From positions 2,170 to 66,169 of the forward strand of contig CAYIII010000001.1 in assembly GCA_964363475.1 (NCBI GenBank): a stretch of 64,000 nucleotides of DNA, in the 5' to 3' direction. The notes beneath the pieces were generated by a model. It did not search any database, was not told the origin of the DNA, and worked only from the letters and a program-made list of their open reading frames with translations. The position numbers were made by a program, and so were the translations under genes. Below, piece after piece: positions 1 through 64,000 of the stretch. This DNA is from an uncultured Candidatus Saccharibacteria bacterium. GTDB taxonomy: Bacteria; Patescibacteriota; Minisyncoccia; UBA6257; UBA11618. The first letter of the stretch is position 1; every line of letters starts with the position of its first letter.

Positions 1-160
1 CAATTTTATAGTTTTCAATACATTGATTTACTGCCACCCTTGCTTCTTCTTCAGATATTCTCATTTTTTCTGCAACTTTCTTTATTTTTTCATCTTCTTC
101 CATTTTTAAGCGTTTTTTAAAACCCTCTATTATCGTTTCAATCGTCTTTTTATCCATCAT
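1..160 (-). CDS. hypothetical protein, 5' part only; the ORF runs off the window start
   Basis: Minus-strand ORF starting MMDKKTIETIIEGFKKRLKMEEDEKIKKVAEKMRISEEE..., open to position 1. Confidence 0.3.
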   Translation of the reverse strand, partial: MMDKKTIETIIEGFKKRLKMEEDEKIKKVAEKMRISEEEARVAVNQCIENYKI

Positions 161-399
161 ACCAGCGGGAGGGGGGTTGTTAGGATTGGGAGGAAAGACA
201 AGGGGAACGGGAGGCGGAATAAAAACGGGTGGACGAAAAATTTCTGATACTAAAGATAATAAAGAAGACCAGAGGTTTAAGGGACTTTTAGTTAATTGGT
301 TATTACCTTGGGCAAAAACCAAAGAAATTCCCGTTAAAAAAACAAACAATCCAAAAAAAAGTGTTTTTCTAAAAATCACACTTTTATTATAACACACCA

Positions 400-625
400 A
401 CAAACCCCACCTTACATCCTTCATCACTTCACAAACAAAATATCAATTACCAATTTTCAATTTACAATCAATTTTCAATTATCAATTTTCAATAAAATCC
501 CAAATCCCAATGACCAATGTCCAACAAAATCCCAAAATCTCAAATCCCAATAACCAATTATCAATTGCCAATTTACAATCAATTTTCAATTACCAATTAT
601 CAATTATTGATAATTAGGTCTTTTG
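400..625. repeat. Satellite-like low-complexity region of degenerate 6-9 nt units (CAATTTT, CCAATTA, AAATCCCAA), containing about four copies of the AAATCCCAA motif
   Basis: Direct reading. The motif CAAATCCCAATGACCAA here matches the 14-nt units inserted in folD (1028-1058) and resembles the 17302-17411 segment. Confidence 0.6.
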
Positions 626-636
626 TTTTAGATATA

Positions 637-936
637 AACAACCACCCTCTTTCTCGACGAGGCCGTGGAGGCGAATAAGTTGGGGGGTGGCTGGTGTTTG
701 TTGAGAAAGGCGTCTCGGAAGCCGAGCGGGCATGGTACCAGCAGTCTTGTTATAATATTCTATTAACAAGACTGCTGGTGAGCGAGGCTGAGAGTCGAGT
801 GGTGATTTTCTCGCTGGAGAAAATCAACCACGTACTTTCGAGACAAACACCAGACAGGACCCCCCCTTCTTTTATATGAGCCGTAACACCTGCCTGCCGG
901 TAGGCAGGGGTTGAGGAGAGGAAGAGGGTGGTTGTT
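637..936. repeat. Structured repeat element, copy A. Its 5' end AACAACCACCCTCTTTCTC (637-655) pairs with its 3' end GAGGAAGAGGGTGGTTGTT (918-936) in a 19-bp helix. Candidate ncRNA or MITE-like structured repeat
   Basis: Nucleotides 643-677 are identical to 27327-27361 of copy B. The 3' block TATATGAGCCGTAACA...GGTTGAGGAGAGGAAG is conserved, and the terminal helix shows a compensatory pair change versus copy B. There are internal variable hairpins (cagcagtcttgtta...taacaagactgctg, cctgcc...ggcagg). Confidence 0.6.
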
Positions 937-1717
937 AATTCTCTTTATTTAATTTATAAAAATTCTCAAAAAGTTTTGCCACCAAAATAGGGCCGGTACC
1001 GCCGGGAGTAGGGGTGTAAAAACCTAATTTGGTCATTGGGATTTGGTCATTGGGATTTTTAAGGTCTGGCGGAAAACCAAAATCTATAATCCCCGCTCCC
1101 TCTTTAAGCCATTCGGGGTCAATTAAATCCTTTTGTCCAACGCCGGTAATAATCAAATCCGCGCCTAATAAAAACTTAGCCAGATTCTTTGTCTTGCTGT
1201 CCGCTATTTTAAATTTTAAATTTTCCCGCCCCAGCCACTTGATAACCGGCTGGCCAACCAACTTCCCCTTCCCCACCACAATAATTTTTAAACTATTCAA
1301 ATTTTTGACGCCCGCCCAATCCAACACCTCCTTAACCACTCCAACCACCGGTGGCTCAACCAGCGCGCCGGCAGTAAGAGCGTCCACATCTTTTTTCGCG
1401 TCAATATTAGACAATACTTTTTCCCTGTCAAATTTTTTTGGCAAAGGAAGCTGAACAATTACGCCGCCAATATTAAAATCGCCGGATATTTTCTTAACTT
1501 TTTCTTCCAAATCTTCTTGAGAAACCAAATCTGACAACTGATATATATCAAATCTAATGCTCAAAATACCCGCAATCTTTTCTTTTATTTTTAAAAAGGA
1601 CTGAGACGCTTTGTCATTACCCACTAAAATAGCGGCCAGAATTTTATCAGGAACAGGACTCGCCCTCAACCTCTCAACTATTTTGCCGGCAATTAATCTG
1701 CCGTCCACTTTTTGCAT
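935..1717 (-). CDS. folD: bifunctional methylenetetrahydrofolate dehydrogenase/cyclohydrolase FolD
   Basis: 260-aa ORF with FolD-like motifs (GRLIAGK, VQLPLP, TPTPGGTGP); overlaps glyA. Contains an in-frame tandem 14-nt repeat insertion at 1028-1058. Confidence 0.85.
   Translation of the reverse strand: MQKVDGRLIAGKIVERLRASPVPDKILAAILVGNDKASQSFLKIKEKIAGILSIRFDIYQLSDLVSQEDLEEKVKKISGDFNIGGVIVQLPLPKKFDREKVLSNIDAKKDVDALTAGALVEPPVVGVVKEVLDWAGVKNLNSLKIIVVGKGKLVGQPVIKWLGRENLKFKIADSKTKNLAKFLLGADLIITGVGQKDLIDPEWLKEGAGIIDFGFPPDLKNPNDQIPMTKLGFYTPTPGGTGPILVAKLFENFYKLNKEN
1028..1058. repeat. Intragenic tandem duplication of a 14-nt unit (TTGGTCATTGGGAT x2) in folD, encoding ...KNPNDQIPMTK...
   Basis: Direct reading. 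Its reverse complement AATCCCAATGACCA x2 matches the AAATCCCAATGACCAA motif of the 400-625 satellite. Confidence 0.7.
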
Positions 1718-2907
1718 AATAACTCAATTTCCTTTTTTATTTTTGATGGTTTTTCTTTTTTTATTAATACTCTCTCAAACCAATCGGCAATTTTCCCCAT
1801 TTCCGCCTCTTTCATTCCTTGAGTCGTAACAGCGGGCGTGCCTAAACGCAAACCGGTTGGATAAAACGGCGAAGCGTCTCCCACGAGGGCGTTGCGGTTG
1901 GTCATAATCCCCGCTTCCTCAAGCAAGTTCTGGGACTTATGGCCATCTGAACCAAAACCCTTACAATCCAGCAGAATTATATGATTGTCCGTACCGCCAG
2001 TAACAAGCGTAAAATTGCGAGCCATTAATGCTTCCGCTAATTTCTTGGCATTTTTAATAATCTGCTTGCCATAATTTCTGAAAGAAGAATGGTTGGCCTC
2101 AAAAGCCATCAGGGCCTTAGCCGCTATTTCCTGATTATGAGGACCGCCTTGTAAGCCCGGAAAAACCGCCCTGTCAATTCTGTCCGCTAAATCTTTCTTG
2201 CAAAAAATAACAGCGCTACGAGGGCCTCTTAATGTTTTGTGCGTAGTTGTCATAACAACATCCGCATCCGCAAAAGGAGAGGGATGAACGCCGGCAACAA
2301 CCAGCCCCGCGATATGTGAAATATCCGCCACATAATAAGCGCTGACTTTTTTTGATATTCTCCCAAATTCAGAAAAATCAATTTTTCTGGGATAAGATGA
2401 TGCTCCGGAAATAATTATTCTGGGCTGTTGTTCAGCGGCCATCTTTTCAACATCTTTGTAATTTATCAAGCCAGTTTCCGGGTCAACTCCGTATTGAACG
2501 GACTTGTAATACAAACCGGAAAAATTAACTTTATGCCCATGCGTTAAATGGCCACCGGCCGGCAAGGACATGCCCATTATAGTTTCTCCGGGTCGCAATA
2601 AAGAAAAATATATGGCTAGATTTGCGGATGAACCGGAATAGGGCTGAACATTTACATGCCAGTCATTATTTAATTTGAAAAGTTTTTTGAGCCGTTCAAT
2701 GGCCAACAGCTCAATTTTGTCATAAATCTCATTGCCGGAATAATAACGCTTCCCCGGATAACCTTCAGAGTATTTATTGGTCAAAACCGACCCCAAAACC
2801 CGCCTTATTTCTGGAGATACATAGTTTTCCGAAGCAATAAGATTTATAGTCGCGGCTTGTCTTTTTTCCTCGGTTCTTATCAGTTTTTCCAGTATTTTAT
2901 CATTCAT
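1693..2907 (-). CDS. glyA: serine hydroxymethyltransferase
   Basis: 404-aa ORF carrying the SHMT signature (SGSSANLAIY, TTTHKTLRGPR). Confidence 0.92.
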   Translation of the reverse strand: MNDKILEKLIRTEEKRQAATINLIASENYVSPEIRRVLGSVLTNKYSEGYPGKRYYSGNEIYDKIELLAIERLKKLFKLNNDWHVNVQPYSGSSANLAIYFSLLRPGETIMGMSLPAGGHLTHGHKVNFSGLYYKSVQYGVDPETGLINYKDVEKMAAEQQPRIIISGASSYPRKIDFSEFGRISKKVSAYYVADISHIAGLVVAGVHPSPFADADVVMTTTHKTLRGPRSAVIFCKKDLADRIDRAVFPGLQGGPHNQEIAAKALMAFEANHSSFRNYGKQIIKNAKKLAEALMARNFTLVTGGTDNHIILLDCKGFGSDGHKSQNLLEEAGIMTNRNALVGDASPFYPTGLRLGTPAVTTQGMKEAEMGKIADWFERVLIKKEKPSKIKKEIELLCKKWTAD

Positions 2908-2989
2908 AATAATTAACGCCTTAACTCTAGTGGAGTTCGCGCAAAAAATCCATTTATTAAAAAATCTGTTTATATTCTATACTTAATAA

Positions 2990-4312
2990 GTGGAGTTGCT
3001 TAACTGGCGAAATCTGTTAATTGTCTTTATTCTTTGGGGACTGATATTTTCAGGGGGACTGTTTTGGCAGGAGAAACTTTCCGAACAAACCAATCAAAGA
3101 TACAAGATAGCTAGAAAAACAATCGAACTTCCGCCCGTTAAAGAATTTACATTTGATAAGCCGACCGCGGAAGAACAAAAAAAGATTGAGGTTGAAGAAG
3201 AAAATTTCAAAAAGAACGACGAAGAAGAACTGGTAACCATACCTCTTAAAAGCGCCATCAAAGTTTTTCAGTGCGATAAAAAAAACTGTGGTCTTCTTGG
3301 AAAATTTGACCCGGGCACAGAGTTAAAATTTAATCTGCAATTAATTGACCCAGATTCGAAATGGCTTTCAGTTCCATGGCCCGACCCAAGCGCCGGACCA
3401 AAAACGGGATATATTCAGATTATCGACCTTGAAACAGCCGTTCAAGAGCCACCGATATTACCGCAGGTTATTCTTGATGTTACGGACATTAAACTTGAGC
3501 CGATAAATCCGGTGGATATTAATCCTCAAACGATAGTGGGGATAATGTGCGAATTTTATAATCCTGAAACCAAAGAAACCAAAACGACAAGGGGCTCGGG
3601 GGTCATAGTCACCGATGAGGGACATATATTAACCGCGAGAAGTTTGATAAACCTAAATTATCTGAACGAGGGACTGGAAAATTTTAAAATAGAAAATTGC
3701 CTGGTCGGCTCCATACCGCAGTCAGAGTCACTCCCGTCATTAGAAGCTATTCAGCGACTTAACGCCTTCGCGCGCATTCCTCTTTTGCCCTACATCGCCG
3801 AAGTATTTTACGCGCCCAATGAAATCGGGCTAAGCGAATATGAGAAATCATGGCTTGATTTTTCCATAATACAAATTAACGACCTTAATCCCGACGCTAA
3901 ATTTTTCGGCATCACTAAAATCCCCGATAAATTTCCTTATGCTCCGATGTTAATATCCGACATACCAAAAATTAACGAAATGGTTCTTAGTTTCGGCTTC
4001 CCCAGCGAAGCCACCGTGAGCAATAAAACAGACACAAAAACATTATTTATACAGGGGTTAATAAGCCGCGTTGTCAATTATTGGGCCGGAGACAGCAGAT
4101 ATGACGAGGACCTTTTTATGATAGAAACACGTCCGGACGCGGGAGGCACATCGGGAGGACGTTTTGGCTCTCCTATTTTTTGGAAGGGCTATGTAATAGG
4201 CATTCATACCGTTAAACAAAGAGAATCCCTTCAGGTATTTAACATAAGCGCCAAAGCAATTTTGGCAAACTTATACGATAACGGCATCGGGGTCCTTCTA
4301 GAAGTTTATTAG
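2990..4312 (+). CDS. membrane-anchored trypsin-like (S1/chymotrypsin-fold) serine protease domain protein
   Basis: N-terminal TM segment. C-terminal domain has a His motif (GSGVIVTDEGHILTARS) and a Ser motif (GGTSGGRFGSPIF). Paralog of the 8636..9610 protein. Confidence 0.6.
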   Translation: MELLNWRNLLIVFILWGLIFSGGLFWQEKLSEQTNQRYKIARKTIELPPVKEFTFDKPTAEEQKKIEVEEENFKKNDEEELVTIPLKSAIKVFQCDKKNCGLLGKFDPGTELKFNLQLIDPDSKWLSVPWPDPSAGPKTGYIQIIDLETAVQEPPILPQVILDVTDIKLEPINPVDINPQTIVGIMCEFYNPETKETKTTRGSGVIVTDEGHILTARSLINLNYLNEGLENFKIENCLVGSIPQSESLPSLEAIQRLNAFARIPLLPYIAEVFYAPNEIGLSEYEKSWLDFSIIQINDLNPDAKFFGITKIPDKFPYAPMLISDIPKINEMVLSFGFPSEATVSNKTDTKTLFIQGLISRVVNYWAGDSRYDEDLFMIETRPDAGGTSGGRFGSPIFWKGYVIGIHTVKQRESLQVFNISAKAILANLYDNGIGVLLEVY

Positions 4313-5323
4313 AAAAAACCATAAAATTTTTTGCCGCCACCAGCTGTTTTTTAATTGAAAATCCAATTTTTCCCCCTCCTTCTTCCAACTTTCTATTATA
4401 GAAATAAGTTTATTTATCATATTTTGTTTTTGAAAAACAACTCCCCCTTCCATCATATTATTAAAACTCAAAGCATCAATGTTTTGGGAACCGACCAGGG
4501 CTTCGGTTTTATCAATCAATAACGCCTTGGCATGAATCATTTTTTTAACAAAATAAAAATTGATGCCCGGACGATAAACCAAAGAAGCAAAAAAGTGATT
4601 TGCCAGATTCATAACAAATACATCTGTTTTCTTCGGCAAAAGAATGTCAATAATCGCGCCACGTTCAACGGCTTTGTATAAAGATTTTACCAGCCAAGGG
4701 TAAGGAACGAAGTAGGGAGTGATAATTGTAATGTTATTTTTCGCCTCCGATAAGACCTTTTGATAATGTTTTTTTAGAACATATTTTTTGCGTCCGGGCC
4801 AATGTTCAATGACTTTTATCTTTAATTTGCCTATAATTGATTTTTTAACGCTGATTCTGTCCCGTCCGCCGGAAAAATAATAGGTCTTCACGAAAGAGCG
4901 CAGTAAATAATTTACGATTCTGCCCTCTAATCTGATATGAAGGTCAAGCCAATGACGATGATGCTTGGCCAAATTAACTCCGCCGATAAAAGCTATTTTT
5001 TCATCAATGATTAGCAATTTTTTGTGATTTCTGCCCAATAAGCCGTGTCCTTTAAAAAATAAAATTTCCGCACCGGCGTCTTCCAGTGCCTTTCTTGTTT
5101 TAGAGCTCAAGAAAAAACTTCCCCAATAATCGGCAATAATTTTGACACTTAATCCCGCCTCCGCCTTTTCTTTTAAAGTATCAAAAATTTTTTGATTAAG
5201 TTCATCGCCATCGGTGTCAAGCAAAATATAACTTTCCCAATAAATAGATTTTTGGCTTAATTTTAACGCTTCTAACATCCCCTCCCAGGTCTTTTCCGAG
5301 GTTGTATAAAATTTATATCTCAT
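4298..5323 (-). CDS. phospholipase D / cardiolipin synthase-like protein with two HKD motifs
   Basis: Two HxKx4D motifs: HKKLLIID and HAKALLID. Confidence 0.75.
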   Translation of the reverse strand: MRYKFYTTSEKTWEGMLEALKLSQKSIYWESYILLDTDGDELNQKIFDTLKEKAEAGLSVKIIADYWGSFFLSSKTRKALEDAGAEILFFKGHGLLGRNHKKLLIIDEKIAFIGGVNLAKHHRHWLDLHIRLEGRIVNYLLRSFVKTYYFSGGRDRISVKKSIIGKLKIKVIEHWPGRKKYVLKKHYQKVLSEAKNNITIITPYFVPYPWLVKSLYKAVERGAIIDILLPKKTDVFVMNLANHFFASLVYRPGINFYFVKKMIHAKALLIDKTEALVGSQNIDALSFNNMMEGGVVFQKQNMINKLISIIESWKKEGEKLDFQLKNSWWRQKILWFFLINF

Positions 5324-5942
5324 CCTTTAAATTAACGGCTCCTTCCCTTAAAATTTGGGGCGGATTGGAAGTAACGTCAATAATTGTGGAAGAAACTCCG
5401 AAACTTTTCAAAGTTCCCCCATCCAGAATCAGATCAACGGAATCAAGAAGTGATTCGGGAATGTCATTAACCGTTAAAATACTATTTTGTCCGGATAAAT
5501 TAGCAGAGGTGCCAATAATGGGTAATTGCAGTTCTTTTATAAGATCGGTCGCTATCCTGTTTTTGGGCCAACGCACGGCTACTTTATCGCTATTAGCCGT
5601 CACCTCGCTGGAAACTTTTTTATTTTTGTAAAAAACAATTGTTAATTGGCCCGGCCAATATTTTTTTATCAGTTCTTTTGCCAATGGAGGTATTTCTTTT
5701 ACTAAAATTTCCAATTGCTTAATGTTGGCGATTAAAATCGGAAGCGCTTTGTTCTCCTTTCTTTTTTTGGCCAAAAAAATCTTTTTTACCGCATTTACAT
5801 TAAACGCATCACATCCTATTCCATAAACAGTATCAGTCGGAAAAATAACCAAACCACCGCTCCTCATAACAGAAGCGGCCTTTTTGATATTAACTGCGGT
5901 AGGCCTTAAAATCTTTTGGGCTTTTTGTTGTTCTAATTCCAT
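5313..5942 (-). CDS. tsaC: L-threonylcarbamoyladenylate synthase (Sua5/YrdC/TsaC family)
   Basis: Motifs FPTDTVYGIGCDAFN and RWPKNRIA typical of YrdC. Confidence 0.8.
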   Translation of the reverse strand: MELEQQKAQKILRPTAVNIKKAASVMRSGGLVIFPTDTVYGIGCDAFNVNAVKKIFLAKKRKENKALPILIANIKQLEILVKEIPPLAKELIKKYWPGQLTIVFYKNKKVSSEVTANSDKVAVRWPKNRIATDLIKELQLPIIGTSANLSGQNSILTVNDIPESLLDSVDLILDGGTLKSFGVSSTIIDVTSNPPQILREGAVNLKDEI

Positions 5943-7152
5943 TGTGATTTAAAAATTTTGATCCGAGCAAAATACTTGCCGCTAATATTAAAACGGCGCT
6001 TATTATAAATGGAAAAAAAGACCCATATTTTTGCCAAACAAATCCCGCTGTTATATTACCAATAATAGTGGAAAAGCCAATCACGGTATGATAAAGGCCA
6101 AAGGCCTCTCCTCGATTTTCTTTGAAGGATAAATCAGAAACAAATGCCTTCAAAACGCCGTCTGTAATACCGATAAATAAACCGTACAACACAAATAAGG
6201 GCCAAAGATAAGCTGTGTCGGTAACATAGGCAAAACCGATGTTAACTAAGGCAAATAATACAAAAGCCGATACCAATACCGGCACTCGCCCAACTTTATC
6301 AGAAAAACTTCCGGAAGGATAAGCGCTGGAAGCATAAAAAATATTGTAAAACAGATAAAGAACGGGGATTAAAAATATAGCCATCCGCAATTCATTGGCT
6401 TTTAAAATATAAAAAGAATAACTGTAATTTGCCAGACCGAAAAGCGCCGCTATTATTAAAAAAAATTTGAAATCAAAAGAAAATTTACCAAATTGAAAAA
6501 TTTTTTTAATTTCTCTGGAAGAATGCTTGCTTCCATCTTGATGCGGAGAAACTTCTTTAACAAAGAAAAGGAGGGATATGCCGATGACGGCGGGAATAAA
6601 AGACAGTAGAAGTATGAGCCGAATAGCATCTGCGACGGCTTTATTGTCAAAGTTACCAAAAGATTGAAAATAATAAAGTATAAGTATGGCAATAAGAGTA
6701 CCGATAACGGCGCCCAAAGTGTCGCTTGCGCGATGCAGGCCAAAATATTTACCTCGCTCTTCAGGACTCACCGATTCCGCAATTAAAGCGTCTCTGGGAG
6801 AAGTGCGAACGCCCTTGCCAATTCTATCCAAAGAACGAAAAAATAAGATAGACAGAGGACTGGCGGCCAAAGCAAAAAATAATTTAGAAACCGCGCTCAA
6901 ACTGTAACCCAAAAGCGTTAACTCCTTGCGACGGTGAATAACATCCGATAAATATCCTGAAAAATATTTCAATAAAGACGCCAACCCCTCCGCTATCCCC
7001 TCAATAACGCCAATCATTGAAAATGAGGCGCCTAAAACATTTTTTAGAAAAATAGGCAAAATGGGAAAAATCATTTCCGAGCTTATATCGGTAAAAAAAG
7101 ATGTGGCCGACAGCCACCAAACATTGGATTTAAGATTTTTTTTGTTTTCCAT
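5890..7152 (-). CDS. MFS transporter
   Basis: 420 aa, about 12 predicted TM segments, MFS-like loop motifs. Confidence 0.65.
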   Translation of the reverse strand: MENKKNLKSNVWWLSATSFFTDISSEMIFPILPIFLKNVLGASFSMIGVIEGIAEGLASLLKYFSGYLSDVIHRRKELTLLGYSLSAVSKLFFALAASPLSILFFRSLDRIGKGVRTSPRDALIAESVSPEERGKYFGLHRASDTLGAVIGTLIAILILYYFQSFGNFDNKAVADAIRLILLLSFIPAVIGISLLFFVKEVSPHQDGSKHSSREIKKIFQFGKFSFDFKFFLIIAALFGLANYSYSFYILKANELRMAIFLIPVLYLFYNIFYASSAYPSGSFSDKVGRVPVLVSAFVLFALVNIGFAYVTDTAYLWPLFVLYGLFIGITDGVLKAFVSDLSFKENRGEAFGLYHTVIGFSTIIGNITAGFVWQKYGSFFPFIISAVLILAASILLGSKFLNHNGIRTTKSPKDFKAYRS

Positions 7153-7777
7153 AAATATAAAAATAAATGACGCTAGAAATAAATATAATTATTAAGGCAA
7201 TTAAAAAATATTTTTCAAAGGCGGCAATTTGCCAAGCGTATTTTTCATATTCTTTTCCTAAATACCATCCCAAAAGAGATAAACTAGTTACACGAATAAA
7301 GGTGCCGAAAAAGGTAGTAAGTAAAAATTCACGCAAATTTAAACGAATCAATCCGCAAAAAATAGTGACTGTGCTAACAGGCAAAATAGGCACGATTCGT
7401 AAAAATAGTAACGCAAATTCATCAATATGGCCAGAAGTAAATTTTTTATTCAATTTTTCTATTTTCTGCCAATTTAAATTGATATATCTCCCCCATTTTT
7501 CAACAAAAGGTTTGCCCCCCCAGTAAACCAGACGATATAATAAGAAACTTCCTAAAGTTACTCCTAACGCGCCCGGCAATCCTATTTTAAATATGGATGT
7601 CACCACCGCATAAAAACCGCTTGCATAGGGATCAATTAATAAAAAACCGATGGCTATAAAAATTATTGAAGATGGAATAAAAACGACTATTTCTTCAATT
7701 ACGCCCAATAAAAAAACCGCCGCTAAACCATAAGCGGCAACAAAATATCTCATCAACTCTAGATAATCGTTAACCAT
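7130..7777 (-). CDS. DedA/SNARE-associated (TVP38) family membrane protein
   Basis: 215-aa hydrophobic protein with a DedA-like core (GLIRLNLREFLLTTFFGTFIRV). Confidence 0.6.
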   Translation of the reverse strand: MVNDYLELMRYFVAAYGLAAVFLLGVIEEIVVFIPSSIIFIAIGFLLIDPYASGFYAVVTSIFKIGLPGALGVTLGSFLLYRLVYWGGKPFVEKWGRYINLNWQKIEKLNKKFTSGHIDEFALLFLRIVPILPVSTVTIFCGLIRLNLREFLLTTFFGTFIRVTSLSLLGWYLGKEYEKYAWQIAAFEKYFLIALIIIFISSVIYFYIYGKQKKS

Positions 7778-7834
7778 TTTGTAATTATAATAGCATTATG
7801 GGGTGTCTGACGGGAATCGAAACCATATAACAGG

Positions 7835-7906
7835 GGAGGCATACCAGGATCGAACTGGCGCTAAGGCTGCCACAGAGCCTTGTGCTACCACTACACCAAT
7901 GCCTCC
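7835..7906 (-). tRNA. tRNA-His (anticodon GTG) with an encoded G-1
   Basis: Cloverleaf folded by hand: acceptor GAGGCAT/ATGCCTC, anticodon loop CTGTGGC, T-loop TTCGATC. The extra 5' G pairs with discriminator C, a His identity element. Confidence 0.8.
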
Positions 7907-7909
7907 ATA

Positions 7910-8255
7910 TTAACGAATAATTAACCTACGAACATAACCATGATCTAATCCGAGATGCTTGCCTATAGATCTATAAGACAGACCTTTTTCCCTGAGCAAC
8001 TTACACTTATTTTCTTTACTTTGCAACAACTTCCTCTTTTGATTATGAATCATTAGCAACAGAGTAAACCCAACTGTCCTTCCAATGTTCTTTTCTCTTC
8101 CTTGTTTTAAATATATTCCCCATATTAGAAAATGTTTTAATTTTTTGTAGAACTTCTTCATTAGTTTGAGGAATTGAAATACGATAATTAGTTGGATCGT
8201 GCTTTAAAATACTGCCTTCACCGTCAAAAAAACCAGCTATATAATTCCAATCCAT
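7910..8255 (-). pseudogene. free-standing LAGLIDADG homing endonuclease, apparently frameshifted into two overlapping ORFs (8043..8255 and 7910..8161)
   Basis: The N-terminal ORF contains IAGFFDGEGSI, a LAGLIDADG motif. The second, out-of-frame ORF has an HTH-like C-terminus (LSYRSIGKHLGLDHGYVRRL). It lies between tRNA-His and the intron-containing tRNA. Confidence 0.55.
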
Positions 8256-8293
8256 TGTCTAATTATATCTTACTTGGTGACAAAGTTATATTG

Positions 8294-8596
8294 TGCCGCG
8301 GGGGTGAATCGAACACCCGACGCCAGCCTCTTCCAAGGCTTAGTTTGGACTATCTCATCCCCGTCTAGCGGGGCCGGGCGCTATTTGCAAGATTATTGTT
8401 GGGACTCACTCGCTAGTCTCTACACCTTCCAAAAAACCTTCCGCCTCCGCCGATTAGCAGATGCGGGGCCCTTCTTGGCTTGGCTCGGGATAGCCGCTTA
8501 TCGCGATTCCCCCGAATTCACCCGGTTATTCAATCTGCATTACTGCAGAAGGCCCCAAAGATTTAGGGCTGCGCTCTACCACTGAGCTACCGCGGC
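8294..8596 (-). tRNA. tRNA-Phe (anticodon GAA) interrupted by a 231-nt group I intron between positions 33 and 34
   Basis: Exon 1 is 8565..8596 and exon 2 is 8294..8333. They ligate to a 72-nt cloverleaf (GCCGCGG acceptor, TAGCTCAGTGGTAGAGC D-arm, anticodon loop CTGAAGA, T-loop TTCGATT, discriminator A). The splice site is supported by P1 (exon GCCCU with IGS GGGGC, U.G at the junction) and P10 (exon 2 GAAG with CUUU). Confidence 0.75.
8334..8564 (-). ncRNA. group I self-splicing intron in the tRNA-Phe anticodon loop
   Basis: The internal guide sequence CUUUGGGGC follows the 5' splice site, and the intron ends in G. R-like (UAGAGACUAGCG) and S-like (GAGAUAGUCC) elements could form P7 (GACUA/UAGUC). 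Confidence 0.7.
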
Positions 8597-8635
8597 CTAT
8601 AACTGTTATAATAACATTATAATTAATAGTCAATT

Positions 8636-9610
8636 ATGAAAATAGCTTTGTTAATTTTGTTAATCGCCGTTGTTTCTACCGCAATTATAATTTTTTGGCC
8701 GCAAGAAAAAATCACGGTGGAAACAATTAATTTGCCGTCAAGCCCGATTACAAAACCGAATCAAATCAAAGAAATCAAAGAGGAGTTGATTAGGGGCGGA
8801 ATTGAAGAAGCCGCGACAACGCAAGAAGAGGTCTTGGAAGAAATTCCGATTAATCTGCAAAGCATTGTCGCCTTGCGTTGTATATATATAAATCCCGATA
8901 CGGGAGACAAAAGAACCGTTTTTGGGTCAGGGGCCATTGTCAGTGAAGACGGCTCTATTCTTACCGCCCGCCACATGGTGGACGCTAAATATATATATAA
9001 AGCAAGCAACGGCAAACAAGGATTTTACGGATATCAACTTAGTCATTGCGATGTTGGTTTTCCAAAGGAAACCGCAACCACGCCGACTGTTCAGCAAATA
9101 AGGTCCATCAATCCATTTATTATCATTGACTTTCTTCCTTATGTGGCTAAAATTGACTTTTTGCCGGATACTTCCGCATTAAGTCCCGCAGAAGAATCTC
9201 TGTTTGATGTTGCCCTGTTAAAAATTACCGATTTATCGGAAGACGCAAAAATTTTTGGCATAACAAAAATACCAGATTCTTTTGCATACAACACTCTTTT
9301 GGGCAATGGGTTGCCGGAAGAAGGAGAAGAGGTAATAACCTTTGGATTCCCCAGCGGAATTCCGGACTACGGGTCTTATTTCCGGCTTCAAGGCAGTGTT
9401 GGACATATTAAAAGAATCTTGGGGGGAGACCAATTTTTTAGAAATAAACCGGTAGAAATAGAAAGTTTGATGGAAACCATTGGAGGCCGCTCCGGCTCCC
9501 CCCTTTTCTGGAAAGGATATGTAATAGGAGTGGTTAGTTTTAAAGAAGACAACAGCATCAACGCTTTTGCTACAAGTATAATTCCTCTAGTTGAGGTCTT
9601 GCCGGAATAA
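8636..9610 (+). CDS. secreted or membrane-anchored trypsin-like serine protease domain protein (paralog of 2990..4312)
   Basis: N-terminal TM segment. Motifs GSGAIVSEDGSILTARHMV and GGRSGSPLFWKGYVIG. Shares FGITKIPD and FGFPS blocks with the 2990 protein. Confidence 0.6.
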   Translation: MKIALLILLIAVVSTAIIIFWPQEKITVETINLPSSPITKPNQIKEIKEELIRGGIEEAATTQEEVLEEIPINLQSIVALRCIYINPDTGDKRTVFGSGAIVSEDGSILTARHMVDAKYIYKASNGKQGFYGYQLSHCDVGFPKETATTPTVQQIRSINPFIIIDFLPYVAKIDFLPDTSALSPAEESLFDVALLKITDLSEDAKIFGITKIPDSFAYNTLLGNGLPEEGEEVITFGFPSGIPDYGSYFRLQGSVGHIKRILGGDQFFRNKPVEIESLMETIGGRSGSPLFWKGYVIGVVSFKEDNSINAFATSIIPLVEVLPE

Positions 9611-9626
9611 AAAAGGAATTCGTATT

Positions 9627-9878
9627 CTATGCAGACCTTATCCACCTGACACTTTTTACAAGAGCGATGATTGCGATAATACCCCACACAATCTGTATAG
9701 AAAAAGATGGCCACGCTTCTTGATAAAAAGTATTAATGCCAATACCTATTGCTCCAACTAAATTCATTAATTGATAAACTCTGCTACTACTCTGAACGCT
9801 TGTATATGAAACAAGAAAATATGCCAACACAATTAAAAATGCCCCTATCCAACCAACAATTTGTATAAATATTTCCAT
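9627..9878 (-). CDS. small hypothetical membrane protein (about 83 aa)
   Basis: The listed ORF continues upstream across tRNA-Arg. A start at MEIFIQIVGWIGAF avoids the overlap. Confidence 0.4.
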   Translation of the reverse strand: MEIFIQIVGWIGAFLIVLAYFLVSYTSVQSSSRVYQLMNLVGAIGIGINTFYQEAWPSFSIQIVWGIIAIIALVKSVRWIRSA

Positions 9879-9884
9879 ATATTG

Positions 9885-9956
9885 CGCCCCCTGCAGGAAT
9901 CGAACCCACATCAATGCCTTAGAAGAGCACTGCTCTGTCCATTGAGCTAAGGGGGC
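9885..9956 (-). tRNA. tRNA-Arg (anticodon TCT)
   Basis: Acceptor GCCCCCT/AGGGGGC, D-arm GCTCAATGGACAGAGC, anticodon loop CTTCTAA, T-loop TTCGATT. Confidence 0.75.
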
Positions 9957-10045
9957 GTCTGAAACAAAAATATCTAAATTTGCCACAAAAATCAAATTAA
10001 GATAGCATAATTCTATCAAGAATTCTCTCCTCAAAAAAGCGAGGA

Positions 10046-10116
10046 CGGGGTGTAGTGTAACGGCCGCACGAGTCTTTTGGGAAGATTTAGTCCGGGTTCA
10101 ATTCCCGGCACCCCGA
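10046..10116 (+). tRNA. tRNA-Pro (anticodon TGG)
   Basis: Acceptor CGGGGTG/CACCCCG, anticodon stem AGTCT/AGATT with loop TTTGGGA, T-arm CCGGGTTCAATTCCCGG. Confidence 0.7.
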
Positions 10117-10168
10117 CAGTGTTCGACAAGCCCTTCGACGCGGCTCAGGACAAGCTCACTGCAAGCAT

Positions 10169-10459
10169 ATGCAAATCAAACTAAGCAACTTCAACGAAAA
10201 TCCTACCGTTTTTATGCGCTCCTGCGGCTATTCTTTTGACAGGCAAGAAGGTGAAGAGTGGAGTTTTGCGCGCCATCTAAGCAATCAGGACTATCCCCGC
10301 TTCCACACCTACGTCCATCAAGAAAACGACAATTTAATAATCAATCTGCATCTTGACCAAAAAAAACCAAGTTACGGCACAAAATACGCCCACGGCGGAG
10401 AATACGACGGCGATTTAGTCCTGAACGAAAGTGAGCGAATCAAACTCTTCCATCGTTAA
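10169..10459 (+). CDS. hypothetical protein
   Basis: 96-aa ORF with no recognisable motif. Confidence 0.35.
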   Translation: MQIKLSNFNENPTVFMRSCGYSFDRQEGEEWSFARHLSNQDYPRFHTYVHQENDNLIINLHLDQKKPSYGTKYAHGGEYDGDLVLNESERIKLFHR

Positions 10460-11014
10460 ATTAAATTTTCTATTAAGATTATTAATGGAATTGGCTTCTT
10501 GATTGATAAGCAGAAGTAATTCTTTCAATCTATCTTCTCTATTTTGTATTTTTCCTTCAAATTTCGCTTTTAACAATTCAAATAATTGGCCCAAATGGTC
10601 GTTATAAGAAATCAAATGATTGATAATGCTTATTTCTTCTCCAACGGCTGAAGTGGCCAAAGCCCTGGCCTTTCTAGGTTTAATCGCTGATAAGGACTTA
10701 GCCATTTGGTCAAGATAATTGGATAATTTTACGGCCTCTCCTCTTGCCTTTTTGTTTCTGTCCAATTCTCGCTGAACCGTGTCAATAGCCGTTTGATAAT
10801 CTCTGCGGCTTTCATTTTGTGAAATTTGCTCTAACGCCTCAAGTGACTCGGCGGATATTTTGACTATATTTTCGGCAATGACTGCGCCCGCTATTCTGGC
10901 TTTTACGAATTCATCGGGCACGAATTTCCCTCCTCCGGCAAATTTATAAACGCCGAAGACAACCATAATCGTTAGAAACACCGAGACAAAAGCTATTTTG
11001 AACTTGTCTGACAT
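10415..11014 (-). CDS. hypothetical membrane-anchored coiled-coil protein
   Basis: N-terminal TM segment, then helical charged sequence. Confidence 0.4.
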   Translation of the reverse strand: MSDKFKIAFVSVFLTIMVVFGVYKFAGGGKFVPDEFVKARIAGAVIAENIVKISAESLEALEQISQNESRRDYQTAIDTVQRELDRNKKARGEAVKLSNYLDQMAKSLSAIKPRKARALATSAVGEEISIINHLISYNDHLGQLFELLKAKFEGKIQNREDRLKELLLLINQEANSINNLNRKFNLTMEEFDSLTFVQD

Positions 11015-11079
11015 TACAGTATATATTTATCAATTCTAGACAAAAAAGCAACAAAAGCCCTATAATCAGAAATTGCAAT

Positions 11080-11796
11080 ATGACAACCATTCTCTTCGGT
11101 CTTACAGCCACGCTATTCACTGTTTTAGGAGGTTTATTTGCCCTAAGATTCAAAGACAAGTTGCATTTAATATTGGGCTTCAGCGCTGGGGCGGTTTTAG
11201 GAGTGGCTTTTTTTGATTTACTGCCCGAAGCGATTGAATTATCAAGCAGTCAATATAACATTGGTTTTGTAACCGCCGTCGTAGCTTTGGGCTTTGTTAT
11301 TTTTATGATACTGGACCGGCTAATCGCCATTCATCCTCACGACGAGGAACCGCATCATAATCATCGTGGCAAACTTGGAGCCGGCAGTATGGCAATTCAC
11401 AGTTTTTTAGATGGATTGGCAATCGGCATAGCGTTTCAAGTGTCATCGGCCGTAGGACTTGTCGTGGCTATGGCGGTTTTAGTCCACGATTTTTCTGACG
11501 GCATTAATACGGTTGGTTTTATCATTAAAAATAAAGGCACATCTAAGCAGGCCTTAGGTTGGCTAGCATTAGACGCCATCGCTCCCACACTAGGAGCTTT
11601 TTCAACCCTGTTTTTTTCTCTTACTGAAACTACGCTGGGTTTAGCGCTGGCAATTTTCTGCGGTTTCTTTTTATATATTGGAGCCAGCGACCTTTTGCCG
11701 GAAAGCTATCATCATCACCCCACGCTCTGGACAACCACTATGACTATTTTGGGCGTACTAGTTCTTTTTGCGGTCATTAAGCTTGCGGGTTTGTAA
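11080..11796 (+). CDS. ZIP family metal (zinc) transporter
   Basis: His-rich loop (HPHDEEPHHNHRG) and conserved HSFLDGLAIG / VHDFSDG motifs. Confidence 0.75.
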   Translation: MTTILFGLTATLFTVLGGLFALRFKDKLHLILGFSAGAVLGVAFFDLLPEAIELSSSQYNIGFVTAVVALGFVIFMILDRLIAIHPHDEEPHHNHRGKLGAGSMAIHSFLDGLAIGIAFQVSSAVGLVVAMAVLVHDFSDGINTVGFIIKNKGTSKQALGWLALDAIAPTLGAFSTLFFSLTETTLGLALAIFCGFFLYIGASDLLPESYHHHPTLWTTTMTILGVLVLFAVIKLAGL

Positions 11797-11820
11797 AAAA
11801 ATAGCCATAATAATCTTATA

Positions 11821-11979
11821 ATGAATAAATTAGTTGTGGCCGCGGCATTATTGGCAATGTTGGCAGTAACCGTTTATATATATTACTTCAACGTTGAGTC
11901 GCCCCTCCCGACTTCGGTGGAATCGCTGGAAGGACTGCCGGAGGAACTTGACTCTTTGCTAAACGAACAGGGTAACTAA
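11821..11979 (+). CDS. small hypothetical membrane-anchored protein (52 aa)
   Basis: ORF MNKLVVAAALLAMLAVTVYIYYF... in an intergenic gap. Below the ORF-track size cut-off. Confidence 0.3.
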   Translation: MNKLVVAAALLAMLAVTVYIYYFNVESPLPTSVESLEGLPEELDSLLNEQGN

Positions 11980-12000
11980 CCTTAATTCCGTTCGTTCTAT

Positions 12001-12537
12001 ATGCTAGAAGAGGAAGATAAATTAATAAAAAAAGCGCAAAAAGGCGAAGCGGAGTCATTTGGCATATTATACGACCATTACTCCAGCCCAATTTATCGGT
12101 TTATATTTCTTAAAGTAAATAATAAATCGTTAGCCGAAGATTTATTCCACGAAGTATTTCTTAGCGCTTGGCAGAACATTAATAATTACAGCCACAAAGG
12201 ATTCCCCTTCTCAAGCTGGCTTTATCAAATAGCGCGAAATAGGGTTATAGATTATTACCGCACCAAAAAGGACTTTACCGAAATCAGCGACGAGGAGGAC
12301 CGCTTTATAACTTTAACCGCTGAAAATGTGATTGACCACAGCTTGAATATGGAAAAAATTAAGGGAGCGCTAGACCAGCTATCCGAAGAGCAGAGCAATG
12401 TCATCATCTTGAGATTTATCAATGATTTATCGCCTGCTGAAATTGCCCTGGTTTTGAATAAAAGCGAAGGCGCGGTACGGCTGATGCAACATAGAGCCAT
12501 AGCAAATTTGAAAAAAATATTAAACAAAAAATTATGA
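12001..12537 (+). CDS. ECF-type RNA polymerase sigma factor (sigma-70 family)
   Basis: Region 2-like FLSAWQNINNY and a region-4 HTH (LSPAEIALVLNKSEGAVRLMQHRAIANLKK). Confidence 0.75.
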   Translation: MLEEEDKLIKKAQKGEAESFGILYDHYSSPIYRFIFLKVNNKSLAEDLFHEVFLSAWQNINNYSHKGFPFSSWLYQIARNRVIDYYRTKKDFTEISDEEDRFITLTAENVIDHSLNMEKIKGALDQLSEEQSNVIILRFINDLSPAEIALVLNKSEGAVRLMQHRAIANLKKILNKKL

Positions 12538-12968
12538 GCTACGATTATCTGCTGGAATATTTAAAATCTCTAAAATCCATCAATCCTGATAGTGATTTTT
12601 TGTCGCGTTCCCGCAATTTAATTTTAAACCAACCCAAAAGGCCTGCTTATGTTTTTCATGTTAGAAATCAATTTTTAAATGTATTTAAATTTTCCTTGGC
12701 CATTGGCCTGTCATTGATTATGTTTTTGTCTTTGAGCGGCAAACTGTTCCCTAAAAATAATATCTTCGTCGCCAGTTTAAATAATAAAAATTTGATTAAG
12801 GAAAGCTTAAAGGCGGATATCAACATCCAATTGGCGGAAGTTAAATATTACAAAGAAACAAGCGCCCAGGTAACTTGGGCTTTAAGCGAAATCATTAACA
12901 ATGAAAATAACGCCGCAATTACCCGCTTGTTAAAAGAAAAAGCGCGCGAAAATGATGAGAATCCTTAA
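12534..12968 (+). CDS. hypothetical membrane protein, possible anti-sigma factor
   Basis: Immediately downstream of the ECF sigma gene with a 4-nt overlap; single TM segment. Call is by position only. Confidence 0.35.
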   Translation: MSYDYLLEYLKSLKSINPDSDFLSRSRNLILNQPKRPAYVFHVRNQFLNVFKFSLAIGLSLIMFLSLSGKLFPKNNIFVASLNNKNLIKESLKADINIQLAEVKYYKETSAQVTWALSEIINNENNAAITRLLKEKARENDENP

Positions 12969-13713
12969 TGCTATATTTATCCTTTTTCTCCTCGTTATAG
13001 GGCCGACCGTTCACGCAAAAAGTTTAAAACCCGCTCTTAATGACGTAATAGAAAGCTTGGAGCAATTAATCGCTATTAAAAATAGCGAAAATTATTTGTC
13101 GTCGGATGAAAAAGCCAATATAGAGGTTGAGGCAAGAAAAACCGCCCTAAATAAAATTCTTGAATTGTCCATAGAAGAAGTAAAAAATCTGAAAGATAAA
13201 TTGGAGCAATTTGACGATTTTTCCAGCGAAGAAATCGGCTTATTGAATCAAAACCACATAAACGCCCTCTCTGATTACGAATCCTACTACGAATCAATCC
13301 GTCAACAAGTTAATCAAAATATCGGCCTAAGCGAGGTTGTAGATTTAGCGCGAAAGTTAAAAAGTTGGCGAGAAAATAATTATCATAAAAAAATTAATAA
13401 AATAGCCAGCTTTGTTTTAGTTTTTCAAAATCAAGAAACGCTAAAAACGGCGGAAAATAGGTTAAATAAAATACTTAGGGACTCTAAAGCCATTAAAAGC
13501 TTGGTAAAAACAACGAAGTGGGGTGAAGTTGATAAGCTGTTAGAAGTAGCGGAAAAATTAATTAAAGAAGCCAAAAAAATTAATAATGACGCGCAAAATT
13601 TCTCTTTGGACTTGGAAACAGAATCTCTTATTAAAAAAGCAACGCAGAATATCATTGAGGCATATCAAGGATTTATAACTCTCGGTAAATTAGTAAATAA
13701 TAATCCTCGCTAA
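12952..13713 (+). CDS. hypothetical secreted coiled-coil protein
   Basis: N-terminal signal-like segment, Lys/Glu-rich helical sequence. Confidence 0.4.
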   Translation: MMRILNAIFILFLLVIGPTVHAKSLKPALNDVIESLEQLIAIKNSENYLSSDEKANIEVEARKTALNKILELSIEEVKNLKDKLEQFDDFSSEEIGLLNQNHINALSDYESYYESIRQQVNQNIGLSEVVDLARKLKSWRENNYHKKINKIASFVLVFQNQETLKTAENRLNKILRDSKAIKSLVKTTKWGEVDKLLEVAEKLIKEAKKINNDAQNFSLDLETESLIKKATQNIIEAYQGFITLGKLVNNNPR

Positions 13714-13731
13714 TTAGCGAGGATTATTATT
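13702..13731. terminator. bidirectional intrinsic terminator hairpin between convergent genes
   Basis: Perfect inverted repeat AATAATCCTCGCT-AATT-AGCGAGGATTATT with T/A-rich flanks on both strands. Confidence 0.6.
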
Positions 13732-13754
13732 TACTATCAAATTAATACTAATAA

Positions 13755-14030
13755 TTATTTAACGGCTTCTTTAAAAAGCTTTCCTGCTCTAAATTTTGGC
13801 TTGGTTGAAGCGCCGATTTTAATCTTTTCTCCCGTTTTAGGATTAACGCCCATTCTTTCAGCTCTTTTAACCACCTTAAAGGTGCCGAATCCCGGAAAAG
13901 AGACCTCACCTCCGCTGGCTAATGTCTTCAAAATTAAATCTAAAAATGCGTCCACCGCTTCTACCGCCTTTTTCTTGCTTTCTAAACCTATAGCGGTCAT
14001 AAACGATTGAGCAAACTCAACTTTTTTCAT
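13755..14030 (-). CDS. hup: DNA-binding protein HU
   Basis: 91 aa with the HU signature (GFGTFKVVKRAERMGVNPKTGEKIKI). Confidence 0.9.
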   Translation of the reverse strand: MKKVEFAQSFMTAIGLESKKKAVEAVDAFLDLILKTLASGGEVSFPGFGTFKVVKRAERMGVNPKTGEKIKIGASTKPKFRAGKLFKEAVK

Positions 14031-14090
14031 AATAAATATACTACTTTTTATTAACGACCTTTCTTTTTCTTAAATTTAATAATATAGCAT

Positions 14091-15614
14091 TTACCTAGCA
14101 AATTCAACCGCTCTAACCTCCCTAATGATATTAACCTTAATTTCGCCCGGGTACTTAAGTTCTGATTGAATCTTGCCGGCAATGTCTTTAGCTAATTGCA
14201 GAGCGCCAAAGTCATCAACTTTTTCTGGAATGACAAATACCCTGATTTCTCTGCCGGCAGAAATGGCATAAGCGCTTTTGACACCTTCAAAGCCAGTGGC
14301 AATTTTTTCTAAATCCCCCAAACGCTTCAAGTAACTTTCCGCACTATCACGCCTCGCTCCGGGCCTTGCCCCAGACAAAACATCAGCGGCGGTAACAATA
14401 AAGGCCTCGGGAATGGCGTAAGGATATTCATCATGGTGGGCCTCCATTGCTTTAATGACTAAATCATTAACTCCGTATTTTTTAAGCATTTTTCTTCCCA
14501 ATTCAACATGCGTTCCGGGAACTTCATGGTCAATTGCCTTGCCAAGGTCATGAAGCAAGGCGCCTTTTTTGGTAACCTCAACATTCAATCCCAACTCTGT
14601 CGCCATCATGCCGGCAATGTGCGCCATTTCAACGGAATGAGCCAGAACATTCTGGCCGTAACTTGTGCGAAAATGTAATCTGCCAAGCACCTGTAAAATT
14701 TCCTTGGGCAAGTCAACTATGCCCAACTCATAAGCTGCCGCCTCCCCGTATTCCTGAATTTTTTTATTTAATTCTTGACGGGCCTCTTCCACCTTCTCTT
14801 CTATTTTGGCCGGTTGAATGCGCCCGTCCTTAATTAACTTTTCCAAAGACATTCGGGTCAGCTCTCTTCTCATACCGTCAAAAGACGAAATAACTATGGT
14901 CTCTGGGCTTTCATCAACAATAATTTCCGTACCGGTTAATCTTTCCAATGCCCTGATGTTGCGGCCTTCTCTTCCGATAATTTTCCCTTTCAAATCTTCG
15001 TTGGGAAGCGTAAAAACGCTTGTGCTTAATTCTGAAACGCTGGCGCGGGCATAACGTTGAAGAGCCGTAGTTATAATTTCCGCGCTTTTCTTTTCAATTT
15101 CATCTCTGCGGTCTCTTTCCATCTTTTGTATGGTAAGAGCCAAGTCCCTTTTATATTCCTCCTGCAATTGGTCAAAAAGCCGCTGTTTCGCCTCCGCCGC
15201 CGTTAAACCGGCTATTCTCTCCAAACTGTCCGAGGCCTGCTTTCTCAACTTCTCAATCTCGCTTTTCTCAAACTGAAAATCAGCTAATTTTTTATTTAAT
15301 TGCCCTTCTTTGGATAAAAAGTCCCTATTTTGATGCTCTAAAAATTCTTCTTTCTTAAGAAGACGCTCTTCAATTTTGTTAAGCTGGCCCTTTCGCTCTC
15401 TTTCTTCTTTTTGAACTTCCTCAAGAAGAGCGGTGGATTTCTCTTTGGCGTTCGAAACTAGCTCTCTGGCTTCATTTTTGGCCTCTTCAACTTGAACTTT
15501 AAGCTTCTGCTCTAAAGAGTTTGCCTGGCGAGCGGAAAACAGTTGTCGAACAAAATACCCGACAATGGCGCCCAACAACAAGACGCCCCCCAGTAATAGT
15601 AGGATTGAATTCAT
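14091..15614 (-). CDS. rny: ribonuclease Y
   Basis: N-terminal TM segment, coiled coil, KH domain (GKIIGREGRNIRALE), HD domain (HSVEMAHIAGMMA..LLHDLGK). Confidence 0.9.
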   Translation of the reverse strand: MNSILLLLGGVLLLGAIVGYFVRQLFSARQANSLEQKLKVQVEEAKNEARELVSNAKEKSTALLEEVQKEERERKGQLNKIEERLLKKEEFLEHQNRDFLSKEGQLNKKLADFQFEKSEIEKLRKQASDSLERIAGLTAAEAKQRLFDQLQEEYKRDLALTIQKMERDRRDEIEKKSAEIITTALQRYARASVSELSTSVFTLPNEDLKGKIIGREGRNIRALERLTGTEIIVDESPETIVISSFDGMRRELTRMSLEKLIKDGRIQPAKIEEKVEEARQELNKKIQEYGEAAAYELGIVDLPKEILQVLGRLHFRTSYGQNVLAHSVEMAHIAGMMATELGLNVEVTKKGALLHDLGKAIDHEVPGTHVELGRKMLKKYGVNDLVIKAMEAHHDEYPYAIPEAFIVTAADVLSGARPGARRDSAESYLKRLGDLEKIATGFEGVKSAYAISAGREIRVFVIPEKVDDFGALQLAKDIAGKIQSELKYPGEIKVNIIREVRAVEFAR

Positions 15615-15681
15615 AAATAAAATTATTTATATTGGTTAACATTCGATTTGTTTAGCTATATTATACTACAATAATAATTGT

Positions 15682-17226
15682 ATGTCAAAAAGAACCGTTG
15701 TATTGATTGTGCTTGATGGCTGGGGAATCGGCTATGATAATTTTACCAATCCGATTTATATCGCCAATCTTGAGAACATAAACCACATAAAAAGCAATTA
15801 TTTAACCGGATCGCTTCAGGCGTCGGGAATTGCAGTTGGTCTTCCGTGGGGAGAAGAGGGAAACAGTGAAACGGGACATTTAACAATTGGGGCGGGCAAG
15901 GTAATTTACCAGCATTTCCCTCGCATTACCTTATCCATTCGCGACGGCAGTTTTTTTCAAAACAAAGTTTTACTGGAAGCTCTGAATCACGCCGTAAAGA
16001 ATCAATCAGCGGTCAATTTAGTGGGAGTTTTAGCCGAAGGAAATATTCATTCGTCATTAGAACATTTACTGACTTTGATTGAGTTTTCCCAAAAAATCGG
16101 GGCTAAGAAAATTAATCTTCATTTATTCAGCGATGACAAAGACAGCGCTCCAAAGTCCATTCTTAAATTGTTGGAAATAATATCAGACAAGCAAGCTAAA
16201 TTAGCCACTCTGTCGGGGAAATATTATGCCATGGACAGAGACCATCACTGGGAAAGAACAAATCAGGCCTATGACGCATTATTAGGAAAAGGAACGCCTG
16301 TTGCGGACATTAAAGAACATATTAATAATCAATACAAAAGGGACTTAACGGATGAATATCTGGAGCCAACTATCGTGGGACCGGAAATCAATTCAATTAA
16401 AGACAATGATTCCGTAATTTTCTTTAATTATAGGGAAGACAGCATCCGCCAAATCGTATCGCCTTTCGCGCTGAAAGATTTTAAGGAATTTCCGATAACG
16501 CCTCTAAAAAATATTTATTTGGCGACTATGACTCAATATTCCGATAAATTTGACGCCAATGTGATGTTTCCGCCGGAAAAAATTGAAAATTCGTTGGGAG
16601 TTGTATTAGCGGAAAATAATAAACTACAACTCCGAATCGCGGAAACGGAAAAATACGCTCATGTAACTTATTTCTTTAATGGCTTGAAAGATGTGCTGTT
16701 AAAAAATGAATATAGAATTTTAGTGCCTTCCAGAAATTTAGCCCGCCACGACGAACACCCCGAAATGATGGCTGAAGAAGTAAGCAATCGCGTAATGCAA
16801 GCCATAGAAGATGGCGACATTGACTTTATATTGGCAAACTTTGCCAATGCCGACATTATTGCCCATACGGGCAACTTTGACGCCACCGTTAAGGCCGTCA
16901 AGGTGATTGACTTGGAAATAGGAAAAATAATTAAAACTGCTTTAGCGCGCGATGGCATCGTTATGATAACTTCCGACCACGGAAACGCGGAACAAATGAT
17001 AAGCCCCTTAACAGGCCTGCCGGAAACCAAACACGACCCTAATCTGGTGCCCGTTTACTTGGTGGGAAAAGAATTCGTAAAAATAAAAAATAAGTCCGAA
17101 ATTTCAAGAATAGAAAATGAAGCGGTGGGAATATTGAGCGACATAGCGCCAACTGTTTTAGAATTACTGAAAATAGCAAAACCTGCGGAAATGAGTGGCG
17201 AAAGTCTTATCGGAAGATTAGAATAA
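15682..17226 (+). CDS. gpmI: 2,3-bisphosphoglycerate-independent phosphoglycerate mutase
   Basis: VVLIVLDGWG start and SDHGNAE metal-binding motif. Confidence 0.88.
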   Translation: MSKRTVVLIVLDGWGIGYDNFTNPIYIANLENINHIKSNYLTGSLQASGIAVGLPWGEEGNSETGHLTIGAGKVIYQHFPRITLSIRDGSFFQNKVLLEALNHAVKNQSAVNLVGVLAEGNIHSSLEHLLTLIEFSQKIGAKKINLHLFSDDKDSAPKSILKLLEIISDKQAKLATLSGKYYAMDRDHHWERTNQAYDALLGKGTPVADIKEHINNQYKRDLTDEYLEPTIVGPEINSIKDNDSVIFFNYREDSIRQIVSPFALKDFKEFPITPLKNIYLATMTQYSDKFDANVMFPPEKIENSLGVVLAENNKLQLRIAETEKYAHVTYFFNGLKDVLLKNEYRILVPSRNLARHDEHPEMMAEEVSNRVMQAIEDGDIDFILANFANADIIAHTGNFDATVKAVKVIDLEIGKIIKTALARDGIVMITSDHGNAEQMISPLTGLPETKHDPNLVPVYLVGKEFVKIKNKSEISRIENEAVGILSDIAPTVLELLKIAKPAEMSGESLIGRLE

Positions 17227-17244
17227 TCAATTTTTAATTATATT

Positions 17245-17468
17245 GGAACTTGGTGCTTGAGATTTTATTAGGTTAATTAGAGTAATTAGAAATTAGAAAT
17301 TAACCTAATTAATCTAATAAAACCCCAAATCTCAATAACCAAATCCCAATAAAATCTTAAAATCACAAATCCCAACATTGGACCTTGGGGTTTGGGGCTT
17401 TGTTGGGATTTGGAACTTGGTGCTTGAGATTTTATTAGGTTAATTAGAGTAATTAGAAATTAGAAATT
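17245..17468. repeat. Complex intergenic repeat. Two identical 57-bp direct repeats (17245-17301, 17412-17468) flank a 110-bp segment rich in CAAATCCCAA / TTGGGATTTGG motifs. Each 57-mer has an internal inverted repeat
   Basis: Direct reading. ggaacttggtgcttgagattttattaggttaattagagtaattagaaattagaaatt occurs twice; 17262-17280 is complementary to 17303-17321; ccccaaa/tttgggg pairing is possible. Confidence 0.7.
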
Positions 17469-17525
17469 TTGTAAGGTGGACATTTATTTGACCAAAACGT
17501 CAAATTACCTTAAAATATCGGTTCA

Positions 17526-18632
17526 ATGAGAAGCGATTTAGAGCAAAAAATTAAAAAAGCTCCGCAAACCCCCGGGGTTTATATTTTTTATAAAAATTTA
17601 AATCCGCTTTATATAGGCAAGGCGTCTAATTTGAAAAACCGGCTTCAGTGTTATTTAAAAATTACTGACATTAAAAATAAAATTCTAAACGAAGAAGCCA
17701 ATAAATTAAAATTAATTAAACTTCGTTCCCCCGTTGAAGCGCTTATAACCGAAGCCGGCTTAATTAAGGCCTTAAAACCGCGATACAATATTTTGTGGCG
17801 CGATGATAAAAATTATTTTTATATCGCTTTTACCAAAGAAAAGTTTGAAAAGATTTTTATTACCCATCAGCCAAATAATTTAGAGGCCATCGGCCCGTTT
17901 ACGGACGGCAAGGCCATTCGTTTGTTTTTAAAAATACTGCGCCGTAAATATCCCTACTGTACTTGCTATAAAACACACCTACGAAGCTGTTTAAACGCCC
18001 AAATAGGAAATTGCCTTGATTATTGCTGTAGAGAAAATGCCGTGCCAGACAATCAATATCTAAAGAACATTAAAATTATTAAACAAATGCTTGCGGGTAA
18101 AAAAATGACCGCCTTAAATAAAATAATTAAACCGTCGGAACTGTGGGCCTTTGAAAATATCTCTGAACATATTCCGTTTTTAGACGCAAACAATGCGGAA
18201 AAAACTTTTCAAAAAATAGAATGCTATGATATATCACATTTTTCAGGAAAAGAAGCCGTGGGCGCTTTCACTGTTTTGGTCAACAAAAACGGCGATTGGG
18301 AAGCGGACAGAAACCAATTTCGTAAATTTAAAATTAAAAATACGAATACCCGCAACGACCCTCAAATGATTTCGGAAATATTAAGCCGGAGGTTAAATCA
18401 TCCCGAATGGCCGTATCCGAATTTAATAATTATTGACGGGGGAATTACTCAATATAATGCCGCCAAAAAAATAGCGGGCAATCTGCCGTTAATCAGCTTC
18501 GCCAAACCGAATAAGAAAATATTTGGAAAAACGGACTTGCCGAGAGAAATCGTGGAAAGAGCAATTGAGCAAACCCACCGCTATGTCCTGAACTTCCACC
18601 GCCACCTTCGCAATGCTAGAATCTATTCGTGA
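17526..18632 (+). CDS. short UvrC-like nuclease with GIY-YIG and EndoV/RNase H-like domains and no C-terminal HhH region
   Basis: GIY-YIG motif (PGVYIFY..LYIGKASNLKNR), Cys-rich middle, and UvrC-like IECYDISHFSGKEAVGAFTV..FRKFKIKN. Only 368 aa. Confidence 0.6.
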   Translation: MRSDLEQKIKKAPQTPGVYIFYKNLNPLYIGKASNLKNRLQCYLKITDIKNKILNEEANKLKLIKLRSPVEALITEAGLIKALKPRYNILWRDDKNYFYIAFTKEKFEKIFITHQPNNLEAIGPFTDGKAIRLFLKILRRKYPYCTCYKTHLRSCLNAQIGNCLDYCCRENAVPDNQYLKNIKIIKQMLAGKKMTALNKIIKPSELWAFENISEHIPFLDANNAEKTFQKIECYDISHFSGKEAVGAFTVLVNKNGDWEADRNQFRKFKIKNTNTRNDPQMISEILSRRLNHPEWPYPNLIIIDGGITQYNAAKKIAGNLPLISFAKPNKKIFGKTDLPREIVERAIEQTHRYVLNFHRHLRNARIYS

Positions 18633-19006
18633 ATGCCGTATCCAAATTGATAGTGGTCTTTGCCGCTAATTTAACCGCCGTTTTATTAACCGCTTATTTT
18701 ATTCCCGAATTTCAATTAACGACGGATATACCGGGCATTATCTCAATAGCATTAGTGATAACCGTAACCAATCTCACTATCAGGCCGTTAATAAAGCTTG
18801 TCCTTAGTCCGCTGATATTTATTACTTTTGGCTTATTTACCATCTTAATCAATGCCGGTATTATCTACACAATTGACATTTACTCTGAATCGCTTACAAT
18901 TACTGGACCATGGCATCTTATCGGAGCTTCGCATATTATAAGCATTATAAACTTAGTAATTAACTACGCCGCCCTTTATTTGTATCGTGGCTCCGACGTG
19001 TCATAA
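18629..19006 (+). CDS. hypothetical small membrane protein (about 4 TM)
   Basis: 125-aa hydrophobic ORF, overlaps the upstream gene by 4 nt. Confidence 0.4.
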   Translation: MNAVSKLIVVFAANLTAVLLTAYFIPEFQLTTDIPGIISIALVITVTNLTIRPLIKLVLSPLIFITFGLFTILINAGIIYTIDIYSESLTITGPWHLIGASHIISIINLVINYAALYLYRGSDVS

Positions 19007-19011
19007 AATTT

Positions 19012-19257
19012 ATGGACAATCTCCCTTTAATACTTATTATCGTGCAAATAGCCGTTTCGGTTCTTTTGGTCATACTAATTCTTCTACAGGACTCGTCTGA
19101 GGCCTCAGGAATATTCGGCGGAGGCGGTCAGGGATTCTATCAGACCAAAAGAGGAGTTGAGAAAGGCGTATTTGTGGCAACAATAGTATTTACTGTTGTA
19201 TTTGCGGCGCTAGCTTTACTAAACCTTGTTTTACCTAACCTACAAAATTTTTTCTAG
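19012..19257 (+). CDS. secG: preprotein translocase subunit SecG
   Basis: 81 aa, two TM segments with a Gly-rich loop (GIFGGGGQGF). Confidence 0.75.
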   Translation: MDNLPLILIIVQIAVSVLLVILILLQDSSEASGIFGGGGQGFYQTKRGVEKGVFVATIVFTVVFAALALLNLVLPNLQNFF

Positions 19258-20890
19258 CTTTTCTAAGTTAGAACGCCGGATATTAATTGGCGCTTTTTTA
19301 ATATTCATTCTTTCTTCTTTTTTTATCGCTCTAAATTTTTATTACAGCGCCACGAAAGAACAGCCCGCGCGTGGCGGAATTTACATTGAAGGAGAAGTAG
19401 GCCAACCGACATTTATCAATCCATTAATAGCCAACATCAGCGATATTGATTTGGACTTAATAGAAATTTTATTTGATAATCTTTTAAATTTGACCGACAA
19501 CTATAAAATCAGCCAAGACAATAAAACCTGGACAATTTTTCTTAAAAAGGACTTAAAGTGGGATGACGGCAAAGAACTTACCGCCGACGATGTTCTTTTT
19601 ACGATTAAAATAATTCAGGACCCCGACACGCGTTCGCCTCTTTTTTTGAGTTGGCAAGGAATTGAAGTTGAAAAAATTGGCGACAGTGAAATTAGATTTA
19701 TTTTGCCAAAACCCTACGCCTTCTTTATTGATAATCTTCGCAGCTTAAAAATTGTTCCGCAACACATCTTCGGCAATATTCCCGCCGCTAATTTAAAGCT
19801 GTCTCAATATAACCTTGAGCCGGTGGCAAGCGGTCCTTATAGATTTAAGAATATTGTAACGGAAAAAGACGGATTTATTCAGGAAATGTCTCTAATAAAA
19901 AATCCTCTATATCATGGCAATCCTCCTTTTATTGATAATTTTATTTTTAAATTTTATCGCAACGAACAAGACCTGATTCAAGATTTTAATACGAAAAAAA
20001 TCAGCGGCTTTGGCGGTTTAAATCCTCAAAATATTAATGAAATAAAAATTAGCCACAAACTGGCCAATCTAAGTTTGCCAAGATATTATGCCGTATTCTT
20101 TAACAGCAACACGAACCCCGTTCTTCAAAATAATGAAGTGCGCGAAGCGTTAACTTTTGCGACAAATAGAGCAAAAATTATTAAACGGGTCTTTAACGAA
20201 CACGCGTCGCTTGCCGACGGCCCAATTCCGTCAAATGTGACGGGTTATAATAAAGATGTTTATCAAAATGACAGATTCTCCATACAGCAAGCTCAAGAGA
20301 TATTAGAGAAAAACGGCTGGCTTTTAAATCCGGAAGACGGGATAAGATATAAAACAGTTAATAAGATAAGGCAAAAACTGGAATTTGAAATTATTACGCC
20401 CCAAATACCATTCTTAATAGAAACGGTTGATTTAATTAAAGATGACTGGAATAAAATAGGGGTGAAAATAAATTCTGCCACATTGCCGCTAAGCGATATA
20501 AGCAGAGAAGTGTTGAGAACGAGAAATTATCAGTTGCTTATTTTTGGCAATATCTTAAATAACAATCCCGATGTATTATCTTTTTGGCATTCGTCGGAAC
20601 GGCTTTATCCCGGACTCAATTTATCGCTTTATAACAACAAAGACGCGGACAATGCTTTGATAAATATAAGACAAGAAATTAATCCGGATAAAAGACAATT
20701 AGAGCTGGATAAATTGCAAAATATCATTTATAAGGAAAATCCGGCCGTCTTCTTGTTTAATCCAAATTATATTTATGTAACCAATAGCGATTTGTTGGGC
20801 TTTAACGCGTCATCCATAACCACTCCCGCCCATCGCTTTGAAAAAATAGCGGAATGGCATCTGAAGACCGAGAGGCGATTTGCTAATTAA
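19226..20890 (+). CDS. ABC transporter substrate-binding protein, family 5 (peptide/nickel type)
   Basis: 554 aa, N-terminal TM anchor, SBP_bac_5-like size and motifs. Confidence 0.6.
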   Translation: MFYLTYKIFSSFSKLERRILIGAFLIFILSSFFIALNFYYSATKEQPARGGIYIEGEVGQPTFINPLIANISDIDLDLIEILFDNLLNLTDNYKISQDNKTWTIFLKKDLKWDDGKELTADDVLFTIKIIQDPDTRSPLFLSWQGIEVEKIGDSEIRFILPKPYAFFIDNLRSLKIVPQHIFGNIPAANLKLSQYNLEPVASGPYRFKNIVTEKDGFIQEMSLIKNPLYHGNPPFIDNFIFKFYRNEQDLIQDFNTKKISGFGGLNPQNINEIKISHKLANLSLPRYYAVFFNSNTNPVLQNNEVREALTFATNRAKIIKRVFNEHASLADGPIPSNVTGYNKDVYQNDRFSIQQAQEILEKNGWLLNPEDGIRYKTVNKIRQKLEFEIITPQIPFLIETVDLIKDDWNKIGVKINSATLPLSDISREVLRTRNYQLLIFGNILNNNPDVLSFWHSSERLYPGLNLSLYNNKDADNALINIRQEINPDKRQLELDKLQNIIYKENPAVFLFNPNYIYVTNSDLLGFNASSITTPAHRFEKIAEWHLKTERRFAN

Positions 20891-20938
20891 TTAATAATAT
20901 GATATATTAAATCAATCTTAATTTCTTATGATACGAAT

Positions 20939-21022
20939 GTCGCGGTGGCGAAATTGGCAGACGCGCACGGTTCAGGGCCGTGTATCCGTAAGGATGTGTG
21001 AGTTCAAATCTCACCCGCGACA
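20939..21022 (+). tRNA. tRNA-Leu (anticodon CAG)
   Basis: Acceptor GTCGCGG/CCGCGAC, anticodon stem CACGG/CCGTG with loop TTCAGGG, long variable arm, T-arm GTGAGTTCAAATCTCAC, discriminator A. Confidence 0.8.
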
Positions 21023-21057
21023 CACTGCACTAACTAGTTAAAACCAAAAAATAAATA

Positions 21058-22743
21058 ATGCCTAAAAAAATAGATACGAGTGAAGAATCCTTAAAATTTG
21101 TGCCGTTGGGCGGCCTTGAAGAAATCGGCCGCAATATGATGTTTTTTGAATACAAAAATGAAATCGTCATTATTGACGCCGGTTTGCAGTTCCCCGAAGA
21201 AACCACGCCCGGCATTGATTTTATTATTCCCAACGTTAACTATTTAGAAAAAAATAAAGAGAAGATTAAAGCCCTAATTGTGACTCATGCCCATTATGAC
21301 CACATAGGAGCGATTCCATATGTTCTCGGAAAATTAGGCAATCCTCAGATTTACTGCGCCGCCATAACCAAAGAAATCATATTGAAACGCCAAGAGGATT
21401 TTACTAATTTAGCCAAGCCCAACATTGAAGTTGTGAAACACGGCGCGCAGATAAAATTAGGAGAACATTTTAATTCGGAATTCTTTTATCTGGACCACAC
21501 GATTCCCGACACTATCGGAGTTATTTTAAAAACTCCAATCGGCAATATGGTCCATTTTGTTGATTTTAAATTTGATTACGATAACGAAGGAAAACCGCTT
21601 AGATTGGACGACTTTGCCCGCATCGGCAAGGAAGGCGTGCACACTCTTTTCATTGACAGCACCAATGCTGACGAAGAAGGTTTTTCGCTGTCTGAAAGGA
21701 TTGTTGAAAAAAATCTGGAACAACTTTTTAAAGACGCTCCGGGCAGGGTGATTGTCGGCACATTTGGTTCTTTACTAACCAGATTGGGGGAAATGATTAA
21801 AATCGGCATAAGATTAAAGAGAAAAATTTTTGTCAGCGGTTACTCAATGAAAACCAATTTGCAAATAGCGCAAAATTTGGGATACATAAAAACAGAAAAA
21901 GGAGCTATTCTTCCGTTGGAAGAAATTCATAAATATAAAGATGATAAAATATTAGTCCTTTGCACCGGCGCTCAAGGAGAGCCAAATGCCAGCTTAATGC
22001 GCATCGCGAACGGCGAACATAAATTTATAAAAACAAAGCGGGGGGATATGTTCGTTTTTTCTTCCTCAATCATTCCCGGCAATGAACGCGGCGTTCAGTT
22101 TCTAAAAGACACGCTCACTAGACAAGGGGCAAAGGTATATCAGTCAAAACACATTGACATTCACTCCAGCGGACACGCGCCACAGGAAGAATTAAAAGAG
22201 GTTTTTAGATTAACCAAGCCAAAATTTGTAGTTCCCGTGCACGGATATTTTTTCAAAAGGGCGGCTAATAAGGAAAATGCCGTGTCTGTAGGTATTCCAG
22301 AAAAAAATGTTCTGTTAATGGACAACGGACAAGTTGCCGAATTAACAAAAGGCGGTCTTACTCTTACTAACAAAACAGTAGACGCGTATTATGTGATGGT
22401 TGATGGCTTGGGGGTCGGAGATGTAAGCGAAGTGGTTTTGCGAGACCGCAGAATCTTATCGGATGAAGGCATGATGGTTATCATAGCCACTTTGGATAAG
22501 AATCGCGGACACTTTCTAAAAAAACCGGACATTATTTCTAGAGGATTTATTTATTTGAAAGATAACCAAGTAATGCTGGAAGAAGTTCGCAATCGTTTGC
22601 GCCACATTATAGAAAGGATTCCACGACATCAGGAAGTGGAGCCGGAATATGTAAAATCTTTAATCAGAGACCAAATCGGCGCTTTTATTTATAATAAAAC
22701 TCAGCGCCGTCCGATGATTCTGCCAGTTATTATTGAAGTTTAG
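21058..22743 (+). CDS. rnj: ribonuclease J
   Basis: MBL motif VTHAHYDHIG, beta-CASP region and C-terminal domain. Starts LGGLEEIGRNMMFFEY like RNase J. Confidence 0.88.
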   Translation: MPKKIDTSEESLKFVPLGGLEEIGRNMMFFEYKNEIVIIDAGLQFPEETTPGIDFIIPNVNYLEKNKEKIKALIVTHAHYDHIGAIPYVLGKLGNPQIYCAAITKEIILKRQEDFTNLAKPNIEVVKHGAQIKLGEHFNSEFFYLDHTIPDTIGVILKTPIGNMVHFVDFKFDYDNEGKPLRLDDFARIGKEGVHTLFIDSTNADEEGFSLSERIVEKNLEQLFKDAPGRVIVGTFGSLLTRLGEMIKIGIRLKRKIFVSGYSMKTNLQIAQNLGYIKTEKGAILPLEEIHKYKDDKILVLCTGAQGEPNASLMRIANGEHKFIKTKRGDMFVFSSSIIPGNERGVQFLKDTLTRQGAKVYQSKHIDIHSSGHAPQEELKEVFRLTKPKFVVPVHGYFFKRAANKENAVSVGIPEKNVLLMDNGQVAELTKGGLTLTNKTVDAYYVMVDGLGVGDVSEVVLRDRRILSDEGMMVIIATLDKNRGHFLKKPDIISRGFIYLKDNQVMLEEVRNRLRHIIERIPRHQEVEPEYVKSLIRDQIGAFIYNKTQRRPMILPVIIEV

Positions 22744-22767
22744 TAAATCTTAACTTATTCTTATTTT

Positions 22768-23754
22768 ATGAGACCGAATCTTGTTTCTGGCATACAGCCG
22801 TCCGGCAAATTACATTTGGGCAATTATTTAGGCGCCTTAAAAAACTTTGTTAAACTGCAAAATTCGGAGCAATATAATTGTTATTTTTTTATCGCCGACC
22901 TCCATTCTTTGACGGAGGACTTTAATCCGACTCTAAAAACAAATCAAATTTTAGACCTTTTATCTTCTTATTTGGCGGCTGGCTTAAATCCCAAAAAATC
23001 GGTTATTTTTATTCAATCTCAAATCCCCGCCCATACACAGCTCGCTTGGTTTTTAAATACGATTACTCCTTTCGGAGAATTGTCGCGAATGACGCAGTTT
23101 AGAGATAAATCGCAAAGTCAGTCGGAAAATATTAATGTCGGCCTTTTTGCTTATCCTGTTTTAATGGCCGCCGACATAATTTTATATGACGCAAATTTCG
23201 TTCCTGTCGGAGAAGACCAGACGCAACATTTAGAGCTTACAAGAACTTTGGTAAGAAAATTTAATAATAAGTTTGGCGAACAATTCATAGAGCCCCAGCC
23301 GTTGCTTGCAAAAACGCCGCGAATAATGAGCTTGCAAGACCCAAATAAAAAAATGTCCAAATCGCAACCGGAGGGATGCTTATTTTTAGACGATTCAACC
23401 GAAGAAATAGAGTCCAAAATAATGTCGGCTGTCACGGATTCGGAAAAAGAAATTCGTTATGATATTCAAAACAAAGCCGGACTTTCTAATTTATTGGAAA
23501 TATACGCGAGTTTGAGCGATAGAGAGATTACCTATATAGAAAATGAATTCAAAAATAAAAATTATGCCAAATTTAAAAAATCGCTCGCTAAATTAATAAC
23601 TAAATATTTTGCTCCATTTAGGCGCAAAAAAATAAGGATTCTGTCCAACCCGGAAAAGTTAATAAAAATTGCCCAAAGAGGCAATAAAGCCGCAAATAAG
23701 ATTGCCGCGCAAAAAATCACAAAAGTAGAAAAAGGATTGGGATTAGTGTTATAA
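22768..23754 (+). CDS. trpS: tryptophan--tRNA ligase
   Basis: Class I motifs: HLGNYLG (HIGH-like) and KMSKS. Confidence 0.88.
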   Translation: MRPNLVSGIQPSGKLHLGNYLGALKNFVKLQNSEQYNCYFFIADLHSLTEDFNPTLKTNQILDLLSSYLAAGLNPKKSVIFIQSQIPAHTQLAWFLNTITPFGELSRMTQFRDKSQSQSENINVGLFAYPVLMAADIILYDANFVPVGEDQTQHLELTRTLVRKFNNKFGEQFIEPQPLLAKTPRIMSLQDPNKKMSKSQPEGCLFLDDSTEEIESKIMSAVTDSEKEIRYDIQNKAGLSNLLEIYASLSDREITYIENEFKNKNYAKFKKSLAKLITKYFAPFRRKKIRILSNPEKLIKIAQRGNKAANKIAAQKITKVEKGLGLVL

Positions 23755-23799
23755 TCCACTTCAGCAAAGGACCTTGTAAATTCACGCAAGAGGAGGAAA

Positions 23800-24312
23800 A
23801 TGAAGTTCACGCACGTCATCATTGAGCCGATTAGGCGCGGCGTTATCACGATAGCAACATTATTTTTAGCTTCCAAATTATTGATTTGGTTGCTCGCTTT
23901 GTTTTTTGGATTTATAAATCCGTTGCGAACCACCGTTCTTTATTTAATAGGCAGTGATAATTTTTGGATTGGCACTCTTATTGCCGTAATGATTCTATTG
24001 CCAATTTGCTGGCTGGTTGGCCAATTTTCTATATCAAACATATTTTTCTTTTTATTCAAAAGGAAGGCTCAAAAAGAATCCGGAAAATATCTGCAAGTTG
24101 CCAGAATTAAAAATAAAAACTTTTATATGGGATGCGGAATAGGGCTTGTTACTAAAAAAATGGAAATTGACGGAAAAACGCACTACAATATTTGTTTTCC
24201 TAATTTAGGGGGATTTATAACCTTATCTAAAGTCCCGGAAGAAGAAGTGGAACTGACCGGAGAAAGCGTAGTCAACACTTTATTGTTTTATCTGTCATGC
24301 GGCTCCCTGTGA
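23800..24312 (+). CDS. hypothetical membrane protein
   Basis: Two N-terminal TM segments followed by a soluble domain; AGGAGG RBS upstream. Confidence 0.4.
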   Translation: MKFTHVIIEPIRRGVITIATLFLASKLLIWLLALFFGFINPLRTTVLYLIGSDNFWIGTLIAVMILLPICWLVGQFSISNIFFFLFKRKAQKESGKYLQVARIKNKNFYMGCGIGLVTKKMEIDGKTHYNICFPNLGGFITLSKVPEEEVELTGESVVNTLLFYLSCGSL

Positions 24313-24328
24313 GCCGTATTTTATTCCC

Positions 24329-27223
24329 TTATTTTCTTATTCCCAGCCAAATTTTTGAGCCGTCTAAGTCAACCTCAATAAAATGCTCAACTTTTTCCGT
24401 TCTCTCAAAAATAATTTCTTCCGCGTTGATATCTTTTCTAAAACCCTTGTTGCTTTCTAAAACGCTTTGCAATTTTTTTGGCAAGTCGGCGTGCAAAATA
24501 ATTTTGTTTTGGGGGGAATATTCGGCATCGCGCCTTAATCCTTGAATCGCTCTCGCCAATTCCCTTACGGCGCCTTCATTTTTCAGTTCTTCGGTAATGT
24601 TAATATCCAGCTCAATCTCGTCATTAATTTTGGAATCAAAAATAATTTCTTTGACATTTATTTCATCGGCTAATATATGTAATAATTCTTCGTTATTTTT
24701 TAATTTTTCATTTTTAATTTTTAATTTCCTCAACGGCTGTCTTATCTTAATCCCCGCTTCCGCTCTTTTGGCCAAAGCCAAACTGGCCAACGTTCTGACA
24801 TCCGACATATCTTCAATTAATTTTTTACTTGCCCCTCGAAGCTTTAGCGAAGTGGGGTCAACCCTTGGCCATTCTTCCAAATGAACGGAAACGCCACCGC
24901 TTAAAGATTTATACAAAGCATCCGCGAAAAACGGGACGAATGGAGCGATTAGTTTGCTGATTTCCAGTAAAACATTTTGTAAGATAGGCAACGCCTCCGC
25001 GCGCTTGCGTGAACGGCGAATGTACCAATGAGACAAGTCGCTTACGAATAACTCTAAAATTTTAGCCGCATACCCTATTTCATATTTGTTAAGATTCTCT
25101 TCAACTTCTAAAATAGTTTCATTTAATCTGGAGAAAATCCACTTATCTAAAATATTACTTAACTGGAAATTAGTCCGCCAACTGGCGGATGGGACTTGGG
25201 GCTCATTTTTTGAATAGGTCTCAAAAAATACATATGAATTATAAAGCAACGAGATAAAACGCCTGAAGGCCTTGCTTAACTCCGCCTCATCAAACTTTTT
25301 GGGCTCTGCCGGAGGATTAACGGTATAGAAATACCACCTGATAACGTCTACTCCGTATTTATCAATCATCTCCCAAGGGTCAACGATATTATTTTTTGAT
25401 TTAGACATTTTCTGTCCATGTTTATCTAAAAGATGGCCAAGTGAAATAACATTTTTGTAAGGGGTGTCTTCATTTAATAAAACGCCAATGGCCAGCAATG
25501 TATAAAACCAGCCGCGAGTTTGGTCAATTGCTTCGCAAATATAATCCGCCGGATAACGGTTCGGATATTCTCCGCTCGCAAACGGCATGCCGCCGGAATC
25601 AAACCAAACATCCGCCACTTCTTTCACTCTTGTCATAGAGCCATTACACTTCGGACAAATTAATTTCACTTCATCAATATAAGGACGATGCAAATCAGCC
25701 GGCGCCTCACCGCCATGCTCTTTAAGTTCGTCTCTGCTGCCAATCACTAATTTTTCATCGCATTTTTCACACTCCCAAATAGGCAATGGCGTGCCCCAAT
25801 AACGCTCGCGAGAAATAGCCCAGTCCTTTACCCCTTGAAGCCACTCCCCGAAACGCCCGCTTTGAAGATGATGGGGAATCCAATTTATTTTCTCGTTGGC
25901 TTTTAACAAATCGCTTCTTAACTTACTCATCTCTATAAACCAAGAAAATCTGGGAAAGTAAATGAGGGCTCTGGAACAGCGCCAGCAAAAAGGATAGTCA
26001 TGTTCAATCGTGGTCTGGTAAAAAAGCAAATTTCTTTTTTGAAGGTCTTCTAATATATCTTTATCCGCTTCTTTAATATATTTGCCCGCGCCGGGCAATC
26101 CGTTTTTCATAATCCCCTGGTCATCAATAGTTACGGGAAAGTCGCTCATTTTGTTTCTCATTAAATTCAAGTCATCCTCGCCAAAAGAGGCAATATGAAT
26201 TAATCCGGTTCCATCTTCCGCGCTGACAAAATCAGCCTTCACCACTTCATGAGGACCGTTATTTTCATACAAGGACTCATATTTTAGGCCAATCATTTTT
26301 TTTCCGGAAAGTTTTTCTATGACCTCTATCTTAGTGTCCGAAGAAAATGGCGGCGCGTTAACAGCCCAAATATATTCGCCATTAATTTCATATTTTGTGT
26401 AAGTTAATTCCGGATTTACGGCAATAGCCAGATTTGCCGGCAAAGTCCACGGAGTGGTGGTCCATATTAATAAGTATTCGTTAACTTGGGATTTGGAACT
26501 TGGGATTTGGAACTTTATATATACTGACGGGTCCTTAACTTTCTTATACGCCCCCGGCTGTCCCAACTCATGGCTTGATAAAGATGTTTGGCAACGAGGG
26601 CACCACGGAACTACTTTATAAAACTTATTTAATAATCCCCTCTCGTCAATCTTTTTAAAAACGCCCCACAATTTTTCCAAATAATCGTTTTCGTAAGTTA
26701 TATACGCATTTTCAAAGTCCAACCAAAAACCGATTCTTTCAGTTAATTTTTCCCATTCATCCTTATATTTCCAGACGGATTCTTTGGCTTTTTTATTAAA
26801 TTCGGCAATGCCAAATTTTTCTATGTCCTGCTTGTTTTTAATTCCTAATTCTTTTTCAACTTCAATTTCCACGGGCAAGCCCTGCGTATCCCAACCGGCG
26901 CGACGGGGCGCATAATAACCTTGCATAGTTTTAAACCGTAAAATAATATCTTTAAAAGCACGGGCTAAGATATGATGAGTGCCGGGACGGCCATTGGCAG
27001 TCGGAGGACCTTCATAAAATATGAATTCTCTTTTCCCTTTTGATTGGCTTAAGGTTTTTGAAAAGATATTATTTTCTCGCCAAAAATCCAAAACTTTTTC
27101 TTCAATTTCTGGAAGATTAAACTGTTTTAAACCACGCAACATAAGTAAAATAATAAGCCAAAAACTGCTTTTTTTCAACGAAGGTTCGTTCATCAACAAC
27201 CATCCTCTATATAGCAACCCCAC
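24329..27223 (-). CDS. ileS: isoleucine--tRNA ligase
   Basis: 964 aa with the HIGH-class motif (PPTANGRPGTHH), KMSKS, and CP1 editing domain. Contains two in-frame repeat insertions (25165-25203 and 26484-26514). Confidence 0.9.
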   Translation of the reverse strand: MGLLYRGWLLMNEPSLKKSSFWLIILLMLRGLKQFNLPEIEEKVLDFWRENNIFSKTLSQSKGKREFIFYEGPPTANGRPGTHHILARAFKDIILRFKTMQGYYAPRRAGWDTQGLPVEIEVEKELGIKNKQDIEKFGIAEFNKKAKESVWKYKDEWEKLTERIGFWLDFENAYITYENDYLEKLWGVFKKIDERGLLNKFYKVVPWCPRCQTSLSSHELGQPGAYKKVKDPSVYIKFQIPSSKSQVNEYLLIWTTTPWTLPANLAIAVNPELTYTKYEINGEYIWAVNAPPFSSDTKIEVIEKLSGKKMIGLKYESLYENNGPHEVVKADFVSAEDGTGLIHIASFGEDDLNLMRNKMSDFPVTIDDQGIMKNGLPGAGKYIKEADKDILEDLQKRNLLFYQTTIEHDYPFCWRCSRALIYFPRFSWFIEMSKLRSDLLKANEKINWIPHHLQSGRFGEWLQGVKDWAISRERYWGTPLPIWECEKCDEKLVIGSRDELKEHGGEAPADLHRPYIDEVKLICPKCNGSMTRVKEVADVWFDSGGMPFASGEYPNRYPADYICEAIDQTRGWFYTLLAIGVLLNEDTPYKNVISLGHLLDKHGQKMSKSKNNIVDPWEMIDKYGVDVIRWYFYTVNPPAEPKKFDEAELSKAFRRFISLLYNSYVFFETYSKNEPQVPSASWRTNFQLSNILDKWIFSRLNETILEVEENLNKYEIGYAAKILELFVSDLSHWYIRRSRKRAEALPILQNVLLEISKLIAPFVPFFADALYKSLSGGVSVHLEEWPRVDPTSLKLRGASKKLIEDMSDVRTLASLALAKRAEAGIKIRQPLRKLKIKNEKLKNNEELLHILADEINVKEIIFDSKINDEIELDINITEELKNEGAVRELARAIQGLRRDAEYSPQNKIILHADLPKKLQSVLESNKGFRKDINAEEIIFERTEKVEHFIEVDLDGSKIWLGIRK
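25165..25203. repeat. Intragenic palindromic repeat element #1 in ileS (GGAAATTAG-TCCGCCAACTGGCGGA-TGGGACTTGG), encoding EPQVPSASWRTNFQLS
   Basis: Direct reading. The near-palindromic core TCCGCCAACTGGCGGA is shared with copies at 40281, 46589 and 36841. Confidence 0.8.
26484..26514. repeat. Intragenic tandem 14-nt repeat (AACTTGGGATTTGG x2) in ileS, encoding KFQIPSSKSQV
   Basis: Direct reading. Same TTGGGATTTGG motif as the folD insertion and the intergenic satellite regions. Confidence 0.7.
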
Positions 27224-27320
27224 CCCATATCCTTCATCAATACCGTCCTCGTTCAGAATAAAACTGAACTCGGATTAAATATTGATTCAGGATACGAGGT
27301 GGGGCTGTATACTAAACAAA

Positions 27321-27540
27321 AACCACCACCCTCTTTCTCGACGAGGCCGTGGAGGCGAATATATAAATTACGAAGCTTGGAGTAAGGCTATAAGCAAAAA
27401 AGCGCTGATAGAATCCCAAGTCCCGATACTAACAGTATCGGGACGGGTTGAGTTCGCTTTTTTGCTATATAGCACACGACAAGCGAGTCGCAATTTATAT
27501 GAGCCGTAACAGGTTGAGGAGAGGAAGGGGGTGGTGGTTT
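27321..27540. repeat. Structured repeat element, copy B. 5' AACCACCACCCTCTTTCTC (27321-27339) pairs with 3' GAGGAAGGGGGTGGTGGTT (27522-27540). Candidate ncRNA or MITE-like structured repeat
   Basis: Shares a 35-nt identical 5' block and a conserved 3' block with copy A (637-936). Internal hairpin cccgatact-aac-agtatcggg. Lies between divergent ileS and the Cas4-like gene. Confidence 0.6.
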
Positions 27541-27611
27541 ATATTGGGGTTGGAGAAAACAAGTGGTCTTTGGTTATAGATAAAAAAATTATTTTTCGTT
27601 AAAATAAAGCA

Positions 27612-28439
27612 ATGTCCGAATATTATACTTCCAGAAGAACCAAAAATCTTTACGATCCGAAATCAGCTTATCCCTTTAAATTAAGCCGCTCCAAAATAGA
27701 GCTGTTTTTGGCATGTCCTCATTGTTTCTATCTAGACCGCCGTCTGGGCGTGGGTCAGCCACCCGGCTTTCCTTTTAGTTTAAATTCGGCAGTAGACACT
27801 TTATTAAAAAAAGAATTTGACATTCACCGCGCCGCCCAATCAACTCACCCGCTGGTCAAATATTATAAAATTGACGCCATCCCGTTTAGCCATCCGGAAA
27901 TAAATAAATGGCGGGAAAATTTTGTCGGCATTCAGTATCACCATCAACCAACTAATTTTATAATCTCCGGCGCAATTGACGATCTCTGGATTAATGCGCA
28001 GGGCGAACTAATTGTCGTTGATTATAAATCCACCAGCAAAAACGAGGTCATCACCAACATTGATAAAGAATGGCAAGGCGGCTATAAACGCCAAATGGAA
28101 ATTTATCAATGGCTTCTGCGTCAGAATGGACACAAGGTCTCCAGCACCGGTTATTTTGTGTATTGCAATGGCCGCACCGATAAAGAGGCCTTTGACGGCA
28201 AGCTAGAATTTGACATAACGCTCATACCTTATGACGGAAAAGACGGTTGGATTGAAAAAGAAATTTTTAATGCCCACAAATGCCTTAACGATGAGAAAAT
28301 TCCGCCGTCTTCCGCCAGTTGCGATTTTTGCGCTTATGTGGATGCCGTCAAAGAAGTCACGGACGAAAAAAAGAAGACCAAACCTTCAAAGAAAAAAGCG
28401 GGAGAAGCGGGTCAGGGTTCGCTTATCGGCATTTTCTAA
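27612..28439 (+). CDS. Cas4-like PD-(D/E)XK nuclease (RecB-family nuclease domain with a 4-Cys cluster), stand-alone
   Basis: N-terminal CPHC, PD-(D/E)XK-like D...DDLW...VVDYKS, C-terminal C...CDFC cluster, and a Lys-rich tail. No CRISPR array or cas genes in the window. Confidence 0.55.
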   Translation: MSEYYTSRRTKNLYDPKSAYPFKLSRSKIELFLACPHCFYLDRRLGVGQPPGFPFSLNSAVDTLLKKEFDIHRAAQSTHPLVKYYKIDAIPFSHPEINKWRENFVGIQYHHQPTNFIISGAIDDLWINAQGELIVVDYKSTSKNEVITNIDKEWQGGYKRQMEIYQWLLRQNGHKVSSTGYFVYCNGRTDKEAFDGKLEFDITLIPYDGKDGWIEKEIFNAHKCLNDEKIPPSSASCDFCAYVDAVKEVTDEKKKTKPSKKKAGEAGQGSLIGIF

Positions 28440-28463
28440 AATCGTGCTACTATCTAAACGCCG

Positions 28464-28907
28464 ATGGACACAAACATTACTAACAAAAAAGCGTACTTTA
28501 ACTACGAAATCCTGGAGACCTACGAAGCGGGAATTGAGTTAAAAGGATTTGAAGTTAAGGCCATCAAAACCGGCAAAGCGAGCATAGTCGGTTCTTTTGT
28601 GATTGTTAAAAATAATGAAGCATGGTTATTAAACGCCGACATTCCTCCTTATCAGCCGGCTAACACTCCTCCGGACTACGACCCAAAACGCACCCGCCGC
28701 TTATTATTAAAAAAAGAAGAAATAAAAGAGTTGATTGGGAAAACCCACGAAAACGGCTTGACAATAGTGCCATTAAAATTGTACAATAAAAACGGAAAGA
28801 TTAAGATTGAAATTGGTATCGGACGGGGGAAAAAGAAAACGGATAAGCGTGAAACCATTAAAAAAAGGGAGTGGTCAAGGCTTCGACGGAACATTGAAAC
28901 CAGATAA
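28464..28907 (+). CDS. smpB: SsrA-binding protein SmpB
   Basis: 147 aa, conserved YFNYEILETYEAGIELKG..VKAIK, basic C-terminal tail. Confidence 0.9.
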   Translation: MDTNITNKKAYFNYEILETYEAGIELKGFEVKAIKTGKASIVGSFVIVKNNEAWLLNADIPPYQPANTPPDYDPKRTRRLLLKKEEIKELIGKTHENGLTIVPLKLYNKNGKIKIEIGIGRGKKKTDKRETIKKREWSRLRRNIETR

Positions 28908-29209
28908 GCAAGTAAGGTTGCAGGCCCTTTAAAAACTGCGCAAGATTAACTGCAAACACATTTAATCGACAACCCGCGTTGGCATACGCTTAATGCGGCA
29001 CCGGCGGCTTATGCCTAATAAAGCCATAACCGGTGTAATAATCTTAGGCTCTGTTTCGAAAAACTGATGTTTCGAAATGAAAATTTAGTCAGTAAAATTT
29101 TTCAGTTTTTGCCAAGTTTTAAGCTGAAAAATTTAAATTAACTTGGATAAACTTGTAGAAAGTTTGGCGGACATGCTTTCGGACGGGAGTTCAATTCTCC
29201 CCACTTCCA
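28867..29209 (+). ncRNA. ssrA: tmRNA (SsrA), standard one-piece; its 5' end overlaps the last 41 nt of smpB
   Basis: 5' GGGAGUGGUCAAGGCUUCGACGGAACAUUGAAACC matches the tmRNA 5' consensus (UUCGACGG). 3' CUUUCGGACGGGAGUUCAAUUCUCCC CACUUCC A gives a T-arm plus a 7-bp acceptor stem with the G3.U pair. Tag-like ORF with terminal ...AYA and UAA stops at 28964-29021. CCA not encoded. Confidence 0.85.
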
Positions 29210-29265
29210 CAAAAAATAAATTTTGACTTTTTATCTTTTATAAGCTATCCTTACCATAAACTTTC

Positions 29266-29769
29266 TTGCAAAATCCAAAACTAAACAATCAAATCACCGC
29301 TGAACAGTTGATGGTAATTGATGAACAGGGGCAAAGCTTAGGAGTTATGAGCCGCGACCAAGCCATCCTAAAAGCGAAAGAAAGGGGACTGGACTTAATT
29401 GAAATAGCCGCTTCTGCCAAGCCCCCGGTTGCTCGCATTATGAGTTTTGATAAGTATCGTTATCAGCAAGAGAAGAAGTTGAAAAAGCAAAAAATTGGAC
29501 AAAAAAATCTTGAAACGAAGCAGGTTCAAATAAGCGGAAGGTCAGCCACAAATGACCTCCAAGTTAGAGCTAATCAAATTAATAAATTTTTAGGCGAGGG
29601 CAGAGTGGTAAACATTATTTTAGTGCTTCGTGGCAGAGAAAAAGCCCATAAAGATTTGGCAGAGGAAAAATTAAAGGAGTTTTTGAAAAATATGATAACT
29701 GACCATAAAGTTATCTCCTCAATCAAATTTATGGGACGAGGAATGCAAGTACAAATCATAAAAAATTAA
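29266..29769 (+). CDS. infC: translation initiation factor IF-3
   Basis: INEQIRAREVRL-like start (ITAEQLMVIDEQGQSLGVMSRDQA), conserved C-terminal domain; followed by rpmI-rplT. Confidence 0.88.
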   Translation: MQNPKLNNQITAEQLMVIDEQGQSLGVMSRDQAILKAKERGLDLIEIAASAKPPVARIMSFDKYRYQQEKKLKKQKIGQKNLETKQVQISGRSATNDLQVRANQINKFLGEGRVVNIILVLRGREKAHKDLAEEKLKEFLKNMITDHKVISSIKFMGRGMQVQIIKN

Positions 29770-29792
29770 AAAATAAAATATAAAAATTAAAA

Positions 29793-29981
29793 ATGGCAAG
29801 GAAATCCGTAACCAAAAGAATAAGAATTACAAAAACCGGAAAATTAATGCGCCGCAAGATGGCGCAGGACCATTTTCGCGCTAAAAAAACGGGCAAACAA
29901 ATACAGTCAAAAAGGGAGAACAGGCAACTTGAAAGAATGGACGCTAAAGTTTTCCTTCCGTACCTTACATCTAAAAACTAA
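29793..29981 (+). CDS. rpmI: 50S ribosomal protein L35
   Basis: 62-aa basic protein, MARKSVTKRIRITKTGK... Confidence 0.85.
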   Translation: MARKSVTKRIRITKTGKLMRRKMAQDHFRAKKTGKQIQSKRENRQLERMDAKVFLPYLTSKN

Positions 29982-29984
29982 AAT

Positions 29985-30329
29985 ATGACCAGAGTTAAAA
30001 GAGGCACGATTGCCACTAAAAAAAGAAAAAAGATATTAAAATACACAAAAGGATTTCGCTGGGGAAGAAAGTCCAAAGAAAGAGCCGCCAAAGAGGCCTT
30101 GCTTCACGCCTGGTCTCATTCCTTCAGAGGAAGAAAGGAAAGAAAAAGGGACTTTAGGGCCCTATGGCAAGTCAAAATAAATGCCGCGGTTAGAGACGAA
30201 GGACTGTCATACAGCAAATTTATTTCCCTGCTAAAAAATAAAAATATTAAATTAGACAGAAAGATATTAGCCGATTTGGCAGAAAATCAGCCGGAAGTTT
30301 TTAGAAAAATAGTCACGCAGGTTAAATAG
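29985..30329 (+). CDS. rplT: 50S ribosomal protein L20
   Basis: MTRVKRGTIATKKRKKILK... typical L20. Confidence 0.9.
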   Translation: MTRVKRGTIATKKRKKILKYTKGFRWGRKSKERAAKEALLHAWSHSFRGRKERKRDFRALWQVKINAAVRDEGLSYSKFISLLKNKNIKLDRKILADLAENQPEVFRKIVTQVK

Positions 30330-30798
30330 CCACCACCGGCGATGCAACGACAGTAGCCGGCCCCTTGATATAAAAGAAGGCCTTTTTAAGAATCGCCATT
30401 CTAACTTTATATCTAGACAACATTCTTCGCGCTTCATTATAAGAAAACCAGCCGTAGCCCTCATGCTCGGAAGAAATCTTAATTTCTGATTTTTCGGTTT
30501 TTGCCAAATAAAAAATTACTATCTTAAAAACCCTTTCTTTTCCCCGAGAATACGGAAACTTCTCATAAACCTTAAAATTTTGTTGCATCTCTAAATCAGA
30601 TTTTTTTAATCCTGTTTCTTCACTTACTTCTCTAAAGGCGGTCTGCCAACTTTTTTCATCTGCCTCCATTCGTCCACGCGGAAAATCCCAAACTCCCTTA
30701 GCCCTATAAAGCAATAAAAACCTAGGACCTTGTTGGGTCTGTCTAACTACTATAATTCCTGCTGATATAACTTTTGTATAACTTTTATTTTCCTCCAT
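30322..30798 (-). CDS. NUDIX hydrolase
   Basis: Nudix box GRMEADEKSWQTAFREVSEETGL. Confidence 0.75.
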   Translation of the reverse strand: MEENKSYTKVISAGIIVVRQTQQGPRFLLLYRAKGVWDFPRGRMEADEKSWQTAFREVSEETGLKKSDLEMQQNFKVYEKFPYSRGKERVFKIVIFYLAKTEKSEIKISSEHEGYGWFSYNEARRMLSRYKVRMAILKKAFFYIKGPATVVASPVVAI

Positions 30799-32515
30799 TC
30801 TTAAGCATGCTAAGCATCTTTTCTAACGGCCAAGCATTAATAATATCCTTCTTCTCAGCCCAACCGCGCCTAGCTTGAGCAATGCCATACTCTAACACAG
30901 AAAAGTGAGAAACGGAATGGCTGTCAGAATCAATTGACAATCTAACGCCCTCATTAACACACTGCCTAATATGGTCATCTTTAAGATCTAAGCGGTCAGG
31001 AAAGGCGTCAATCTCTAAAATGGTCCTAGTTTCTTTGGCAGTTTTTATAATCGCTTCCATATCAAGCTCATAAGCGGGCCGTTTATTAATTCGTCTTCCT
31101 GTGGGATGAAAAATAATATCTACGTTTGGATTATTCATCGCCTTTTGCATTCTCTTTGTTTGTTCTTCTTTAGATAGATTAAAATAAGAATGGATAGAGC
31201 CCCCCACTACATCTAATTGGGCCAAAATTTCATCAGGCAAATCCATACTGCCGTCTTTCAAGATATCACATTCACTACCTTTTAAAATTCTGAATTTTGA
31301 ACCAAACTTTAAATTTAATTCGTCAATTTCTTTTATCTGTTTTAAAATCCTTTCCGAATCCAATCCATTCGCCATTGCCAATCGCTTGGTATGGTCGGTA
31401 ATCACCATATATTCTAAACCGACGTTTATAGCGGCTTGAGCCATATCCTCAATAGAATCAGCTCCGTCAGACCAATTACTTTGTATCTGCAAATCACCTT
31501 TTAAGTCCTCGTATTGAATTAATTGTGGCAACCCTCCTTTTTGAGCGGCCTCTATTTCTCCGGTCATTTCTCTTAACTCCGGCTCTATATAATCCAAACC
31601 CAACGCCTTATATAAGTCCTGCTCCGTCTTGCCGGCTATCATTTTCTCGCCCTTGAATAATCCGTACTCGTTAAGTTTACATCCTTTATCCATAGCAATC
31701 TGACGCAAGGCGATATTATGCTCTTTTGAGCCCGTAAAATAATTTAAAGCCGCCCCATAAGATTCTTTTGATACCACCCGCAAATCTACATCCAAACCAT
31801 TTTTTAATTTTATGGCCGATTTAGTGTCGCCGCGAGCATAAACTATTCCAACTTCCGACATAGAAACAAAAAAATCCATTACAGGATTAGGATTGTCAGA
31901 TATAACTAAAATATCCACATCTCCGATTGTTTCCTTTTTGCGGCGAACTGAACCTGCGATTACCACATCTTCAACTTCTTTTAATTTTTTTAGATGGTGT
32001 TCTATTTCTTTTATTAAGGGCATCACTTCCCCCAAAACAAATCTGGAGCCAGATTTGTTTATAAATTCTAATCCCTTAGAAATATTTTCCTCTGTCTTTT
32101 TCCCAAATCCTTCTAAATCCCTTATTTTGCCTTTTTTTACCGCTTCTTCTAATTCTTTAAGATTGGTAATACCTAATTTCTTGTACAATTTATAAATACT
32201 TTTTGCTCCAAGGCCTTGAATCCGTTCTAATTCTGATAGATTAACCGGCATTTCTTTTTTTAATTGTTCGTAATATTTTAAGCGGCCGGTCTTTATCAAT
32301 TCTTCAATTTTTTCCGCGATAGAGATCCCTATGCCGGAAATTTTTTCTAAAGACCCCCTACCTCCTTTTTCATAAATATCGCTTACTTTCTCCGATAAAG
32401 AACCAACAACATCCGCCGCTTTTTCGTAGGCCTTAATTTTAAAAAATGATTCGCCCTGCATTTCAAGATACTCGCCTATCTCCCGCAAAATTTTCTCAAT
32501 CTCACGATTTTCCAT
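30785..32515 (-). CDS. polX: DNA polymerase X family protein (Pol beta-like nucleotidyltransferase with C-terminal PHP domain)
   Basis: HhH motifs, GSVRRKKETIGDVDILV polymerase-beta core, C-terminal PHP (ITDHTKR...HPTGRR). Confidence 0.8.
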   Translation of the reverse strand: MENREIEKILREIGEYLEMQGESFFKIKAYEKAADVVGSLSEKVSDIYEKGGRGSLEKISGIGISIAEKIEELIKTGRLKYYEQLKKEMPVNLSELERIQGLGAKSIYKLYKKLGITNLKELEEAVKKGKIRDLEGFGKKTEENISKGLEFINKSGSRFVLGEVMPLIKEIEHHLKKLKEVEDVVIAGSVRRKKETIGDVDILVISDNPNPVMDFFVSMSEVGIVYARGDTKSAIKLKNGLDVDLRVVSKESYGAALNYFTGSKEHNIALRQIAMDKGCKLNEYGLFKGEKMIAGKTEQDLYKALGLDYIEPELREMTGEIEAAQKGGLPQLIQYEDLKGDLQIQSNWSDGADSIEDMAQAAINVGLEYMVITDHTKRLAMANGLDSERILKQIKEIDELNLKFGSKFRILKGSECDILKDGSMDLPDEILAQLDVVGGSIHSYFNLSKEEQTKRMQKAMNNPNVDIIFHPTGRRINKRPAYELDMEAIIKTAKETRTILEIDAFPDRLDLKDDHIRQCVNEGVRLSIDSDSHSVSHFSVLEYGIAQARRGWAEKKDIINAWPLEKMLSMLKNGGK

Positions 32516-32529
32516 ATTAAAATTAAAAG

Positions 32530-33210
32530 TTATTTATTGATACTTTTGGGCGTATGGTCTCCGACCATATGCTCCCCCACTTTAGAATCGCGGGGAGGAA
32601 GGGCGATTTCAGGCACCAAAACAATAATTATTGCGGCAAGCAAACTCAATGCGGCCGCTATAAAAAATATAGCCACAAATCCAAACGACTGCACCAAGAC
32701 ACCGCTCAATAACCCCGTTAAACCGGCGGCCAACCCCGCTACGGTGCTATCCAAAGAAAACTCAAATGAGCGATGACTTCCGTCCAAATGACGCGAAAAA
32801 AGACTATACCACGAAGGAATAAAAAGAGAGAAAGCTATTGCCTGCAATAATTTAATTAAATACAACTGCCATATTTGAGTGATAAAAATTAAACTGATGG
32901 CAGCTAAACTGGACAGAGTTAAACCCAAAACTAGAACTAAATGGTCGTCCTTTTCCCCTTTAATCCTATCCAACATTAAAGCTACGGGCATTTGAAGCAT
33001 TGACTTGGCAAACCAATAAATAGCCGCGGCAAATCCGATAGTAACAACGGTCGCCCCTTGAATTCTGTCAATAATAAAAATAGCAAAAACAGGGTCTACT
33101 AAGCTCCATCCGCTCATAACAGTTAAATCAACCAGAATGAGCTTTTGTATAATCTTATTAACTTTAAGATTTTGGATATATTCCAGCATTATCTGTGATA
33201 ATCTTAACAT
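32530..33210 (-). CDS. hypothetical membrane protein (6 TM, resembles an MFS half)
   Basis: Hydrophobicity pattern only. Confidence 0.35.
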   Translation of the reverse strand: MLRLSQIMLEYIQNLKVNKIIQKLILVDLTVMSGWSLVDPVFAIFIIDRIQGATVVTIGFAAAIYWFAKSMLQMPVALMLDRIKGEKDDHLVLVLGLTLSSLAAISLIFITQIWQLYLIKLLQAIAFSLFIPSWYSLFSRHLDGSHRSFEFSLDSTVAGLAAGLTGLLSGVLVQSFGFVAIFFIAAALSLLAAIIIVLVPEIALPPRDSKVGEHMVGDHTPKSINK

Positions 33211-33784
33211 CTTTACTCTTTTCCATTAAACGAGAAAATAACAAATCGGGGGACACATTAAAACCGTCTTCCAGTAAATCTTGCGCCTCCTTTAATAATT
33301 CTTCTTTGGAAATTTTGGCATTCAAAGTTTTATTTAATTCTTCTTTAATTTCTTTTCTAATTTTTTTATAAGCGGATTTTTTCAATGATAATAAATCTTT
33401 TACTTCGTCATAACCCAATGCCCTTTCCGCAACCCATAAATAAAAATTGCCGCCAAATAAAGTTGCCCTGTCTAGAGAGTACTCTAATATTGACCAAGCA
33501 GAAGTTGATTCTTTCTTGAGCCACCACAATCTGTCCGCCAAAAATAGAGCCAGAACAATTCCAATAATTTTCATCCACATTATTTCCGAAAAAATCCACA
33601 TTAAAGATATGGCAATCAACAGCCCGTAGAAAAGATAAGTGAATAAACGGACCAGAAACCTCTCCCAAACATTCATAGATAATTTCAAATAATTCAAATC
33701 CCTTTTTGCTAAAAAATTAAGACGCAAAAAAGTAAGAATACGATAAAGGGACTTGCCAAATACATAAATTGAAACAAGACGCAT
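33164..33784 (-). CDS. hypothetical membrane protein
   Basis: Two or three TM segments then a charged helical tail; overlaps the downstream ORF out of frame. Confidence 0.35.
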   Translation of the reverse strand: MRLVSIYVFGKSLYRILTFLRLNFLAKRDLNYLKLSMNVWERFLVRLFTYLFYGLLIAISLMWIFSEIMWMKIIGIVLALFLADRLWWLKKESTSAWSILEYSLDRATLFGGNFYLWVAERALGYDEVKDLLSLKKSAYKKIRKEIKEELNKTLNAKISKEELLKEAQDLLEDGFNVSPDLLFSRLMEKSKDVKIITDNAGIYPKS

Positions 33785-33792
33785 AAGTAAAG

Positions 33793-34230
33793 TTAACTTT
33801 TAAGCTGATTTCGTGTCAAAAGTATGGATAATAAAGGCAGAAGCATCATTTGAAAAACAGGCAAAAGACCGACATTTAACAGGGGCAAAATCGGCATAAT
33901 ACTTGAATAAGCCCAACGATTATTATTAATTGCGTGATATTCCACCAATATCGCCCACAACCCGCCTAAAACGAATAGTATCGCCAATTTTTTATTGCTT
34001 ATTTTTCTTCCCCAATACATATTTCTCATCAGCATTCCGGTTAATAAATACAAACAGACAACTATAAGAGCGTCTTTAAAAGAAACAATCCAGTGAACTT
34101 CAATAAATTTTAAATAATTGGAAATATCTCCCAATCCTTCAAATTTGTAAAAGGACATTTGAGAAACTTCCCAAACAAAATTCAATAAAAAAGAAATCAC
34201 CAAGAGATAAACAAGAAACCTGAAGAGCAT
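33793..34230 (-). CDS. hypothetical small membrane protein
   Basis: 145 aa, 4 predicted TM. Confidence 0.35.
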   Translation of the reverse strand: MLFRFLVYLLVISFLLNFVWEVSQMSFYKFEGLGDISNYLKFIEVHWIVSFKDALIVVCLYLLTGMLMRNMYWGRKISNKKLAILFVLGGLWAILVEYHAINNNRWAYSSIMPILPLLNVGLLPVFQMMLLPLLSILLTRNQLKS

Positions 34231-34238
34231 TAATTAAA

Positions 34239-35381
34239 TTATATATTTTTATCCTCTATTTTGCCATCCTTAATCTGCCTTAAAATTAAATTCACCCCAA
34301 CCACATCGCCGTTTAAATCAAAAGAATATTTCCCTAATAAGCCATCGTACTCCGCCATATTATATAAATAATCTCTAACTTTTATATAATCGTAATTAAC
34401 TTTTTCAATGGCCTGGACCAAAATGTTTACCGCGTCGTAAGAAGCGGCCATATAAAATTCGGGGTCGTTAATTTTGCCGAATGTTTTTTTATAGTCCCCT
34501 AAAAAGGCCTGAACTCTGATATTGTCGTGGTCAATATTGGGCAAATCGGTGAAAACAATGCCTTCCGCCGACTTGCCGGCAATTTCTAAAAACTTCGCCC
34601 CGTTAGGAATTATATGAGCGAACATCGGCAAGGTGATTTTCGCACCTCTTATCCCCTTCGCCAAAAGACCGCCCGATTGTTCCGTTTGCGAATTTATTAT
34701 AATAGCTTCGGCTTTAGAATTTTTTATTTTGGAGAAAATTAAACGAAAGTCCTTCGTGTCGGGAGAAAAAATTTCGTCCACGGACACTTGAACATTGGCT
34801 TTAGAAACCTTTTCTAAAAAGGAACGCCTTAATGATTGAGCGTGTTCGGTGCTTTCTGAAATAATGGCCAGGTCTTTATATTGATTGCTCAAAATTTCTC
34901 CCAGCACATAACCGCCATAAGAATCAGAGGGAATGTTTCTAAAAACAAAAGTTCCGGCGCCGGTAAGGTCAGGACTTGAAGCGGACGGCGAAAAAAGAAT
35001 GACTTTATTTTTTTCCGCGATTTCTGACATTGCTAGAGTTTCTCCGTTGCAAACGCCGCCGATAATAATTTTTATTTTATCTACATCAATAAGCTTTGTA
35101 ATCGCAGCGCGAGCAGTCTCGCCGTTGCACTTGCTATCCTCATAAACAATATCAATCAACCTTCCTTGAGTCCTTAAATCCTTAACGGCCAAATCAATGG
35201 AGTTTTTAACGGAAGCGCCGTAAGAAACAGAATCACCGCTTAAAGAACCGACAAAACCAATCTTAATGGGCTCTAATCGGAATTCTTTCTCTTCCAAATA
35301 AGAAGAAGGGGGTCCAAAAAAATAATATATTCCCAGAATGACCGCGAGCGATAAAAAAACACCTATAAGGTATTTCGTCAT
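34239..35381 (-). CDS. periplasmic-binding-protein type I family substrate-binding protein (Leu/Ile/Val-binding-like)
   Basis: N-terminal TM anchor; PBP1 fold-like sequence (IGFVGSLSGDSVSYG...). Confidence 0.5.
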   Translation of the reverse strand: MTKYLIGVFLSLAVILGIYYFFGPPSSYLEEKEFRLEPIKIGFVGSLSGDSVSYGASVKNSIDLAVKDLRTQGRLIDIVYEDSKCNGETARAAITKLIDVDKIKIIIGGVCNGETLAMSEIAEKNKVILFSPSASSPDLTGAGTFVFRNIPSDSYGGYVLGEILSNQYKDLAIISESTEHAQSLRRSFLEKVSKANVQVSVDEIFSPDTKDFRLIFSKIKNSKAEAIIINSQTEQSGGLLAKGIRGAKITLPMFAHIIPNGAKFLEIAGKSAEGIVFTDLPNIDHDNIRVQAFLGDYKKTFGKINDPEFYMAASYDAVNILVQAIEKVNYDYIKVRDYLYNMAEYDGLLGKYSFDLNGDVVGVNLILRQIKDGKIEDKNI

Positions 35382-35442
35382 ATGATAAGGATTTTATTAA
35401 AAATTATTGCTTATTGCAAGAAAGACATTATAATTACAGCAA

Positions 35443-36732
35443 ATGGACGGAAGGCATTATTTAGAAAGTGTCTTTAAGCGAATTGATGAAACCGCTAAAA
35501 TACTTCAACTAAAACCCTACGTTATAAAAGAACTGAAAACTTTTTCCAGGGTTTTAGAAATGAGAATCCGGGTTGGCAAACAACATTTTACCGCTTATCG
35601 CATTCGTCATGTAAATCCTTACGCGACTGGCCATCGCCCCTATAAAGGCGGCTTGCGTTTTGATAAAGATACCGGTGGAGACCTGAATACCATCAAAGCG
35701 TTAGCGGTGGAAATGACTTTAAAATGCGCCACCGTGGGACCGGACCCGGAACGACGCTTGCCTTTTGGAGGCGCAAAGGGGGGGATAGGAATTAATGCAA
35801 AGATTTATTCTAAAGAACAAATAAGGGGGATAGTGGAAAAATTTGTGGATGAAATGGGGAACGCGATGGGGCCAACGGTTGATGTGCCGGCGCCTGATTA
35901 CGGAACTAATGAAGAAATAATGCGGCTTATTAGCACTCGTTATTGCAAATCTCACCCCTTTTCCGGTTCCGGAGCGGTAGTTACAGGCAAACCCCTAAGT
36001 AGGGGGGGAGGCGGTTGTCCGGGACGCAAGGAGGCAACTGGATTGGGAATGCTATACGCTTACAGTACTTTAAAAGAACTAAAAGCCCTGCCGGAAGCGG
36101 TGATCAACACAAAACATCCTCGAGCAGTAATTCACGGCTTTGGCAACGTAGGTTCTCATTTTGGTTTATATGCCGGTCAGTTCGGAATTAAAATTGTTGG
36201 AGTCGCCGAAGTTAATGCCACAATTTATAATGCCAACGGCATTAATATGGAGGAACTCTACGACTATGCCAATGAAAATAAAACCGTTGCCGGATTTCCC
36301 AATGCTCACGAAATTACTTTTGAAAATTTACTGCGCCAACCGCATGAAATAGACGCTCCCTGCGCCAAAGAAAATTCCATTGATGATAACTGGGCCAACA
36401 CCACGGAAGCAAAATTAGTTATTGAAGGCGCAAACGGCCCTTGTTTTCAAAAAGCCGAAGATATTTTTACCAAAAGAGGAATCGTGATAGTGCCTGACTT
36501 ATTAGCCAATGCCGGCGGCGTCACCGTGTCTTATTTTGAGTGGCAACAAGATATTGAAGGAGCGCAATACGACAAAAAGACCATATTTGAACAATTAGAA
36601 AAATACATGCGCACCGGCACGGAGGGCGTTGTAAAAATGGCGCAAGAATATCGCACAGACCTGCGGACGGGCGCTTATATTTGGTCTATTAAGTACCTTA
36701 ACGACGCTATTTGCGCCAAACACGGCTGGTAA
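35443..36732 (+). CDS. gdh: Glu/Leu/Phe/Val dehydrogenase family protein (glutamate dehydrogenase)
   Basis: Catalytic Lys motif (FGGAKGGI) and the GFGNVGSH NAD(P)-binding motif. Confidence 0.8.
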   Translation: MDGRHYLESVFKRIDETAKILQLKPYVIKELKTFSRVLEMRIRVGKQHFTAYRIRHVNPYATGHRPYKGGLRFDKDTGGDLNTIKALAVEMTLKCATVGPDPERRLPFGGAKGGIGINAKIYSKEQIRGIVEKFVDEMGNAMGPTVDVPAPDYGTNEEIMRLISTRYCKSHPFSGSGAVVTGKPLSRGGGGCPGRKEATGLGMLYAYSTLKELKALPEAVINTKHPRAVIHGFGNVGSHFGLYAGQFGIKIVGVAEVNATIYNANGINMEELYDYANENKTVAGFPNAHEITFENLLRQPHEIDAPCAKENSIDDNWANTTEAKLVIEGANGPCFQKAEDIFTKRGIVIVPDLLANAGGVTVSYFEWQQDIEGAQYDKKTIFEQLEKYMRTGTEGVVKMAQEYRTDLRTGAYIWSIKYLNDAICAKHGW

Positions 36733-37636
36733 GCAATAGTCCCGAAACCAACCAAAATATTATCAGGCCGGAACGCAAAGTCCATAAAAAATGGTCAAAT
36801 AAACCAAGTAAAACTAATGCCAGAAGCATTATTTTCAAATTTCCAATTTCCATCCGCCAACTGGCAGGCCAATTTCCAATAAATAAATAAATTAAAAAAA
36901 TAAGAAATAACGAAAAACCAACCAGCCCTATTTCTACCGCAATAGTTAAATATAAATTATGAATGGGACGCTCGCCCATCGCAAAAGTTAAGCCGTGACC
37001 AAACCACGGTTTTTCTTTTATTTTTTCCCAAGCAAATTGATAATCGCTTAAACGGTTCTGTACGGAAAAGTCCTGATAATTAAAATTAACGCGGGGGAAA
37101 ATCGCCCAAGAAAACATCAAGCTCAAAGTTACGAACGTTAAAAAAACAATTAATAATAAGTCCTTATTATAATTAATTAAAAGAAAAAGCGCGCTTGCCA
37201 TTATTCCCACAATCCAGCCGGCCCGAGAAAAAGTCAAAATCAATCCTAGCCAATTTATAAATATCGTCGCAACGAATAAGAATAAAAATTTTTTATTGTA
37301 CAGAAAATAAACGCTTAACAAACTTAAAACCAAAAAAGTGGCTAAAATATTGGGATGAGGAAACAAGCCATAGGCCCTTAATAACCGTCCCCCATCAATA
37401 AAAACCCGGGCCAAGTCCTTATTAAGAGGGCTTAAAAAGGACTCGCCTAAAAAATATAAACCCAAACTTTTATGAGAAACAAACTGAATCAAGCCAAGAA
37501 GAGATTGCAACGCGCCCAAAATCGTCAGACCAATAAATATCCGCCTTATTGATAAAAAATTTTTATTTGCCCTTATTTCCATTGGAAAGGGCCGCTTTTT
37601 TAACCACCCTATCTTCCAAAAACCAAAGAAAAACAA
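36707..37636 (-). CDS. O-antigen ligase-like (Wzy_C) membrane protein
   Basis: Multi-TM protein; contains the in-frame palindromic repeat at 36841-36880 encoding NWPASWRMEIGN. Confidence 0.5.
   Translation of the reverse strand: MFFFGFWKIGWLKKRPFPMEIRANKNFLSIRRIFIGLTILGALQSLLGLIQFVSHKSLGLYFLGESFLSPLNKDLARVFIDGGRLLRAYGLFPHPNILATFLVLSLLSVYFLYNKKFLFLFVATIFINWLGLILTFSRAGWIVGIMASALFLLINYNKDLLLIVFLTFVTLSLMFSWAIFPRVNFNYQDFSVQNRLSDYQFAWEKIKEKPWFGHGLTFAMGERPIHNLYLTIAVEIGLVGFSLFLIFLIYLFIGNWPASWRMEIGNLKIMLLALVLLGLFDHFLWTLRSGLIIFWLVSGLLLTSRVWRK
36841..36880. repeat. Intragenic palindromic repeat element #4, in opposite orientation relative to the host gene compared with copies #1 and #3
   Basis: + strand reads TTCCAATTTCCA-TCCGCCAACTGGCAGG-CCAATTTCCAA, the reverse complement of the GGAAATTGG-core-GGAAATTGG arrangement. 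Confidence 0.8.
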
Positions 37637-38015
37637 AAACCGCGAGAGTAAGTCCCGTAGAAAAAATCGCTATGGAATACAAGCTGTAAGCTACAGACAT
37701 GCCAATGGCGGCCGCTACCCACAAGCCAGCGGCGGTTGTTAGTCCATGAACTCGGGACTCATAAAAAATAATAGAGCCAGCCCCCAAAAAACCAATGCCC
37801 ACCACCACTTGAGAAGCTATGCGAGACGGGTCAAAACCCGGCATACCCCAAAATTCGGGAAAGGCATGTTTAGACATCAAAGAAAATAACGCCGCTCCCA
37901 ATGACACCAGCGCGTAAGTGCGAACTCCGGCCACCTTTCCGGCTAGTTGCCTTTCAACGCCCAAACTCGCCCCTAAAACAACAGCTAAAACTAATTGCAA
38001 ATAAACTTCATTCAT
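37563..38015 (-). CDS. MgtC/SapB family membrane protein
   Basis: LGASLGVERQ...GVRTYALVSLG signature. Confidence 0.75.
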   Translation of the reverse strand: MNEVYLQLVLAVVLGASLGVERQLAGKVAGVRTYALVSLGAALFSLMSKHAFPEFWGMPGFDPSRIASQVVVGIGFLGAGSIIFYESRVHGLTTAAGLWVAAAIGMSVAYSLYSIAIFSTGLTLAVFVFLWFLEDRVVKKAALSNGNKGK

Positions 38016-38026
38016 AATATTTACTG

Positions 38027-38605
38027 TTAATGTTTATCATTTTTTTCTTGCTCTATCATTTCCACAACCATCTTTAATAATTCCTTAGGGTCAGAAGAGA
38101 AAACAACCTTCCCAAATCCGCGATGAGATTTAGTTAATAATTCGCGTATAAAATCCGCAGTTCCATTACTCCCCTCAAGAACGCCAATGGGCTTTCTGTC
38201 TTCAAAGGCAATAGTAAATTCATTTAACGTTCCTATTCTTCCGCAAATAATAATCACGGCGTCTGATGAACGAACTAATAATAAATTGCGGCCGGCATAA
38301 TCAAAGCCGGTAAAAACAATCGTATCGTGATAGTCCACCGGCAAACGATAGGACTTGATATGAGCAGTTTCGGAAGCGGCCGGAGAAAAACCTATTACCG
38401 TGCCTCCCTCTTTTTTCGCCCCCTTAGCCCCCCAATAAGGAACGCCCGTAGTAGCTCCGGTTACTAAAATAAAACCGGCTTTAGCAACTTCCGCCCCCAT
38501 CTTTTCGGCATTTTCCAAAGTATCTAAGGAACAATGCCCTGTTTCAGCGGCGCCGGAAATACAAATTTTATGTTTAATATTAGATAAACGCTTTCTGCCT
38601 GCCAC
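38027..38605 (-). CDS. TIGR00725/LOG-family Rossmann-fold protein
   Basis: GGxGxMG-like core (VTGATTGVPYWGAKGA), SLOG-type fold pattern. Confidence 0.55.
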   Translation of the reverse strand: MAGRKRLSNIKHKICISGAAETGHCSLDTLENAEKMGAEVAKAGFILVTGATTGVPYWGAKGAKKEGGTVIGFSPAASETAHIKSYRLPVDYHDTIVFTGFDYAGRNLLLVRSSDAVIIICGRIGTLNEFTIAFEDRKPIGVLEGSNGTADFIRELLTKSHRGFGKVVFSSDPKELLKMVVEMIEQEKNDKH

Positions 38606-38619
38606 GGTTTTATTATAAC

Positions 38620-40011
38620 TTATTTTAATTCATAAGAAACATTAAGGTCTGGAAGCATAGCGTTAATTGCCAACTCATCTTTCAATGCCTGCGCCAAAAC
38701 ATTGCCTTCTTTTTCTTCGCCTTGAACTAAAAATATATTTTTTAAATTTTGTCTTTGCGGCTTAATCCAATTTAATAATTGCGGTTTGTCGGCATGAGCG
38801 GAATAACCGCTAATGGCCTTAACCTTGCAATTCACATTAATCTCCTCGCCAAATATCTTAACTTTTTTCTCTCCATCCAATAATTTTCTTCCCAACGAAC
38901 CCATAGCTTGATAACCAACCACAAGCAATGTGCTGTTTGGGTCCGATAAATAACGGCGCTCGTGATGTAAAATTCTCCCGCCATTAGACATGCCGGAACC
39001 GGCAATAATCACCTTTGGAGGCAAGACATCATTAATTGATTTGGACTCTTCGGTAGTTAAGGTTGTCTTCAGGCCAGGAAAATTAAAATGCATACTGCCG
39101 TCAATCAAATAGCGGCGATTTTTCTCATAAACTTCGGTCAATTTAATCGCCAAAGGACTGTCAATAAAAACCGGGATTCTTGGAATTCGCTTTTGTTCAA
39201 CTAATTGGTCAATTTCAAAAATCATTTCCTGCGTTCGTTCCATGGCAAAAGCCGGAATCATTAAAACCCCATTACTTCTGACCACGTCCTCAATCAGGTC
39301 CTCAATGATTTCTTTTCTTTTTTCCAGGTCCTCGTGAATTCTGCCGCCATAAGTGGATTCCATTACGCAATAATCGGCCTCCGGCAATTCTTCTTTTGAG
39401 CCCAATAGCGGAGCCGGACTATTTCCCAAATCACCCGAAAAAACAATTTTAGTCCTTCCGTTATCAACAAGTATAAAACTTGAGCCCAAAATATGGCCAG
39501 CATTGTATAATCTCACTGATAAATTATCTATCTTAATGGATTGGTGATATTCCACTCCTTCCCATAATTGCATCGTCAATGAAATATCATTTGATGTGTA
39601 CAGTAATGGCTTATTTTTTTTATCAGCTTCTTGAGATAGAATATGCTCCGAATCCAAAAGTAAAAGCCCCGAGGCGTCTCTGGTGGGGGGAGTGGAAAAA
39701 ATTTTTCCGCCAAATCCCGATTTAACTAATTGAGGCAAGCGTCCAATGTGGTCAATATGAGAATGAGTAACAAAGACCGCTTTTATTTCTTTGGGGTCAT
39801 ACAAAAACGGCTCCCAATTATGGGCTTCGCAATAACTGCTTCCCTGATGCAATCCGCAATCTATCAAAATTTTAGTATCGCCATCTTCTAGCAAATAATT
39901 TGCTCCGGTAACCGATTTGACCGCCCCGTAGAAAGTTATCTTCATATGACAGATAATACCACTTGCTTGTCGCTCCAGGGAATTTTTTGGTTGTTTTTTT
40001 TGTGAATCCAC
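38620..40011 (-). CDS. MBL-fold beta-CASP ribonuclease (RNase J/CPSF-like)
   Basis: VTHSHIDHIG motif, beta-CASP region, C-terminal RNA-metabolising MBL domain. Confidence 0.7.
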   Translation of the reverse strand: MDSQKKQPKNSLERQASGIICHMKITFYGAVKSVTGANYLLEDGDTKILIDCGLHQGSSYCEAHNWEPFLYDPKEIKAVFVTHSHIDHIGRLPQLVKSGFGGKIFSTPPTRDASGLLLLDSEHILSQEADKKNKPLLYTSNDISLTMQLWEGVEYHQSIKIDNLSVRLYNAGHILGSSFILVDNGRTKIVFSGDLGNSPAPLLGSKEELPEADYCVMESTYGGRIHEDLEKRKEIIEDLIEDVVRSNGVLMIPAFAMERTQEMIFEIDQLVEQKRIPRIPVFIDSPLAIKLTEVYEKNRRYLIDGSMHFNFPGLKTTLTTEESKSINDVLPPKVIIAGSGMSNGGRILHHERRYLSDPNSTLLVVGYQAMGSLGRKLLDGEKKVKIFGEEINVNCKVKAISGYSAHADKPQLLNWIKPQRQNLKNIFLVQGEEKEGNVLAQALKDELAINAMLPDLNVSYELK

Positions 40012-41111
40012 CGCTCACTGCCCTTTCCGGTAATTGCCACGACATCGCCGGGCCCAGCCAAACTAACAGCTTTTTTAATAGCTTCTTTTCTGTCCAATAT
40101 TTTTTGAGCCCGAGGACAACCCGCGGCTATTTCATTAATAATGTCTTCCAGTTCTTCATTATATGAATCTTCATCCGTCAAGATGATTTCATCGCAATAT
40201 TGCCCGGCAATTTTACCCATTTCCGGACGCTTCCATTTATCTCTCCCCCCACCGGCCGCGCCTAATACACATATTAATTTGGAAATTGGTCCGCCAACTG
40301 GCGGATGGGAATTGGGATTTTTTTCTCTAAGGGCCTCATAAACTTTACGCAAAGAGTCCGGCGTATGAGCATAATCCAAAACCACGGCAAATGGTTCTTT
40401 TTTTAAAAATTCCATTCTTCCGGAAATTCCGGAGAACTCGCCCACGGCTTCTTTAATAATATCGCGCGCAATGCCTCGCGATTCCGCGAAAGCGACGGCG
40501 GCGCCGATATTATATTTATTAAAATCGCCAATTAAATTGGAAAACAAATCGCTTTTTTCATAAAGAATAATTTTTCCTCCTCCAACGGCATCTATGAAAT
40601 CTTTTGAGCTAGCATCGTCTTTATTAATTATAAATAATTTTGAGAATCCACTGCCCGCATACCTAAAAAAATCTAATTTGGCTTTTTTATAATTATCAAA
40701 CGAACCATGGGCTTCAATGTGTTCTGGAGACAAATTAGTAAAAATAACAGCATCCCACTTGATAAAACGGTGGCGACTTTGTGAAACCCCTTGAGAAGTT
40801 ACTTCTATTAGAGCGTAATCACATTTACCGACAACCGCTTTCTTCAAAAATCTTTGCAAGAAAAATCTTCCGGGCATTGTCATGGAGGACTCACCATTAC
40901 GCAAAGAAGAACTTACGGCTACTTTCTTTCCCGCTTTTTCTAAAATAAAAGCCGTAAGCTCTAAAACGGTGGACTTTCCTTTTGTGCCCGTAACACCTAA
41001 AACAAAAATGTTCCTTGAGGGAAAATCGCAGAATAAAGCGGCAAAAAAAGACCATAACCAGTGATAGATAAAAACCAGCCAAGAAAAACGATAAAATATC
41101 TTTCTAATCAT
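39942..41111 (-). CDS. Mur ligase family protein (MurE/MurF-like UDP-N-acetylmuramoyl peptide ligase)
   Basis: P-loop VLGVTGTKGKSTV, Mur ligase middle and C domains. In-frame palindromic repeat at 40281-40320 encoding KNPNSHPPVGGPISKL. Confidence 0.6.
   Translation of the reverse strand: MIRKIFYRFSWLVFIYHWLWSFFAALFCDFPSRNIFVLGVTGTKGKSTVLELTAFILEKAGKKVAVSSSLRNGESSMTMPGRFFLQRFLKKAVVGKCDYALIEVTSQGVSQSRHRFIKWDAVIFTNLSPEHIEAHGSFDNYKKAKLDFFRYAGSGFSKLFIINKDDASSKDFIDAVGGGKIILYEKSDLFSNLIGDFNKYNIGAAVAFAESRGIARDIIKEAVGEFSGISGRMEFLKKEPFAVVLDYAHTPDSLRKVYEALREKNPNSHPPVGGPISKLICVLGAAGGGRDKWKRPEMGKIAGQYCDEIILTDEDSYNEELEDIINEIAAGCPRAQKILDRKEAIKKAVSLAGPGDVVAITGKGSERWIHKKNNQKIPWSDKQVVLSVI
40281..40320. repeat. 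Intragenic palindromic repeat element #2 (GGAAATTGG-TCCGCCAACTGGCGGA-TGGGAATTGGGATTT)
   Basis: Direct reading; shares the core and flanks with #1, #3, #4 and ends in the TTGGGATTT motif. Confidence 0.8.
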
Positions 41112-41689
41112 TTGCTTTTAATAATCTTAAGCGCGGCCATAAGTCGCGTCTCTAATCCTTTAATTTGAGAATCCAGTTGAGCAATGCCGCGTTGCGCTTG
41201 CTGCTTAGAATACCCCAAGCTCACCAAGGCCTCTTCCAGGTCCAAGTCGGATTCCATTAATCTCACTGTGCCGGCGGAATTTAAAGATGCCAATTTGCCT
41301 TTTAATTCTAAAATAATTCTTTCTCCAGTTTTCTTTCCAATTCCCGATGCTCTGGTCAATAAATCAATTTTCCCTTCATTAATGGCGGCAATCAAATTAT
41401 CCGAGGAGGATATCGCCATAACGCCCAAAGCGGTCTTGGGGCCAACGCCGTTAACTTGAATTAATTTTTCAAATAAATGCAGGTCCGATTCGTCTAAAAA
41501 TCCATATAAATCCAAAGCGTCTTCTTTGACGTGTAAATAAGAAAATAAACTGACACCGCTTCCCGTTAAGGGTAAATTTTTTGCGGTCCTGTGAGTGATA
41601 AAAACTTTATACCCTATTCCGCCGGCGCTAACTACCGCGAAGTTTTCCTTTTTAGACAATAATTGACCCGATAGAAAATAAATCATTTT
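41108..41689 (-). CDS. ruvA: Holliday junction DNA helicase RuvA
   Basis: Start placed at MIYFLSGQLL (typical RuvA N-terminus); the upstream in-frame extension is probably not translated. HhH motifs present. Confidence 0.8.
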   Translation of the reverse strand, partial: KMIYFLSGQLLSKKENFAVVSAGGIGYKVFITHRTAKNLPLTGSGVSLFSYLHVKEDALDLYGFLDESDLHLFEKLIQVNGVGPKTALGVMAISSSDNLIAAINEGKIDLLTRASGIGKKTGERIILELKGKLASLNSAGTVRLMESDLDLEEALVSLGYSKQQAQRGIAQLDSQIKGLETRLMAALKIIKSK

Positions 41690-41783
41690 ATAGTGAGCTT
41701 GTCCTGAGCCGCGCCGAAGGGCTTGTCGAACTATTGCTTCCATAATATAGGACTTTATGGCATAATTCCAGCTCATTTCAAAT

Positions 41784-43547
41784 ATGAGCTTCCAGCTAAT
41801 ATCACAATTCACGCCGCAAGGAGACCAGCCCCAAGCAATCGCAAAACTTGTTGATGGCGTTGAAAAAAATTTTAAAAATCAGGTTTTGTTAGGTATAACC
41901 GGCTCAGGCAAGACCTTCACGATGGCTTCAGTAATTAAAAAATTAAAAATGCCCGCCCTGGTAATTTCCCCGAACAAAACCCTTGCCGCCCAGCTATACC
42001 AGGAATTCAAATCTTTTTTCCCCAATAATGCCATCCAGTATTTTGTATCTTACTATGATTATTACCAACCAGAGGCCTATCTGCCTTTAAGCAATACTTA
42101 TATACAAAAAGAGGCCCGCGTAAATGCCGAAATTGATAAGTTGCGCCACGCAACTATCCAAAGCGTCTTAACAAGAAAAGACACACTGGTAGTGGCGTCT
42201 GTTTCTTGCATATACGGCATTGGCGACCCCGACCTCTATAAAAATGTAAGATTAGAATTAAGAGCCGGCCAAGTAATTAGCAGTCAGGACTTAATTCGCC
42301 ACCTTAATTTACTTCAATACCAAAGGAACGACAACGAACCGGGGTTGGGAGAATTTTCCGTAACAAATACGGCTAAAGGCAGCAGGATTTTTATTCATTT
42401 GGTAACCGACGAAAAAATTAATATTGAAATCAAAAAAAGGAAAATTACCTCATCCGCATCCATTTATCCGGCTAAATTTTGGGTTGCTCCGCAACACAAA
42501 TTTAATTTATCTTTACAAAATATAAAATCGGAAATGGAGCAAAGAATAGAAGAATTGCAATCCGCCAATAAATTTGAGGAAGCGGAACGGCTTGAAAAGA
42601 AAACATTATTTGACCTGGCAATGCTTAAAAAAAATAAATACGTAAACGGCATTGAAAATTATTCCCGCCATTTAAATTTTCGAACGCCGGGAGACCCGCC
42701 GTTAACTCTTTTGGATTACTTTCCCAAACCATTTTTATTATTTATAGACGAATCGCATATTTCCGTCCCCCAACTCAACGCCATGCAAGAAAGCGACCGC
42801 CGCCGCAAGCAAGTTTTGGTGGACTACGGTTTTCGTCTACCTTCGGCTCTTGATAATCGCCCGCTCACTTTCGTGGAGTTTAACCAAAAAATAGGACAAA
42901 CTATTTTTGTTTCCGCCACTCCAAGCCGCTATGAATTAGAAAGGGCAAAACAAAACGGACAAATAGCGGAACAATTAGTTCGGCCCACCGGCATTTTAGA
43001 CCCAAAAATAAAAATAAGGTCCGCTCAAAATCAAGTTCACGATTTGCTTAAAGAAATCAAAATAAGAATTGATAAAAACGAAAGGGTCCTAGCGTTAACT
43101 TTAACTAAAAGAGCGTCCGAGGACTTAACAGAATTTTTATTAAAAAGGGGAATTAAAGCCAATTATCTGCATTCAGAAATAAAAACACTAAAAAGAACAG
43201 AAGTGTTGAGCTCGCTTCGCAGAGGAGAAATAGATGTGATTGTGGGAATAAACTTATTGAGAGAAGGACTGGATTTGCCGGAAGTAAGTTTGGTAGCCAT
43301 TTTAGACGCTGACCGCGAAGGATTTTTAAGAAGCCATCGCAGTTTGATTCAAATGGCCGGACGCGCCGCCCGCTCCATTAATGGCGAAGTTATTTTATAC
43401 GCCGATTTTATGACCGAATCAATAAAAAAGACAATTCTGGAAACAGTGAGACGGCGTAAAATACAAATAAAATACAATAAGCAAACTAACATAAAGCCGA
43501 AAGCAATAATAAAGGACGAATACGCGGTATTGTCAAAAACCCAATAA
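41784..43547 (+). CDS. uvrB: excinuclease ABC subunit B, short form lacking the C-terminal UvrC-interaction domain
   Basis: Walker A GITGSGKTFT, the beta-hairpin region, helicase motifs. Ends shortly after the last helicase motif (587 aa). Confidence 0.85.
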   Translation: MSFQLISQFTPQGDQPQAIAKLVDGVEKNFKNQVLLGITGSGKTFTMASVIKKLKMPALVISPNKTLAAQLYQEFKSFFPNNAIQYFVSYYDYYQPEAYLPLSNTYIQKEARVNAEIDKLRHATIQSVLTRKDTLVVASVSCIYGIGDPDLYKNVRLELRAGQVISSQDLIRHLNLLQYQRNDNEPGLGEFSVTNTAKGSRIFIHLVTDEKINIEIKKRKITSSASIYPAKFWVAPQHKFNLSLQNIKSEMEQRIEELQSANKFEEAERLEKKTLFDLAMLKKNKYVNGIENYSRHLNFRTPGDPPLTLLDYFPKPFLLFIDESHISVPQLNAMQESDRRRKQVLVDYGFRLPSALDNRPLTFVEFNQKIGQTIFVSATPSRYELERAKQNGQIAEQLVRPTGILDPKIKIRSAQNQVHDLLKEIKIRIDKNERVLALTLTKRASEDLTEFLLKRGIKANYLHSEIKTLKRTEVLSSLRRGEIDVIVGINLLREGLDLPEVSLVAILDADREGFLRSHRSLIQMAGRAARSINGEVILYADFMTESIKKTILETVRRRKIQIKYNKQTNIKPKAIIKDEYAVLSKTQ

Positions 43548-43565
43548 TCAATTAGTATAACTGGC

Positions 43566-43820
43566 ATGCCGATAACAAGTTCCGCTAAAAAGGCCTTAAG
43601 ACAAAATAGGAAAATTAGGGTCATTAACGAAAAGCGCAAAAAGAATCTTAAAGACACTATTAAAAAATTTAAAAAAGATTTAAAATCGGAAGGTTTGTCG
43701 TTAGTTTATCAAGCCCTAGATAAAGCCGCTAAAATGAATCTTATAAAGAAAAATAAGGCCTCTCGCCTAAAATCCCGCTTATCTCACTTGATAGCAAAAT
43801 CTGTTAAGGCGGTTTCGTAA
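43566..43820 (+). CDS. rpsT: 30S ribosomal protein S20
   Basis: MPITSSAKKALRQNRKIRVINEKRK... typical S20. Confidence 0.85.
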   Translation: MPITSSAKKALRQNRKIRVINEKRKKNLKDTIKKFKKDLKSEGLSLVYQALDKAAKMNLIKKNKASRLKSRLSHLIAKSVKAVS

Positions 43821-43828
43821 CAGGAGGA

Positions 43829-46372
43829 CTAGGGAAGAGGGATGCCACTTTCTATCTCTGAGAGAGAGCCGTCAATATATTCATAATTATAAAAACTGTC
43901 TATCACCCAGTAAGGAAGCGCCCTCACATAACTCGGCAGTCCTCCTTGTTCCTTTTCATATAACTCCGCAAATTCTCCTACTAATCTTTCGGTTTCTTCT
44001 ACTAAGAGACGTCTCATAAATTCACATCTTTTTTCTTCATCAGCTATATACTCACTGTCACCCACCTTAGAAAGCAATGACTTAGCTTGATGCTCATCAA
44101 TAGGAAAACCATATTCTCTTAAGAGAAATCCGAAAGCTCTTGCCGTTAATAAAGGGTCCTCTAATAAGAGGTCGCTTCCCGTTCTTCTGCTTTTCTTATA
44201 AAAAAGGTTTAACTCTTCACAAGGTATACAATACACCATAGAAACATCCGGGATATTGACGCCTTTCTCGGCCAACCACCTATCTCTAAGCTCAACAAGA
44301 GTACCGATATTGCCAACATTACCAACAATAGTAACGGGGGCGGAAGTAAGGGCCCTACCAAAAACACCTAGCCCCTTCCCCAAAGATGTCCACCAGCTTG
44401 TCGGGGGTTTTGGCGCAGTAACCGGAACTGTTGTAAGAGGTTTAACTACAATCCCCCTTGGTCCTGACTCTAAAGCTTTAAGTGGCTTGATATCGGGAAT
44501 ATCGGAAATTTGAGCCGGTTTAGAATAAACTTGTTTCCTTCGTATTCTAATGTCTGGTAGTTCTTGCCTTGCATCTACTACAAATAAGTCCGGAACCGTT
44601 GTTGGTCGAGACGGAAGACTAGGAAGCGCTTGTTTGGCATGCAAATCTAGCACCTTGCCCCTTGCATGTCTATATGCTCTATAAATATGTTCATCAACAA
44701 TCGATGGTGATAGCTTATTCCCTTGATTCCATTCATAGATTCTAGATTGAACAACTTCTTGTTGTGGAAGCGATAAATCATACATATATTTTTCAAATAA
44801 TTCTACTAACCTGCCCTCTTCCTTTCGAATGACAGGGAGTTGTTGAGTCTTCCTGGCGGCATTGACATAATGCGCTGGTCTAACATCTATTTGCGAAAAG
44901 GGCTTTCCCCCTCTCGCGTGCTCTTCAACTATTCGTCTTTGCGAGTCAGTAAAATATGATGGATGTTTTTCGACAGCTTCTAAAATCTTAATTTTATCTT
45001 TCGTACCTCCTTTTAAGTCGACACCTGCTTTTGTATCTACGCTATTAAAATATTTACTAATAACAAGCTGCCCTCCCCTAGGAGAAATTTCACGCATGGT
45101 CTCTGGTAAATGCCCCTCATCAATTAATTTATTTAAAATAGTTGTATAATCTAATTTATCTCCATTTTTCCAAGTTAATCTTAGTTCTGATACTCTCCGC
45201 TCAATTATAGTGATTTTTCCTTCATTAAACGCCTCAAGAATTAATCTCTTTGTTTCTTCTTCTTCTTTTAAAATATCAGGTAGCGTTGCAATCCTGGCCT
45301 GGATCGCATCCCAGCTTTCACTAACGACTTTTGGTTTTATCGATTCATTTTTAGCAATCTCTATAAAAGTATGCTTGCTGCCGTCTTCGCGACGGGTAAG
45401 ATAAGCTCTAGCAATATCTCTCATTCTGGAAGTAAAATACTGGGGATATTCATCAATGACGCTTAATAAGCGAGCTTCACTTTCTAAGTCAGAAAAAAGC
45501 GTAGCCGTTTTTGAAAGAGCGTCATTAAGAGAATTTCGAACGGATCTTACTGATAAATTAGTTCCGTATAACTTATTATACTCCAATGTTATTTCTGCTA
45601 CCGCGCCTCTACCAACAAAACCCTGATTAGTGTAAATTTCCATTATCCTATATTGTTGTTCGGTAAAAACTCCAGGATATTTGAGCAATAAATCCCCCAG
45701 AGGAGATCTAACTCCTATTGCTTTTTTGGAATCGTGTATATGTACAAGAATACCAGCGTAAGCATCCATTACTTCATCCACAGTCCAATCTAGTTCTTGA
45801 GCAATTTTAGTAAATAAATCACCTTGTTGATTTTCTGGCTTTAAAAGCGATTCTATAAGCTTTTTTTCGTCATGATTTTTCGGCAAAGAATTGGCATAAT
45901 CTTGAAAAGCTTTTTTAGAAAAAGGATGCTGTGAGGCAATCTCTGTTGGGACAATTAATGATATTTTATTTCCAGTTTTAATATTTTCGATGTAAAAATC
46001 GCTACCGGGTCCAGCTTGATATAATGGTAAATCCGTTCTATCGAATCTTATTCGAAATCCTAACTCCTCTATTTCCTTATAGTGATCACTGTAAACATCC
46101 AATATAGCTTCCGCTTTCGCATGGGACCTACTAAATGTTTCAGGTTCATACGACGAAACCTTATCCAAATTCAGCCACTTTTCTCCCGTTACTACATCTT
46201 CTTCGCCACCATATTTATTGTAAACCTTTTCTAAATCTGTACGAAATGCTTCCCACAATTCTTCTAACGATAGGGGAGCGGCCCAAGTTGCAGAAAATAC
46301 CACAAAAAATAGACAGTAAAATAAGGTTAACGATAGAAAGCCACGCATAGGTAAATCATAACATAATAGCAA
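43829..46372 (-). CDS. large hypothetical secreted or membrane-anchored protein (847 aa)
   Basis: N-terminal hydrophobic segment, Pro-rich linker (about aa 600-650), no recognisable catalytic motif. Confidence 0.45.
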   Translation of the reverse strand: MLLCYDLPMRGFLSLTLFYCLFFVVFSATWAAPLSLEELWEAFRTDLEKVYNKYGGEEDVVTGEKWLNLDKVSSYEPETFSRSHAKAEAILDVYSDHYKEIEELGFRIRFDRTDLPLYQAGPGSDFYIENIKTGNKISLIVPTEIASQHPFSKKAFQDYANSLPKNHDEKKLIESLLKPENQQGDLFTKIAQELDWTVDEVMDAYAGILVHIHDSKKAIGVRSPLGDLLLKYPGVFTEQQYRIMEIYTNQGFVGRGAVAEITLEYNKLYGTNLSVRSVRNSLNDALSKTATLFSDLESEARLLSVIDEYPQYFTSRMRDIARAYLTRREDGSKHTFIEIAKNESIKPKVVSESWDAIQARIATLPDILKEEEETKRLILEAFNEGKITIIERRVSELRLTWKNGDKLDYTTILNKLIDEGHLPETMREISPRGGQLVISKYFNSVDTKAGVDLKGGTKDKIKILEAVEKHPSYFTDSQRRIVEEHARGGKPFSQIDVRPAHYVNAARKTQQLPVIRKEEGRLVELFEKYMYDLSLPQQEVVQSRIYEWNQGNKLSPSIVDEHIYRAYRHARGKVLDLHAKQALPSLPSRPTTVPDLFVVDARQELPDIRIRRKQVYSKPAQISDIPDIKPLKALESGPRGIVVKPLTTVPVTAPKPPTSWWTSLGKGLGVFGRALTSAPVTIVGNVGNIGTLVELRDRWLAEKGVNIPDVSMVYCIPCEELNLFYKKSRRTGSDLLLEDPLLTARAFGFLLREYGFPIDEHQAKSLLSKVGDSEYIADEEKRCEFMRRLLVEETERLVGEFAELYEKEQGGLPSYVRALPYWVIDSFYNYEYIDGSLSEIESGIPLP

Positions 46373-47138
46373 AATCAGTTAGAGCGGTTTCGTAGTCCAA
46401 TTTTCCCGATTTAACGGCAATGTCATAATCGGCCATTAATTTTTTATTTTCAGGACTTGTCGTGAAAGCCAAAACATTAAATATCTTAGCCGGGTCTTCT
46501 TCTTTTATTAATGTCTCCAAAATGGGTATTTTGCTTAAAAAATTACCGCGAGATAATTTATTAACTAAATTAAAAAAATCGTACCCTAATTGGAAATTGG
46601 TTCGCCAGTTGGCGGATGGAAATTGGAAATTATACAAAGCCAATTTGTCTAGCTCCGTAACAAGTCCCCAGCAATCCCCCCTATATTGCCTTAATAAATT
46701 ATTTAAAAAATCCAAAGGCAATTTTAGGTCTCTTTTTTCCAATTCTTTTTGCGCAAACTTTTCCCAGTCCTTATTTTGTAAAGTATCAAACTCTTGAAAA
46801 ATAACCGGTTTCTTCAAGAGAAAATCAAATTCCTTATTGGGCTTGTCATCAGAGACCAGCAATAAAATAAGCTCCTTTGTTGATAAGTTCTTCTTGAAAA
46901 TTTCTTTTAATTCCGATTGGAAGGGATTGGCAACTACTGCCATTCTGAAAGAATCAAACAAAGAAACCGCCGACACAAATTCCTTCAAACGAATCAAATC
47001 GTCGCCCTCCTCTAAATCAAACTTATCAACGCTTAAATGAGAATGTTTTAATTGATACTGCTTAACAATCTCCTTCTGCTTATGAAATCTGAAATATGAT
47101 TCCGGGCCGTAGAGAAAAATAATCATTGAATCTGGCAA
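46356..47138 (-). CDS. holA: DNA polymerase III subunit delta-like protein
   Basis: N-terminal IIFLYGPESYF (typical HolA start). Contains the in-frame palindromic repeat at 46589-46630. Confidence 0.55.
   Translation of the reverse strand: MPDSMIIFLYGPESYFRFHKQKEIVKQYQLKHSHLSVDKFDLEEGDDLIRLKEFVSAVSLFDSFRMAVVANPFQSELKEIFKKNLSTKELILLLVSDDKPNKEFDFLLKKPVIFQEFDTLQNKDWEKFAQKELEKRDLKLPLDFLNNLLRQYRGDCWGLVTELDKLALYNFQFPSANWRTNFQLGYDFFNLVNKLSRGNFLSKIPILETLIKEEDPAKIFNVLAFTTSPENKKLMADYDIAVKSGKLDYETALTDFAIML
46589..46630. repeat. Intragenic palindromic repeat element #3 (ATTGGAAATTGG-TTCGCCAGTTGGCGGA-TGGAAATTGGAAATT), encoding NFQFPSANWRTNFQL
   Basis: Direct reading; same frame and peptide as copy #1 in ileS. 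Confidence 0.8.
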
Positions 47139-47974
47139 TTAGGACAATAATAAGCGGACCTGCCTCCTTTTTTAGAACGAATAATCTTAGTTCCACACCT
47201 TTTGCAGGACTCTCTTTCTCTTTTATAAACAAGCCGTCTGTCGCCATAAAAACCTGATTTACCATCAATGTCCCGATAATCGCTGACGGACGTCCCCCGC
47301 AATTTAAGAGCCGATTTGAGAACTTTTTTCATTGCCAAATATATTCTTTTAATTTCTTCTTCGCTTAATTTTTTAGCCGACTTGAAAGGAAAAACCTTTC
47401 CCTCCCATAAAATATCACTGGAATATATATTGCCGATACCGGCAATAACCGTTTGGTCCATTAAAACCTGGTAAATCGTTTTATTCCTGCTTTTTATTTT
47501 TTCAGCAAAACCCTCAACCCTTAATTTAGAATCAAGGGCGTCGGGTCCCAGCTTCTTTAATTCCGGCAAATCTTCTATTTCCTTTTTAGGCCCAAAAACG
47601 GCTTTGGCGAATTTTCTTAAGTCGGAAAGGCCAATCATCTCGCCGTTGTCTAAAATTAAAATAAAATGAATATACCCATTAACTTTTTCTTTTAAAGATT
47701 CCGGAGCCAGAGGCACGATTTTTCTTCCGTCAATTTTCCACTTTCCAACCAAAATATGACCGGTCATTTTTTGATGAACCAGCAAAATCTTATCATCGCT
47801 TAAATAAAATAAAATATTTTTTCCTCGCCTAACCACCCTTTGAATGGTTAAACCAACGGACTTTTCTGTAATTTTTAATTTGTTCCAGTCAAACCAAGCG
47901 CCAACTATTTTAAGGCCCGCTACTCTTTTATTTAAGCCGTCAACTATTGTTTGGACTTCAGGAAGTTCGGGCAT
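47123..47974 (-). CDS. mutM: formamidopyrimidine-DNA glycosylase
   Basis: N-terminal MPELPEV and C-terminal zinc finger CKRCG...CPNCQ. Confidence 0.88.
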   Translation of the reverse strand: MPELPEVQTIVDGLNKRVAGLKIVGAWFDWNKLKITEKSVGLTIQRVVRRGKNILFYLSDDKILLVHQKMTGHILVGKWKIDGRKIVPLAPESLKEKVNGYIHFILILDNGEMIGLSDLRKFAKAVFGPKKEIEDLPELKKLGPDALDSKLRVEGFAEKIKSRNKTIYQVLMDQTVIAGIGNIYSSDILWEGKVFPFKSAKKLSEEEIKRIYLAMKKVLKSALKLRGTSVSDYRDIDGKSGFYGDRRLVYKRERESCKRCGTKIIRSKKGGRSAYYCPNCQIQ

Positions 47975-49040
47975 GTTCTAACGGCAATGTAAAATAAAAA
48001 GTTGATCCCCTGTCTAATACGGATTCCACCCAAACATTCCCTCCGTGTTCCTCAATAATATTTTTTACTAAATATAATCCCAAGCCGGAACCACCCACGA
48101 CAAACTTTTCAACATTTTTAGCCCGAAAAAATTTGCTAAATAAATTAGGCAAATCATCTTCTGAAATACCAATGCCAGTGTCCTTAACGGAAACCTGCAC
48201 TGAATTATTTTTCTTGCTTACACCTACTGTTATCCTGCCCCCCGAAACATTATATTTTATGGCATTATCAATTAAATTAGATATAGCCAGCCCCAGTTTC
48301 GCGGAATCCGCAGAAACCGTAATTTCTTTTTCCGGAGGTCTTTCAAAATAAAGATTAACTTTGTATTCTCCAGCAATAGGCGATGCCTCTGCCAATAATT
48401 TGTCCAAAAAATCTATCAAATTGATGTTTTGAAACTGATAATCAAACCTACCTTCCTCTAGTTGGGCGACGTTTAACAAATCATTAATAATTTTTAATAA
48501 TCCCTGCGATGTTTTATAACCGATATTCACCGCCTCCCTTGAAGAAACATTCAGGCCTTGATCCTTCATTAAATTCTCAAAAGACCAATTAATAGCCGTT
48601 GCGGGAGTTCGTAATTGGTGTGCGGCGACAGTCACAAAATCGCTTTTGGACTTTAACAAAGACGCCTCTCGGGTAACGTCTTTGACCAGTTTTATAAAAG
48701 CGATAATTTGCCCTCCTTCGTCTTTAACCTGACTGGTGCGGGTCTCATATTCTTTACGCGGATTATCTAATATTATCTTCAAGACCTGAAAATCGTCATT
48801 TGTTTCGGAAAGCCGCACGACAGTGGGAGCCAAAGACGAATAAATAATCATAGATAAAGATTTCCAACTGGAATCTTGCGCTTTATCCAAAGTAAAATTT
48901 TGGCCAATTATATCTTGGGCCTTCACGCCAAACATATCTTCAGCCCCTTTATTGAAATGTAAAATCTGAAAATTATTATCGTAAATAATCAGGCCGCTAT
49001 CAAGGGTCTCTGCTAATATTTTTAATAATTGCGTATCCAT
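47958..49040 (-). CDS. sensor histidine kinase (PAS, HisKA, HATPase_c)
   Basis: H-box AAHQLRTP, N-box NLIDNAIKY, G-boxes DTGIGI and GGSGLGL. Confidence 0.8.
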   Translation of the reverse strand: MDTQLLKILAETLDSGLIIYDNNFQILHFNKGAEDMFGVKAQDIIGQNFTLDKAQDSSWKSLSMIIYSSLAPTVVRLSETNDDFQVLKIILDNPRKEYETRTSQVKDEGGQIIAFIKLVKDVTREASLLKSKSDFVTVAAHQLRTPATAINWSFENLMKDQGLNVSSREAVNIGYKTSQGLLKIINDLLNVAQLEEGRFDYQFQNINLIDFLDKLLAEASPIAGEYKVNLYFERPPEKEITVSADSAKLGLAISNLIDNAIKYNVSGGRITVGVSKKNNSVQVSVKDTGIGISEDDLPNLFSKFFRAKNVEKFVVGGSGLGLYLVKNIIEEHGGNVWVESVLDRGSTFYFTLPLEHARTS

Positions 49041-50276
49041 TTATAGTGGTTTTAATTCCCCCCAATTACAGCCGATTTTAACATTAACTTTAAGAGGGAC
49101 GCTTAAACGATAAATCGATTCCATTATATTTTTAATATCATCAACGACATCTTTTACTTTATCATCCTCAATTTCAAACAACAACTCGTCATGAATAGAC
49201 AGCAAAAGACGGTATTTATTGGTTTGAATCATCGCCATTTTAATAATATCCGCGGCCAAGCTTTGAATCGGCATATTAATTGCCGCCCTCTCCGCTTCAA
49301 TGGGCAGCCATCTTTTCCTTCCGTTTAAATTTTCCACATATCCCTTTTGACGCAGCTCATTTTTAACTTTTTCCTGCCAATCGCGAACTTGGGCAAAATC
49401 GTTAAAATATTCCGCAATAAATTTTTCCGCTTCTTGACGAGACAAACCGCTAGCTCGAGCAAAAGCCGAAGGACCCATACCGTATACAACGCCAAAATTT
49501 AAGGTTTTAGCTAATTGTCTCATATCTAAAGTTACTTTTTCTAACGGCGTGTTAAAAACTTGACTGGCTGTTAATTTGTGAATATCTAAATCATTTTGAA
49601 AGGCCTCAATCATTTTTTTGTCGTTAGCCGCCGTCGCCAAAACTCTTAATTCTATTTGAGAATAATCAAAAGAGACAAAAACACAGCCAGCTCTGGCGAC
49701 AAAAGCCGGCCTAATAACATCGGGAACATTTTGTAAATTGGGATTTTTAGAGCTTAATCTTCCGGTAGCGGTTCCTGTTTGCAAAAAAGTGGTGCGCGCC
49801 ATCTCTCCCAAGCCCAATAAGGGCTCTACGTAAGTGGATTGGGCTTTAAAAATTTCGCGATAATTTAAGATTAAAGAAATGACGGGGTGCTTATCTTTAA
49901 TCAATTCCAATTGTCCAGCGGCCGTGGACTTCAGCCGAGGAACGATTTTTAACTTATCAAATAAAACGGCCGCCATCTGTTTAGGCGAATTAACATTAAA
50001 CTCTCCCGTATGTTGATATATTTTCTTTATCAAGTCCTCAATTTGTTGAGATTGTCTTTTCCTTAAATTTTTTAAAAAATTAGAGTCCAAACCGACGCCT
50101 CTCTCGTGCATATCTTTCAAAACGGGCATTAGCGGCAATTCTATTTCTTTTAAAATTTTATCCAATCCAAACTGAGCTAATCTTTCCTCGGCCTCTTTAA
50201 GACGAAGACCCGCGTAAACTTGCGGCTCATCGGGATTTAAAAGCCAATTAATTATGTCTCTTTCGGTTTCCGTCAT
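49041..50276 (-). CDS. polA: DNA polymerase I, polymerase domain only (family A)
   Basis: Motif A (DYSQIELR), motif B (RQLAKTLNFGVVYG), motif C (HDELLFE). No 3'-5' exonuclease domain. Start overlaps the upstream 5'-3' exonuclease ORF by 4 nt. Confidence 0.8.
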   Translation of the reverse strand: MTETERDIINWLLNPDEPQVYAGLRLKEAEERLAQFGLDKILKEIELPLMPVLKDMHERGVGLDSNFLKNLRKRQSQQIEDLIKKIYQHTGEFNVNSPKQMAAVLFDKLKIVPRLKSTAAGQLELIKDKHPVISLILNYREIFKAQSTYVEPLLGLGEMARTTFLQTGTATGRLSSKNPNLQNVPDVIRPAFVARAGCVFVSFDYSQIELRVLATAANDKKMIEAFQNDLDIHKLTASQVFNTPLEKVTLDMRQLAKTLNFGVVYGMGPSAFARASGLSRQEAEKFIAEYFNDFAQVRDWQEKVKNELRQKGYVENLNGRKRWLPIEAERAAINMPIQSLAADIIKMAMIQTNKYRLLLSIHDELLFEIEDDKVKDVVDDIKNIMESIYRLSVPLKVNVKIGCNWGELKPL

Positions 50277-51157
50277 AATTTGTCTATTAAACTATTAAAT
50301 CCAAGTTTTTGAAAGTGCGATATTAAAGAATTTTTATCATATGGACGCAATTTGAAATCATTTAATGATTTTATTTCTAACGGCACGTCTTTTTTAATCG
50401 TGGCTAATTCCTTGGAAAGAAGGGCAATTTCTTTTTGGGCTTCCAGTTTAACGCCGATTTTGTCGGAAATTTCCCATAAATTATTAAAAATATTCTCTAA
50501 ACTGCCGTATTTTTGTAATAATGGTATGGCCGTCTTATAACCAACGCCTTTTACTCCGGGAATATTATCCGAAGTGTCGCCCACCAGCCCCTTTAAGTCC
50601 GGTAATTGTTTGGGGGTTAAGCCATAACGATTTTTCACGGCAACTTCATTGTATATTTCCACATCGCTTGTCCCCTTTTTAATAATCTCCACGACAATCT
50701 TGTCATTATCCACTAACTGCAAGTTATCCAAGTCCCCGGAAAGAATGGATGTGATTAAGTCCGGTTCGTTTTTAAATTTTTCGGCTAAACTTCCGATTAA
50801 ATCATCGGCCTCATAACCGGCTTTCTCTATTACTTTAACGCCAAATTGTTCAAATAATTCCCTGGCTTTATTGAATTGCGATATTAATTCGGGAGCCGGC
50901 TTAGGGCGTTGTATTTTGTATTCTTTAAAGACCTCTGCCCTAAAAGTTTTTTCCGGCCTGTCAAAAGTCGCGATAACATAATCCCGTTTCTTTTCCTTAA
51001 AGATATTAAGGATAAGGCGCGCTAATCCGTAAATGGAGCCGACGGATTCTCCTGCTGGCGTGGTTAGCGGCGGCAAGGCGTAGAAAAAACGATAGATTAG
51101 GGCGTGGGAATCAATCAATAATAATGTTTCTTTCATTTTTATCTTTTCCATGCTCAA
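50273..51157 (-). CDS. 5'-3' exonuclease (Pol I N-terminal / FEN-like domain) as a separate ORF
   Basis: LLLIDSHALIYRFFYA start, acidic metal-binding residues, HhH region (GVKGVGYKTA). Confidence 0.8.
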   Translation of the reverse strand: MSMEKIKMKETLLLIDSHALIYRFFYALPPLTTPAGESVGSIYGLARLILNIFKEKKRDYVIATFDRPEKTFRAEVFKEYKIQRPKPAPELISQFNKARELFEQFGVKVIEKAGYEADDLIGSLAEKFKNEPDLITSILSGDLDNLQLVDNDKIVVEIIKKGTSDVEIYNEVAVKNRYGLTPKQLPDLKGLVGDTSDNIPGVKGVGYKTAIPLLQKYGSLENIFNNLWEISDKIGVKLEAQKEIALLSKELATIKKDVPLEIKSLNDFKLRPYDKNSLISHFQKLGFNSLIDKL

Positions 51158-51542
51158 ATTCTATCCACAAAGCGGATTTTGGCAATAATTCCTTGATTTT
51201 GTCCGCCCATTCTATTAAAAGAATATTTTTGGGATTATCTAGTATCTCCTTAAATCCTAGCGCCAGCAATTCTTCTGGATTTTTTATGCGATAGCAATCT
51301 ATGTGATAAGCCGAGGCGTAATTTTGTCCGCCAATCGGCGAATTTAATTTATAATTTTTAATTATCGTAAAGGTGGGACTTGTAATTCTGCCTTTCACCT
51401 TCAATGCCCTTAAAAAAAATTGGGAAAAGGTAGTTTTTCCAGCGCCCAAATCGCCAATTAAAGCAAAAATTCTGCAAGGCAACCGAGATGCTAGGTCCTC
51501 GGCTACTTCTCTAGTGTTAAAAATATCTTTTGAATTGGTCAT
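51111..51542 (-). CDS. tsaE: tRNA threonylcarbamoyladenosine biosynthesis protein TsaE
   Basis: P-loop GDLGAGKTTF; about 143 aa. Confidence 0.75.
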   Translation of the reverse strand: MTNSKDIFNTREVAEDLASRLPCRIFALIGDLGAGKTTFSQFFLRALKVKGRITSPTFTIIKNYKLNSPIGGQNYASAYHIDCYRIKNPEELLALGFKEILDNPKNILLIEWADKIKELLPKSALWIEFEHGKDKNERNIIID

Positions 51543-52537
51543 ATAAGCGTCTCTTGCGGCGGCTTAAATCCTAAATGCTGATAAGCTAATGGCGTTGCTA
51601 TCCTGCCGGAGGTGGTGCGCCGCAAAAAACTGATTGTAAGCAGATAGGGCTCTATGACATCTTCTATATTTTCCGGGTCATCGCTAAGAGCGGCGGCGAT
51701 AGAATTAATGCCCACAGGCCCACCGTCAAATTTCTTAATAATGACTTCTAAAAAACGCCTGTCCAAAAACTCCAAGCCCAATTCGTCTATTTCCAACAAA
51801 TCTAAAGTTTTTTTAACCGCGTCGCCGCTTACTTCTTTTATATCGTGGACTTCAACATAGTCCCTCACTCTTTTTAAAAGACGATTAGCCACTCTAGGCG
51901 TAAAACGAGAGGATTTAGCTACCATTGAAACAGCTTCATTGCTCATTTTCATGCCCAAAATTTTTGCGGACCTTTTTATAATTTCTTCAATATCCTCCAA
52001 ATCATAAAAATCCAGCTTAAAGGAAGCCCCAAAGCGAGAACGCAGCGGTCCGGATAATAAATGAATGCGGGTGGTGGCGGCAATCATAGTAAAAGGCGGG
52101 AGGTCTAAAGAAACAGTCCGCGCGCCCGGCCCCTTTCCGATAATCAAATGCAGTTTACGGCTTTCCATAGCCGGATAAAGAACTTCTTCAATGGACTTAT
52201 TTAAACGATGCGCCTCGTCAATAAACAACACATCGTTTTTTTCTAAATTGCTTAAAATAGCCGCTAAATCCCCCATTTTTTCCACAGCCGGACCGGAAGT
52301 AACTCTAATATTACAACCTAATTCTTTAGCCACGAGCATTGCCAAAGTGGTTTTGCCCAGTCCCGCTTGCCCATAAAACAAAAGATGGTCGCAGGATTCT
52401 TGTCTTTTTTTAGCGGCTTCAAGTATAATCTTTAGATTTTTCTTAATTTTCCTCTGGCCCACATAATCATCCCAATTTATGGGCCGCAAAGCCGAATCAA
52501 TTGTTAAATAATCGTTTTCCACAGATTTTATTGACAT
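51539..52537 (-). CDS. ruvB: Holliday junction DNA helicase RuvB
   Basis: Walker A GQAGLGKTTLA, Walker B VLFIDEAHRL, sensor motifs. Confidence 0.9.
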   Translation of the reverse strand: MSIKSVENDYLTIDSALRPINWDDYVGQRKIKKNLKIILEAAKKRQESCDHLLFYGQAGLGKTTLAMLVAKELGCNIRVTSGPAVEKMGDLAAILSNLEKNDVLFIDEAHRLNKSIEEVLYPAMESRKLHLIIGKGPGARTVSLDLPPFTMIAATTRIHLLSGPLRSRFGASFKLDFYDLEDIEEIIKRSAKILGMKMSNEAVSMVAKSSRFTPRVANRLLKRVRDYVEVHDIKEVSGDAVKKTLDLLEIDELGLEFLDRRFLEVIIKKFDGGPVGINSIAAALSDDPENIEDVIEPYLLTISFLRRTTSGRIATPLAYQHLGFKPPQETLI

Positions 52538-52739
52538 TAGCCAGTGACTATGATATAATTACGGCGGTTTAACTTTTAAGCCGTAAGAAGGCGTTAATCT
52601 GTGGGCGGGAATTTTTTTTAGCATTTCGGATGGCTTGGCTCCGGCTGTGCCACTCCTCGAAGAAATTCTAACCTCTTTCACTTAAGAAAGAGACTTTTAT
52701 TGTTCTCGGCTCTCATATCGAGACACTTTAGCCCACAGA

Positions 52740-54089
52740 TTAATGCCTTTTTATTATGCCCGCAACTCTTTCCACTTCTTCTAAAGTAGTTATACCACGA
52801 AGCGCTTTTAAAATTCCATCCTGTTGCATCGTCACCATACCGTTTGCGATAGCAAAGCTCTGTATTTCGGTTTCACTGGCTTGTTTTTCTATTAAATTTT
52901 CTATTTTTTCATCAACTTTTAATAATTCAAAAATCCCCACCCTTCCTTTATAACCTAAATGATTGCACTTATCACAGCCGCCCGGTTCAAACATCTGAAA
53001 AGGGCCGTTTTCTTTCGCTCTTTCCGGCAATGCCGCTAAAAAACTGTCAATCCACTCCTTTGTTTCGGAAGAAATTTCTTTGGCCTTCTTGCAATCGGGA
53101 CACAAACGGCGCGCCAATCTTTGCGCCATTATTAAACTAAGCGAAGGGCCGATACTGGATGCCTTAACATTCAAGTCCAATAATCTTGGAATGGCTCCTG
53201 CGGCTTCATTTGCGTGGATAGTGGAAAAAACAAGGTGTCCCGTCAAAGCCGCTTGAATAGCTATCTCCGCTGTTTCTTGGTCGCGAATTTCACCTATCAG
53301 AATCACATCCGGGTCTTGCCTTAATATAGATCGCAGTCCGTTGGCAAAATTATAATTGCCATTAGAAGTTACTTGGGTTTGTTCTATGCCCCCTAAATGA
53401 TATTCAATAGGGTCTTCTATGGTGATTATTTTAATTTCGGAAGTTTGTTTCTTTTTAAGAAAAGCGTAAAGAGTGGTTGTTTTGCCGGAACCGGTAGGGC
53501 CGGTATTTAAAATCATCCCGTTTGGAGCGGCCAATTCCTCCTGCACGATTGCCGAATCATCGGAACGCAGTCCTAATTCTTCCAGAGAAACAATGAGCGC
53601 GTCCGGGTCCAGTAAGCGCAAGACGGCAGTTTCTCCGTATTCCGATGGAACAATAGAAACACGGATGTCAATGTTTCTCGCGGCTAATTTTATGGTAAAA
53701 CGGCCGTCTTGGGGCTTATCAGTTATATTTAATTTAAGATTAGAAAGGAACTTTACCCTATTAATAATCAATTTATAAAAATCTAAAGAAAAACTAGCTG
53801 TGTCGTATAAAAGGCCGTCAACCCTGTATCTGATTTTCACGTCGCTTGCTCCGGGCTCAAGATGAACATCGGAGACGCGGTTGGCCAGAGCGCCCCCCAA
53901 TATTATTTCCAGCAAATAAGCCGTTGATTGATTTTTAAAATCAAAGCCGTCAACCCACTTTTTCACTTCTCGCAAACTGGTTAATTGTTTATAGAGTTCC
54001 TCTATCTCTCCGTTAGCCGCGCGCTTTGATTCTCTTTCTTCGGCCTCTTTTTTTAATCTCAAAAATTGCGCTTCAATTGGCGAAGTCAT
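52740..54089 (-). CDS. type II secretion / type IV pilus assembly ATPase (GspE/PilB family)
   Basis: Walker A GPTGSGKTT, Asp box, His box, and the tetracysteine motif CPDC...CDKC. Confidence 0.85.
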   Translation of the reverse strand: MTSPIEAQFLRLKKEAEERESKRAANGEIEELYKQLTSLREVKKWVDGFDFKNQSTAYLLEIILGGALANRVSDVHLEPGASDVKIRYRVDGLLYDTASFSLDFYKLIINRVKFLSNLKLNITDKPQDGRFTIKLAARNIDIRVSIVPSEYGETAVLRLLDPDALIVSLEELGLRSDDSAIVQEELAAPNGMILNTGPTGSGKTTTLYAFLKKKQTSEIKIITIEDPIEYHLGGIEQTQVTSNGNYNFANGLRSILRQDPDVILIGEIRDQETAEIAIQAALTGHLVFSTIHANEAAGAIPRLLDLNVKASSIGPSLSLIMAQRLARRLCPDCKKAKEISSETKEWIDSFLAALPERAKENGPFQMFEPGGCDKCNHLGYKGRVGIFELLKVDEKIENLIEKQASETEIQSFAIANGMVTMQQDGILKALRGITTLEEVERVAGIIKRH

Positions 54090-54132
54090 TATTTATAAGA
54101 TATTCTAAATTTAGATACTAAACAATATATAA

Positions 54133-54597
54133 ATGAAAATATTAGGCATTGACCCGGGCAGTTCCCGAATTGGCTACGGATTAATTGAGAAAACCGGACA
54201 AAAATTAAAATTAATAAGGGCTGACACGCTGGAGATAAAAGAAAAGGACCCTAATCAAAAATTGCTTTATTTGGCCGCTGATTTTAAAAAACTTCTTGAG
54301 GAGTGCAAGCCGGATTTGCTTGGCATAGAAAAAATATTTTTTTATAAAAATGTAAAGACCGCCATTGAAGTGGCTCAAGCCCGCGGAGTTTTAGTGCTTT
54401 TAACATTACAAAGGGGGATTCCACTGGTGGAATTTACGCCCCAAAAGGTAAAAAAAGCGACCACTAATTATGGCTCCGCCGATAAACAGGCGGTAGCTAA
54501 AATGGTTTCTCTATTACTAAACGAACCGCAAACCAAAAGATTAGACGACACCACGGACGCAATAGCAATCGCTATCACAGCGGCAAATAATTATTGA
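54133..54597 (+). CDS. ruvC: crossover junction endodeoxyribonuclease RuvC
   Basis: MKILGIDPGSSRIGYGLIE start; catalytic acidic residues. Confidence 0.85.
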   Translation: MKILGIDPGSSRIGYGLIEKTGQKLKLIRADTLEIKEKDPNQKLLYLAADFKKLLEECKPDLLGIEKIFFYKNVKTAIEVAQARGVLVLLTLQRGIPLVEFTPQKVKKATTNYGSADKQAVAKMVSLLLNEPQTKRLDDTTDAIAIAITAANNY

Positions 54598-54612
54598 TTG
54601 TCATTCTGTGTC

Positions 54613-56295
54613 TTATAATCCGGCCTCTTCGCGAAGGTCTATTATTTCTCTTTGAGTCATATCCATTAATGAACGTTTTATCTCTCCACACACCTTATCA
54701 ACAAATTCATATTCTTTTGAAGTCAGCTCTCTTTCTCTCTCCAGATAAGCGCGCAGAGCATCTCTTTCTTCATCAACGAAGGTTCTGCTCATGCCCTTGT
54801 AAATCAATCTATCTCGGTAGACATCAGTATCTAAATTGCAAAACAAACCATTTTCGTCTAAATAAGAGTTGATTTCAGTAGCCAAATTATAAGACGGACC
54901 GAATAAAGTGTCGTAAGCAAAACTTCTCGGCGTTTCTCTCCTAATATTTTCTCCATAAAATGTATTAATTAAATCATAACAAGACAAACTATTTATAAAA
55001 GCGGCGTCGGTTGTTGAGCCGCCTCTTTTAGCCAGTGACCTATAATAAAGCTCCATAAACCCACCAACATCACCACCAACACCAAGACCGAGACCGCCCG
55101 CTATTTTGGCAAGTTTGCTGGCAGTGCCAGTAAGGACTTCCTTTCCAGCCAATGCCTTTAGACGCGCCCACGCCGACATAACTTCTGTTGTGGGATTTGG
55201 TGAAGAAATAGGCGGTTTCGGCACAGCAATCGGTCGACTTTTTACTATCTTTTCTTCCGCCTCATCAAGTGTGATATCACCGGATTCTTTCATCATTTTT
55301 ATTATTTTGGAAGCCTCATCGTCGGGCAGAGGCTTATCAGCCGGAAAACTCTTCATTTTACTTAAAATTCTTTTTAGTTCTTCTCGTCGCGCCGCCTCTT
55401 CGGGAGTTAAAGGAGCCCCGCCGCCAGGAAGAGCCGCGCCACCTCTAGTCATAGTTGTTCCCGGGATTGGATCGGGCTCTGTGATTAAGGTCATTCTTTC
55501 CGGCATTTTTATCCTAGCCTCAACAACAGGTCCGCCCCCTTCCTTAATAATCCTTTTAAGATACGCAGTCTCTTCTTCGCGTAGTCTCTTTTCTATTTCT
55601 AATATTTTCGATTGATTATCTTTAAATAATCCTATAAGTCTTTGATCTTCTGAGGAATCAGTTAAGGACTCTTCTAATATTCTTTTTGTGTTTATTGCGT
55701 ATTCTAAAGCTTTTTTAGATGCCGTAACTTGTTGCTCAAGTATGTCCATATCTATCTTCGTCATCCTTCCTAATCCTCTAAGACCCCTCTCGCTCATCGC
55801 CTTATCAGGACTGAGCGTCATTTCTATATAACGCCGATAAAATTTTCCATAGTGCTCGTCCCTAACAACTCCACCGGGAATAACTCCACCACCAAAAAAA
55901 GCTGGTTTTGTTTTGACCGTAAATACTATAAAATCGTCTCTTCCGTAGGTAAGAAGGGTTCCTCCCGTATTAATATCAAATATGTCCCCTAATTCCCCAA
56001 ATCTAAAGCCCACAACTCTGCCACTCCCATCAAAGACCATATCATATCTATTACGAACAATTCTTCCGCTCGCTAGCTCAAACTCTCTAATTTTTGCCAG
56101 GGCACCAGAAACATTCCACGTTGTATCTGCGGATAACTCGGGTGACCCCGGAAATTCTAGAAACCTTTTGGGGTCGAAGTCAGGGAAATCAGGGTTGTCG
56201 GGAAAAGGATTAAGCTCATCAGCCCTAACAACATTCAATTGAGAAAAAAATATTAGAAGAAGAATAGTCAGCGTTATTCTTGTATAAAAACTCAC
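54613..56295 (-). CDS. hypothetical secreted protein (560 aa)
   Basis: Cleavable signal-like N-terminus (LLLIFFSQLNVVRA), Gly/Pro-rich central segment, no recognisable domain. Confidence 0.45.
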   Translation of the reverse strand: MSFYTRITLTILLLIFFSQLNVVRADELNPFPDNPDFPDFDPKRFLEFPGSPELSADTTWNVSGALAKIREFELASGRIVRNRYDMVFDGSGRVVGFRFGELGDIFDINTGGTLLTYGRDDFIVFTVKTKPAFFGGGVIPGGVVRDEHYGKFYRRYIEMTLSPDKAMSERGLRGLGRMTKIDMDILEQQVTASKKALEYAINTKRILEESLTDSSEDQRLIGLFKDNQSKILEIEKRLREEETAYLKRIIKEGGGPVVEARIKMPERMTLITEPDPIPGTTMTRGGAALPGGGAPLTPEEAARREELKRILSKMKSFPADKPLPDDEASKIIKMMKESGDITLDEAEEKIVKSRPIAVPKPPISSPNPTTEVMSAWARLKALAGKEVLTGTASKLAKIAGGLGLGVGGDVGGFMELYYRSLAKRGGSTTDAAFINSLSCYDLINTFYGENIRRETPRSFAYDTLFGPSYNLATEINSYLDENGLFCNLDTDVYRDRLIYKGMSRTFVDEERDALRAYLERERELTSKEYEFVDKVCGEIKRSLMDMTQREIIDLREEAGL

Positions 56296-56330
56296 AATGT
56301 AATTGTATCACGCCCAATAATTGCTTTGAC

Positions 56331-56358
56331 TTGACAAGCATTTTCTCTTATATATACT
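56331..56358 (+). promoter_or_regulatory. candidate sigma-70-type promoter (TTGACA, about 16 bp spacer, TATACT) upstream of the small acidic ORF and PBP1A
   Basis: Direct reading only. Confidence 0.3.
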
Positions 56359-56436
56359 TCTTATGATTAACTATGAAATTTAAATTTATAAAGGTCGTAA
56401 TTTTGTAATTTATTTGTAATTTATCAAACATAAACC

Positions 56437-56565
56437 ATGAGTCCTTATAATGAAGATGGATTACTGGAAGAATTAAGCGAGGATTCTGACCTTGACGAAG
56501 AAGAAGACAAAGAAGAAGAGCCGGGTTCAAAAGATGACGAGGAAAAGAATGACGAAAATTACTGA
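56437..56565 (+). CDS. small highly acidic hypothetical protein (42 aa)
   Basis: ORF MSPYNEDGLLEELSEDSDLDEEEDKEEEPGSKDDEEKNDENY; below the ORF-track size cut-off; 39 nt upstream of PBP1A. Confidence 0.3.
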   Translation: MSPYNEDGLLEELSEDSDLDEEEDKEEEPGSKDDEEKNDENY

Positions 56566-56604
56566 ACTAAAATCTCCCAACGAAATTGGGAGATTTTAAA
56601 ATAT

Positions 56605-58953
56605 ATGTCTAGAAAAATATTAATCTACGGATTTTTAGGAATTTGCGCTCTAGCATTGGGAGGATTTTTTTATATTGAATTATTATTTAGAAACCTTCCT
56701 AATCCAACCCTATTTGACCAACGGCAAGTAGCGCAATCAACTAAAATTTATGATAAAACGGGCGAAGTTTTGCTCTATGAACTTTATGGAGAGCAAAAAA
56801 GGACGGTTATCCCGTTTGAGGAAATTCCGGAAATAATCAAAAATGCCTCTTTAATTATTGAGGATAAGGAATTTTATAATCATCCCGCCTTTGATTGGAA
56901 ATCCATTATAAGAGCAGCAATTATAAATTTAACCAGCGGACGCATTGTCCAAGGAGGGTCAACTATAACGCAACAATTAGCCAAAAACGCCTTCTTAAGT
57001 TCGGAAAGGACAATTAACAGAAAAATTAAGGAATTGCTCTTGGCTTTTCGTTTAGAAAAAAAATACACCAAAGACCAAATTCTAAATTTATATTTAAATC
57101 AGATTCCTTATGGAACGAATGCTTATGGCATAGAAGCGGCCGCGCAGACCTATTTTCAAAAAAAGGCCAAGAATTTAAATTTAGCCGAAGCCGCCTTATT
57201 GGCCAGTTTACCCAAAGCTCCCAGTTACTATTCTCCATGGGGCGAACATAAAGAAGAACTTACCGGACGCAAAAACTATATTATAGACCAAATGGCCGCG
57301 GCTAAGATGATTAGCGAAGAAGAAGCCGCCGAAGCTAAAAAAATTGAAATAGAATTTGCCCCGCAGACCATTAGCATCAACGCCCCTCATTTTGTAATAA
57401 CGATTCAGGATTATTTAAACAGCCATTATGGAGAGGATTTTGTCAGAAGCGCCGGATTAAAAGTTACAACAACTCTTGATTGGAAAATGCAACAATTAGC
57501 GGAAAAAGTGGTCGCCGAAGGAGCCGAAAATAATGAAAAATTATATAAAGGGAAAAATGCCGCTTTGGTCGCTCAAGACGCGAAAACAGGACAAATATTA
57601 GCCCTGGTTGGCTCCAGAAATTATTTTGATGAAGAAGTGGACGGCAACTTTAATGTTGCCACCCAAGGACTAAGACAGCCCGGTTCCGCCATTAAACCCA
57701 TCGCTTATTTAACGGCATTTATTAAAGGATATACTCCGGACTCCATAGTTTTTGATTTAGAAACAGAGTTTAATACCACGGACGAAGAAGAAAAAAGTTA
57801 TAAACCGCAAAATTATGACGAACAATTTCGCGGTCCCGTGACTATGAGGAACGGATTGGCGCAGTCAATAAACGTTCCGTCGGTAAAAACCCTTTATTTG
57901 GCGGGATTAGATGAGACATTAAAGAACGCTAAAAAAATGGGTATAACAACACTAACCGAAAGAAGCCGCTATGGTCTTTCGTTGGCGCTGGGAGGCGGCG
58001 AAGTCAAACTTATTGATTTAGTGGGCGCTTATTCGGTATTCAGCCAAGACGGCATAAAACATAAACAGGTATTTATTTTAAAAATAGAAGATAGTCAAGG
58101 TGAAATCATTGAAGAATATAAAGACCAATCGGAACAGATTATAGAACCGCAATATGTAAGATTAATAAATGATATTTTAACGGATATAGAGGCCCGCTCT
58201 TTATTATTTAGTAATAGCTTGAGTTTAACGGTTTTTCCAAATCAAGAAGTGGCTTTAAAAACCGGCACGACAAACGATTACAGAGACGCTTGGGCGATGG
58301 GCTATACTCCGTCCTTAACTGTGGGCGTGTGGGCCGGAAACAACGATAATCAACCAATGGAAAAAAGGGGCGGTAGTATTCTGGCGGCCGTTCCTATCTG
58401 GAATGCGTTTTTAAAAGAAGCGCTTAAAGAAACGGCGCTAGAAACATTTCCCAGACCGGAAGTGATTTTGGTAGATAAGCCGATATTAAAAGGAGAATAT
58501 ATAATAAATAATGAAATTCACGATATTCTCTATTATATTGATAAAAATAATCCCCAAGGACAATCGCCGTCCGACCCAAAAAAGGACTCTCAATTTGAGA
58601 ATTGGGAGAAAGTAGTAAGGGACTGGGCACAAATTAATTTACCGGCTTTATCTAATAATAATCCGAATAATCAATCTGTTATTGAGTTTTTGAATTTACA
58701 AAACGGCCAAACCATAACTAATCCTCTTAATATCAGTATTAAAATAAAAAGTTCTCAAGATATTACTAAATTAGAAACATATTTCAACGATAAACTAATA
58801 GACCAAAAATTCCTGAACTTGGGAAAAGAATTTGATTATCAAATGAATTTTGACTTAACTTTGGAACTACAAAACAAATTCACAATTAAAACATTTGATG
58901 TTTTAAATAATATTATAACTAAAGAAATAATTTTATATTCTAATGGGCATTAG
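56605..58953 (+). CDS. penicillin-binding protein 1A (bifunctional transglycosylase/transpeptidase)
   Basis: GT51 motifs (EDKEFYNHPAFDW, GGSTITQQLAKN), transpeptidase SAIKP, SIN, KTGT. Confidence 0.88.
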   Translation: MSRKILIYGFLGICALALGGFFYIELLFRNLPNPTLFDQRQVAQSTKIYDKTGEVLLYELYGEQKRTVIPFEEIPEIIKNASLIIEDKEFYNHPAFDWKSIIRAAIINLTSGRIVQGGSTITQQLAKNAFLSSERTINRKIKELLLAFRLEKKYTKDQILNLYLNQIPYGTNAYGIEAAAQTYFQKKAKNLNLAEAALLASLPKAPSYYSPWGEHKEELTGRKNYIIDQMAAAKMISEEEAAEAKKIEIEFAPQTISINAPHFVITIQDYLNSHYGEDFVRSAGLKVTTTLDWKMQQLAEKVVAEGAENNEKLYKGKNAALVAQDAKTGQILALVGSRNYFDEEVDGNFNVATQGLRQPGSAIKPIAYLTAFIKGYTPDSIVFDLETEFNTTDEEEKSYKPQNYDEQFRGPVTMRNGLAQSINVPSVKTLYLAGLDETLKNAKKMGITTLTERSRYGLSLALGGGEVKLIDLVGAYSVFSQDGIKHKQVFILKIEDSQGEIIEEYKDQSEQIIEPQYVRLINDILTDIEARSLLFSNSLSLTVFPNQEVALKTGTTNDYRDAWAMGYTPSLTVGVWAGNNDNQPMEKRGGSILAAVPIWNAFLKEALKETALETFPRPEVILVDKPILKGEYIINNEIHDILYYIDKNNPQGQSPSDPKKDSQFENWEKVVRDWAQINLPALSNNNPNNQSVIEFLNLQNGQTITNPLNISIKIKSSQDITKLETYFNDKLIDQKFLNLGKEFDYQMNFDLTLELQNKFTIKTFDVLNNIITKEIILYSNGH

Positions 58954-60045
58954 AATATAAAAATAAGATTTATCTTCTATTGGTTTTAGTAATGACGGTT
59001 TATTATAACCATTGCTTCCAAAAAAAACATTTTCGCCTTCAATAATCCTCAATCCATCCAATAAATAACGCCAATTAAAAGCTATTCCTTCAAAATCAGC
59101 CCCTTTTACTTTAGCCGGTATTAAATAATTATTTTCTCCTAATAACTGATTTAAAGAATATACTTCCAGGGTCTTCTGATTATTTTTAATCGCTAACCTA
59201 ATATCGTTTGTTTTCCCGCTGAAATTACTGACTAATTTAACCGAATTAATAAAATGATTTTTATTTAAAATAACTTCAGTTTCTATTTCTTTGGGAATAA
59301 TTTGCTCATAATCGGGGTAATTACCATCAATTAATCGAGAGATTAATTCGGTGGTGTTATTTTTAAATAATATCTGATTATTATCCAAAGATATTCTTAT
59401 AGGCATGTCATTAGAAAATATCCTTACTACTTCTTGAATTGTTTTTAACGGAATTATAATTTTAAAACTTTTATCAAAATTATGTTTAAATTGACTGCTG
59501 TTTAGGGTTTTTTCTGCTAAACGAAAACTGTCGGTTGTCACTAATTTTAATATCGTTAATTGAAAATCAAATAGAACTCCGCTTATTTCCGGCCTAATAT
59601 CGGATATTTGAGCCGCGTTTATCACTTTACTAATCGCGTCTTTAAAAGTTACTGGTTCTATTTCTAAGTAATTACTAGTATTTTCTAATTTTGGAATTAT
59701 AGGAAACTCATCTTCATGAATCCCCTGTATTTTGGCCTCATAATTATCGGTTTTAAAAATAAAATTATTATCAACTTTTTCTAAATTAATCCGTTCGTGA
59801 TTAGTATTATTAACAATGTTGTAAAAAGTATGAAAAGGCACTGTTAAACATCCTTCTTCTATTATTTTTCCGGAAATTACTTTTGTAATAGCTAATTCTA
59901 AATTAGTCGTTACCAGTTTAATTTTACCGTCAATTGTTTTTAATAAGACATTTTTTAATATCGGTAAATTAGAATTATCGGTAACAGCTCTTTCTGTTAT
60001 AGATAAACCGTCTTTTAAATTATCCTTAAACATTATTACTTTCAT
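58933..60045 (-). CDS. dnaN: DNA polymerase III subunit beta
   Basis: 370 aa, three-domain sliding clamp pattern; immediately downstream of dnaA. Confidence 0.8.
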   Translation of the reverse strand: MKVIMFKDNLKDGLSITERAVTDNSNLPILKNVLLKTIDGKIKLVTTNLELAITKVISGKIIEEGCLTVPFHTFYNIVNNTNHERINLEKVDNNFIFKTDNYEAKIQGIHEDEFPIIPKLENTSNYLEIEPVTFKDAISKVINAAQISDIRPEISGVLFDFQLTILKLVTTDSFRLAEKTLNSSQFKHNFDKSFKIIIPLKTIQEVVRIFSNDMPIRISLDNNQILFKNNTTELISRLIDGNYPDYEQIIPKEIETEVILNKNHFINSVKLVSNFSGKTNDIRLAIKNNQKTLEVYSLNQLLGENNYLIPAKVKGADFEGIAFNWRYLLDGLRIIEGENVFFGSNGYNKPSLLKPIEDKSYFYILMPIRI

Positions 60046-60221
60046 ATTATTTATTTAATATATTTATTAGTAGTTAATAGTAGCACTTTTAATTTTTGTT
60101 GATAACTCATTTTTATTGCATTATTCCTCATATTTTTCATTTAATAAATTGTTTATAAAATCTTAAGTAATTCTGATATTATTGTTTATAATCTTTAATC
60201 GTCAATCTTTTCCACATTTAA
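60046..60221. promoter_or_regulatory. AT-rich dnaA-dnaN intergenic region; candidate DNA-unwinding element or secondary oriC module
   Basis: 176 bp of very high A+T with a DnaA-box-like TGTTGATAA at 60097-60105. Confidence 0.4.
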
Positions 60222-61580
60222 TTAATTTTTTATTAACCTGTCTTTAATAGTTAAAATATTTTGGCTTAACGTCTGATTATTACTTAATTCCCTGGTAATT
60301 TTTTCACAAGCGTATATAACGGTGGTATGGTCTCGTTTCCCCAGCCTTTCCCCAATAAAAGGATAAGAAAGACTTAAAATATCTCTTAATAAATAAGCGG
60401 TTATTTGTCTGCATTCCACTAATTCTTTTTTTCTGCTACGGCTAATTAAATCACTGGGAGATATTTCAAAATAATCGGCCACGGTCTTAATTATTTGGTC
60501 GGGGCCGATATTTTTTACCGGCTCTTTAATAACTTCACTCATGATTTGTTCTGCTAATTTTGTGGTTATTTCTAAATTCTTAACTTGCTGATAAAAAAGG
60601 ATTCTATTTAAAATACCTTCTAATTCCCTTAATCCCTTTCTAACTTTGTTGGCAATACAATTAACCACCTCGTCATTTAAGACCGCTCCCTTGCTAGCAA
60701 GTTTATTTTTTAAAACAGCCACTTTTAATTCATAATCGGGATATGTAATGTCAACAATCATCCCCCCTTCAAATCTAGACCTCAATCGTTCTTCTAAAAT
60801 TGGTATAAAACGCGGCGATCTGTCGGAAGATAAAACTATTTGCTTGTTGGCCTCATATAAAGCGTTGAAGGTATGAAAAAACTCTTCTTCAGTTCGGGCC
60901 TTTCCTCCCACAAATTGGATGTCATCAATAATTAAAACATCCACCATCCTATACTTATCTTTAATGGTCTCCATTCTTTTATTTCTCATTGCCCAAATCA
61001 CTTCATTAGTGAACTTTTCAGAGGGAACATATCGTATTTTGATTTTATTTTCATATAATTTATTAATCTCATTGCCCAATCCTTGGATAAGATGGGTCTT
61101 CCCTACCCCTACTCCGCCGTAAATAAATAAAGGATTATATTTTTTGCCTATATTTTTCAACACGGCCGACACGGCCGCGTGCGCCATTTCATTGGAAGAG
61201 CCAACCACAAACGAATCTAACGTATAGCTTGGATTTAAATTGGTCTCGGGGTCAACTTTTAATTCCGAAAAAACCAACTGATGATTTTTTTCGGACAGAT
61301 TTGCGCTTTTGCCCGCCGTTGATGCTAATTGATTGCCATGAACGCAATATTCAACCTTACGAATATTACTGTCAATGTTTCTTAGAGCCCCTAAAATTAT
61401 TTTGTGATACTTATTTTCCACCCACTCTTTAGCGAAATTATTAGGCAGGCCGACTGTCATCGCTCCGCTTTCTTTATTGCTAATTAGTTTGCTGTTTTTT
61501 AACCAAGTGGCAAAATTGGGGCGAGAAACCTGTAATTCAATTTCACCCAACGCTTTTTCCCACAAGGAATTTAAATCCAT
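60222..61580 (-). CDS. dnaA: chromosomal replication initiator DnaA
   Basis: Walker A GGVGVGKTHL, Walker B, C-terminal DNA-binding signature (ISPSDLISRSRKKELVECRQITAYLLR). Confidence 0.92.
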   Translation of the reverse strand: MDLNSLWEKALGEIELQVSRPNFATWLKNSKLISNKESGAMTVGLPNNFAKEWVENKYHKIILGALRNIDSNIRKVEYCVHGNQLASTAGKSANLSEKNHQLVFSELKVDPETNLNPSYTLDSFVVGSSNEMAHAAVSAVLKNIGKKYNPLFIYGGVGVGKTHLIQGLGNEINKLYENKIKIRYVPSEKFTNEVIWAMRNKRMETIKDKYRMVDVLIIDDIQFVGGKARTEEEFFHTFNALYEANKQIVLSSDRSPRFIPILEERLRSRFEGGMIVDITYPDYELKVAVLKNKLASKGAVLNDEVVNCIANKVRKGLRELEGILNRILFYQQVKNLEITTKLAEQIMSEVIKEPVKNIGPDQIIKTVADYFEISPSDLISRSRKKELVECRQITAYLLRDILSLSYPFIGERLGKRDHTTVIYACEKITRELSNNQTLSQNILTIKDRLIKN

Positions 61581-61635
61581 AGTTTCATTCTAGTGCGTGA
61601 CTGGTCTCGGTCAATAGTGACATAAGTTCAATATG

Positions 61636-61655
61636 TGTTGATAAGGTGTGGATAA
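61636..61655. promoter_or_regulatory. two adjacent DnaA boxes (TGTTGATAA, TGTGGATAA) between divergent dnaA and rpmH
   Basis: Direct reading; TGTGGATAA is the reverse complement of the consensus TTATCCACA. Confidence 0.6.
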
Positions 61656-61672
61656 CCTGCTAGAATATCCAA

Positions 61673-61807
61673 ATGAGTAGGACCTATCAGCCAAAAAAGA
61701 AAAAAAGAAGAAGGACTCACGGATTTCTAAAAAGAATGAGAATGGTAGGCGGCAGAAGGGCGTTAAGAAAGCGTCGTCAGAAGGGAAGACATAAGCTTAC
61801 CGTATAA
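61673..61807 (+). CDS. rpmH: 50S ribosomal protein L34
   Basis: 44-aa basic [47 protein letters not shown]; below the ORF-track size cut-off. Confidence 0.9.
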
Positions 61808-62118
61808 TGTTGCCTAAAAAGAGCCGCTTGCCCATACAAGAATTGTTGGATAAGAGAGGAAAGACCCATCGCGGCGATTTTTTTACCATAAAGGTTTTTT
61901 TTAATAACTTTTCTTACAGCAGGTTTGGAATTATTATTAGCAAGAAAGTAGTCAATTCTGCCGTTCAAAGGAATAAAATAAAACGAATGCTGTTTTCGGC
62001 CCTGGAGTTGATTGTGGATAAATGGCAAAAGGCGGATTATTTAGTAGTGCTCAATAATTGGAAAGAATTAAATCAAAAACAAGTTAATGATCAATTTATT
62101 TCATACATTTTTCACTAA
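61807..62118 (+). CDS. rnpA: ribonuclease P protein component
   Basis: Start overlaps the rpmH stop (ATAATG). Basic RNase P protein-like sequence with the RNR-type motif NKIKRMLF. Confidence 0.75.
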   Translation: MLPKKSRLPIQELLDKRGKTHRGDFFTIKVFFNNFSYSRFGIIISKKVVNSAVQRNKIKRMLFSALELIVDKWQKADYLVVLNNWKELNQKQVNDQFISYIFH

Positions 62119-62785
62119 TCCCTTAATTGACAGCTTGGTTTTCCTTTATAATCATGTCGCCTTTCAGGACTTGGGCGTAGCTATTATATTATTAACTCTT
62201 ATTATACGGCTGGCGCTCTTTCCTTTATTTTATAAAGGATTTCGTAACCAAACCTTATTACAAAAGATTCAGCCAGAAATAGAGAAAATCCAACAATTAC
62301 ATAAACACGACAGAGAGAAACAAGGGCTGGCGATGATGGAGTTGTACAGGCAACATAAAGTTAACCCGTTTTCCAGTTTTTTAATTATTTTAATACAACT
62401 ACCTATTTTAATAGGTCTCTATAATGTTTTTTTGCACCCTCCCGCCGGCTTAAATAATATTTTCTTAGGATTAGTGGACTTACAGAGCACGAATCTTTTA
62501 ATAGTGGCAACGGCGACTATTTTGCAGTATTTTCAAGGTAAATTAAGCTTGCCGAAAGCAAGGGCAGGGCAAGAAAATTCGCCCTCTTTCAAAATGGCAA
62601 GAAATATGATATTTTTAGGGCCACTGATTACAGTTGCTGTTTTGTACAATCTGCCATCGGCTATCGGACTCTATTGGCTTGCCACCACTATTTTCTCTAT
62701 AGGACAACAATTGTATATTAATAAACAACTGGAAAAAGAAGACAAAAATGGAACCACTGCAACAGACAACTCAAAAAATAGTTGA
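62087..62785 (+). CDS. yidC: membrane protein insertase YidC (short form)
   Basis: Conserved TM1-TM2 region (LLTLIIRLALFPL...KIQPEIEKIQQ...MELYRQHKVNP). Confidence 0.8.
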   Translation: MINLFHTFFTNPLIDSLVFLYNHVAFQDLGVAIILLTLIIRLALFPLFYKGFRNQTLLQKIQPEIEKIQQLHKHDREKQGLAMMELYRQHKVNPFSSFLIILIQLPILIGLYNVFLHPPAGLNNIFLGLVDLQSTNLLIVATATILQYFQGKLSLPKARAGQENSPSFKMARNMIFLGPLITVAVLYNLPSAIGLYWLATTIFSIGQQLYINKQLEKEDKNGTTATDNSKNS

Positions 62786-63182
62786 ATTAATGGGATTTAA
62801 GGATATTAGCGTAAGTTTTGACGCGGCGGGGCGCAGAATCTCTATTCTTATCAATGACGGCGAATGGATAAAGGAATGGCTACCGAAAATGATTAGCGAT
62901 TTTTCTCATATAGTTCGTTTGCTGGGAAAAAAGAATAACATCAGCGAAAACATTTATATTGATGTTAATAATTACAGAAAAGAAAGAGAAAGGATTATTT
63001 TGGAGCTGGCAAGAGCCGCCGCCAGAAAAGCCACCACGACAAAAGAAGAGATTAAACTGCCGGCGATGAACGCTTACGAAAGAAGATTAATCCACACAGA
63101 GTTATCCGCCCGTCCCGATGTTAAGACGGAAAGCATTGGCGAAAAGTTAGAGCGTTACGTTATTATAAAACCCTTATTATAA
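62748..63182 (+). CDS. jag: Jag/KhpB-like RNA-binding protein (KH and R3H domains)
   Basis: R3H motif (ERRLIHTELSARPDV), position after yidC. Confidence 0.75.
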   Translation: MEPLQQTTQKIVELMGFKDISVSFDAAGRRISILINDGEWIKEWLPKMISDFSHIVRLLGKKNNISENIYIDVNNYRKERERIILELARAAARKATTTKEEIKLPAMNAYERRLIHTELSARPDVKTESIGEKLERYVIIKPLL

Positions 63183-64000
63183 ATCAATCTTATATACTTT
63201 ATTATCGTAACGATTCGTAAAATATAAGTCGTCATTTATAACCATTAAGTTGACGGCGTCCAGCTTTTGGTCGCCTGTTTGGCTAAGTATTATTTGCGAT
63301 TTAGTCGGATTAACCGTTAAAGATATTATTTGGTCTTCCGAATAAAACTTATTTTTTAAATAGTCGTCTGGAAGCGCCGTGTTAGACGGCATTGTTTTTG
63401 GAACGGCGCAATATATTTTTTCTTCGTTATTGTTGGAAAAAGCGCATTTATTAGGCAGGGTTATAAAGGGCAGGCCAATCACTTGGCCGGTTTTATTATT
63501 TATTAGAGATAATTCTCCGTTAAACTTTAAAACCAGATTACCGTCTTTGGACCAATTTGCCATTAAGCCGGGTTCGTTTTGAAAAATATAATCCAGATTT
63601 TTATTTTTTAAATTATAACTCCAAATTGATGAGGGTATAAGAATTGACGGTTTTTCAATAATAAATACTTCGTCGGGCTTAACCCAGGCGACATTTACAT
63701 CTTCCAGGTTAATTTTTACCGCTTGCAGAACCTTATTTGTTTTTAGGTCAATAATTTTTAAGCCCCTTTCAAATTGAACTTTTTTAGTGTTATCGGGGTT
63801 AATGTCTTTGATAAAAAGTCCTTTGTAAAAATCTTCTTCCGACTCATCTGACACGGGCCTTAAAAGCGCTTCCGCTTCTTCTGCGGCGTCGGTATCGGGC
63901 AGTTGTTGCCCTGCCAATTCGGGCGCGTTAAAAACTTTTCTTCCTAAATAAAATATAAAAACAACGGATATGGCGATAACTATTGTTATTAAAATTATTA
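63177..64000 (-). CDS. hypothetical secreted or membrane-anchored protein; the N-terminus probably lies beyond the window end
   Basis: The ORF remains open upstream of M63917 into a hydrophobic segment (LILITIVIAISVVFIFYLG) that reaches position 64000. Confidence 0.4.
   Translation of the reverse strand, partial: IILITIVIAISVVFIFYLGRKVFNAPELAGQQLPDTDAAEEAEALLRPVSDESEEDFYKGLFIKDINPDNTKKVQFERGLKIIDLKTNKVLQAVKINLEDVNVAWVKPDEVFIIEKPSILIPSSIWSYNLKNKNLDYIFQNEPGLMANWSKDGNLVLKFNGELSLINNKTGQVIGLPFITLPNKCAFSNNNEEKIYCAVPKTMPSNTALPDDYLKNKFYSEDQIISLTVNPTKSQIILSQTGDQKLDAVNLMVINDDLYFTNRYDNKVYKIDL

Follow-up and report, generated by a model that had tools for sequence, protein, structure and literature searches.

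A dispersed, modular intergenic repeat with a rod-shaped fold in an uncultured Patescibacteria genome

What is a 300-base intergenic sequence that folds from end to end into a rod: the gene of a structured RNA, a control element for the gene beside it, or a piece of mobile DNA? The question is raised by copy A, positions 637-936 on the plus strand of the window, by which we mean the whole 64-kb stretch of DNA that was analysed. Its G+C content is higher than that of the genome, and its plus-strand fold reaches -162.7 kcal/mol (z -12.5), with no shuffle as stable. A preliminary description of this locus had proposed a 19-bp end helix between 637-655 and 918-936, and exactly this helix, P1, is recovered in the minimum-energy fold; the 61-aa open reading frame 694..879 that it had dismissed as spurious does exist within the element. 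The parts of copy A, together with its left flank, are as follows.

620 to 636, plus strand: left extension CTTTTGTTTTAGATATA, common to copies A and C (15 of 17 positions identical in an alignment that includes the flanks)
637 to 655, plus strand: 5' arm of P1, pyrimidine-rich, AACAACCACCCTCTTTCTC, from the minimum-energy fold; two columns compensatory among copies A, B and C
656 to 677, plus strand: 5' core, GA-C-GA-GGCC-GUGGA-GGC-GAA-UA, the same in A, B and C
678 to 688, plus strand: 5' side of the connector stem, a run of G, pairing in the fold with 856-870
689 to 855, plus strand: nested inner module, a three-way junction with covarying homologues in relatives and none in copy B or member H
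856 to 870, plus strand: 3' side of the connector stem in the fold, a run of C, carrying both strain SNPs (858 and 864)
871 to 888, plus strand: part 1 of the 3' core, TTTATATGAGCCGTAACA, the same in A, B and C
889 to 908, plus strand: optional 20-nt junction hairpin CCTGCCTGCCGGTAGGCAGG, composed as CCTGCC-TGCCGGTA-GGCAGG, in A and C and not in the window's copy B
909 to 917, plus strand: part 2 of the 3' core, GGTT-GA-G-GA, the same in A, B and C, paired with or opposite 656-664
918 to 936, plus strand: 3' arm of P1, purine-rich and Shine-Dalgarno-like, GAGGAAGAGGGTGGTTGTT, its last two bases within the folD stop codon

The architecture is that of a terminal helix with a pyrimidine-rich 5' arm and a purine-rich 3' arm, a core of tandem GA x GA, and a variable apex that accepts modules. 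Opposite the 3' core, the 5' core forms three tandem GA x GA internal loops between short helices. We note that three stacked tandem G.A motifs are features typical of functional RNA, that the core junction possibly resembles a UAA/GAN motif, and that the pyrimidine-rich arm may resemble the 3' tail of 16S rRNA. P1 is bordered by an A-tract and U-rich tails, which are terminator-like. The 17-nt left extension has no counterpart at the 3' end, and since A and C share it on the left side only, the repeat unit is asymmetric; it holds weak -10-like hexamers only, and a promoter scan returned none there.

Copy A is one of three full copies known, and the window also holds a diverged relative and two solo pieces.

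27320 to 27540, plus strand: copy B, a shell like that of A around an unrelated 132-nt rod
27212 to 27310, minus strand: member H, related to the shell but diverged and simpler, separated from copy B by 10 nt
27191 to 27208, minus strand: solo fragment, a 3' arm of P1 of the copy C type, AGAGGATGGTTGTTGATG, its 18 nt identical to L232:432-449
402 to 427, minus strand: solo 3' arm of the H type, GTGATGAAGGATGTAAGGTGGGGTTT, a fuzzy match upstream of the gene for a 202-aa secreted protein

The window contains the 5' block CCACCCTCTTTCTCGACGAGGCCGTGGAGGCGAATA exactly two times (642-677 and 27326-27361), with none expected from shuffles; the preliminary description had rightly called it identical in copy B, but it is 36 nt long (642-677) and not 35 (643-677). 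The two 3' blocks, TTTATATGAGCCGTAACA (871-888) and GGTTGAGGAGAGGAAG (909-924), have the same letters in copy B, and had been described before as a conserved 3' block. Copy B closes with a P1 of 20 bp (27320-27339/27521-27540), has its cores at 27340-27361 and 27494-27520, and folds on the plus strand at -117.6 kcal/mol (z -13.9), again with no shuffle as stable. A and B therefore have identical end blocks and a terminal helix of 19-20 bp around interiors that are unrelated, and the extra hairpins ascribed to A relative to B were found at 737-752/764-779 and, as the 20-nt CCTGCCTGCCGGTAGGCAGG, at 889-908. Copy C lies at a different locus (L232:146-445) and is 99% identical to copy A.

Member H was recognized by a covariance model of the shell (39.1 bits, E 2e-7 over 130 kb) and folds at -62 kcal/mol (z -9.1). 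It is built of a 19-bp P1 with C-rich and G-rich arms, a GA x GA, a second GA x GA and an apical hairpin. Its stems are of different sequence, AAUA/UAUU replacing GGCC/GGUU and UCC/GGA replacing GGC/GCC, and it keeps GA x GA at two of the three corresponding positions of the shell; at the third, UC stands opposite GA and makes two Watson-Crick pairs. Half-H pieces are found at L230:60-112 and L232:61-104.

Two known motifs were considered for the core and rejected. A kink-turn has a C-stem, a 3-nt bulge and then G.A/A.G with G at position 1b, whereas GGC-GAA-UA opposite U-GA-GCC has U and not G at 1b, and the GA x GA of H is symmetric and without a bulge. A hammerhead-like core is a misfit both in sequence (CGACGA...GAA for CUGANGA...GAAA) and in helix topology.

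From the differences in P1 between A and B, an A-U that becomes C-G (columns 8/119) and a U-A that becomes U.G (columns 16/111), both of which we see, the preliminary description had argued for selection on a helix formed by the ends, and not on two independent transposase sites. That claim rested at first on one compensatory pair and is strengthened by copy C, which adds a second: A and C differ within the element at two bases only, and together these turn one C-G pair of P1 into U-A. It is supported further by H, with the same architecture in different helix sequences, and by the related composite rods L234 and L241, for which RNAalifold gives 7 compensatory pairs of 115. These two rods differ at 30 positions, of which 11 are unpaired, 12-14 compensated, 2-3 wobble-compatible and 2-5 pair-breaking. 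One of the strain SNPs in A falls at an unpaired base, and the other, 864 C to T, turns G684-C864 into G.U. In the alignment of the A, B, C and H cores, 97.6% is paired and 17 of 31 pairs have changed on both sides, a result matched by none of 500 shuffles.

In every member the G.U pairs are biased to one strand. Plus against minus, the counts are 5 and 0 in A, 8 and 3 in B, and 2 and 6 in H; Li1 and Li2 have 6 and 5 on the preferred strand and 0 on the other. B and H adjoin one another and yet prefer opposite strands, which argues against a regional mutation bias. Surviving substitutions preserve the pairing of the rod on one particular strand. The compensatory changes could stem from hairpin-templated correction of the arms and not from selection, and an RNA gene would account for the strand asymmetry just as well.

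Beyond the preliminary description, the interior proves to be an independent nested module. In copy A it is closed by a stem (689-701/843-855) and contains the conserved CCGAGCGGGCATGGT (722-736), a hairpin HP1 (737-779), GAGCGAGGCTGAGAG (780-794) and a second hairpin HP2 (801-829) with loop CTCGCTGG. The interior shared by A and C is found also in L123, L234-L237 and L241, nested inside other rods; homologues with covarying stems lie at L123:1556-1712(+), L123:1392-1552(-), L234:1228-1385 and L241:436-593(-). The module recurs in three related genomes with many compensatory changes; a MAFFT alignment of it was not good enough for a formal count of pairs. HP1 is precisely deleted in L235, and the 20-nt hairpin is polymorphic, as it is missing from copy B of the window and present in copy B on a contig of another sample (L227). 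What the apex holds therefore varies among an unrelated rod (B), a three-way junction (A and C) and the optional 20-nt hairpin.

The genomic settings tell of insertion and decay. Copy A directly adjoins the folD stop codon (gene 935..1717, minus strand), at a distance of 0 nt, copy C lies downstream of pth, 38 nt from its stop, and copy B lies between the divergent genes for ileS and a PD-(D/E)XK nuclease. For A and C, the better-folding strand is antisense to folD and pth and reads into their 3' ends; for B and H, which occupy the leaders of divergent genes, it is co-directional with the gene downstream. The gap after folD is 538 nt here against 20 nt (L121) and 105 nt (L124) in relatives. 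Three related folD loci were examined, of which two are without the element and one has a different module in its place. FolD ends in LNKEN here and in LND, LNS or LNC in its three closest homologues (P0002-P0004). After the solo arm at 402..427 comes TGTTATAAT, which by eye fits the extended -10 consensus; this downstream box is conserved and is present in L121, which is without the insert. The solo fragment at 27191..27208 provides a Shine-Dalgarno-like GAGGA and the ATG of ileS, and the 954-aa ileS gene call in L225 begins at the ATG within it. Assembly contigs end at the element in L226-L228, L230 and L122. Copies have thus been added at unrelated loci and some have decayed to solo arms, and with its absence from two folD loci and the contig breaks the element is clearly a dispersed, decaying repeat, a property that the preliminary description had not reached.

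Comparison with databases returned no known family. The preliminary description had recognized by eye no RNase P, SRP, 6S, tmRNA, T-box or common riboswitch consensus, and nothing in Rfam 15 matches at the gathering threshold, whether 6S, SRP, RNase P, T-box, tmRNA, riboswitches, ribozymes or HEARO, and searches at E<=10 with A, B, L123 and L232 gave miRNA- and lncRNA-type noise only. Phage and plasmid collections gave no match by blastn, scans of viral contigs for the inner-module motif and for the 5' and 3' blocks gave chance matches only, and the exact 22-mer of the core was found in the JGI metagenome collection in the source population only. A scan of genome contigs with GACGAGGCCGTGGAGGCGA gave more than 119 chance matches in G+C-rich genomes, in coding sequence of Streptomyces type, and none among the matches listed had the 3' block. 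Searches of the window and of about 60 kb of DNA from relatives with the covariance models R1 and R2 brought up no additional members; neither model can bridge inserts of 130-200 nt such as A, B and C contain. A protein search with the spurious reading frame of the L234 rod found two related reading frames only. No paper on MITE-, REP- or BOX-like repeats in Patescibacteria was found in the literature.

We hold, with moderate confidence, that the element belongs to a new family of REPIN/BOX/ERIC-type intergenic repeats, restricted to its lineage, that are modular and nested, form hairpins and depend on the single-strand fold to persist. Under this explanation the family would be non-autonomous selfish or mobile DNA of uncultured Patescibacteria (CPR) in Hainich groundwater. 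The unit may be copied or retained by way of a folded single-stranded intermediate, either ssDNA handled by a trans-encoded enzyme outside the window or a transcript, such that propagation or persistence would be limited to copies with an intact helix. After insertion the rods probably share the transcripts of their neighbours and would then be passive structures of great stability, at gene ends or within 5' leaders, and fragments of the arms may occasionally be co-opted, as suggested by the Shine-Dalgarno-like sequence and start codon of ileS. Several findings weigh on the other side. No mobilizing enzyme was found, a Pfam scan of reading frames of at least 110 aa in the 64-kb window yielding no transposase, integrase or reverse-transcriptase domain; three full copies make a very small family for a successful mobile element; and retention of the inner module across at least four genomes is unusual for junk. 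The lack of a target-site duplication at A, B and C, the RNA-like features of the core, the strand asymmetry and the possible role of hairpin-templated correction count here as well.

The rival that survives best, which we consider unlikely without discounting it, is that of a genuine family of small-RNA genes. The products would be RNAs of 100-300 nt from the plus strand (minus for H), their ends locked in P1, with the core as a protein-binding or tertiary-contact platform and the apex as functional modules. The strand-specific excess of G.U in every member, the compensatory changes, the invariance of non-Watson-Crick core positions between the shell and H, and the covarying stems of the inner module in at least four genomes are all as such genes would have them, as are the terminator-like tails around P1 and a good -10 box, TATACT, recognized by eye 7 nt before the P1 of copy B (27307-27312). 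However, A and C have no good -10 box in common, and consensus scans for sigma-70 promoters and intrinsic terminators gave nothing consistent at any copy. Near-identical dispersed copies, solo arms, half elements and strain-level gain and loss of modules are the behaviour of a repeat, and the empty folD loci, the antisense course of A and C into folD and pth, and the unrelated interiors of A and B also speak against RNA genes. Another reading is doubtful: the rods would be functional, strand-specific RNAs peculiar to the lineage, with stacked G.A pairs as a protein dock and exchangeable apical modules for specificity, and their genes would be cassettes able to spread ('mobile ncRNA genes'), perhaps by way of an RNA or ssDNA intermediate that requires P1.

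Improbable, in our judgement, is a gene-specific cis-regulatory RNA that would serve ileS or the nuclease gene as a leader, riboswitch or T-box, or folD and pth as a 3' stabilizer or terminator. The positions of A and C at gene ends and of B and H in co-directional leaders would suit it, but the neighbours of the several copies are functionally unrelated, A and C are antisense to the adjoining gene on the better-folding strand, two of the three related folD loci do without the element, and Rfam gave no riboswitch, T-box or leader match. An intrinsic terminator in particular was rejected, as A, B and C gave no match in the consensus scan and P1 closes a rod of 220-300 nt and not a short hairpin.

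Improbable as well is a classical MITE, that is, a deletion derivative of an insertion sequence with a DDE transposase, moved by cut-and-paste through its terminal inverted repeats and folding only incidentally. Inverted ends of 19-20 bp, small size, intergenic location, several copies and a high degree of pairing recall such elements. Yet no target-site duplication was found by eye at A, B or C or against the empty sites L121 and L124, where there were only AT-rich, unconvincing resemblances, and no defined insertion footprint is seen at any of the three copies. The preliminary description had taken identical ends and target-site duplications in additional copies as the sign of a plain MITE; copy C has neither, its ends covarying. 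Moreover, the A/C unit is asymmetric, with 17 extra nt at the left only; the arms are pyrimidine- and purine-rich, with G.U-type mismatches favouring one strand, and are not symmetric sites; the element is G+C-rich relative to the genome; the window lacks a transposase; and pairing extends over the whole 220-300 nt, with deep compensatory changes in related rods. A retron-like ncRNA, with the terminal repeats as a1/a2 and the long variable hairpin as msd, would match the layout of complementary ends, conserved 5' part and variable hairpin, but is essentially excluded by the lack of a reverse transcriptase beside any copy or in the 64 kb, by the several copies at housekeeping loci and by the lack of a retron match in Rfam.

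Patescibacteria have very small, tightly packed genomes that are thought to hold little repetitive DNA. Nested modular rods with clear compensatory evolution indicate that such genomes host intergenic elements that are self-propagating or structurally selected. The rods fragment assemblies, part genes that formerly adjoined, such as folD and the gene downstream of it, and can provide a gene with ribosome-binding site and start codon, as at ileS. The three-way-junction module and the tandem-GA core, neither of them in Rfam, are candidates for a new structured nucleic-acid motif, and should transcripts be found, the family would be a tractable example of structured RNAs that arise from, or spread as, repeats.

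Among known systems, the integron attC site, with core sites RYYYAAC/GTTRRRY, a size of 57-141 bp and an accompanying integrase and cassette reading frames, was rejected, as the ends AACAAC...GTTGTT are off consensus, the element is too large and there is no integrase. The msr-msd ncRNA of retrons is single-copy beside a reverse transcriptase, and neither holds here. 6S RNA and other rod-like regulatory RNAs likewise form rods, 180-300 nt long, in which the 5' end pairs with the 3' end, but 6S has no Rfam match here, its conserved part is the central bubble whereas here it is near the closing stem, and our element is multicopy and missing at two of three related folD loci. Closer are ERIC/IRU and Correia-type MITEs, imperfect palindromes that measure 100-300 nt, lie at gene ends and fold strongly as RNA, and ERIC has internal insertion variants at fixed sites. 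Correia elements differ in their 26-bp terminal inverted repeats and TA duplications, where our element has no duplication, covarying ends and strand-asymmetric pairing. Repeats of the ERIC and Correia type can supply nearby genes with promoters or processing sites (PMC3049150).

REPINs are predicted to fold into hairpins as ssDNA or mRNA; compensatory changes are common among them, and singlet remnants occur (PMC3116915). Our family resembles them in being intergenic, non-autonomous and hairpin-forming, with compensatory changes, singlet remnants and a nested or clustered arrangement, and in its asymmetric replicative unit, the 5' tail of the REPIN corresponding to the 17-nt left extension of A and C. 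The REPINs of Pseudomonas and Enterobacteria have, however, about 70-110 nt, two REP palindromes of about 25 nt and a conserved GTAG-type head; they number tens to hundreds and are linked to a RAYT gene that is itself single-copy (PMC3116915). Here the units are of 99-300 nt with non-palindromic pyrimidine- and purine-rich arms, no GTAG-type head and a tandem-GA core, very few copies are known, and a RAYT (Y1 transposase) was not seen within the 64 kb.

The BOX elements of Streptococcus (boxA-boxB(n)-boxC) probably have no sequence similarity to ours and belong to a different host phylum. They are far more abundant, their terminal inverted repeats have been proposed to be similar to those of an insertion sequence, and their inner modules are tandem 45-nt units, where ours are unrelated rods, a three-way junction and a 20-nt hairpin. 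The design is nevertheless alike. In a BOX element, conserved end modules enclose inner modules that fold on their own and vary in number, and in both families the ends are paired and inner modules are gained, lost or swapped while the shell is undisturbed (PMC3049150). Length varies between strains in both, and the families of end modules that surround one inner module in S. suis have their parallel in the inner module described here, which is carried in different rods.

Copy A of the element (637-936, 300 nt) is a G+C-rich island in the low-G+C window, which originates from the 0.1 µm fraction of Hainich aquifer well H51 and whose proteins have identical entries recorded under a "Patescibacteria group bacterium" MAG; at the edge of the element lies the stop codon of the minus-strand gene folD (935..1717). 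The preliminary description proposed a novel ncRNA or MITE-like structured repeat shared with copy B (27320-27540), and its overall observation is confirmed: two 3' blocks are common to both copies, as is the 5' block, whose length is 36 nt and not 35, and the reported 19-bp pairing of the ends of copy A is recovered as the terminal helix, P1. The 36-nt block occurs exactly twice in the window (642-677 and 27326-27361), with no occurrence expected by chance, and the interiors of A and B cannot be aligned with each other.

P1 of copy A: 637-655 with 918-936, 19 bp
P1 of copy B: 27320-27339 with 27521-27540, 20 bp

On the plus strand, A and B each fold into a long rod (A, -162.7 kcal/mol, z -12.5; B, -117.6 kcal/mol, z -13.9), the minus-strand folds being weaker by 27 and 18 kcal/mol, respectively. 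The element had matched no common RNA family by eye, and an Rfam 15 scan agrees: nothing reaches the gathering threshold, and what appears at E<=10 is noise.

A metagenome scan with a degenerate 22-mer matched contigs all from the same population, one of which carries a third copy, C (L232:146-445); chance matches in G+C-rich genomes are among the matches listed by a sequence scan of the genome collection. Copy C is 99% identical to copy A and lies at an unrelated locus, 38 nt from the pth stop. Within the 300 nt exactly two bases differ (CCACCC/GGGTGG versus CCATCC/GGATGG), and these are partners in P1, changing C-G to U-A; by our own estimate, the odds of a second substitution landing on the partner base and restoring pairing are about 1 in 900. 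The compensatory A-U/C-G switch already described between A and B is present, so that across the three copies P1 shows compensation at two pairs and a U-A/U.G change at one, and no difference disrupts a pair; A and C lack an equivalent of the outermost pair in the 20-bp helix of copy B. At locus A, a contig of another sample differs by two SNPs in 4,717 bp, both within the element: one at 858, an unpaired base, the other changing G684-C864 to G.U.

A covariance model of the shell (P1 and the conserved core), built with the interior removed, matched a diverged member, H, which lies on the minus strand at 27212-27310, 10 nt away from copy B (39 bits, E 2e-7). H folds at -62 kcal/mol (z -9) into a hairpin of 99 nt that follows the plan of the shell:

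P1, 19 bp, 5' arm C-rich and 3' arm G-rich
GA x GA followed by one pair, next to P1
4-bp stem AAUA/UAUU, where the shell has GGCC/GGUU
internal loop between the 4-bp and 3-bp stems
3-bp stem UCC/GGA, where the shell has GGC/GCC
second GA x GA, then the apical stem

When the cores of A, B, C and H are aligned, 97.6% of cells are paired and 17 of 31 pairs are changed on both sides (equalled by 0 of 500 shuffles); since structure guided this alignment, which was made by hand, it is the model score and the shared non-canonical positions that support homology of H. Both H and P1 are also represented by half elements and solo arms:

402-427, minus strand, half element or solo arm
L230:60-112, half element or solo arm
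L232:61-104, half element or solo arm
L232:446-478, half element or solo arm, found by eye
27191-27208, minus strand, 18-nt fragment, exact match to the 3' arm of copy C

The last of these, a P1-arm fragment, supplies the GAGGA and ATG of ileS, and a solo H-type arm lies immediately upstream of the TGTTATAAT box that precedes the gene following folD; at both sites (27191-27208 and 395-403, minus strand) functional gene starts contain repeat-derived sequence. Purine-rich arms look like Shine-Dalgarno sequences, and pyrimidine-rich ones may recall the 3' tail of 16S rRNA.

In A and C the interior (689-855) forms a module of its own, a three-way junction here called the inner module, whose conserved parts are CCGAGCGGGCAYGGT, GAGCGAGGYYGAGAG and a hairpin looped by CUCGCUGG. 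Two homologues, one per orientation, follow folD in a relative (L123; FolD 68%), and the homologues' stems differ in sequence with complementarity kept. The module is found again in L234-L237 and L241, where the nested rods that it caps are quite different:

L234:1112-1446 and L241:377-709 (minus strand), 335-nt composite "Russian-doll" rod with inner module, 90% identical

These two rods occupy unrelated loci in two related genomes (a PD-(D/E)XK-smpB spacer versus upstream of gap). Their 30 substitutions comprise 11 unpaired, 12-14 compensated, 2-3 wobble-compatible and 2-5 pair-breaking changes; RNAalifold finds 7 compensatory pairs among 115, and in a side hairpin 3 of 7 stem pairs are swapped beneath an unchanged CAGC loop. 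Gene callers annotate spurious ORFs of 84-164 aa over the L234 and L235 rods. The modular interior with extra hairpins, as first described, is borne out by gain and loss of whole hairpins. A 20-nt hairpin after GTAACA in copy B is present in one sample and absent from others, and the flanks shared there span only 18 and 16 nt, which by our reasoning would not suffice for a chimera in typical k-mer assembly. HP1 (737-779 in copy A) is exactly absent from the inner module of a metagenome copy (L235:1030-1480, compared with L234:1100-1465), which is recombined onto a different right flank.

In each member counted one strand is richer in G.U pairs (A, 5 versus 0; B, 8 versus 3; L123 modules, 6 versus 0 and 5 versus 0; H, 6 versus 2, on the opposite strand), indicating that one particular single strand folds. 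A regional mutational bias is unlikely because B and H adjoin, yet prefer opposite strands. DNA parameters rank the strands as RNA parameters do (-86 versus -76 kcal/mol), so this ranking does not distinguish RNA from single-stranded DNA. The L234/L241 composite rod has no strand asymmetry.

The element is a repeat inserted at its locus. The distance from folD to the next gene is 538 nt in the window and 20 and 105 nt in relatives (FolD 73% and 61% identical) that keep the TGTTATAAT box. FolD ends in ...LNKEN*, the element supplying part of the stop codon, and in ...LND*, ...LNS* and ...LNC* in the three closest homologues. In three samples, contigs break off within or beside the element, as expected of a multi-copy repeat. 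A and C correspond from 17 nt left of P1 to exactly its 3' end; the unit is thus asymmetric.

The window holds several other features. A tRNA gene (8295-8596, minus strand; anticodon GAA, Phe, by eye), missed by ARAGORN and by the Rfam gathering scan, is interrupted by a group I intron (Intron_gpI, 8324-8574, 49.6 bits, E 1e-11, just below the gathering score of 50); L121:3800-3873 is an uninterrupted version, and the ORF just downstream, starting MDWNYIAGFFDGEGS, looks LAGLIDADG-like. Group I introns in Patescibacteria tRNA genes (PMC13011429) offer a comparison. Inverted copies of the 40-nt GTTCGACAAGCCCTTCGACGCGGCTCAGGACAAGCTCACT (10121-10160 and 41692-41731, 31.5 kb apart, 98% identity), the first beginning 4 nt past tRNA-Pro, may be an attachment-site or inversion scar. 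Two further repeat types are present:

25163-25204, 36838-36880 (minus strand), 40279-40320, 46590-46631 and 51316-51357, GTCCGCCAACTGGCGGA(T) palindrome between GGAAATTGG-type low-complexity flanks
429-604, 17236-17470, 1029-1061 and 26486-26518, CAATTTTCAATTA / AAATCCCAA low-complexity repeats

The former small family looks like a dispersed terminator-like hairpin; the latter repeats fill intergenic gaps and also occur in ileS and, in frame, in folD, where they encode NPNDQIPMTK within a loop variable among homologues. The region 58933-61580, with dnaA and dnaN and neighbours rnpA, yidC and an R3H-domain gene, is the probable replication origin region; against a contig of another sample (L240) it shows 43 mismatches in 8 kb, and against L239 it shows 1, and thus at least two strains coexist.

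Near-identical copies of the element occupy unrelated loci, and two of the three related folD loci that were compared lack it; there is decay to singlets, compensatory change is frequent, and the ends, conserved and paired, enclose modules that fold on their own and can be exchanged. This combination, with the precedents of REPINs and BOX elements, leads us to favour, with somewhat better than even confidence, a new family, restricted to this lineage, of hairpin repeats that are modular and nested and would need the fold of one strand to be copied or retained. The main rival, a true sRNA gene family, is possible if doubtful: it is supported by the tandem-GA core, by the bias towards one strand and by an inner module conserved across genomes; in consensus scans the copies share neither a promoter nor a terminator, and TATACT lies 7 nt before P1 of copy B (by eye), with nothing comparable at A and C. 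Three other readings are unlikely, in descending order of probability: gene-specific regulatory leaders or terminators, the element lying next to genes of unrelated function; a plain MITE with terminal inverted repeats and target-site duplications, flanking direct repeats being found at no copy, the further one included; and, most improbable, a retron-like RNA, the window ORFs of at least 110 aa containing no reverse-transcriptase, transposase or integrase domain.

Rfam and the phage and plasmid collections gave no match to the element, and a literature search found no paper describing such repeats in Patescibacteria. Structured intergenic repeats as a kind are already known; the favoured modular hairpin family is new in its architecture, with a stacked tandem G.A core, pyrimidine/purine arms, Russian-doll nesting and a conserved three-way-junction cargo, and is also set apart by its host and very low copy number. 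It resembles REPINs in its hairpin, compensatory changes and singlet remnants (PMC3116915), and BOX elements in its variable inner modules between conserved end modules (PMC3049150).

Follow-up and report, generated by a model that had tools for sequence, protein, structure and literature searches.

An uncultured member of the Patescibacteria carries short DNA repeats with a period of seven nucleotides that are dispersed, common to unlinked loci and present or absent between close relatives. These repeats lie in frame and free of stop codons in surface loops of essential enzymes. They were analysed in a stretch of 64 kb, here called the window, which has a low GC content (0.34-0.41). The best reading of them, one that we hold to be probable without being secure, is a dispersed heptamer family similar to the STRR and SDR repeats, filtered by selection into permissive loops.

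Heptamer tracts in folD and ileS

Two tracts in coding sequence are the focus of the analysis.

1027-1058, minus strand: heptamer array in folD (TRF: period 14, 2.3 copies, 100% matches)
26483-26515, minus strand: heptamer array in ileS (TRF: period 14, 2.4 copies, 100% matches)

On the plus strand the folD tract reads (TTGGTCA TTGGGAT)x2.3, and its coding strand, of the ATCCCAATGACCAA type, encodes KNPNDQIPMTK. The ileS tract reads (TTGGGAT TTGGAAC)x2.4 on the plus strand and encodes KFQIPSSKSQV. An earlier note on this DNA had described two-copy 14-nt tandem tracts in both genes, together with these two peptides. TRF finds both tracts, each of them perfect, and translation places both peptides in frame without stops. 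The folD ORF (935-1717, minus strand) contains the Pfam domains THF_DHG_CYH and THF_DHG_CYH_C and matches PDB structures of FolD with an E value of about 1e-29. The ileS ORF (24329-27223, minus strand) matches PDB 8c8w with E = 3.5e-228. Peptides predicted from the repeats include the two above and NFQFPSASWRTNFQ.

The 14-nt unit of the earlier note stands as a duplication, but the basic period is shorter. Periodic 4-mers were counted, meaning those with three occurrences at one constant spacing. There are 39 of them at a spacing of 7 in the window and no more than 11 at any other spacing from 5 to 12, with CAAT, AATT and TTGG as the cores. The true period of the tracts is therefore 7, (TTGGNNN)n, and the 14-nt units are heptamer pairs (TTGGTCA+TTGGGAT in one tract and TTGGGAT+TTGGAAC in the other). 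Each focal tract holds about 4.5 heptamer units.

A frequency check of the shared motif had been proposed, and when run on the window it gave strong over-representation and nothing that speaks against a repeat. With up to one mismatch TTGGGATTTGG has 14 matches compared with 2.74 expected, and 0 of 100 shuffles reach 14. The exact 11-mer has 6 matches at four separate loci (0.12 expected), and the more general pattern TTGGN3TTGGN3TTGG, again with up to one mismatch, has 19 (0.58 expected). The motif matches are grouped at 441-615, 1029-1058, 17236-17470 and 26486-26515, so that they fall both in intergenic arrays and in the coding tracts, as had been claimed. Four separate array loci within 64 kb make this a dispersed, multi-copy repeat. 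The more specific claim of at least four copies between 400 and 625 holds for the 7-mer core and for one-mismatch versions, whereas the exact 11-mer occurs there once. Two other candidates were dropped. The 8-mers with the strongest over-representation in the window do not correspond to the repeat units, and the candidate motif CACGACAAGTCCTGA has 2 sites only.

The intergenic match groups correspond to two features.

441-615, plus strand: intergenic heptamer satellite of CAATTNN and CCAANNN units (TRF; repeat family D1)
17236-17470, unstranded: intergenic block in the gap between iPGM and uvrC (repeat family D4; I1, 70-nt arms; motif matches)

The satellite includes AAATCCCAAATCCCAATGACCAATG, which is the reverse complement of the folD array units, and an inverted pair (I17) matches 526-557 in the satellite with 1029-1060 at the folD array. 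The second block contains a 59-nt direct repeat (17243-17301 and 17410-17468) along with inverted heptamer arrays, and it is predicted to fold into two long hairpins (MFE -70.9 kcal/mol, z = -6.0). Rfam searches at the gathering threshold returned tRNAs and tmRNA only, and those at E<=1 returned nothing credible at 380-980 or 27224-27611.

The host loops and what relatives carry there

In an alignment of 28 FolD proteins the repeat-encoded segment sits between the invariant motifs DFGFPPD and FYTPTPGG. This loop is hypervariable in the 27 orthologues, and the window version is no longer than theirs. In the AlphaFold model of FolD (pLDDT 94 overall), residues 221-230 have a mean of 67, which makes them the only low-confidence block, and they are modelled without secondary structure. 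The IleS tract stands in place of KFKV-KNRD of the Priestia enzyme (8c8w), and the length of this loop among 21 homologues ranges from 0 to about 25 extra residues. The earlier note had described the tracts as adding 11 amino acids. This does not fit a FolD loop of ordinary length, nor an IleS segment with a net gain of 3 residues over 8c8w. It had also called the 14-nt duplications frame-preserving and inserted in frame. Duplicating 14 nt, however, moves the reading frame by 2; what is in frame is the 33-nt tract as a whole, which has taken the place of loop sequence of similar length. By these alignments, the tracts are rewritten hypervariable loops and not net insertions of 11 residues. The proposed comparison with orthologues found that the duplicated segment is not conserved in FolD or IleS homologues, which leaves the repeat interpretation of it in place.

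Relatives carry different repeats in the same loops. The FolD loop of the window consists of CCAATGA/CCAAATC heptamers. In one relative, at 68% identity (P0003), the loop is ATATTGAAAATTGAAAATTGTAAATTGAAAATTGG, that is, AAAATTG heptamers. In the closest one, at 73% identity (P0002), AAAATTG heptamers are present with TCCGCCAGCTGGCGGA nested inside. At the first IleS site the place of the heptamers is taken in the relative L004 by a GC-rich repeat, FAKASEDKKASQGK. Slippage had been expected to leave copy-number variants in relatives, but what is seen instead, at 73-81% amino acid identity, is different repeat types. No relative compared has an empty site for either focal array, and insertion is therefore not separable from in-situ turnover at these two places.

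Elsewhere, presence and absence can be read directly. The closest genome is represented by two contigs, L001 and L004 (the second of them from GCA_964488085.1), and both share synteny with the window. Identity to the window is 80-97% for most orthologues and 73-81% for FolD and IleS. The FolD gene of L001 has a clean 21-nt in-frame insertion of CCTGCCTGCCGGTAGGCATGG, and the uvrC gene of L004 has a clean 42-nt in-frame insertion, preceded by TTTAC(T/C) and containing TCCGCCAGCTGGCGGA. The many small in-frame indels of this comparison also include palindromes of +12 nt, one in FolD and one in a PolX-like gene, and +9 nt of AAATTCG heptamers; the window IleS has +18 nt from a palindromic element and +18 nt from a GC-rich element. 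No target-site duplication was found at the two clean junctions (21 nt in FolD, 42 nt in UvrC), and classical cut-and-paste or MITE insertion is therefore rejected; the flanks of the 42-nt element described below are also direct, not inverted. The idea that the arrays are footprints of an element that makes 7-bp target duplications was rejected as well, since it is a misfit with both the perfect two-unit 14-nt duplications and the duplication-free junctions.

At the other end of the scale, three independent contigs from the Hainich groundwater (well H51) represent the same population. These consensus sequences, in which minor variants would not show, match 29.8 kb of the window at 99.95-99.98% identity with zero gaps. 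Within the matched region lie the focal arrays of folD and ileS, the satellite at 441-615 and another two repeats of ileS. With no difference in copy number or in presence and absence among these assemblies, the activity that made the repeats is probably neither recent nor frequent.

A 42-nt composite element

The heptamers are associated with a longer element with the consensus (A)TTGGAAATTGG-TCCGCCAGCTGGCGGA-TGGAAATTGGAAATT. Its 42 nt equal six heptamers or 14 codons. Alignment of the copies gives it sharp boundaries and 10-nt direct-repeat flanks. There are four clear copies and one degenerate copy in the window (family D2), each in a different gene.

25163-25204, minus strand: 42-nt element in ileS, TCCGCCAACTGGCGGA core with heptamer flanks (family D2), read as EPQVPSASWRTNFQ
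36838-36880, minus strand: 42-nt element in opposite orientation, in a Wzy_C/O-antigen-ligase-like ORF at 36707-37636 (I2, I4), read as IGNWPASWRMEIGN
40279-40320, minus strand: 42-nt element in a MurE-like Mur ligase at 39942-41111, read as KNPNSHPPVGGPIS
46590-46631, minus strand: 42-nt element in an ORF of unknown family at 46356-47138, read as NFQFPSANWRTNFQ
51316-51357, minus strand: degenerate palindrome TCCGCCAATCGGCGAA with AT-rich heptamer flanks in tsaE at 51111-51542 (repeat families, translation)

All five host ORFs stay open through the element. The ileS copy accounts for a net +18 nt over the L004 orthologue. The MurE-like copy is a 10-aa insertion compared with PDB 4bub and the TsaE copy adds 7 aa compared with PDB 1htw, in both cases at a loop of the solved homologue. 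The copy at 46590-46631 has perfect 10-nt direct-repeat flanks, TGGAAATTGG. The 3' flank GGGAATTGGGATTT that the earlier note had placed at 40279-40320 is present and gives KNPN in the Mur-ligase frame; a contig of an independent assembly breaks inside this copy. The palindrome copies are flanked by TTGGAAA-type heptamers, and in the FolD loop of a relative the palindrome is nested in an array. Both observations support the suggestion that satellites, coding tracts and palindrome are joined in one repeat family.

All six frames of the consensus are free of stop codons, a property of 0.4% of its shuffles (P ~0.004) and of 1.1% of 42-mers drawn at random from the window. The hosts read it in four or more of these frames, with readings that include PPAGG, SASWRT, IRQLAD and GNWSASW. 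The 16-nt palindrome at its centre is predicted to form a hairpin of -6.4 kcal/mol.

A metagenome scan with the flanks and core revealed seven further contigs, and every copy in them is intragenic. At the DNA level these contigs resemble the window in nothing but the element itself (43-47 nt, 93-96% identity), whereas those host proteins that can be aligned are about 27-58% identical. In addition, the 16-nt core is identical in FolD-centred loci of seven species in which it is read in differing frames while FolD is about 45% identical. What is conserved is thus the nucleic acid, not the peptide. In other words, the 42-nt element is far better conserved between organisms than its host genes. 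Such conservation, where host proteins are ~30-60% identical, indicates either a conserved recognising enzyme or horizontal spread. Few discrete dispersed elements as small as this one have been described. No viral carrier of it was found. Arrays of (TTGGGAT)n do occur in 10 IMG/VR contigs; their contexts are unrelated and partly high-GC, so they have little bearing on this genome.

A survey across the Paceibacteria

The survey drew on FolD-centred loci of 80 species representatives in GTDB, including Harrison-, Colwell-, Wolfe-, Lipton- and Jorgensenbacteria and Minisyncoccia. Period 7 is in excess in about 40 of the 81 distinct related loci, with counts such as 40 vs 3, 32 vs 2 and 31 vs 1. 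The units are lineage-specific and mostly AT-rich (TTCTTTA, TTCTAGA, ACTACAA, AACATCC, CCCTAAA, GACATGG). Arrays consist of 3, 4 or 5 units and seldom more, and 137 of 210 (65%) lie inside ORFs of at least 120 aa.

FolD itself is a preferred location, with 0.73 arrays per kb compared with 0.14 elsewhere. The arrays concentrate at two hot spots, which lie ~340 and ~55 nt ahead of where the TPTPGG motif ends. In about 25 of 66 species the FolD loop that holds the window tract also holds a heptamer array. In some species inverted arrays flank the conserved GDF hairpin of FolD on either side.

Unlinked arrays share a 7-mer in 12.6% of cases within a genome and in 1.6% between genomes, an 8-fold difference (Fisher p = 4e-8). 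Nevertheless, only 12-17% of the within-genome array pairs share a 7-mer, which counts against a dispersed family.

Comparison with known repeats

The closest parallels are the STRR heptamers and SDRs of cyanobacteria, the GGGNATC heptamers of Xanthomonas and Nostoc, and the palindromic elements of Rickettsia. The STRR heptanucleotides of heterocystous cyanobacteria, reportedly described by Mazel et al. in 1990, are said to be mainly intergenic. The STRR units are reportedly CCCCAGT, TTGGTCA and CAACAGT. The second of these is identical to a folD unit of the window. Like STRR, the repeats described here have a 7-nt unit, short tandem arrays, dispersal in the genome and several unit families per genome. 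Unlike STRR, they belong to Patescibacteria and not to heterocystous cyanobacteria, 65% of the arrays are in long ORFs including essential genes, and they recur at loop hot spots rather than lying mainly between genes.

SDRs of Nostoc are a second parallel. They are reportedly tens of nucleotides long, capable of forming hairpins and nested in tandem heptameric repeats, in the account attributed to Elhai et al. in 2008. Their mobility is said to have been deduced there from presence and absence between relatives, and we know of no transposase for them. If that account is correct, the likeness extends to the hairpin core of tens of nucleotides nested in heptamers, as in the AAAATTG array of a relative's FolD, and to presence and absence at orthologous sites (42 nt in UvrC, 21 nt in FolD, +18 nt in IleS). 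The differences are that the phylum is another one, as the sequence probably is too, and that here the element is a 42-nt composite, open in six frames, with every copy intragenic.

Heptanucleotide repeats have been known from cyanobacteria since 1990 and are over-represented in many bacteria, without an accepted mechanism (PMC4692102); the same paper mentions [quoted passage not shown]. The SDR of Nostoc punctiforme is cited in two further papers (PMC5861425; PMC3116915). Rehm et al. 2015 (PMC4692102) treat the GGGNATC heptamers of Xanthomonas and Nostoc. These resemble the present repeats in their heptamer period, G-tract units, arrays of about four units and dispersal. They differ in that no G-quadruplex is predicted here and in that the units here are mostly AT-rich, lineage-specific and in many cases coding.

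Two families of palindromic elements also invite comparison. The Rickettsia palindromic elements, RPE (Ogata et al. 2000), are ~150 bp long, and each family has a conserved peptide in one frame (PMC10969869). Like them, the 42-nt element is palindromic and sits in frame in housekeeping genes unrelated to one another, in a bacterium with a reduced genome, where fold and function appear to tolerate it. Insertion of this type occurs in five hosts in the window (IleS, the Wzy_C-like protein, MurE, the ORF of unknown family and TsaE). However, it has 42 nt with a 16-nt core and not ~100-150 bp, it uses at least four frames and not one, and it is associated with heptamer arrays. REP and REPIN (PMC3116915; PMC3733652) are extragenic, are tagged with GTAG or CGTC and are accompanied by a RAYT gene. 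The likeness is to GC-rich imperfect palindromes of 20-40 nt without target-site duplication (HUH/Y1 chemistry). Unlike them, the 42-nt copies are intragenic and their consensus has no GTAG or CGTC tag. By its defining features the 42-nt element is neither an RPE, nor a REP of the RAYT kind, nor a MITE.

In the literature searched, nothing on heptamer repeats or in-frame palindromic elements in CPR/Patescibacteria was found. The present repeats differ from the known ones in the phylum, the intragenic predominance in essential genes, the six-frame-open 42-nt composite and the recurrent hot spots.

Origin of the repeats

Six lines of evidence favour a dispersed family over loci that slip independently and over peptides under selection: a period ill suited to the reading frame, the sharing of units, presence and absence between relatives, the nesting of palindromes in arrays, an element that outlasts its hosts, and the use of several frames. 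Such a family would spread by a copy-and-paste or gene-conversion-like process that leaves no target-site duplication. For the palindrome this process would probably act on hairpin-forming single-stranded DNA. Heptamer arrays would be the preferred landing sites, and slippage in steps of 7 or 14 nt would reshape them locally. The only events to survive purifying selection would then be those with a total length of 3n, no stops and a location in loops tolerant of any sequence. This would account for the different repeats that the same FolD and IleS loops hold across lineages. The inserted peptides themselves would presumably be functionless. No transposase, RAYT or integrase was found among the window ORFs scanned against Pfam, which represent 64 kb and thus part of the genome.

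What if there were no family at all, only microsatellite dynamics in situ? Each locus would then slip on its own, and shared units would reflect convergence or composition. Several observations are consistent with this. Each focal tract consists of two perfect 14-nt copies, implying recent local duplication. Array sizes step by whole units (3, 4, 5), and the units at the FolD hot spot are lineage-specific, as the concerted evolution of an old array would lead one to expect. However, a step of 7 or 14 nt breaks the frame, so selection in genes should favour periods of 3n, yet it is 7 that is over-represented. The identical 11-mer TTGGGATTTGG recurs six times at four loci, far above the 0.12 expected. 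Unit sharing is 8-fold higher within than between genomes, and conservation across organisms extends to the flanks of the 42-nt element. There are also no length variants in the 29.8 kb of same-population assemblies. As the whole explanation, slippage in situ is therefore unlikely. Nevertheless, it is clear that local slippage contributes too, as seen in the perfect 14-nt copies and in an old hot spot whose units are specific to each lineage. Indeed, lineage-specific units at the conserved FolD hot spot fit concerted evolution in situ at least as well as repeated insertion.

A more remote explanation is that the repeats are functional nucleic-acid signals (G-quadruplexes, protein-binding sites, or uptake or recombination signals) kept by selection. 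The non-coding strand of each focal array contains four G-tracts, and GGGNATC repeats show a preference for four units (PMC4692102). The 16-nt palindrome is identical where FolD is ~45% identical, and the intergenic copies are predicted to form strong hairpins. Against this, solo arrays have an MFE of 0 with DNA parameters and form weak hairpins only in G4-enabled RNA folding, which predicts no G-quadruplex for them. The units are wholly different between lineages, and the sites are protein loops rather than gene ends. We regard signals of this kind as quite improbable.

Still less credible is the view that the tracts are ordinary selected protein sequence, a linker or a motif such as NPN or QIP, with the DNA repetition as a by-product of codon usage. 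It is true that no ORF is disrupted and that the enzymes appear functional in other respects. However, the same DNA appears in different frames and orientations across hosts, the segments are unconserved in orthologues and the same units occur in intergenic DNA. Finally, chimeric joins at repeats in a metagenome-assembled contig can hardly have created this pattern, for although another assembly of the same organism breaks its contigs at or near these repeats, the three Hainich contigs match without gaps, the reading frames are open and related elements occur in many unrelated assemblies.

To return to a dispersed family under selection, a bolder version of it can be stated. It would hold that an activity in the Paceibacteria makes DNA with a 7-nt period and mobilises the six-frame-open 42-nt element within and between lineages. 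The element would land preferentially in heptamer arrays, and the loops of FolD, IleS, MurE, TsaE and UvrC would be rewritten continuously. This is an enticing idea, but a doubtful one as it stands. If true, this would be mobile DNA of a new, minimal class that is compatible with coding, and it would offer a natural setting in which to ask why bacterial heptamer repeats arise.

Whatever their origin, heptamer repeats now have a second and very distant phylum, and there they lie inside essential genes of gene-dense, reduced genomes. The recurrent hot spots in two FolD loops across dozens of species offer many independent natural replicates for the study of origin and turnover. There are practical consequences too. 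The repeats break CPR assemblies, inflate the apparent divergence of the marker proteins FolD and IleS, and give rise to low-complexity, repeat-looking segments in predicted proteins.

Other small repeats in the window

Three further repeats accompany those described above.

24828-24856, minus strand: GC-rich element CTTCGCTAAAGCTTCGAGGGGCAAG, the third small repeat of ileS (comparison with a relative)
889-908, unstranded: second palindrome type CCTGCCTGCCGGTAGGCAGG, nested in a 315-nt structured element at 622-936
1206-1224, minus strand: mini heptamer array, AAAATTT x2.7 (TRF), at the second FolD hot spot

The GC-rich element in ileS reads PTSLKLRGAS and is the source of a net +18 nt over the relative, and a sister sequence, CTTCGCTAAAGCTTCGGAGGACAAG, is found in L004 at the first ileS site. 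The palindrome CCTGCCTGCCGGTAGGCAGG is the one that forms the clean 21-nt in-frame insertion in the relative's FolD. That insertion lies exactly at the mini array (FolD aa 167), which falls at the hot spot near -340 nt. The mini array also codes for the conserved LKFKI strand and may therefore be partly coincidental.

Repeats, assembly breaks and inverted arrays

The heptamer array of folD and the palindrome of the MurE-like ligase gene are at or close to contig breaks in a second, independent assembly from this organism. The NCBI proteins MEK9183569.1 and MEK9183935.1 (P0122 and P0124) lie at contig ends there. One break falls ~13 residues ahead of the folD array and a second is within the MurE palindrome. 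Repeats as tiny as these therefore fragment CPR assemblies.

Heptamer arrays also occur in other contexts. (TTGGGAT)n arrays are found in IMG/VR viral contigs (L092-L101) of very different composition. In one of these, L094 (GC 0.68), (AATGACC)x5 adjoins TTGGTCA TTGGGAT..., and both of these units are units of the window's folD array. One of the compared loci, L012, has a (CCCTAAA)n array, which is the plant-telomere heptamer. In several species (loci L046, L078, L020, L034, and L064) the FolD loop has inverted heptamer arrays either side of the conserved G-D-F hairpin, for example CATGAAA... and ...TTTCATG-like units. Such inverted arrays could form a long hairpin across this coding segment of FolD, in mRNA or single-stranded DNA.

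Other repeats

A rod-like structured element of ~315 nt is present in three copies:

622-936 (window): copy 1, ~315 nt
27313-27542 (window): copy 2
7227-7541 (L102, a contig reaching past the window's left end): copy 3, ~2.4 kb outside that end

Its predicted fold is a rod of very high stability (MFE -162 kcal/mol, z = -11.4), and the two ends are complementary, AACCACCCTCTT pairing with AAGAGGGTGGTT. In copy 3, at 99% identity, the terminal stem shows a compensatory C>T / G>A change. All that copy 2 has in common is the 42-nt and 31-nt ends. The palindrome CCTGCCTGCCGGTAGGCAGG is an insertion in copy 1 and is missing from copy 2. Nothing in Rfam matches the element, which looks like a MITE or a structured RNA of no known family.

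There is also a GC-rich 40-nt repeat, GTTCGACAAGCCCTTCGACGCGGCTCAGGACAAGCTCACT, which reads FDKPFDAAQDKLT:

10121-10160 and 41692-41731: inverted pair, 98% complementary

One copy follows tRNA-Pro and the other is at the ruvA/uvrB divergent region. The repeat is similar to in-frame GC-rich IleS elements, namely PTSLKLRGAS in the window and FAKASEDKKASQGK and LRQAQDKP in homologues.

Gene content

Most of the Paceibacteria IleS proteins retrieved (P0128-P0245; ~1120-1215 aa) have an inserted histidine-phosphatase domain (PF00300). A few do not have it, nor does the window's IleS (964 aa).

DNA polymerase I seems to be split between two adjoining ORFs (49041-51157), in which no 3'-5' exonuclease domain was detected:

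49041..50276: family-A polymerase domain ORF, 411 aa
50273..51157: 5'-3' exonuclease ORF

A cluster at 58933-63182 comprises dnaN, dnaA, rnpA, yidC, and an R3H (jag-like) gene, and from ~56 kb the cumulative GC skew levels off. A probable position for the replication origin is around 61.6-61.8 kb.

Follow-up and report, generated by a model that had tools for sequence, protein, structure and literature searches.

A group I intron in tRNA-Phe(GAA) and a degenerate LAGLIDADG gene side by side in a groundwater Patescibacteria genome

Between an intron-split tRNA-Phe gene and the tRNA-His gene that follows it, the genome of an ultra-small Patescibacteria bacterium from Hainich groundwater carries a broken LAGLIDADG gene. 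The arrangement raises the question of whether the two elements belong together, the gene being what remains of a system that once moved the intron, or whether they arrived separately in the same tRNA unit. An initial reading made from the sequence alone (hereafter the sequence-only reading) favored the first possibility. Here we analyze the locus within a 64,000-nt stretch of DNA (the window), using searches against structural models, protein profiles and comparable loci from other genomes. We consider it probable that these are two independent selfish elements sharing one small tRNA transcription unit of this genome, and that they are neighbors because tRNA-Phe directly precedes tRNA-His in this lineage.

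The split tRNA-Phe gene and its intron

With introns allowed, ARAGORN reports a tRNA-Phe on the minus strand as c[8293,8596] (gaa) i(33,231). Exon 1 (8596..8565, minus, 32 nt) comprises positions 1-33 and ends at its 3' side in ...GCAGCCCU, with U33 as the last nucleotide; exon 2 (8333..8294, minus, 40 nt) starts with GAAGAGGCUG and extends from the anticodon GAA to the discriminator A, CCA not being encoded. When joined, the exons yield the canonical Phe(GAA) cloverleaf that the sequence-only reading had proposed, and the ligated anticodon arm, GCAGCCCUGAAGAGGCUGG, is identical to that of the uninterrupted tRNA-Phe in a syntenic relative (L206). Both the default ARAGORN scan and Rfam at its gathering threshold miss the split gene. 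Under default tools the genome would therefore seem to be without an essential tRNA, and the intron-aware call recovers the gene that they overlook. ARAGORN with introns allowed found no second tRNA-Phe within the 64-kb window; the split gene is probably the sole tRNA-Phe(GAA) of the genome.

Upstream of the gene lies a promoter-like site, TTGACT-N17-TATAAC (8605..8633, minus), the 3' end of which is 8 nt from tRNA-Phe. It is the single match to this pattern in the window, where shuffles expect 0, and identical hexamers with the same spacing precede the tRNA-Phe of L206. A consensus promoter scanner reported nothing above chance in the window; the site is absent from its output because the scanner demands T at the last -10 position. 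As a putative promoter, this site would drive transcription of the precursor from just upstream of tRNA-Phe.

The intron (8564..8334, minus, 231 nt) follows position 33, contains no ORF and closes with a terminal G at 8334. The sequence-only reading had suggested a scan with the group I model, and a permissive Rfam scan indeed returned a full-length match to RF00028 at 8324-8574 on the minus strand (model 1-253/253, E 2.4e-11), the 49.6 bits of which fall 0.4 bit under the gathering score of 50. None of the RF00028 seed sequences was bacterial, according to the tFind preprint. On the minus strand, the modelled structure comprises the P1 guide (8552-8556), the P10 guide (8557-8560), P2 (8535-8548), P3 (8519-8525 with 8374-8380), P4 (8510-8515 with 8485-8490), P5 (8494-8506), P6/P6a (8472-8483 with 8425-8435), P7 (8414-8418 with 8348-8352), an extra hairpin (8387-8413) and P8 (8359-8373).

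Covariation was assessed on intron sequences from the listed matches of a pattern scan, with 94 delimited tRNA-Phe introns for P1 and P10 and 93 homologues for the core helices. In the window, the exon-1 end GCCCU pairs with the guide GGGGC, placing a U.G pair at the 5' splice site. Across the family the guide tracks the anticodon stem, with GCCCU/GGGGC in 37 introns, GGACU/GGUCC in 25, GGCCU/GGGCC in 4 and AGACU/GGUCU in 1, and P1 forms on average 4.73 of 5 pairs with its own guide versus 3.37 with guides from tRNAs of other stems. P10, in which the intron CUUU pairs with the exon-2 start GAAG, has 4 pairs in 92 of the 94 introns and tracks G37/A37; the terminal G is present in all 94. All 46 modelled core pairs are standard pairs in the window, and 32 of them show changes on both sides across the 93 homologues, where 93.1% of cells in the core helices are paired versus 33-46% when the partners are slid. 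None of 500 shuffles matched the observed covariation score. P7 (GACUA/UAGUC) agrees with the Rfam consensus and is invariant in the 93 sequences, and is therefore uninformative for covariation. The splice sites, P1, P10, terminal G and P7 named in the sequence-only reading are thus all present, and each is conserved or covarying in the 93 homologues. Taken with the end-to-end RF00028 match and the ARAGORN call, this covariation upholds a group I intron at 33/34 of tRNA-Phe(GAA), and the intron is real.

Splicing activity is something that we infer, in a simple course of events. In the precursor, the GGGGC guide would settle on the exon-1 end GCCCU, with U.G at the splice site, and CUUU on the exon-2 GAAG; guanosine-initiated self-splicing would then ligate the exons into a normal tRNA-Phe. 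Where family columns are at least 90% conserved, the window sequence equals the consensus in 81 of 82. Intron nucleotide 73 (8492, minus, in J5/4) is U in the window and A in all 92 other family members; this U, which is identical in three independent assemblies, could weaken splicing. Minimum-free-energy folding of the intron alone gives a weak signal (z = -1.8 versus shuffles) and does not recover the pseudoknotted core.

Two further features concern the architecture of the intron. The hairpin at 8387-8413, located between P7 and P3', covaries and has a 5-bp stem closed by a conserved loop of 17 nt; in this interval, two hairpins occur in other members of the family. Extra helices between P7 and P3' (P7.1/P7.2) are the defining trait of subgroup IA. 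The variant found in the window also lacks a P9 hairpin; its 3' tail pairs instead with that strand of the anticodon stem which belongs to exon 2.

A family of tRNA-Phe introns in Patescibacteria

A pattern scan of species-representative genomes returned at least 120 loci from other genomes, of which about 100 of those listed contain an intron-split tRNA-Phe, so that the 33/34 split occurs in at least about 100 Patescibacteria genomes. Family members are 70-78% identical to the window intron over their full length, and the intron belongs to one homologous tRNA-Phe family spread through Patescibacteria. The 94 delimited introns span 202-336 nt and are all too short for an ORF. No long, ORF-bearing tRNA-Phe intron was found among the 27 loci that the delimiting script did not resolve, which are truncated by the end of the locus, match by chance, or hold a normal-length intron already called by ARAGORN.

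A tRNA-Phe(GAA) intron at 33/34 has been reported in the Patescibacteria genome GCA_016699995.1 (Table 1 of Nakagawa et al. 2026, PMC13011429), as the single Phe case among 95 complete genomes. It shares with the window intron the host tRNA, anticodon, insertion position and phylum, and is likewise short, without an ORF and missed by default annotation; the two are presumed to be homologous. That survey met such genes while seeking tRNA genes apparently missing from complete genomes, demonstrated in vitro splicing for Asn and Asp introns of Patescibacteria, assigned none of the tRNA introns of Patescibacteria to subgroup IC, and described the phylum's tRNA introns as mostly devoid of endonuclease genes and hence of limited mobility (PMC13011429). 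The sequence-only reading had regarded a Phe(GAA) host interrupted at this point as unusual, a view contradicted by the published case and by the split loci found here (at least about 100), as well as by the classical tRNA-fMet introns, whose site is also 33/34. The Phe 33/34 introns are one homologous, structurally constrained family in many Patescibacteria lineages, extending a survey that was confined to complete genomes.

The classical IC3 introns, in cyanobacterial tRNA-Leu(UAA) at 34/35, tRNA-fMet at 33/34, Azoarcus tRNA-Ile and Agrobacterium tRNA-Arg, resemble the window intron in building P1 and P10 from nucleotides of the anticodon arm, and in the case of tRNA-fMet also in the insertion site. 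Unlike them, the window family has the extra P7-P3' hairpin with its conserved 17-nt loop, a subgroup IA trait, and the window variant replaces the P9 hairpin by the pairing of its 3' tail to the exon-2 strand of the anticodon stem.

The degenerate LAGLIDADG gene

Beginning 38 nt downstream of the split tRNA-Phe, two ORFs (ORF1, 8043..8255, and ORF2, 7910..8161, both minus) overlap in different frames. The N-terminal piece of the gene (8052..8255, minus, within the 70-aa ORF1) holds the LAGLIDADG helix IAGFFDGEGSI and the first beta strands, and ORF1 matches the Pfam models LAGLIDADG_3 (28.6 bits, cut-off 22.5) and LAGLIDADG_1 (26.7 bits, cut-off 23.1). The C-terminal piece (7910..8053, minus), which is the tail of ORF2 in the other frame, contains the helix-turn-helix KLLREKGLSYRSIGKHLGLDHGYVRRLIIR, and the Pfam matches of ORF2 are weak helix-turn-helix hits (HTH_38, E 0.003). 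The gene's stop codon lies 3 nt upstream of G-1 of tRNA-His(GTG) (7833..7906, minus), which is called by ARAGORN and by Rfam with 56.4 bits.

A word-indexed protein search with ORF1 returned the query itself only, and it was an exhaustive search that revealed the family to which the gene belongs, one for which NCBIfam has no model. ORF1 is 53-61% identical to the N-termini of proteins of 145-167 aa, in which a LAGLIDADG domain, complete in one frame, is followed by a helix-turn-helix. On the family HMM, the N-terminal piece of the window gene covers positions 1-68 (126.3 bits) and the C-terminal piece positions 102-147 (44.1 bits); positions 69-101 are absent, a gap that also appears in the alignment, and a complete single-frame LAGLIDADG domain is not present in the window copy. 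By comparison with the intact relatives, about 100 nt are missing from the window gene, equivalent to 33 codons and a change of frame. Judged from its sequence, the ORF pair at 7910-8255 is what is left of a free-standing gene, now dead, for a protein of about 150 aa. The sequence-only reading saw in it a degenerate LAGLIDADG gene that stands outside the intron and ends in a helix-turn-helix-like tail, in agreement with the Pfam and family HMM matches; the simple frameshift that it proposed gives way to an internal deletion of about 100 nt.

The stretch that includes the frame break is identical, save for one spacer SNP, in three independent assemblies from Hainich well H51. A sequencing or assembly frameshift, which the sequence-only reading had wanted checked, is accordingly rejected, given this agreement among the three assemblies and a defect that consists in the loss of about 100 nt. 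Programmed frameshifting was considered and rejected as well, because 33 core residues are missing. The ancestral gene would have encoded one I-CreI-like LAGLIDADG domain and a C-terminal helix-turn-helix in about 150 aa, and the deletion would have removed the third helix with its conserved Lys region and pushed the tail out of frame.

Over positions 4-110, the family profile matches the solved structures of I-PanMI, I-MsoI and I-CreI, and its members keep the motif's acidic residue (GFxDGEG) together with a Gln and the Lys region IVKK, as in active enzymes of the I-CreI or I-MsoI type. I-CreI, I-MsoI and I-Vdi141I (PDB 1g9y, 1m5x, 3e54) are homodimeric, single-domain LAGLIDADG homing endonucleases, with which the family (about 150 aa) shares the whole domain of about 105 residues, including the acidic residue and the Lys-rich third helix. 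These enzymes lie inside rRNA introns, whereas the window family, known from sequence, is free-standing and carries the extra C-terminal helix-turn-helix; unlike them, the window copy is without profile positions 69-101. A distant relative is gene 134 of Streptomyces phage Forrest, annotated as a LAGLIDADG endonuclease, whose 150-aa product aligns over 96% of family member P0002, tail included, at 26.6% identity. Like the family, this is a small endonuclease gene wedged among tRNA genes and ending a few nucleotides before the next one; it differs in residing in a phage rather than a cellular genome and in preceding tRNA-Cys, not tRNA-His. T4 SegB, in the tRNA region of that phage, is the studied example of a free-standing endonuclease in a phage tRNA cluster.

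Position of the two elements and their relationship

Close relatives of the dead gene occur in 14 other loci, and in every one of them the gene lies directly 5' of tRNA-His(GTG). In all 15 loci, the window included, the gene and tRNA-His share a strand, and the stop codon either precedes G-1 by 2-85 nt or falls within the tRNA gene. Among the loci L126-L137 and L058, nine have an ORF that stops 2-9 nt short of G-1; in L127 it runs into the tRNA-His gene, and in the rest the distance is 30-85 nt. This position is held even though identity among family proteins is only 40-60% and tRNA-His varies widely in sequence from one locus to another. The 5' sequences of tRNA-His are diverse, and a shared recognition site is therefore not evident. 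A conserved 'ATG' before tRNA-His was considered as a mark of the endonuclease site and rejected, being found also where no endonuclease gene lies upstream.

The slot upstream of tRNA-His varies in content between related genomes. L206, which is syntenic with the window at 84% DNA identity, is a clean empty site, free of both intron and endonuclease gene: its tRNA-Phe is uninterrupted, and tRNA-His follows 2 nt later. It provides the intron-less allele, with the same anticodon arm, that the sequence-only reading had suggested looking for in related genomes. In another pair of loci, L127 and L209, homology sets in 12 nt upstream of tRNA-His, with 87.7% identity from there on, and the genes upstream differ; L127 has the LAGLIDADG gene in the slot and L209 an HNH-like gene, so labelled from a motif reading and Pfam matches below cut-off. 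Their tRNA-Phe genes are intron-less.

These observations suggest a separate history for each element. The intact relatives are best read as putative homing endonucleases targeting a site 5' of tRNA-His, so that a free-standing gene would home by itself, without an intron. The sequences, the covariation-backed folds, the empty site of L206 and the constant position are what the analysis shows, and nuclease activity and target are what we infer. The window copy would then have reached the stage of the usual homing cycle at which the gene decays. The sequence-only reading had instead taken the endonuclease as a record of past mobility of this intron. Such a link does not fit the distribution of the two elements: an intron-split tRNA-Phe beside the gene is absent from 13 of the 14 other gene-bearing loci, tblastn and HMM searches recover the family gene in one (L058) of the 120 pattern-matched loci among the matches listed, and in both L127 and L209 an endonuclease gene occupies the slot next to an intron-less tRNA-Phe.

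A looser connection, which would add to rather than replace the explanation of two independent elements, is that the endonuclease homes 5' of tRNA-His and that break repair co-converts the flanks, carrying along the ORF-less intron 40-800 bp away in lineages whose tRNA-Phe directly adjoins tRNA-His. Co-conversion of flanking sequence is normal in homing, and Phe-His adjacency is common in Patescibacteria. Both elements are present in the window and in L058, where an intact family gene lies downstream of a split tRNA-Phe, and neither is present in L206; given this both-or-neither pattern in three syntenic genomes, linked transfer would fit too. We nevertheless regard it as unlikely: the pattern rests on three genomes, the occupied slots of L209 and L127 adjoin intron-less tRNA-Phe genes, most split tRNA-Phe genes among the matches listed are without a nearby endonuclease gene, and, among the matches listed, the introns of L058 and the window are no close relatives within the family.

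Slightly less credible still is the proposal that the LAGLIDADG-HTH family is no mobile nuclease but has been domesticated to bind DNA or RNA, its gene being transcribed together with tRNA-His, passed on vertically and lost in the window lineage. Prolonged vertical descent of such a gene would yield the same positional pattern, in which the location stays constant despite the divergence of protein and tRNA-His alike and the stop codon keeps close to the tRNA start; the added helix-turn-helix also recalls the LAGLIDADG-plus-HTH layout of WhiA, to which the Pfam match is weak. Against domestication speak the retention of the acidic motif residue, the Gln and the IVKK Lys region as in active enzymes, the patchy distribution with an empty site in DNA as similar as that of L206, and the unrelated HNH-like gene that takes the family's place in a genome 88% identical. 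A mobile gene also accounts better for the pseudogene in the window and for the relative located among the tRNA genes of a phage.

We attach little probability to the LAGLIDADG gene having been the intron's partner, either homing in trans at the insertion site in tRNA-Phe or having escaped from the intron as its ORF, and decaying since the intron became fixed. Its proximity to the split tRNA-Phe (38 nt), the split gene that in L058 also lies upstream of an intact copy, and the lack of both elements in L206 would agree with this partnership, as does the collaborative homing of a free-standing endonuclease and an ORF-less intron documented in phages (PMC3984707). Trans homing requires that the endonuclease target be the intron insertion site, and the distribution of the family argues against it here. 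Its constant neighbor is tRNA-His, 13 of the 14 other gene loci are without a split tRNA-Phe, and the gene is found in only one of the 120 pattern-matched loci among the matches listed; in L127 it adjoins an intron-less tRNA-Phe. The length of the 94 delimited introns leaves no room for an ORF that could have escaped, and the L058 intron falls outside the closest relatives of the window intron among the matches listed. Most improbable of all is a disabled gene, with a ribozyme that has lost splicing and a second copy as the source of tRNA-Phe. The A-to-U change in J5/4, found in the window alone where the family is otherwise invariant, the Rfam score just below cut-off and a view of the genome that spans 64 kb could be read in that way, but every one of the 46 core pairs is preserved, the consensus is kept in 81 of 82 conserved columns, the exons give a perfect cloverleaf behind a conserved promoter-like site, no second tRNA-Phe was found in the 64 kb, and the survey of complete genomes met such genes among seemingly missing tRNAs (PMC13011429).

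With two independent elements as the preferred explanation, free-standing endonuclease genes between tRNA genes, at a fixed site beside tRNA-His, go beyond what that survey described, and they might affect the movement of tRNA regions, possibly including introns, between genomes. Speculatively, the tRNA-His slot may be a dedicated homing site of Patescibacteria, used by a so far undescribed free-standing LAGLIDADG-HTH family as well as by the HNH-like gene of at least one related genome, and homing there may co-convert the ORF-less tRNA-Phe intron wherever tRNA-Phe abuts tRNA-His. If this tentative view were true, co-conversion would offer a route for the spread of endonuclease-less tRNA introns in Patescibacteria. 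As a separate observation on the slot 5' of tRNA-His, most loci have nothing there, and two other loci hold an ORF with a release-factor-like GGQ motif.

The split tRNA-Phe gene and its uninterrupted counterpart

On the minus strand of the window, tRNA-Phe is encoded by exon 1 (8596-8565, GCCGCGGUAGCUCAGUGGUAGAGCGCAGCCCU), a 231-nt intron running from AAAUCUUUGGGGCC to AAGCCUUG (8564-8334) and exon 2 (8333-8294, GAAGAGGCUGGCGUCGGGUGUUCGAUUCACCCCCGCGGCA). Neither the default tRNA scan nor Rfam at its gathering threshold reported this gene; in the window they called only tRNA-His, tRNA-Arg, tRNA-Pro, tRNA-Leu and a tmRNA. With introns allowed, ARAGORN places tRNA-Phe at c[8293,8596], with anticodon GAA and a 231-nt intron after position 33, and yields a canonical cloverleaf from the joined exons. 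The group I assignment made from the sequence alone was recovered in a permissive Rfam scan, in which Intron_gpI (8324-8574, minus strand) matches over 253/253 model positions with an E-value of 2.4e-11, although its 49.6 bits lie below the gathering score of 50. The ARAGORN call and the permissive match therefore bear out the coordinates, splice sites and pairings named in the sequence-only reading. The tmRNA is of the standard one-piece type (window 28867-29212, tag peptide ANTFNRQPALAYA) and is unrelated to the split tRNA-Phe.

Comparison with related genomes for an intron-less allele succeeded in L206, a syntenic relative reached by way of DedA-type genes orthologous to the one that follows tRNA-His in the window. 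At 84% DNA identity and with equal gene order, it carries an uninterrupted tRNA-Phe(GAA) (4829-4903), and tRNA-His begins 2 nt later. Its anticodon arm, GCAGCCCUGAAGAGGCUGG, is the exact product of ligating the window's exons, so that the splice junction is fixed independently, and a TTGACT-N17-TATAAC site upstream of tRNA-Phe is kept in both sequences. This empty site shows the intron and the neighbouring gene to be dispensable insertions.

Distribution and structural constraint of the intron

The intron family was surveyed by scanning one genome per species for a pattern that combines the 3′ strand of P7 with a G preceding GAARA and with the T-arm of the tRNA; at least 120 loci match it. Nearly all of the matches listed come from Patescibacteria bins (labelled Saccharibacteria, Paceibacterota, Parcubacteria group, Harrison-, Falkow-, Doudna-, Moran-, Berkel-, Yanofsky-, Lipton- and Ryanbacteria, among others), and a few are labelled Gammaproteobacteria or Bdellovibrionales. 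In about 100 of the loci listed ARAGORN calls an intron-split tRNA, which is Phe(GAA) with few exceptions, and dozens align full-length to the window's tRNA-Phe precursor at 70-78% identity.

The tFind preprint gives an increase from 4 to 21 in the known tRNA/position settings of bacterial group I introns. A survey of Patescibacteria complete genomes (Nakagawa et al. 2026, PMC13011429) lists a Phe(GAA) 33/34 intron for GCA_016699995.1, gives 33/34 as the usual tRNA-fMet intron site, assigns no Patescibacteria tRNA intron to subgroup IC, and reports that few tRNA introns encode endonucleases. The window's intron, sharing host tRNA, anticodon and 33/34 position with that Phe intron, is one more member of a kind already catalogued, whose distribution is much wider than the single listed case would suggest; the rarity originally ascribed to a Phe(GAA) host does not hold.

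From the pattern-matched loci we delimited 94 introns of 202-336 nt, the window's included. They are preceded by CU in 93 cases and by UU in one, and all 94 end in G before GAARA. The P1 and P10 pairings track the exon sequences: P1 is formed by GCCCU/GGGGC in 37 introns, GGACU/GGUCC in 25, GGCCU/GGGCC in 4 and AGACU/GGUCU in 1, and P10 by CUUU/GAAG in 43, UUUC/GAAA in 30 and CUUC/GAAG in 19. A window-derived core model of 46 pairs (P2, P3, P4, P5, P6/6a, P7, an extra hairpin and P8) was evaluated on an alignment of 93 sequences, in which 93.1% of core cells are paired, versus 33-46% when partners are slid by 1-3 columns. Both-sided changes occur in 32 of the 46 pairs and the observed covariation score is reached by 0/500 shuffles; the predicted core structure is supported by this alignment.

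The window's intron agrees with the consensus in 81 of the 82 columns conserved at 90% or more. The sole deviation is intron nt 73 (window 8492, J5/4), which is U in the window and A in 92/92 other introns. It adjoins the P4 3′ strand, in the part of the core where the P1 U.G pair docks in those group I introns that have been studied, and may slow splicing. The extra hairpin (8387-8413), between P7 and P3′, combines a covarying stem with a conserved 17-nt loop, UGAGUCCCAACAAUAAU, and occupies what we take to be the place of P7.1/P7.2 in subgroup IA introns.

Three further observations concern this family. In introns without a P9 hairpin (55/94), the ~5 nt that precede the terminal G form pairs with exon 2 at nt +4 to +8, the 3′ strand of the anticodon stem (8335-8339 with 8326-8330 in the window), putting the 3′ splice site into a small loop. 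This pairing covaries, is complete (5/5 pairs) with 75% of own exons versus 15% of foreign ones, and is absent from the 39 introns with P9. A Saccharibacteria-labelled bin (L114; 460-531, 1018-1075) holds an intron-less tRNA-Phe together with an orphan fragment in which the ~20 3′-terminal nt of a Phe intron are joined to exon 2, as would be expected from integration into, or recombination at, a once-split gene. Many Patescibacteria loci (L037 1406-2092, L019 855-1514, L014 888-1589 and L075 1118-1819, among others) have, beside split tRNA-Phe, an ORF of ~230 aa whose N-terminus weakly matches a helix-turn-helix model (HTH_23, E 0.003); it is probably an ordinary conserved neighbour.

A decayed LAGLIDADG gene

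Between tRNA-Phe and tRNA-His lie two overlapping, out-of-frame minus-strand ORFs. ORF1 (8043-8255, 70 aa) passes two Pfam LAGLIDADG models, and the helix-turn-helix matches of ORF2 (7910-8161) are weak. A word-indexed search for relatives returned none beyond the query itself; an exhaustive search yielded 416, the best being 145-167 aa long with 53-61% identity over ORF1 residues 1-68. Aligned to these, ORF1 corresponds to the N-terminus and the ORF2 tail to the C-terminal helix-turn-helix, with ~33 columns absent between them; against the family HMM, frame A scores 126.3 bits over positions 1-68 and frame B 44.1 bits over positions 102-147. No additional stop codon interrupts either piece, so a single loss of ~100 nt accounts for the damage: the decaying gene described from the sequence alone is real, but its lesion is this deletion and not a simple frameshift. 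The family profile matches the solved I-PanMI, I-MsoI, I-CreI and 3e54 over positions 4-110, which include the region lost here. The ORF-pair sequence is the same in three independent assemblies.

An independent 1285-bp contig (L004/L138) shows 100% identity to the window over a stretch that begins upstream of tRNA-Phe, spans tRNA-His and reaches the start of the DedA-type gene. Identity falls to roughly 85%, by eye, in its last ~120 nt (versus window 7560-7700), so that the contig is a mosaic of strains or an assembly chimera.

The endonuclease slot upstream of tRNA-His

A metagenome scan with the family alignment found close relatives of nearly full length at 13 loci, among them L138, the window's own region; including L058, a Harrisonbacteria bin from the genome scan, 14 other loci were tallied, or 15 with the window. 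In 15/15 the gene lies directly upstream of tRNA-His(GTG) on the same strand, and in most its stop codon falls 2-9 nt before G-1. Upstream, the gene's neighbour varies: six loci have tRNA-Arg(TCT) there, in five nothing lies within reach, and L127 has an intron-less tRNA-Phe in inverted orientation. Split tRNA-Phe takes this place in just two, the window and L058; the latter has an intact 161-aa copy and the window's tRNA order, Pro-Arg-Phe-His. What the family constantly accompanies is tRNA-His and not the intron. Of the 120 pattern-matched loci listed from other genomes, L058 alone carries the gene. The proposed tie between endonuclease and intron mobility is not sustained; Phe-His gene order is common in Patescibacteria and accounts for the adjacency in the window.

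From exactly 12 nt upstream of tRNA-His, L127 and another genome, L209, are 87.7% identical; beyond that point L127 has the LAGLIDADG gene and L209, whose tRNA-Phe lacks an intron, a 162-aa ORF with an HNH-like motif and Pfam matches below cut-off. A weaker version of the link has the intron co-converted together with the endonuclease gene. Three syntenic genomes, each with both elements or with neither, fit this version, but they are too few and it is contradicted by L127 and L209. Retained catalytic-type residues, patchy presence, a clean empty site, replacement by another endonuclease gene and the existence of a decayed copy make the family resemble free-standing homing endonucleases that occupy a fixed site, a putative role to which a domesticated protein is a possible alternative. 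'Intronless homing' names such a pathway for free-standing endonuclease genes (PMC3984707). This tRNA-His-associated slot is the part most worth pursuing.

Streptomyces phages have a distant relative (26.6% identity over 96% of length) within a tRNA array, where tRNA-His and tRNA-Cys flank it. In phage Forrest (L213), the gene at record positions 78743-79192 encodes 150 aa, is annotated as LAGLIDADG endonuclease, has the family's domain layout and stops 7 nt before tRNA-Cys; nearby, an HNH gene overlaps the tRNA-Met start. The different endonuclease genes sharing one slot in L127 (4001-4525, LAGLIDADG+HTH) and L209 (1363-1908, HNH-like), both groundwater genomes, read into tRNA-His, their shared end NMEALV being encoded by the tRNA gene itself. 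The triplet A-T-G, its G being G-1, precedes nearly all of the Patescibacteria tRNA-His genes in the loci compared (L020-L124, L126-L138), with or without an upstream endonuclease gene; in L206 its A is the last base of the tRNA-Phe CCA.
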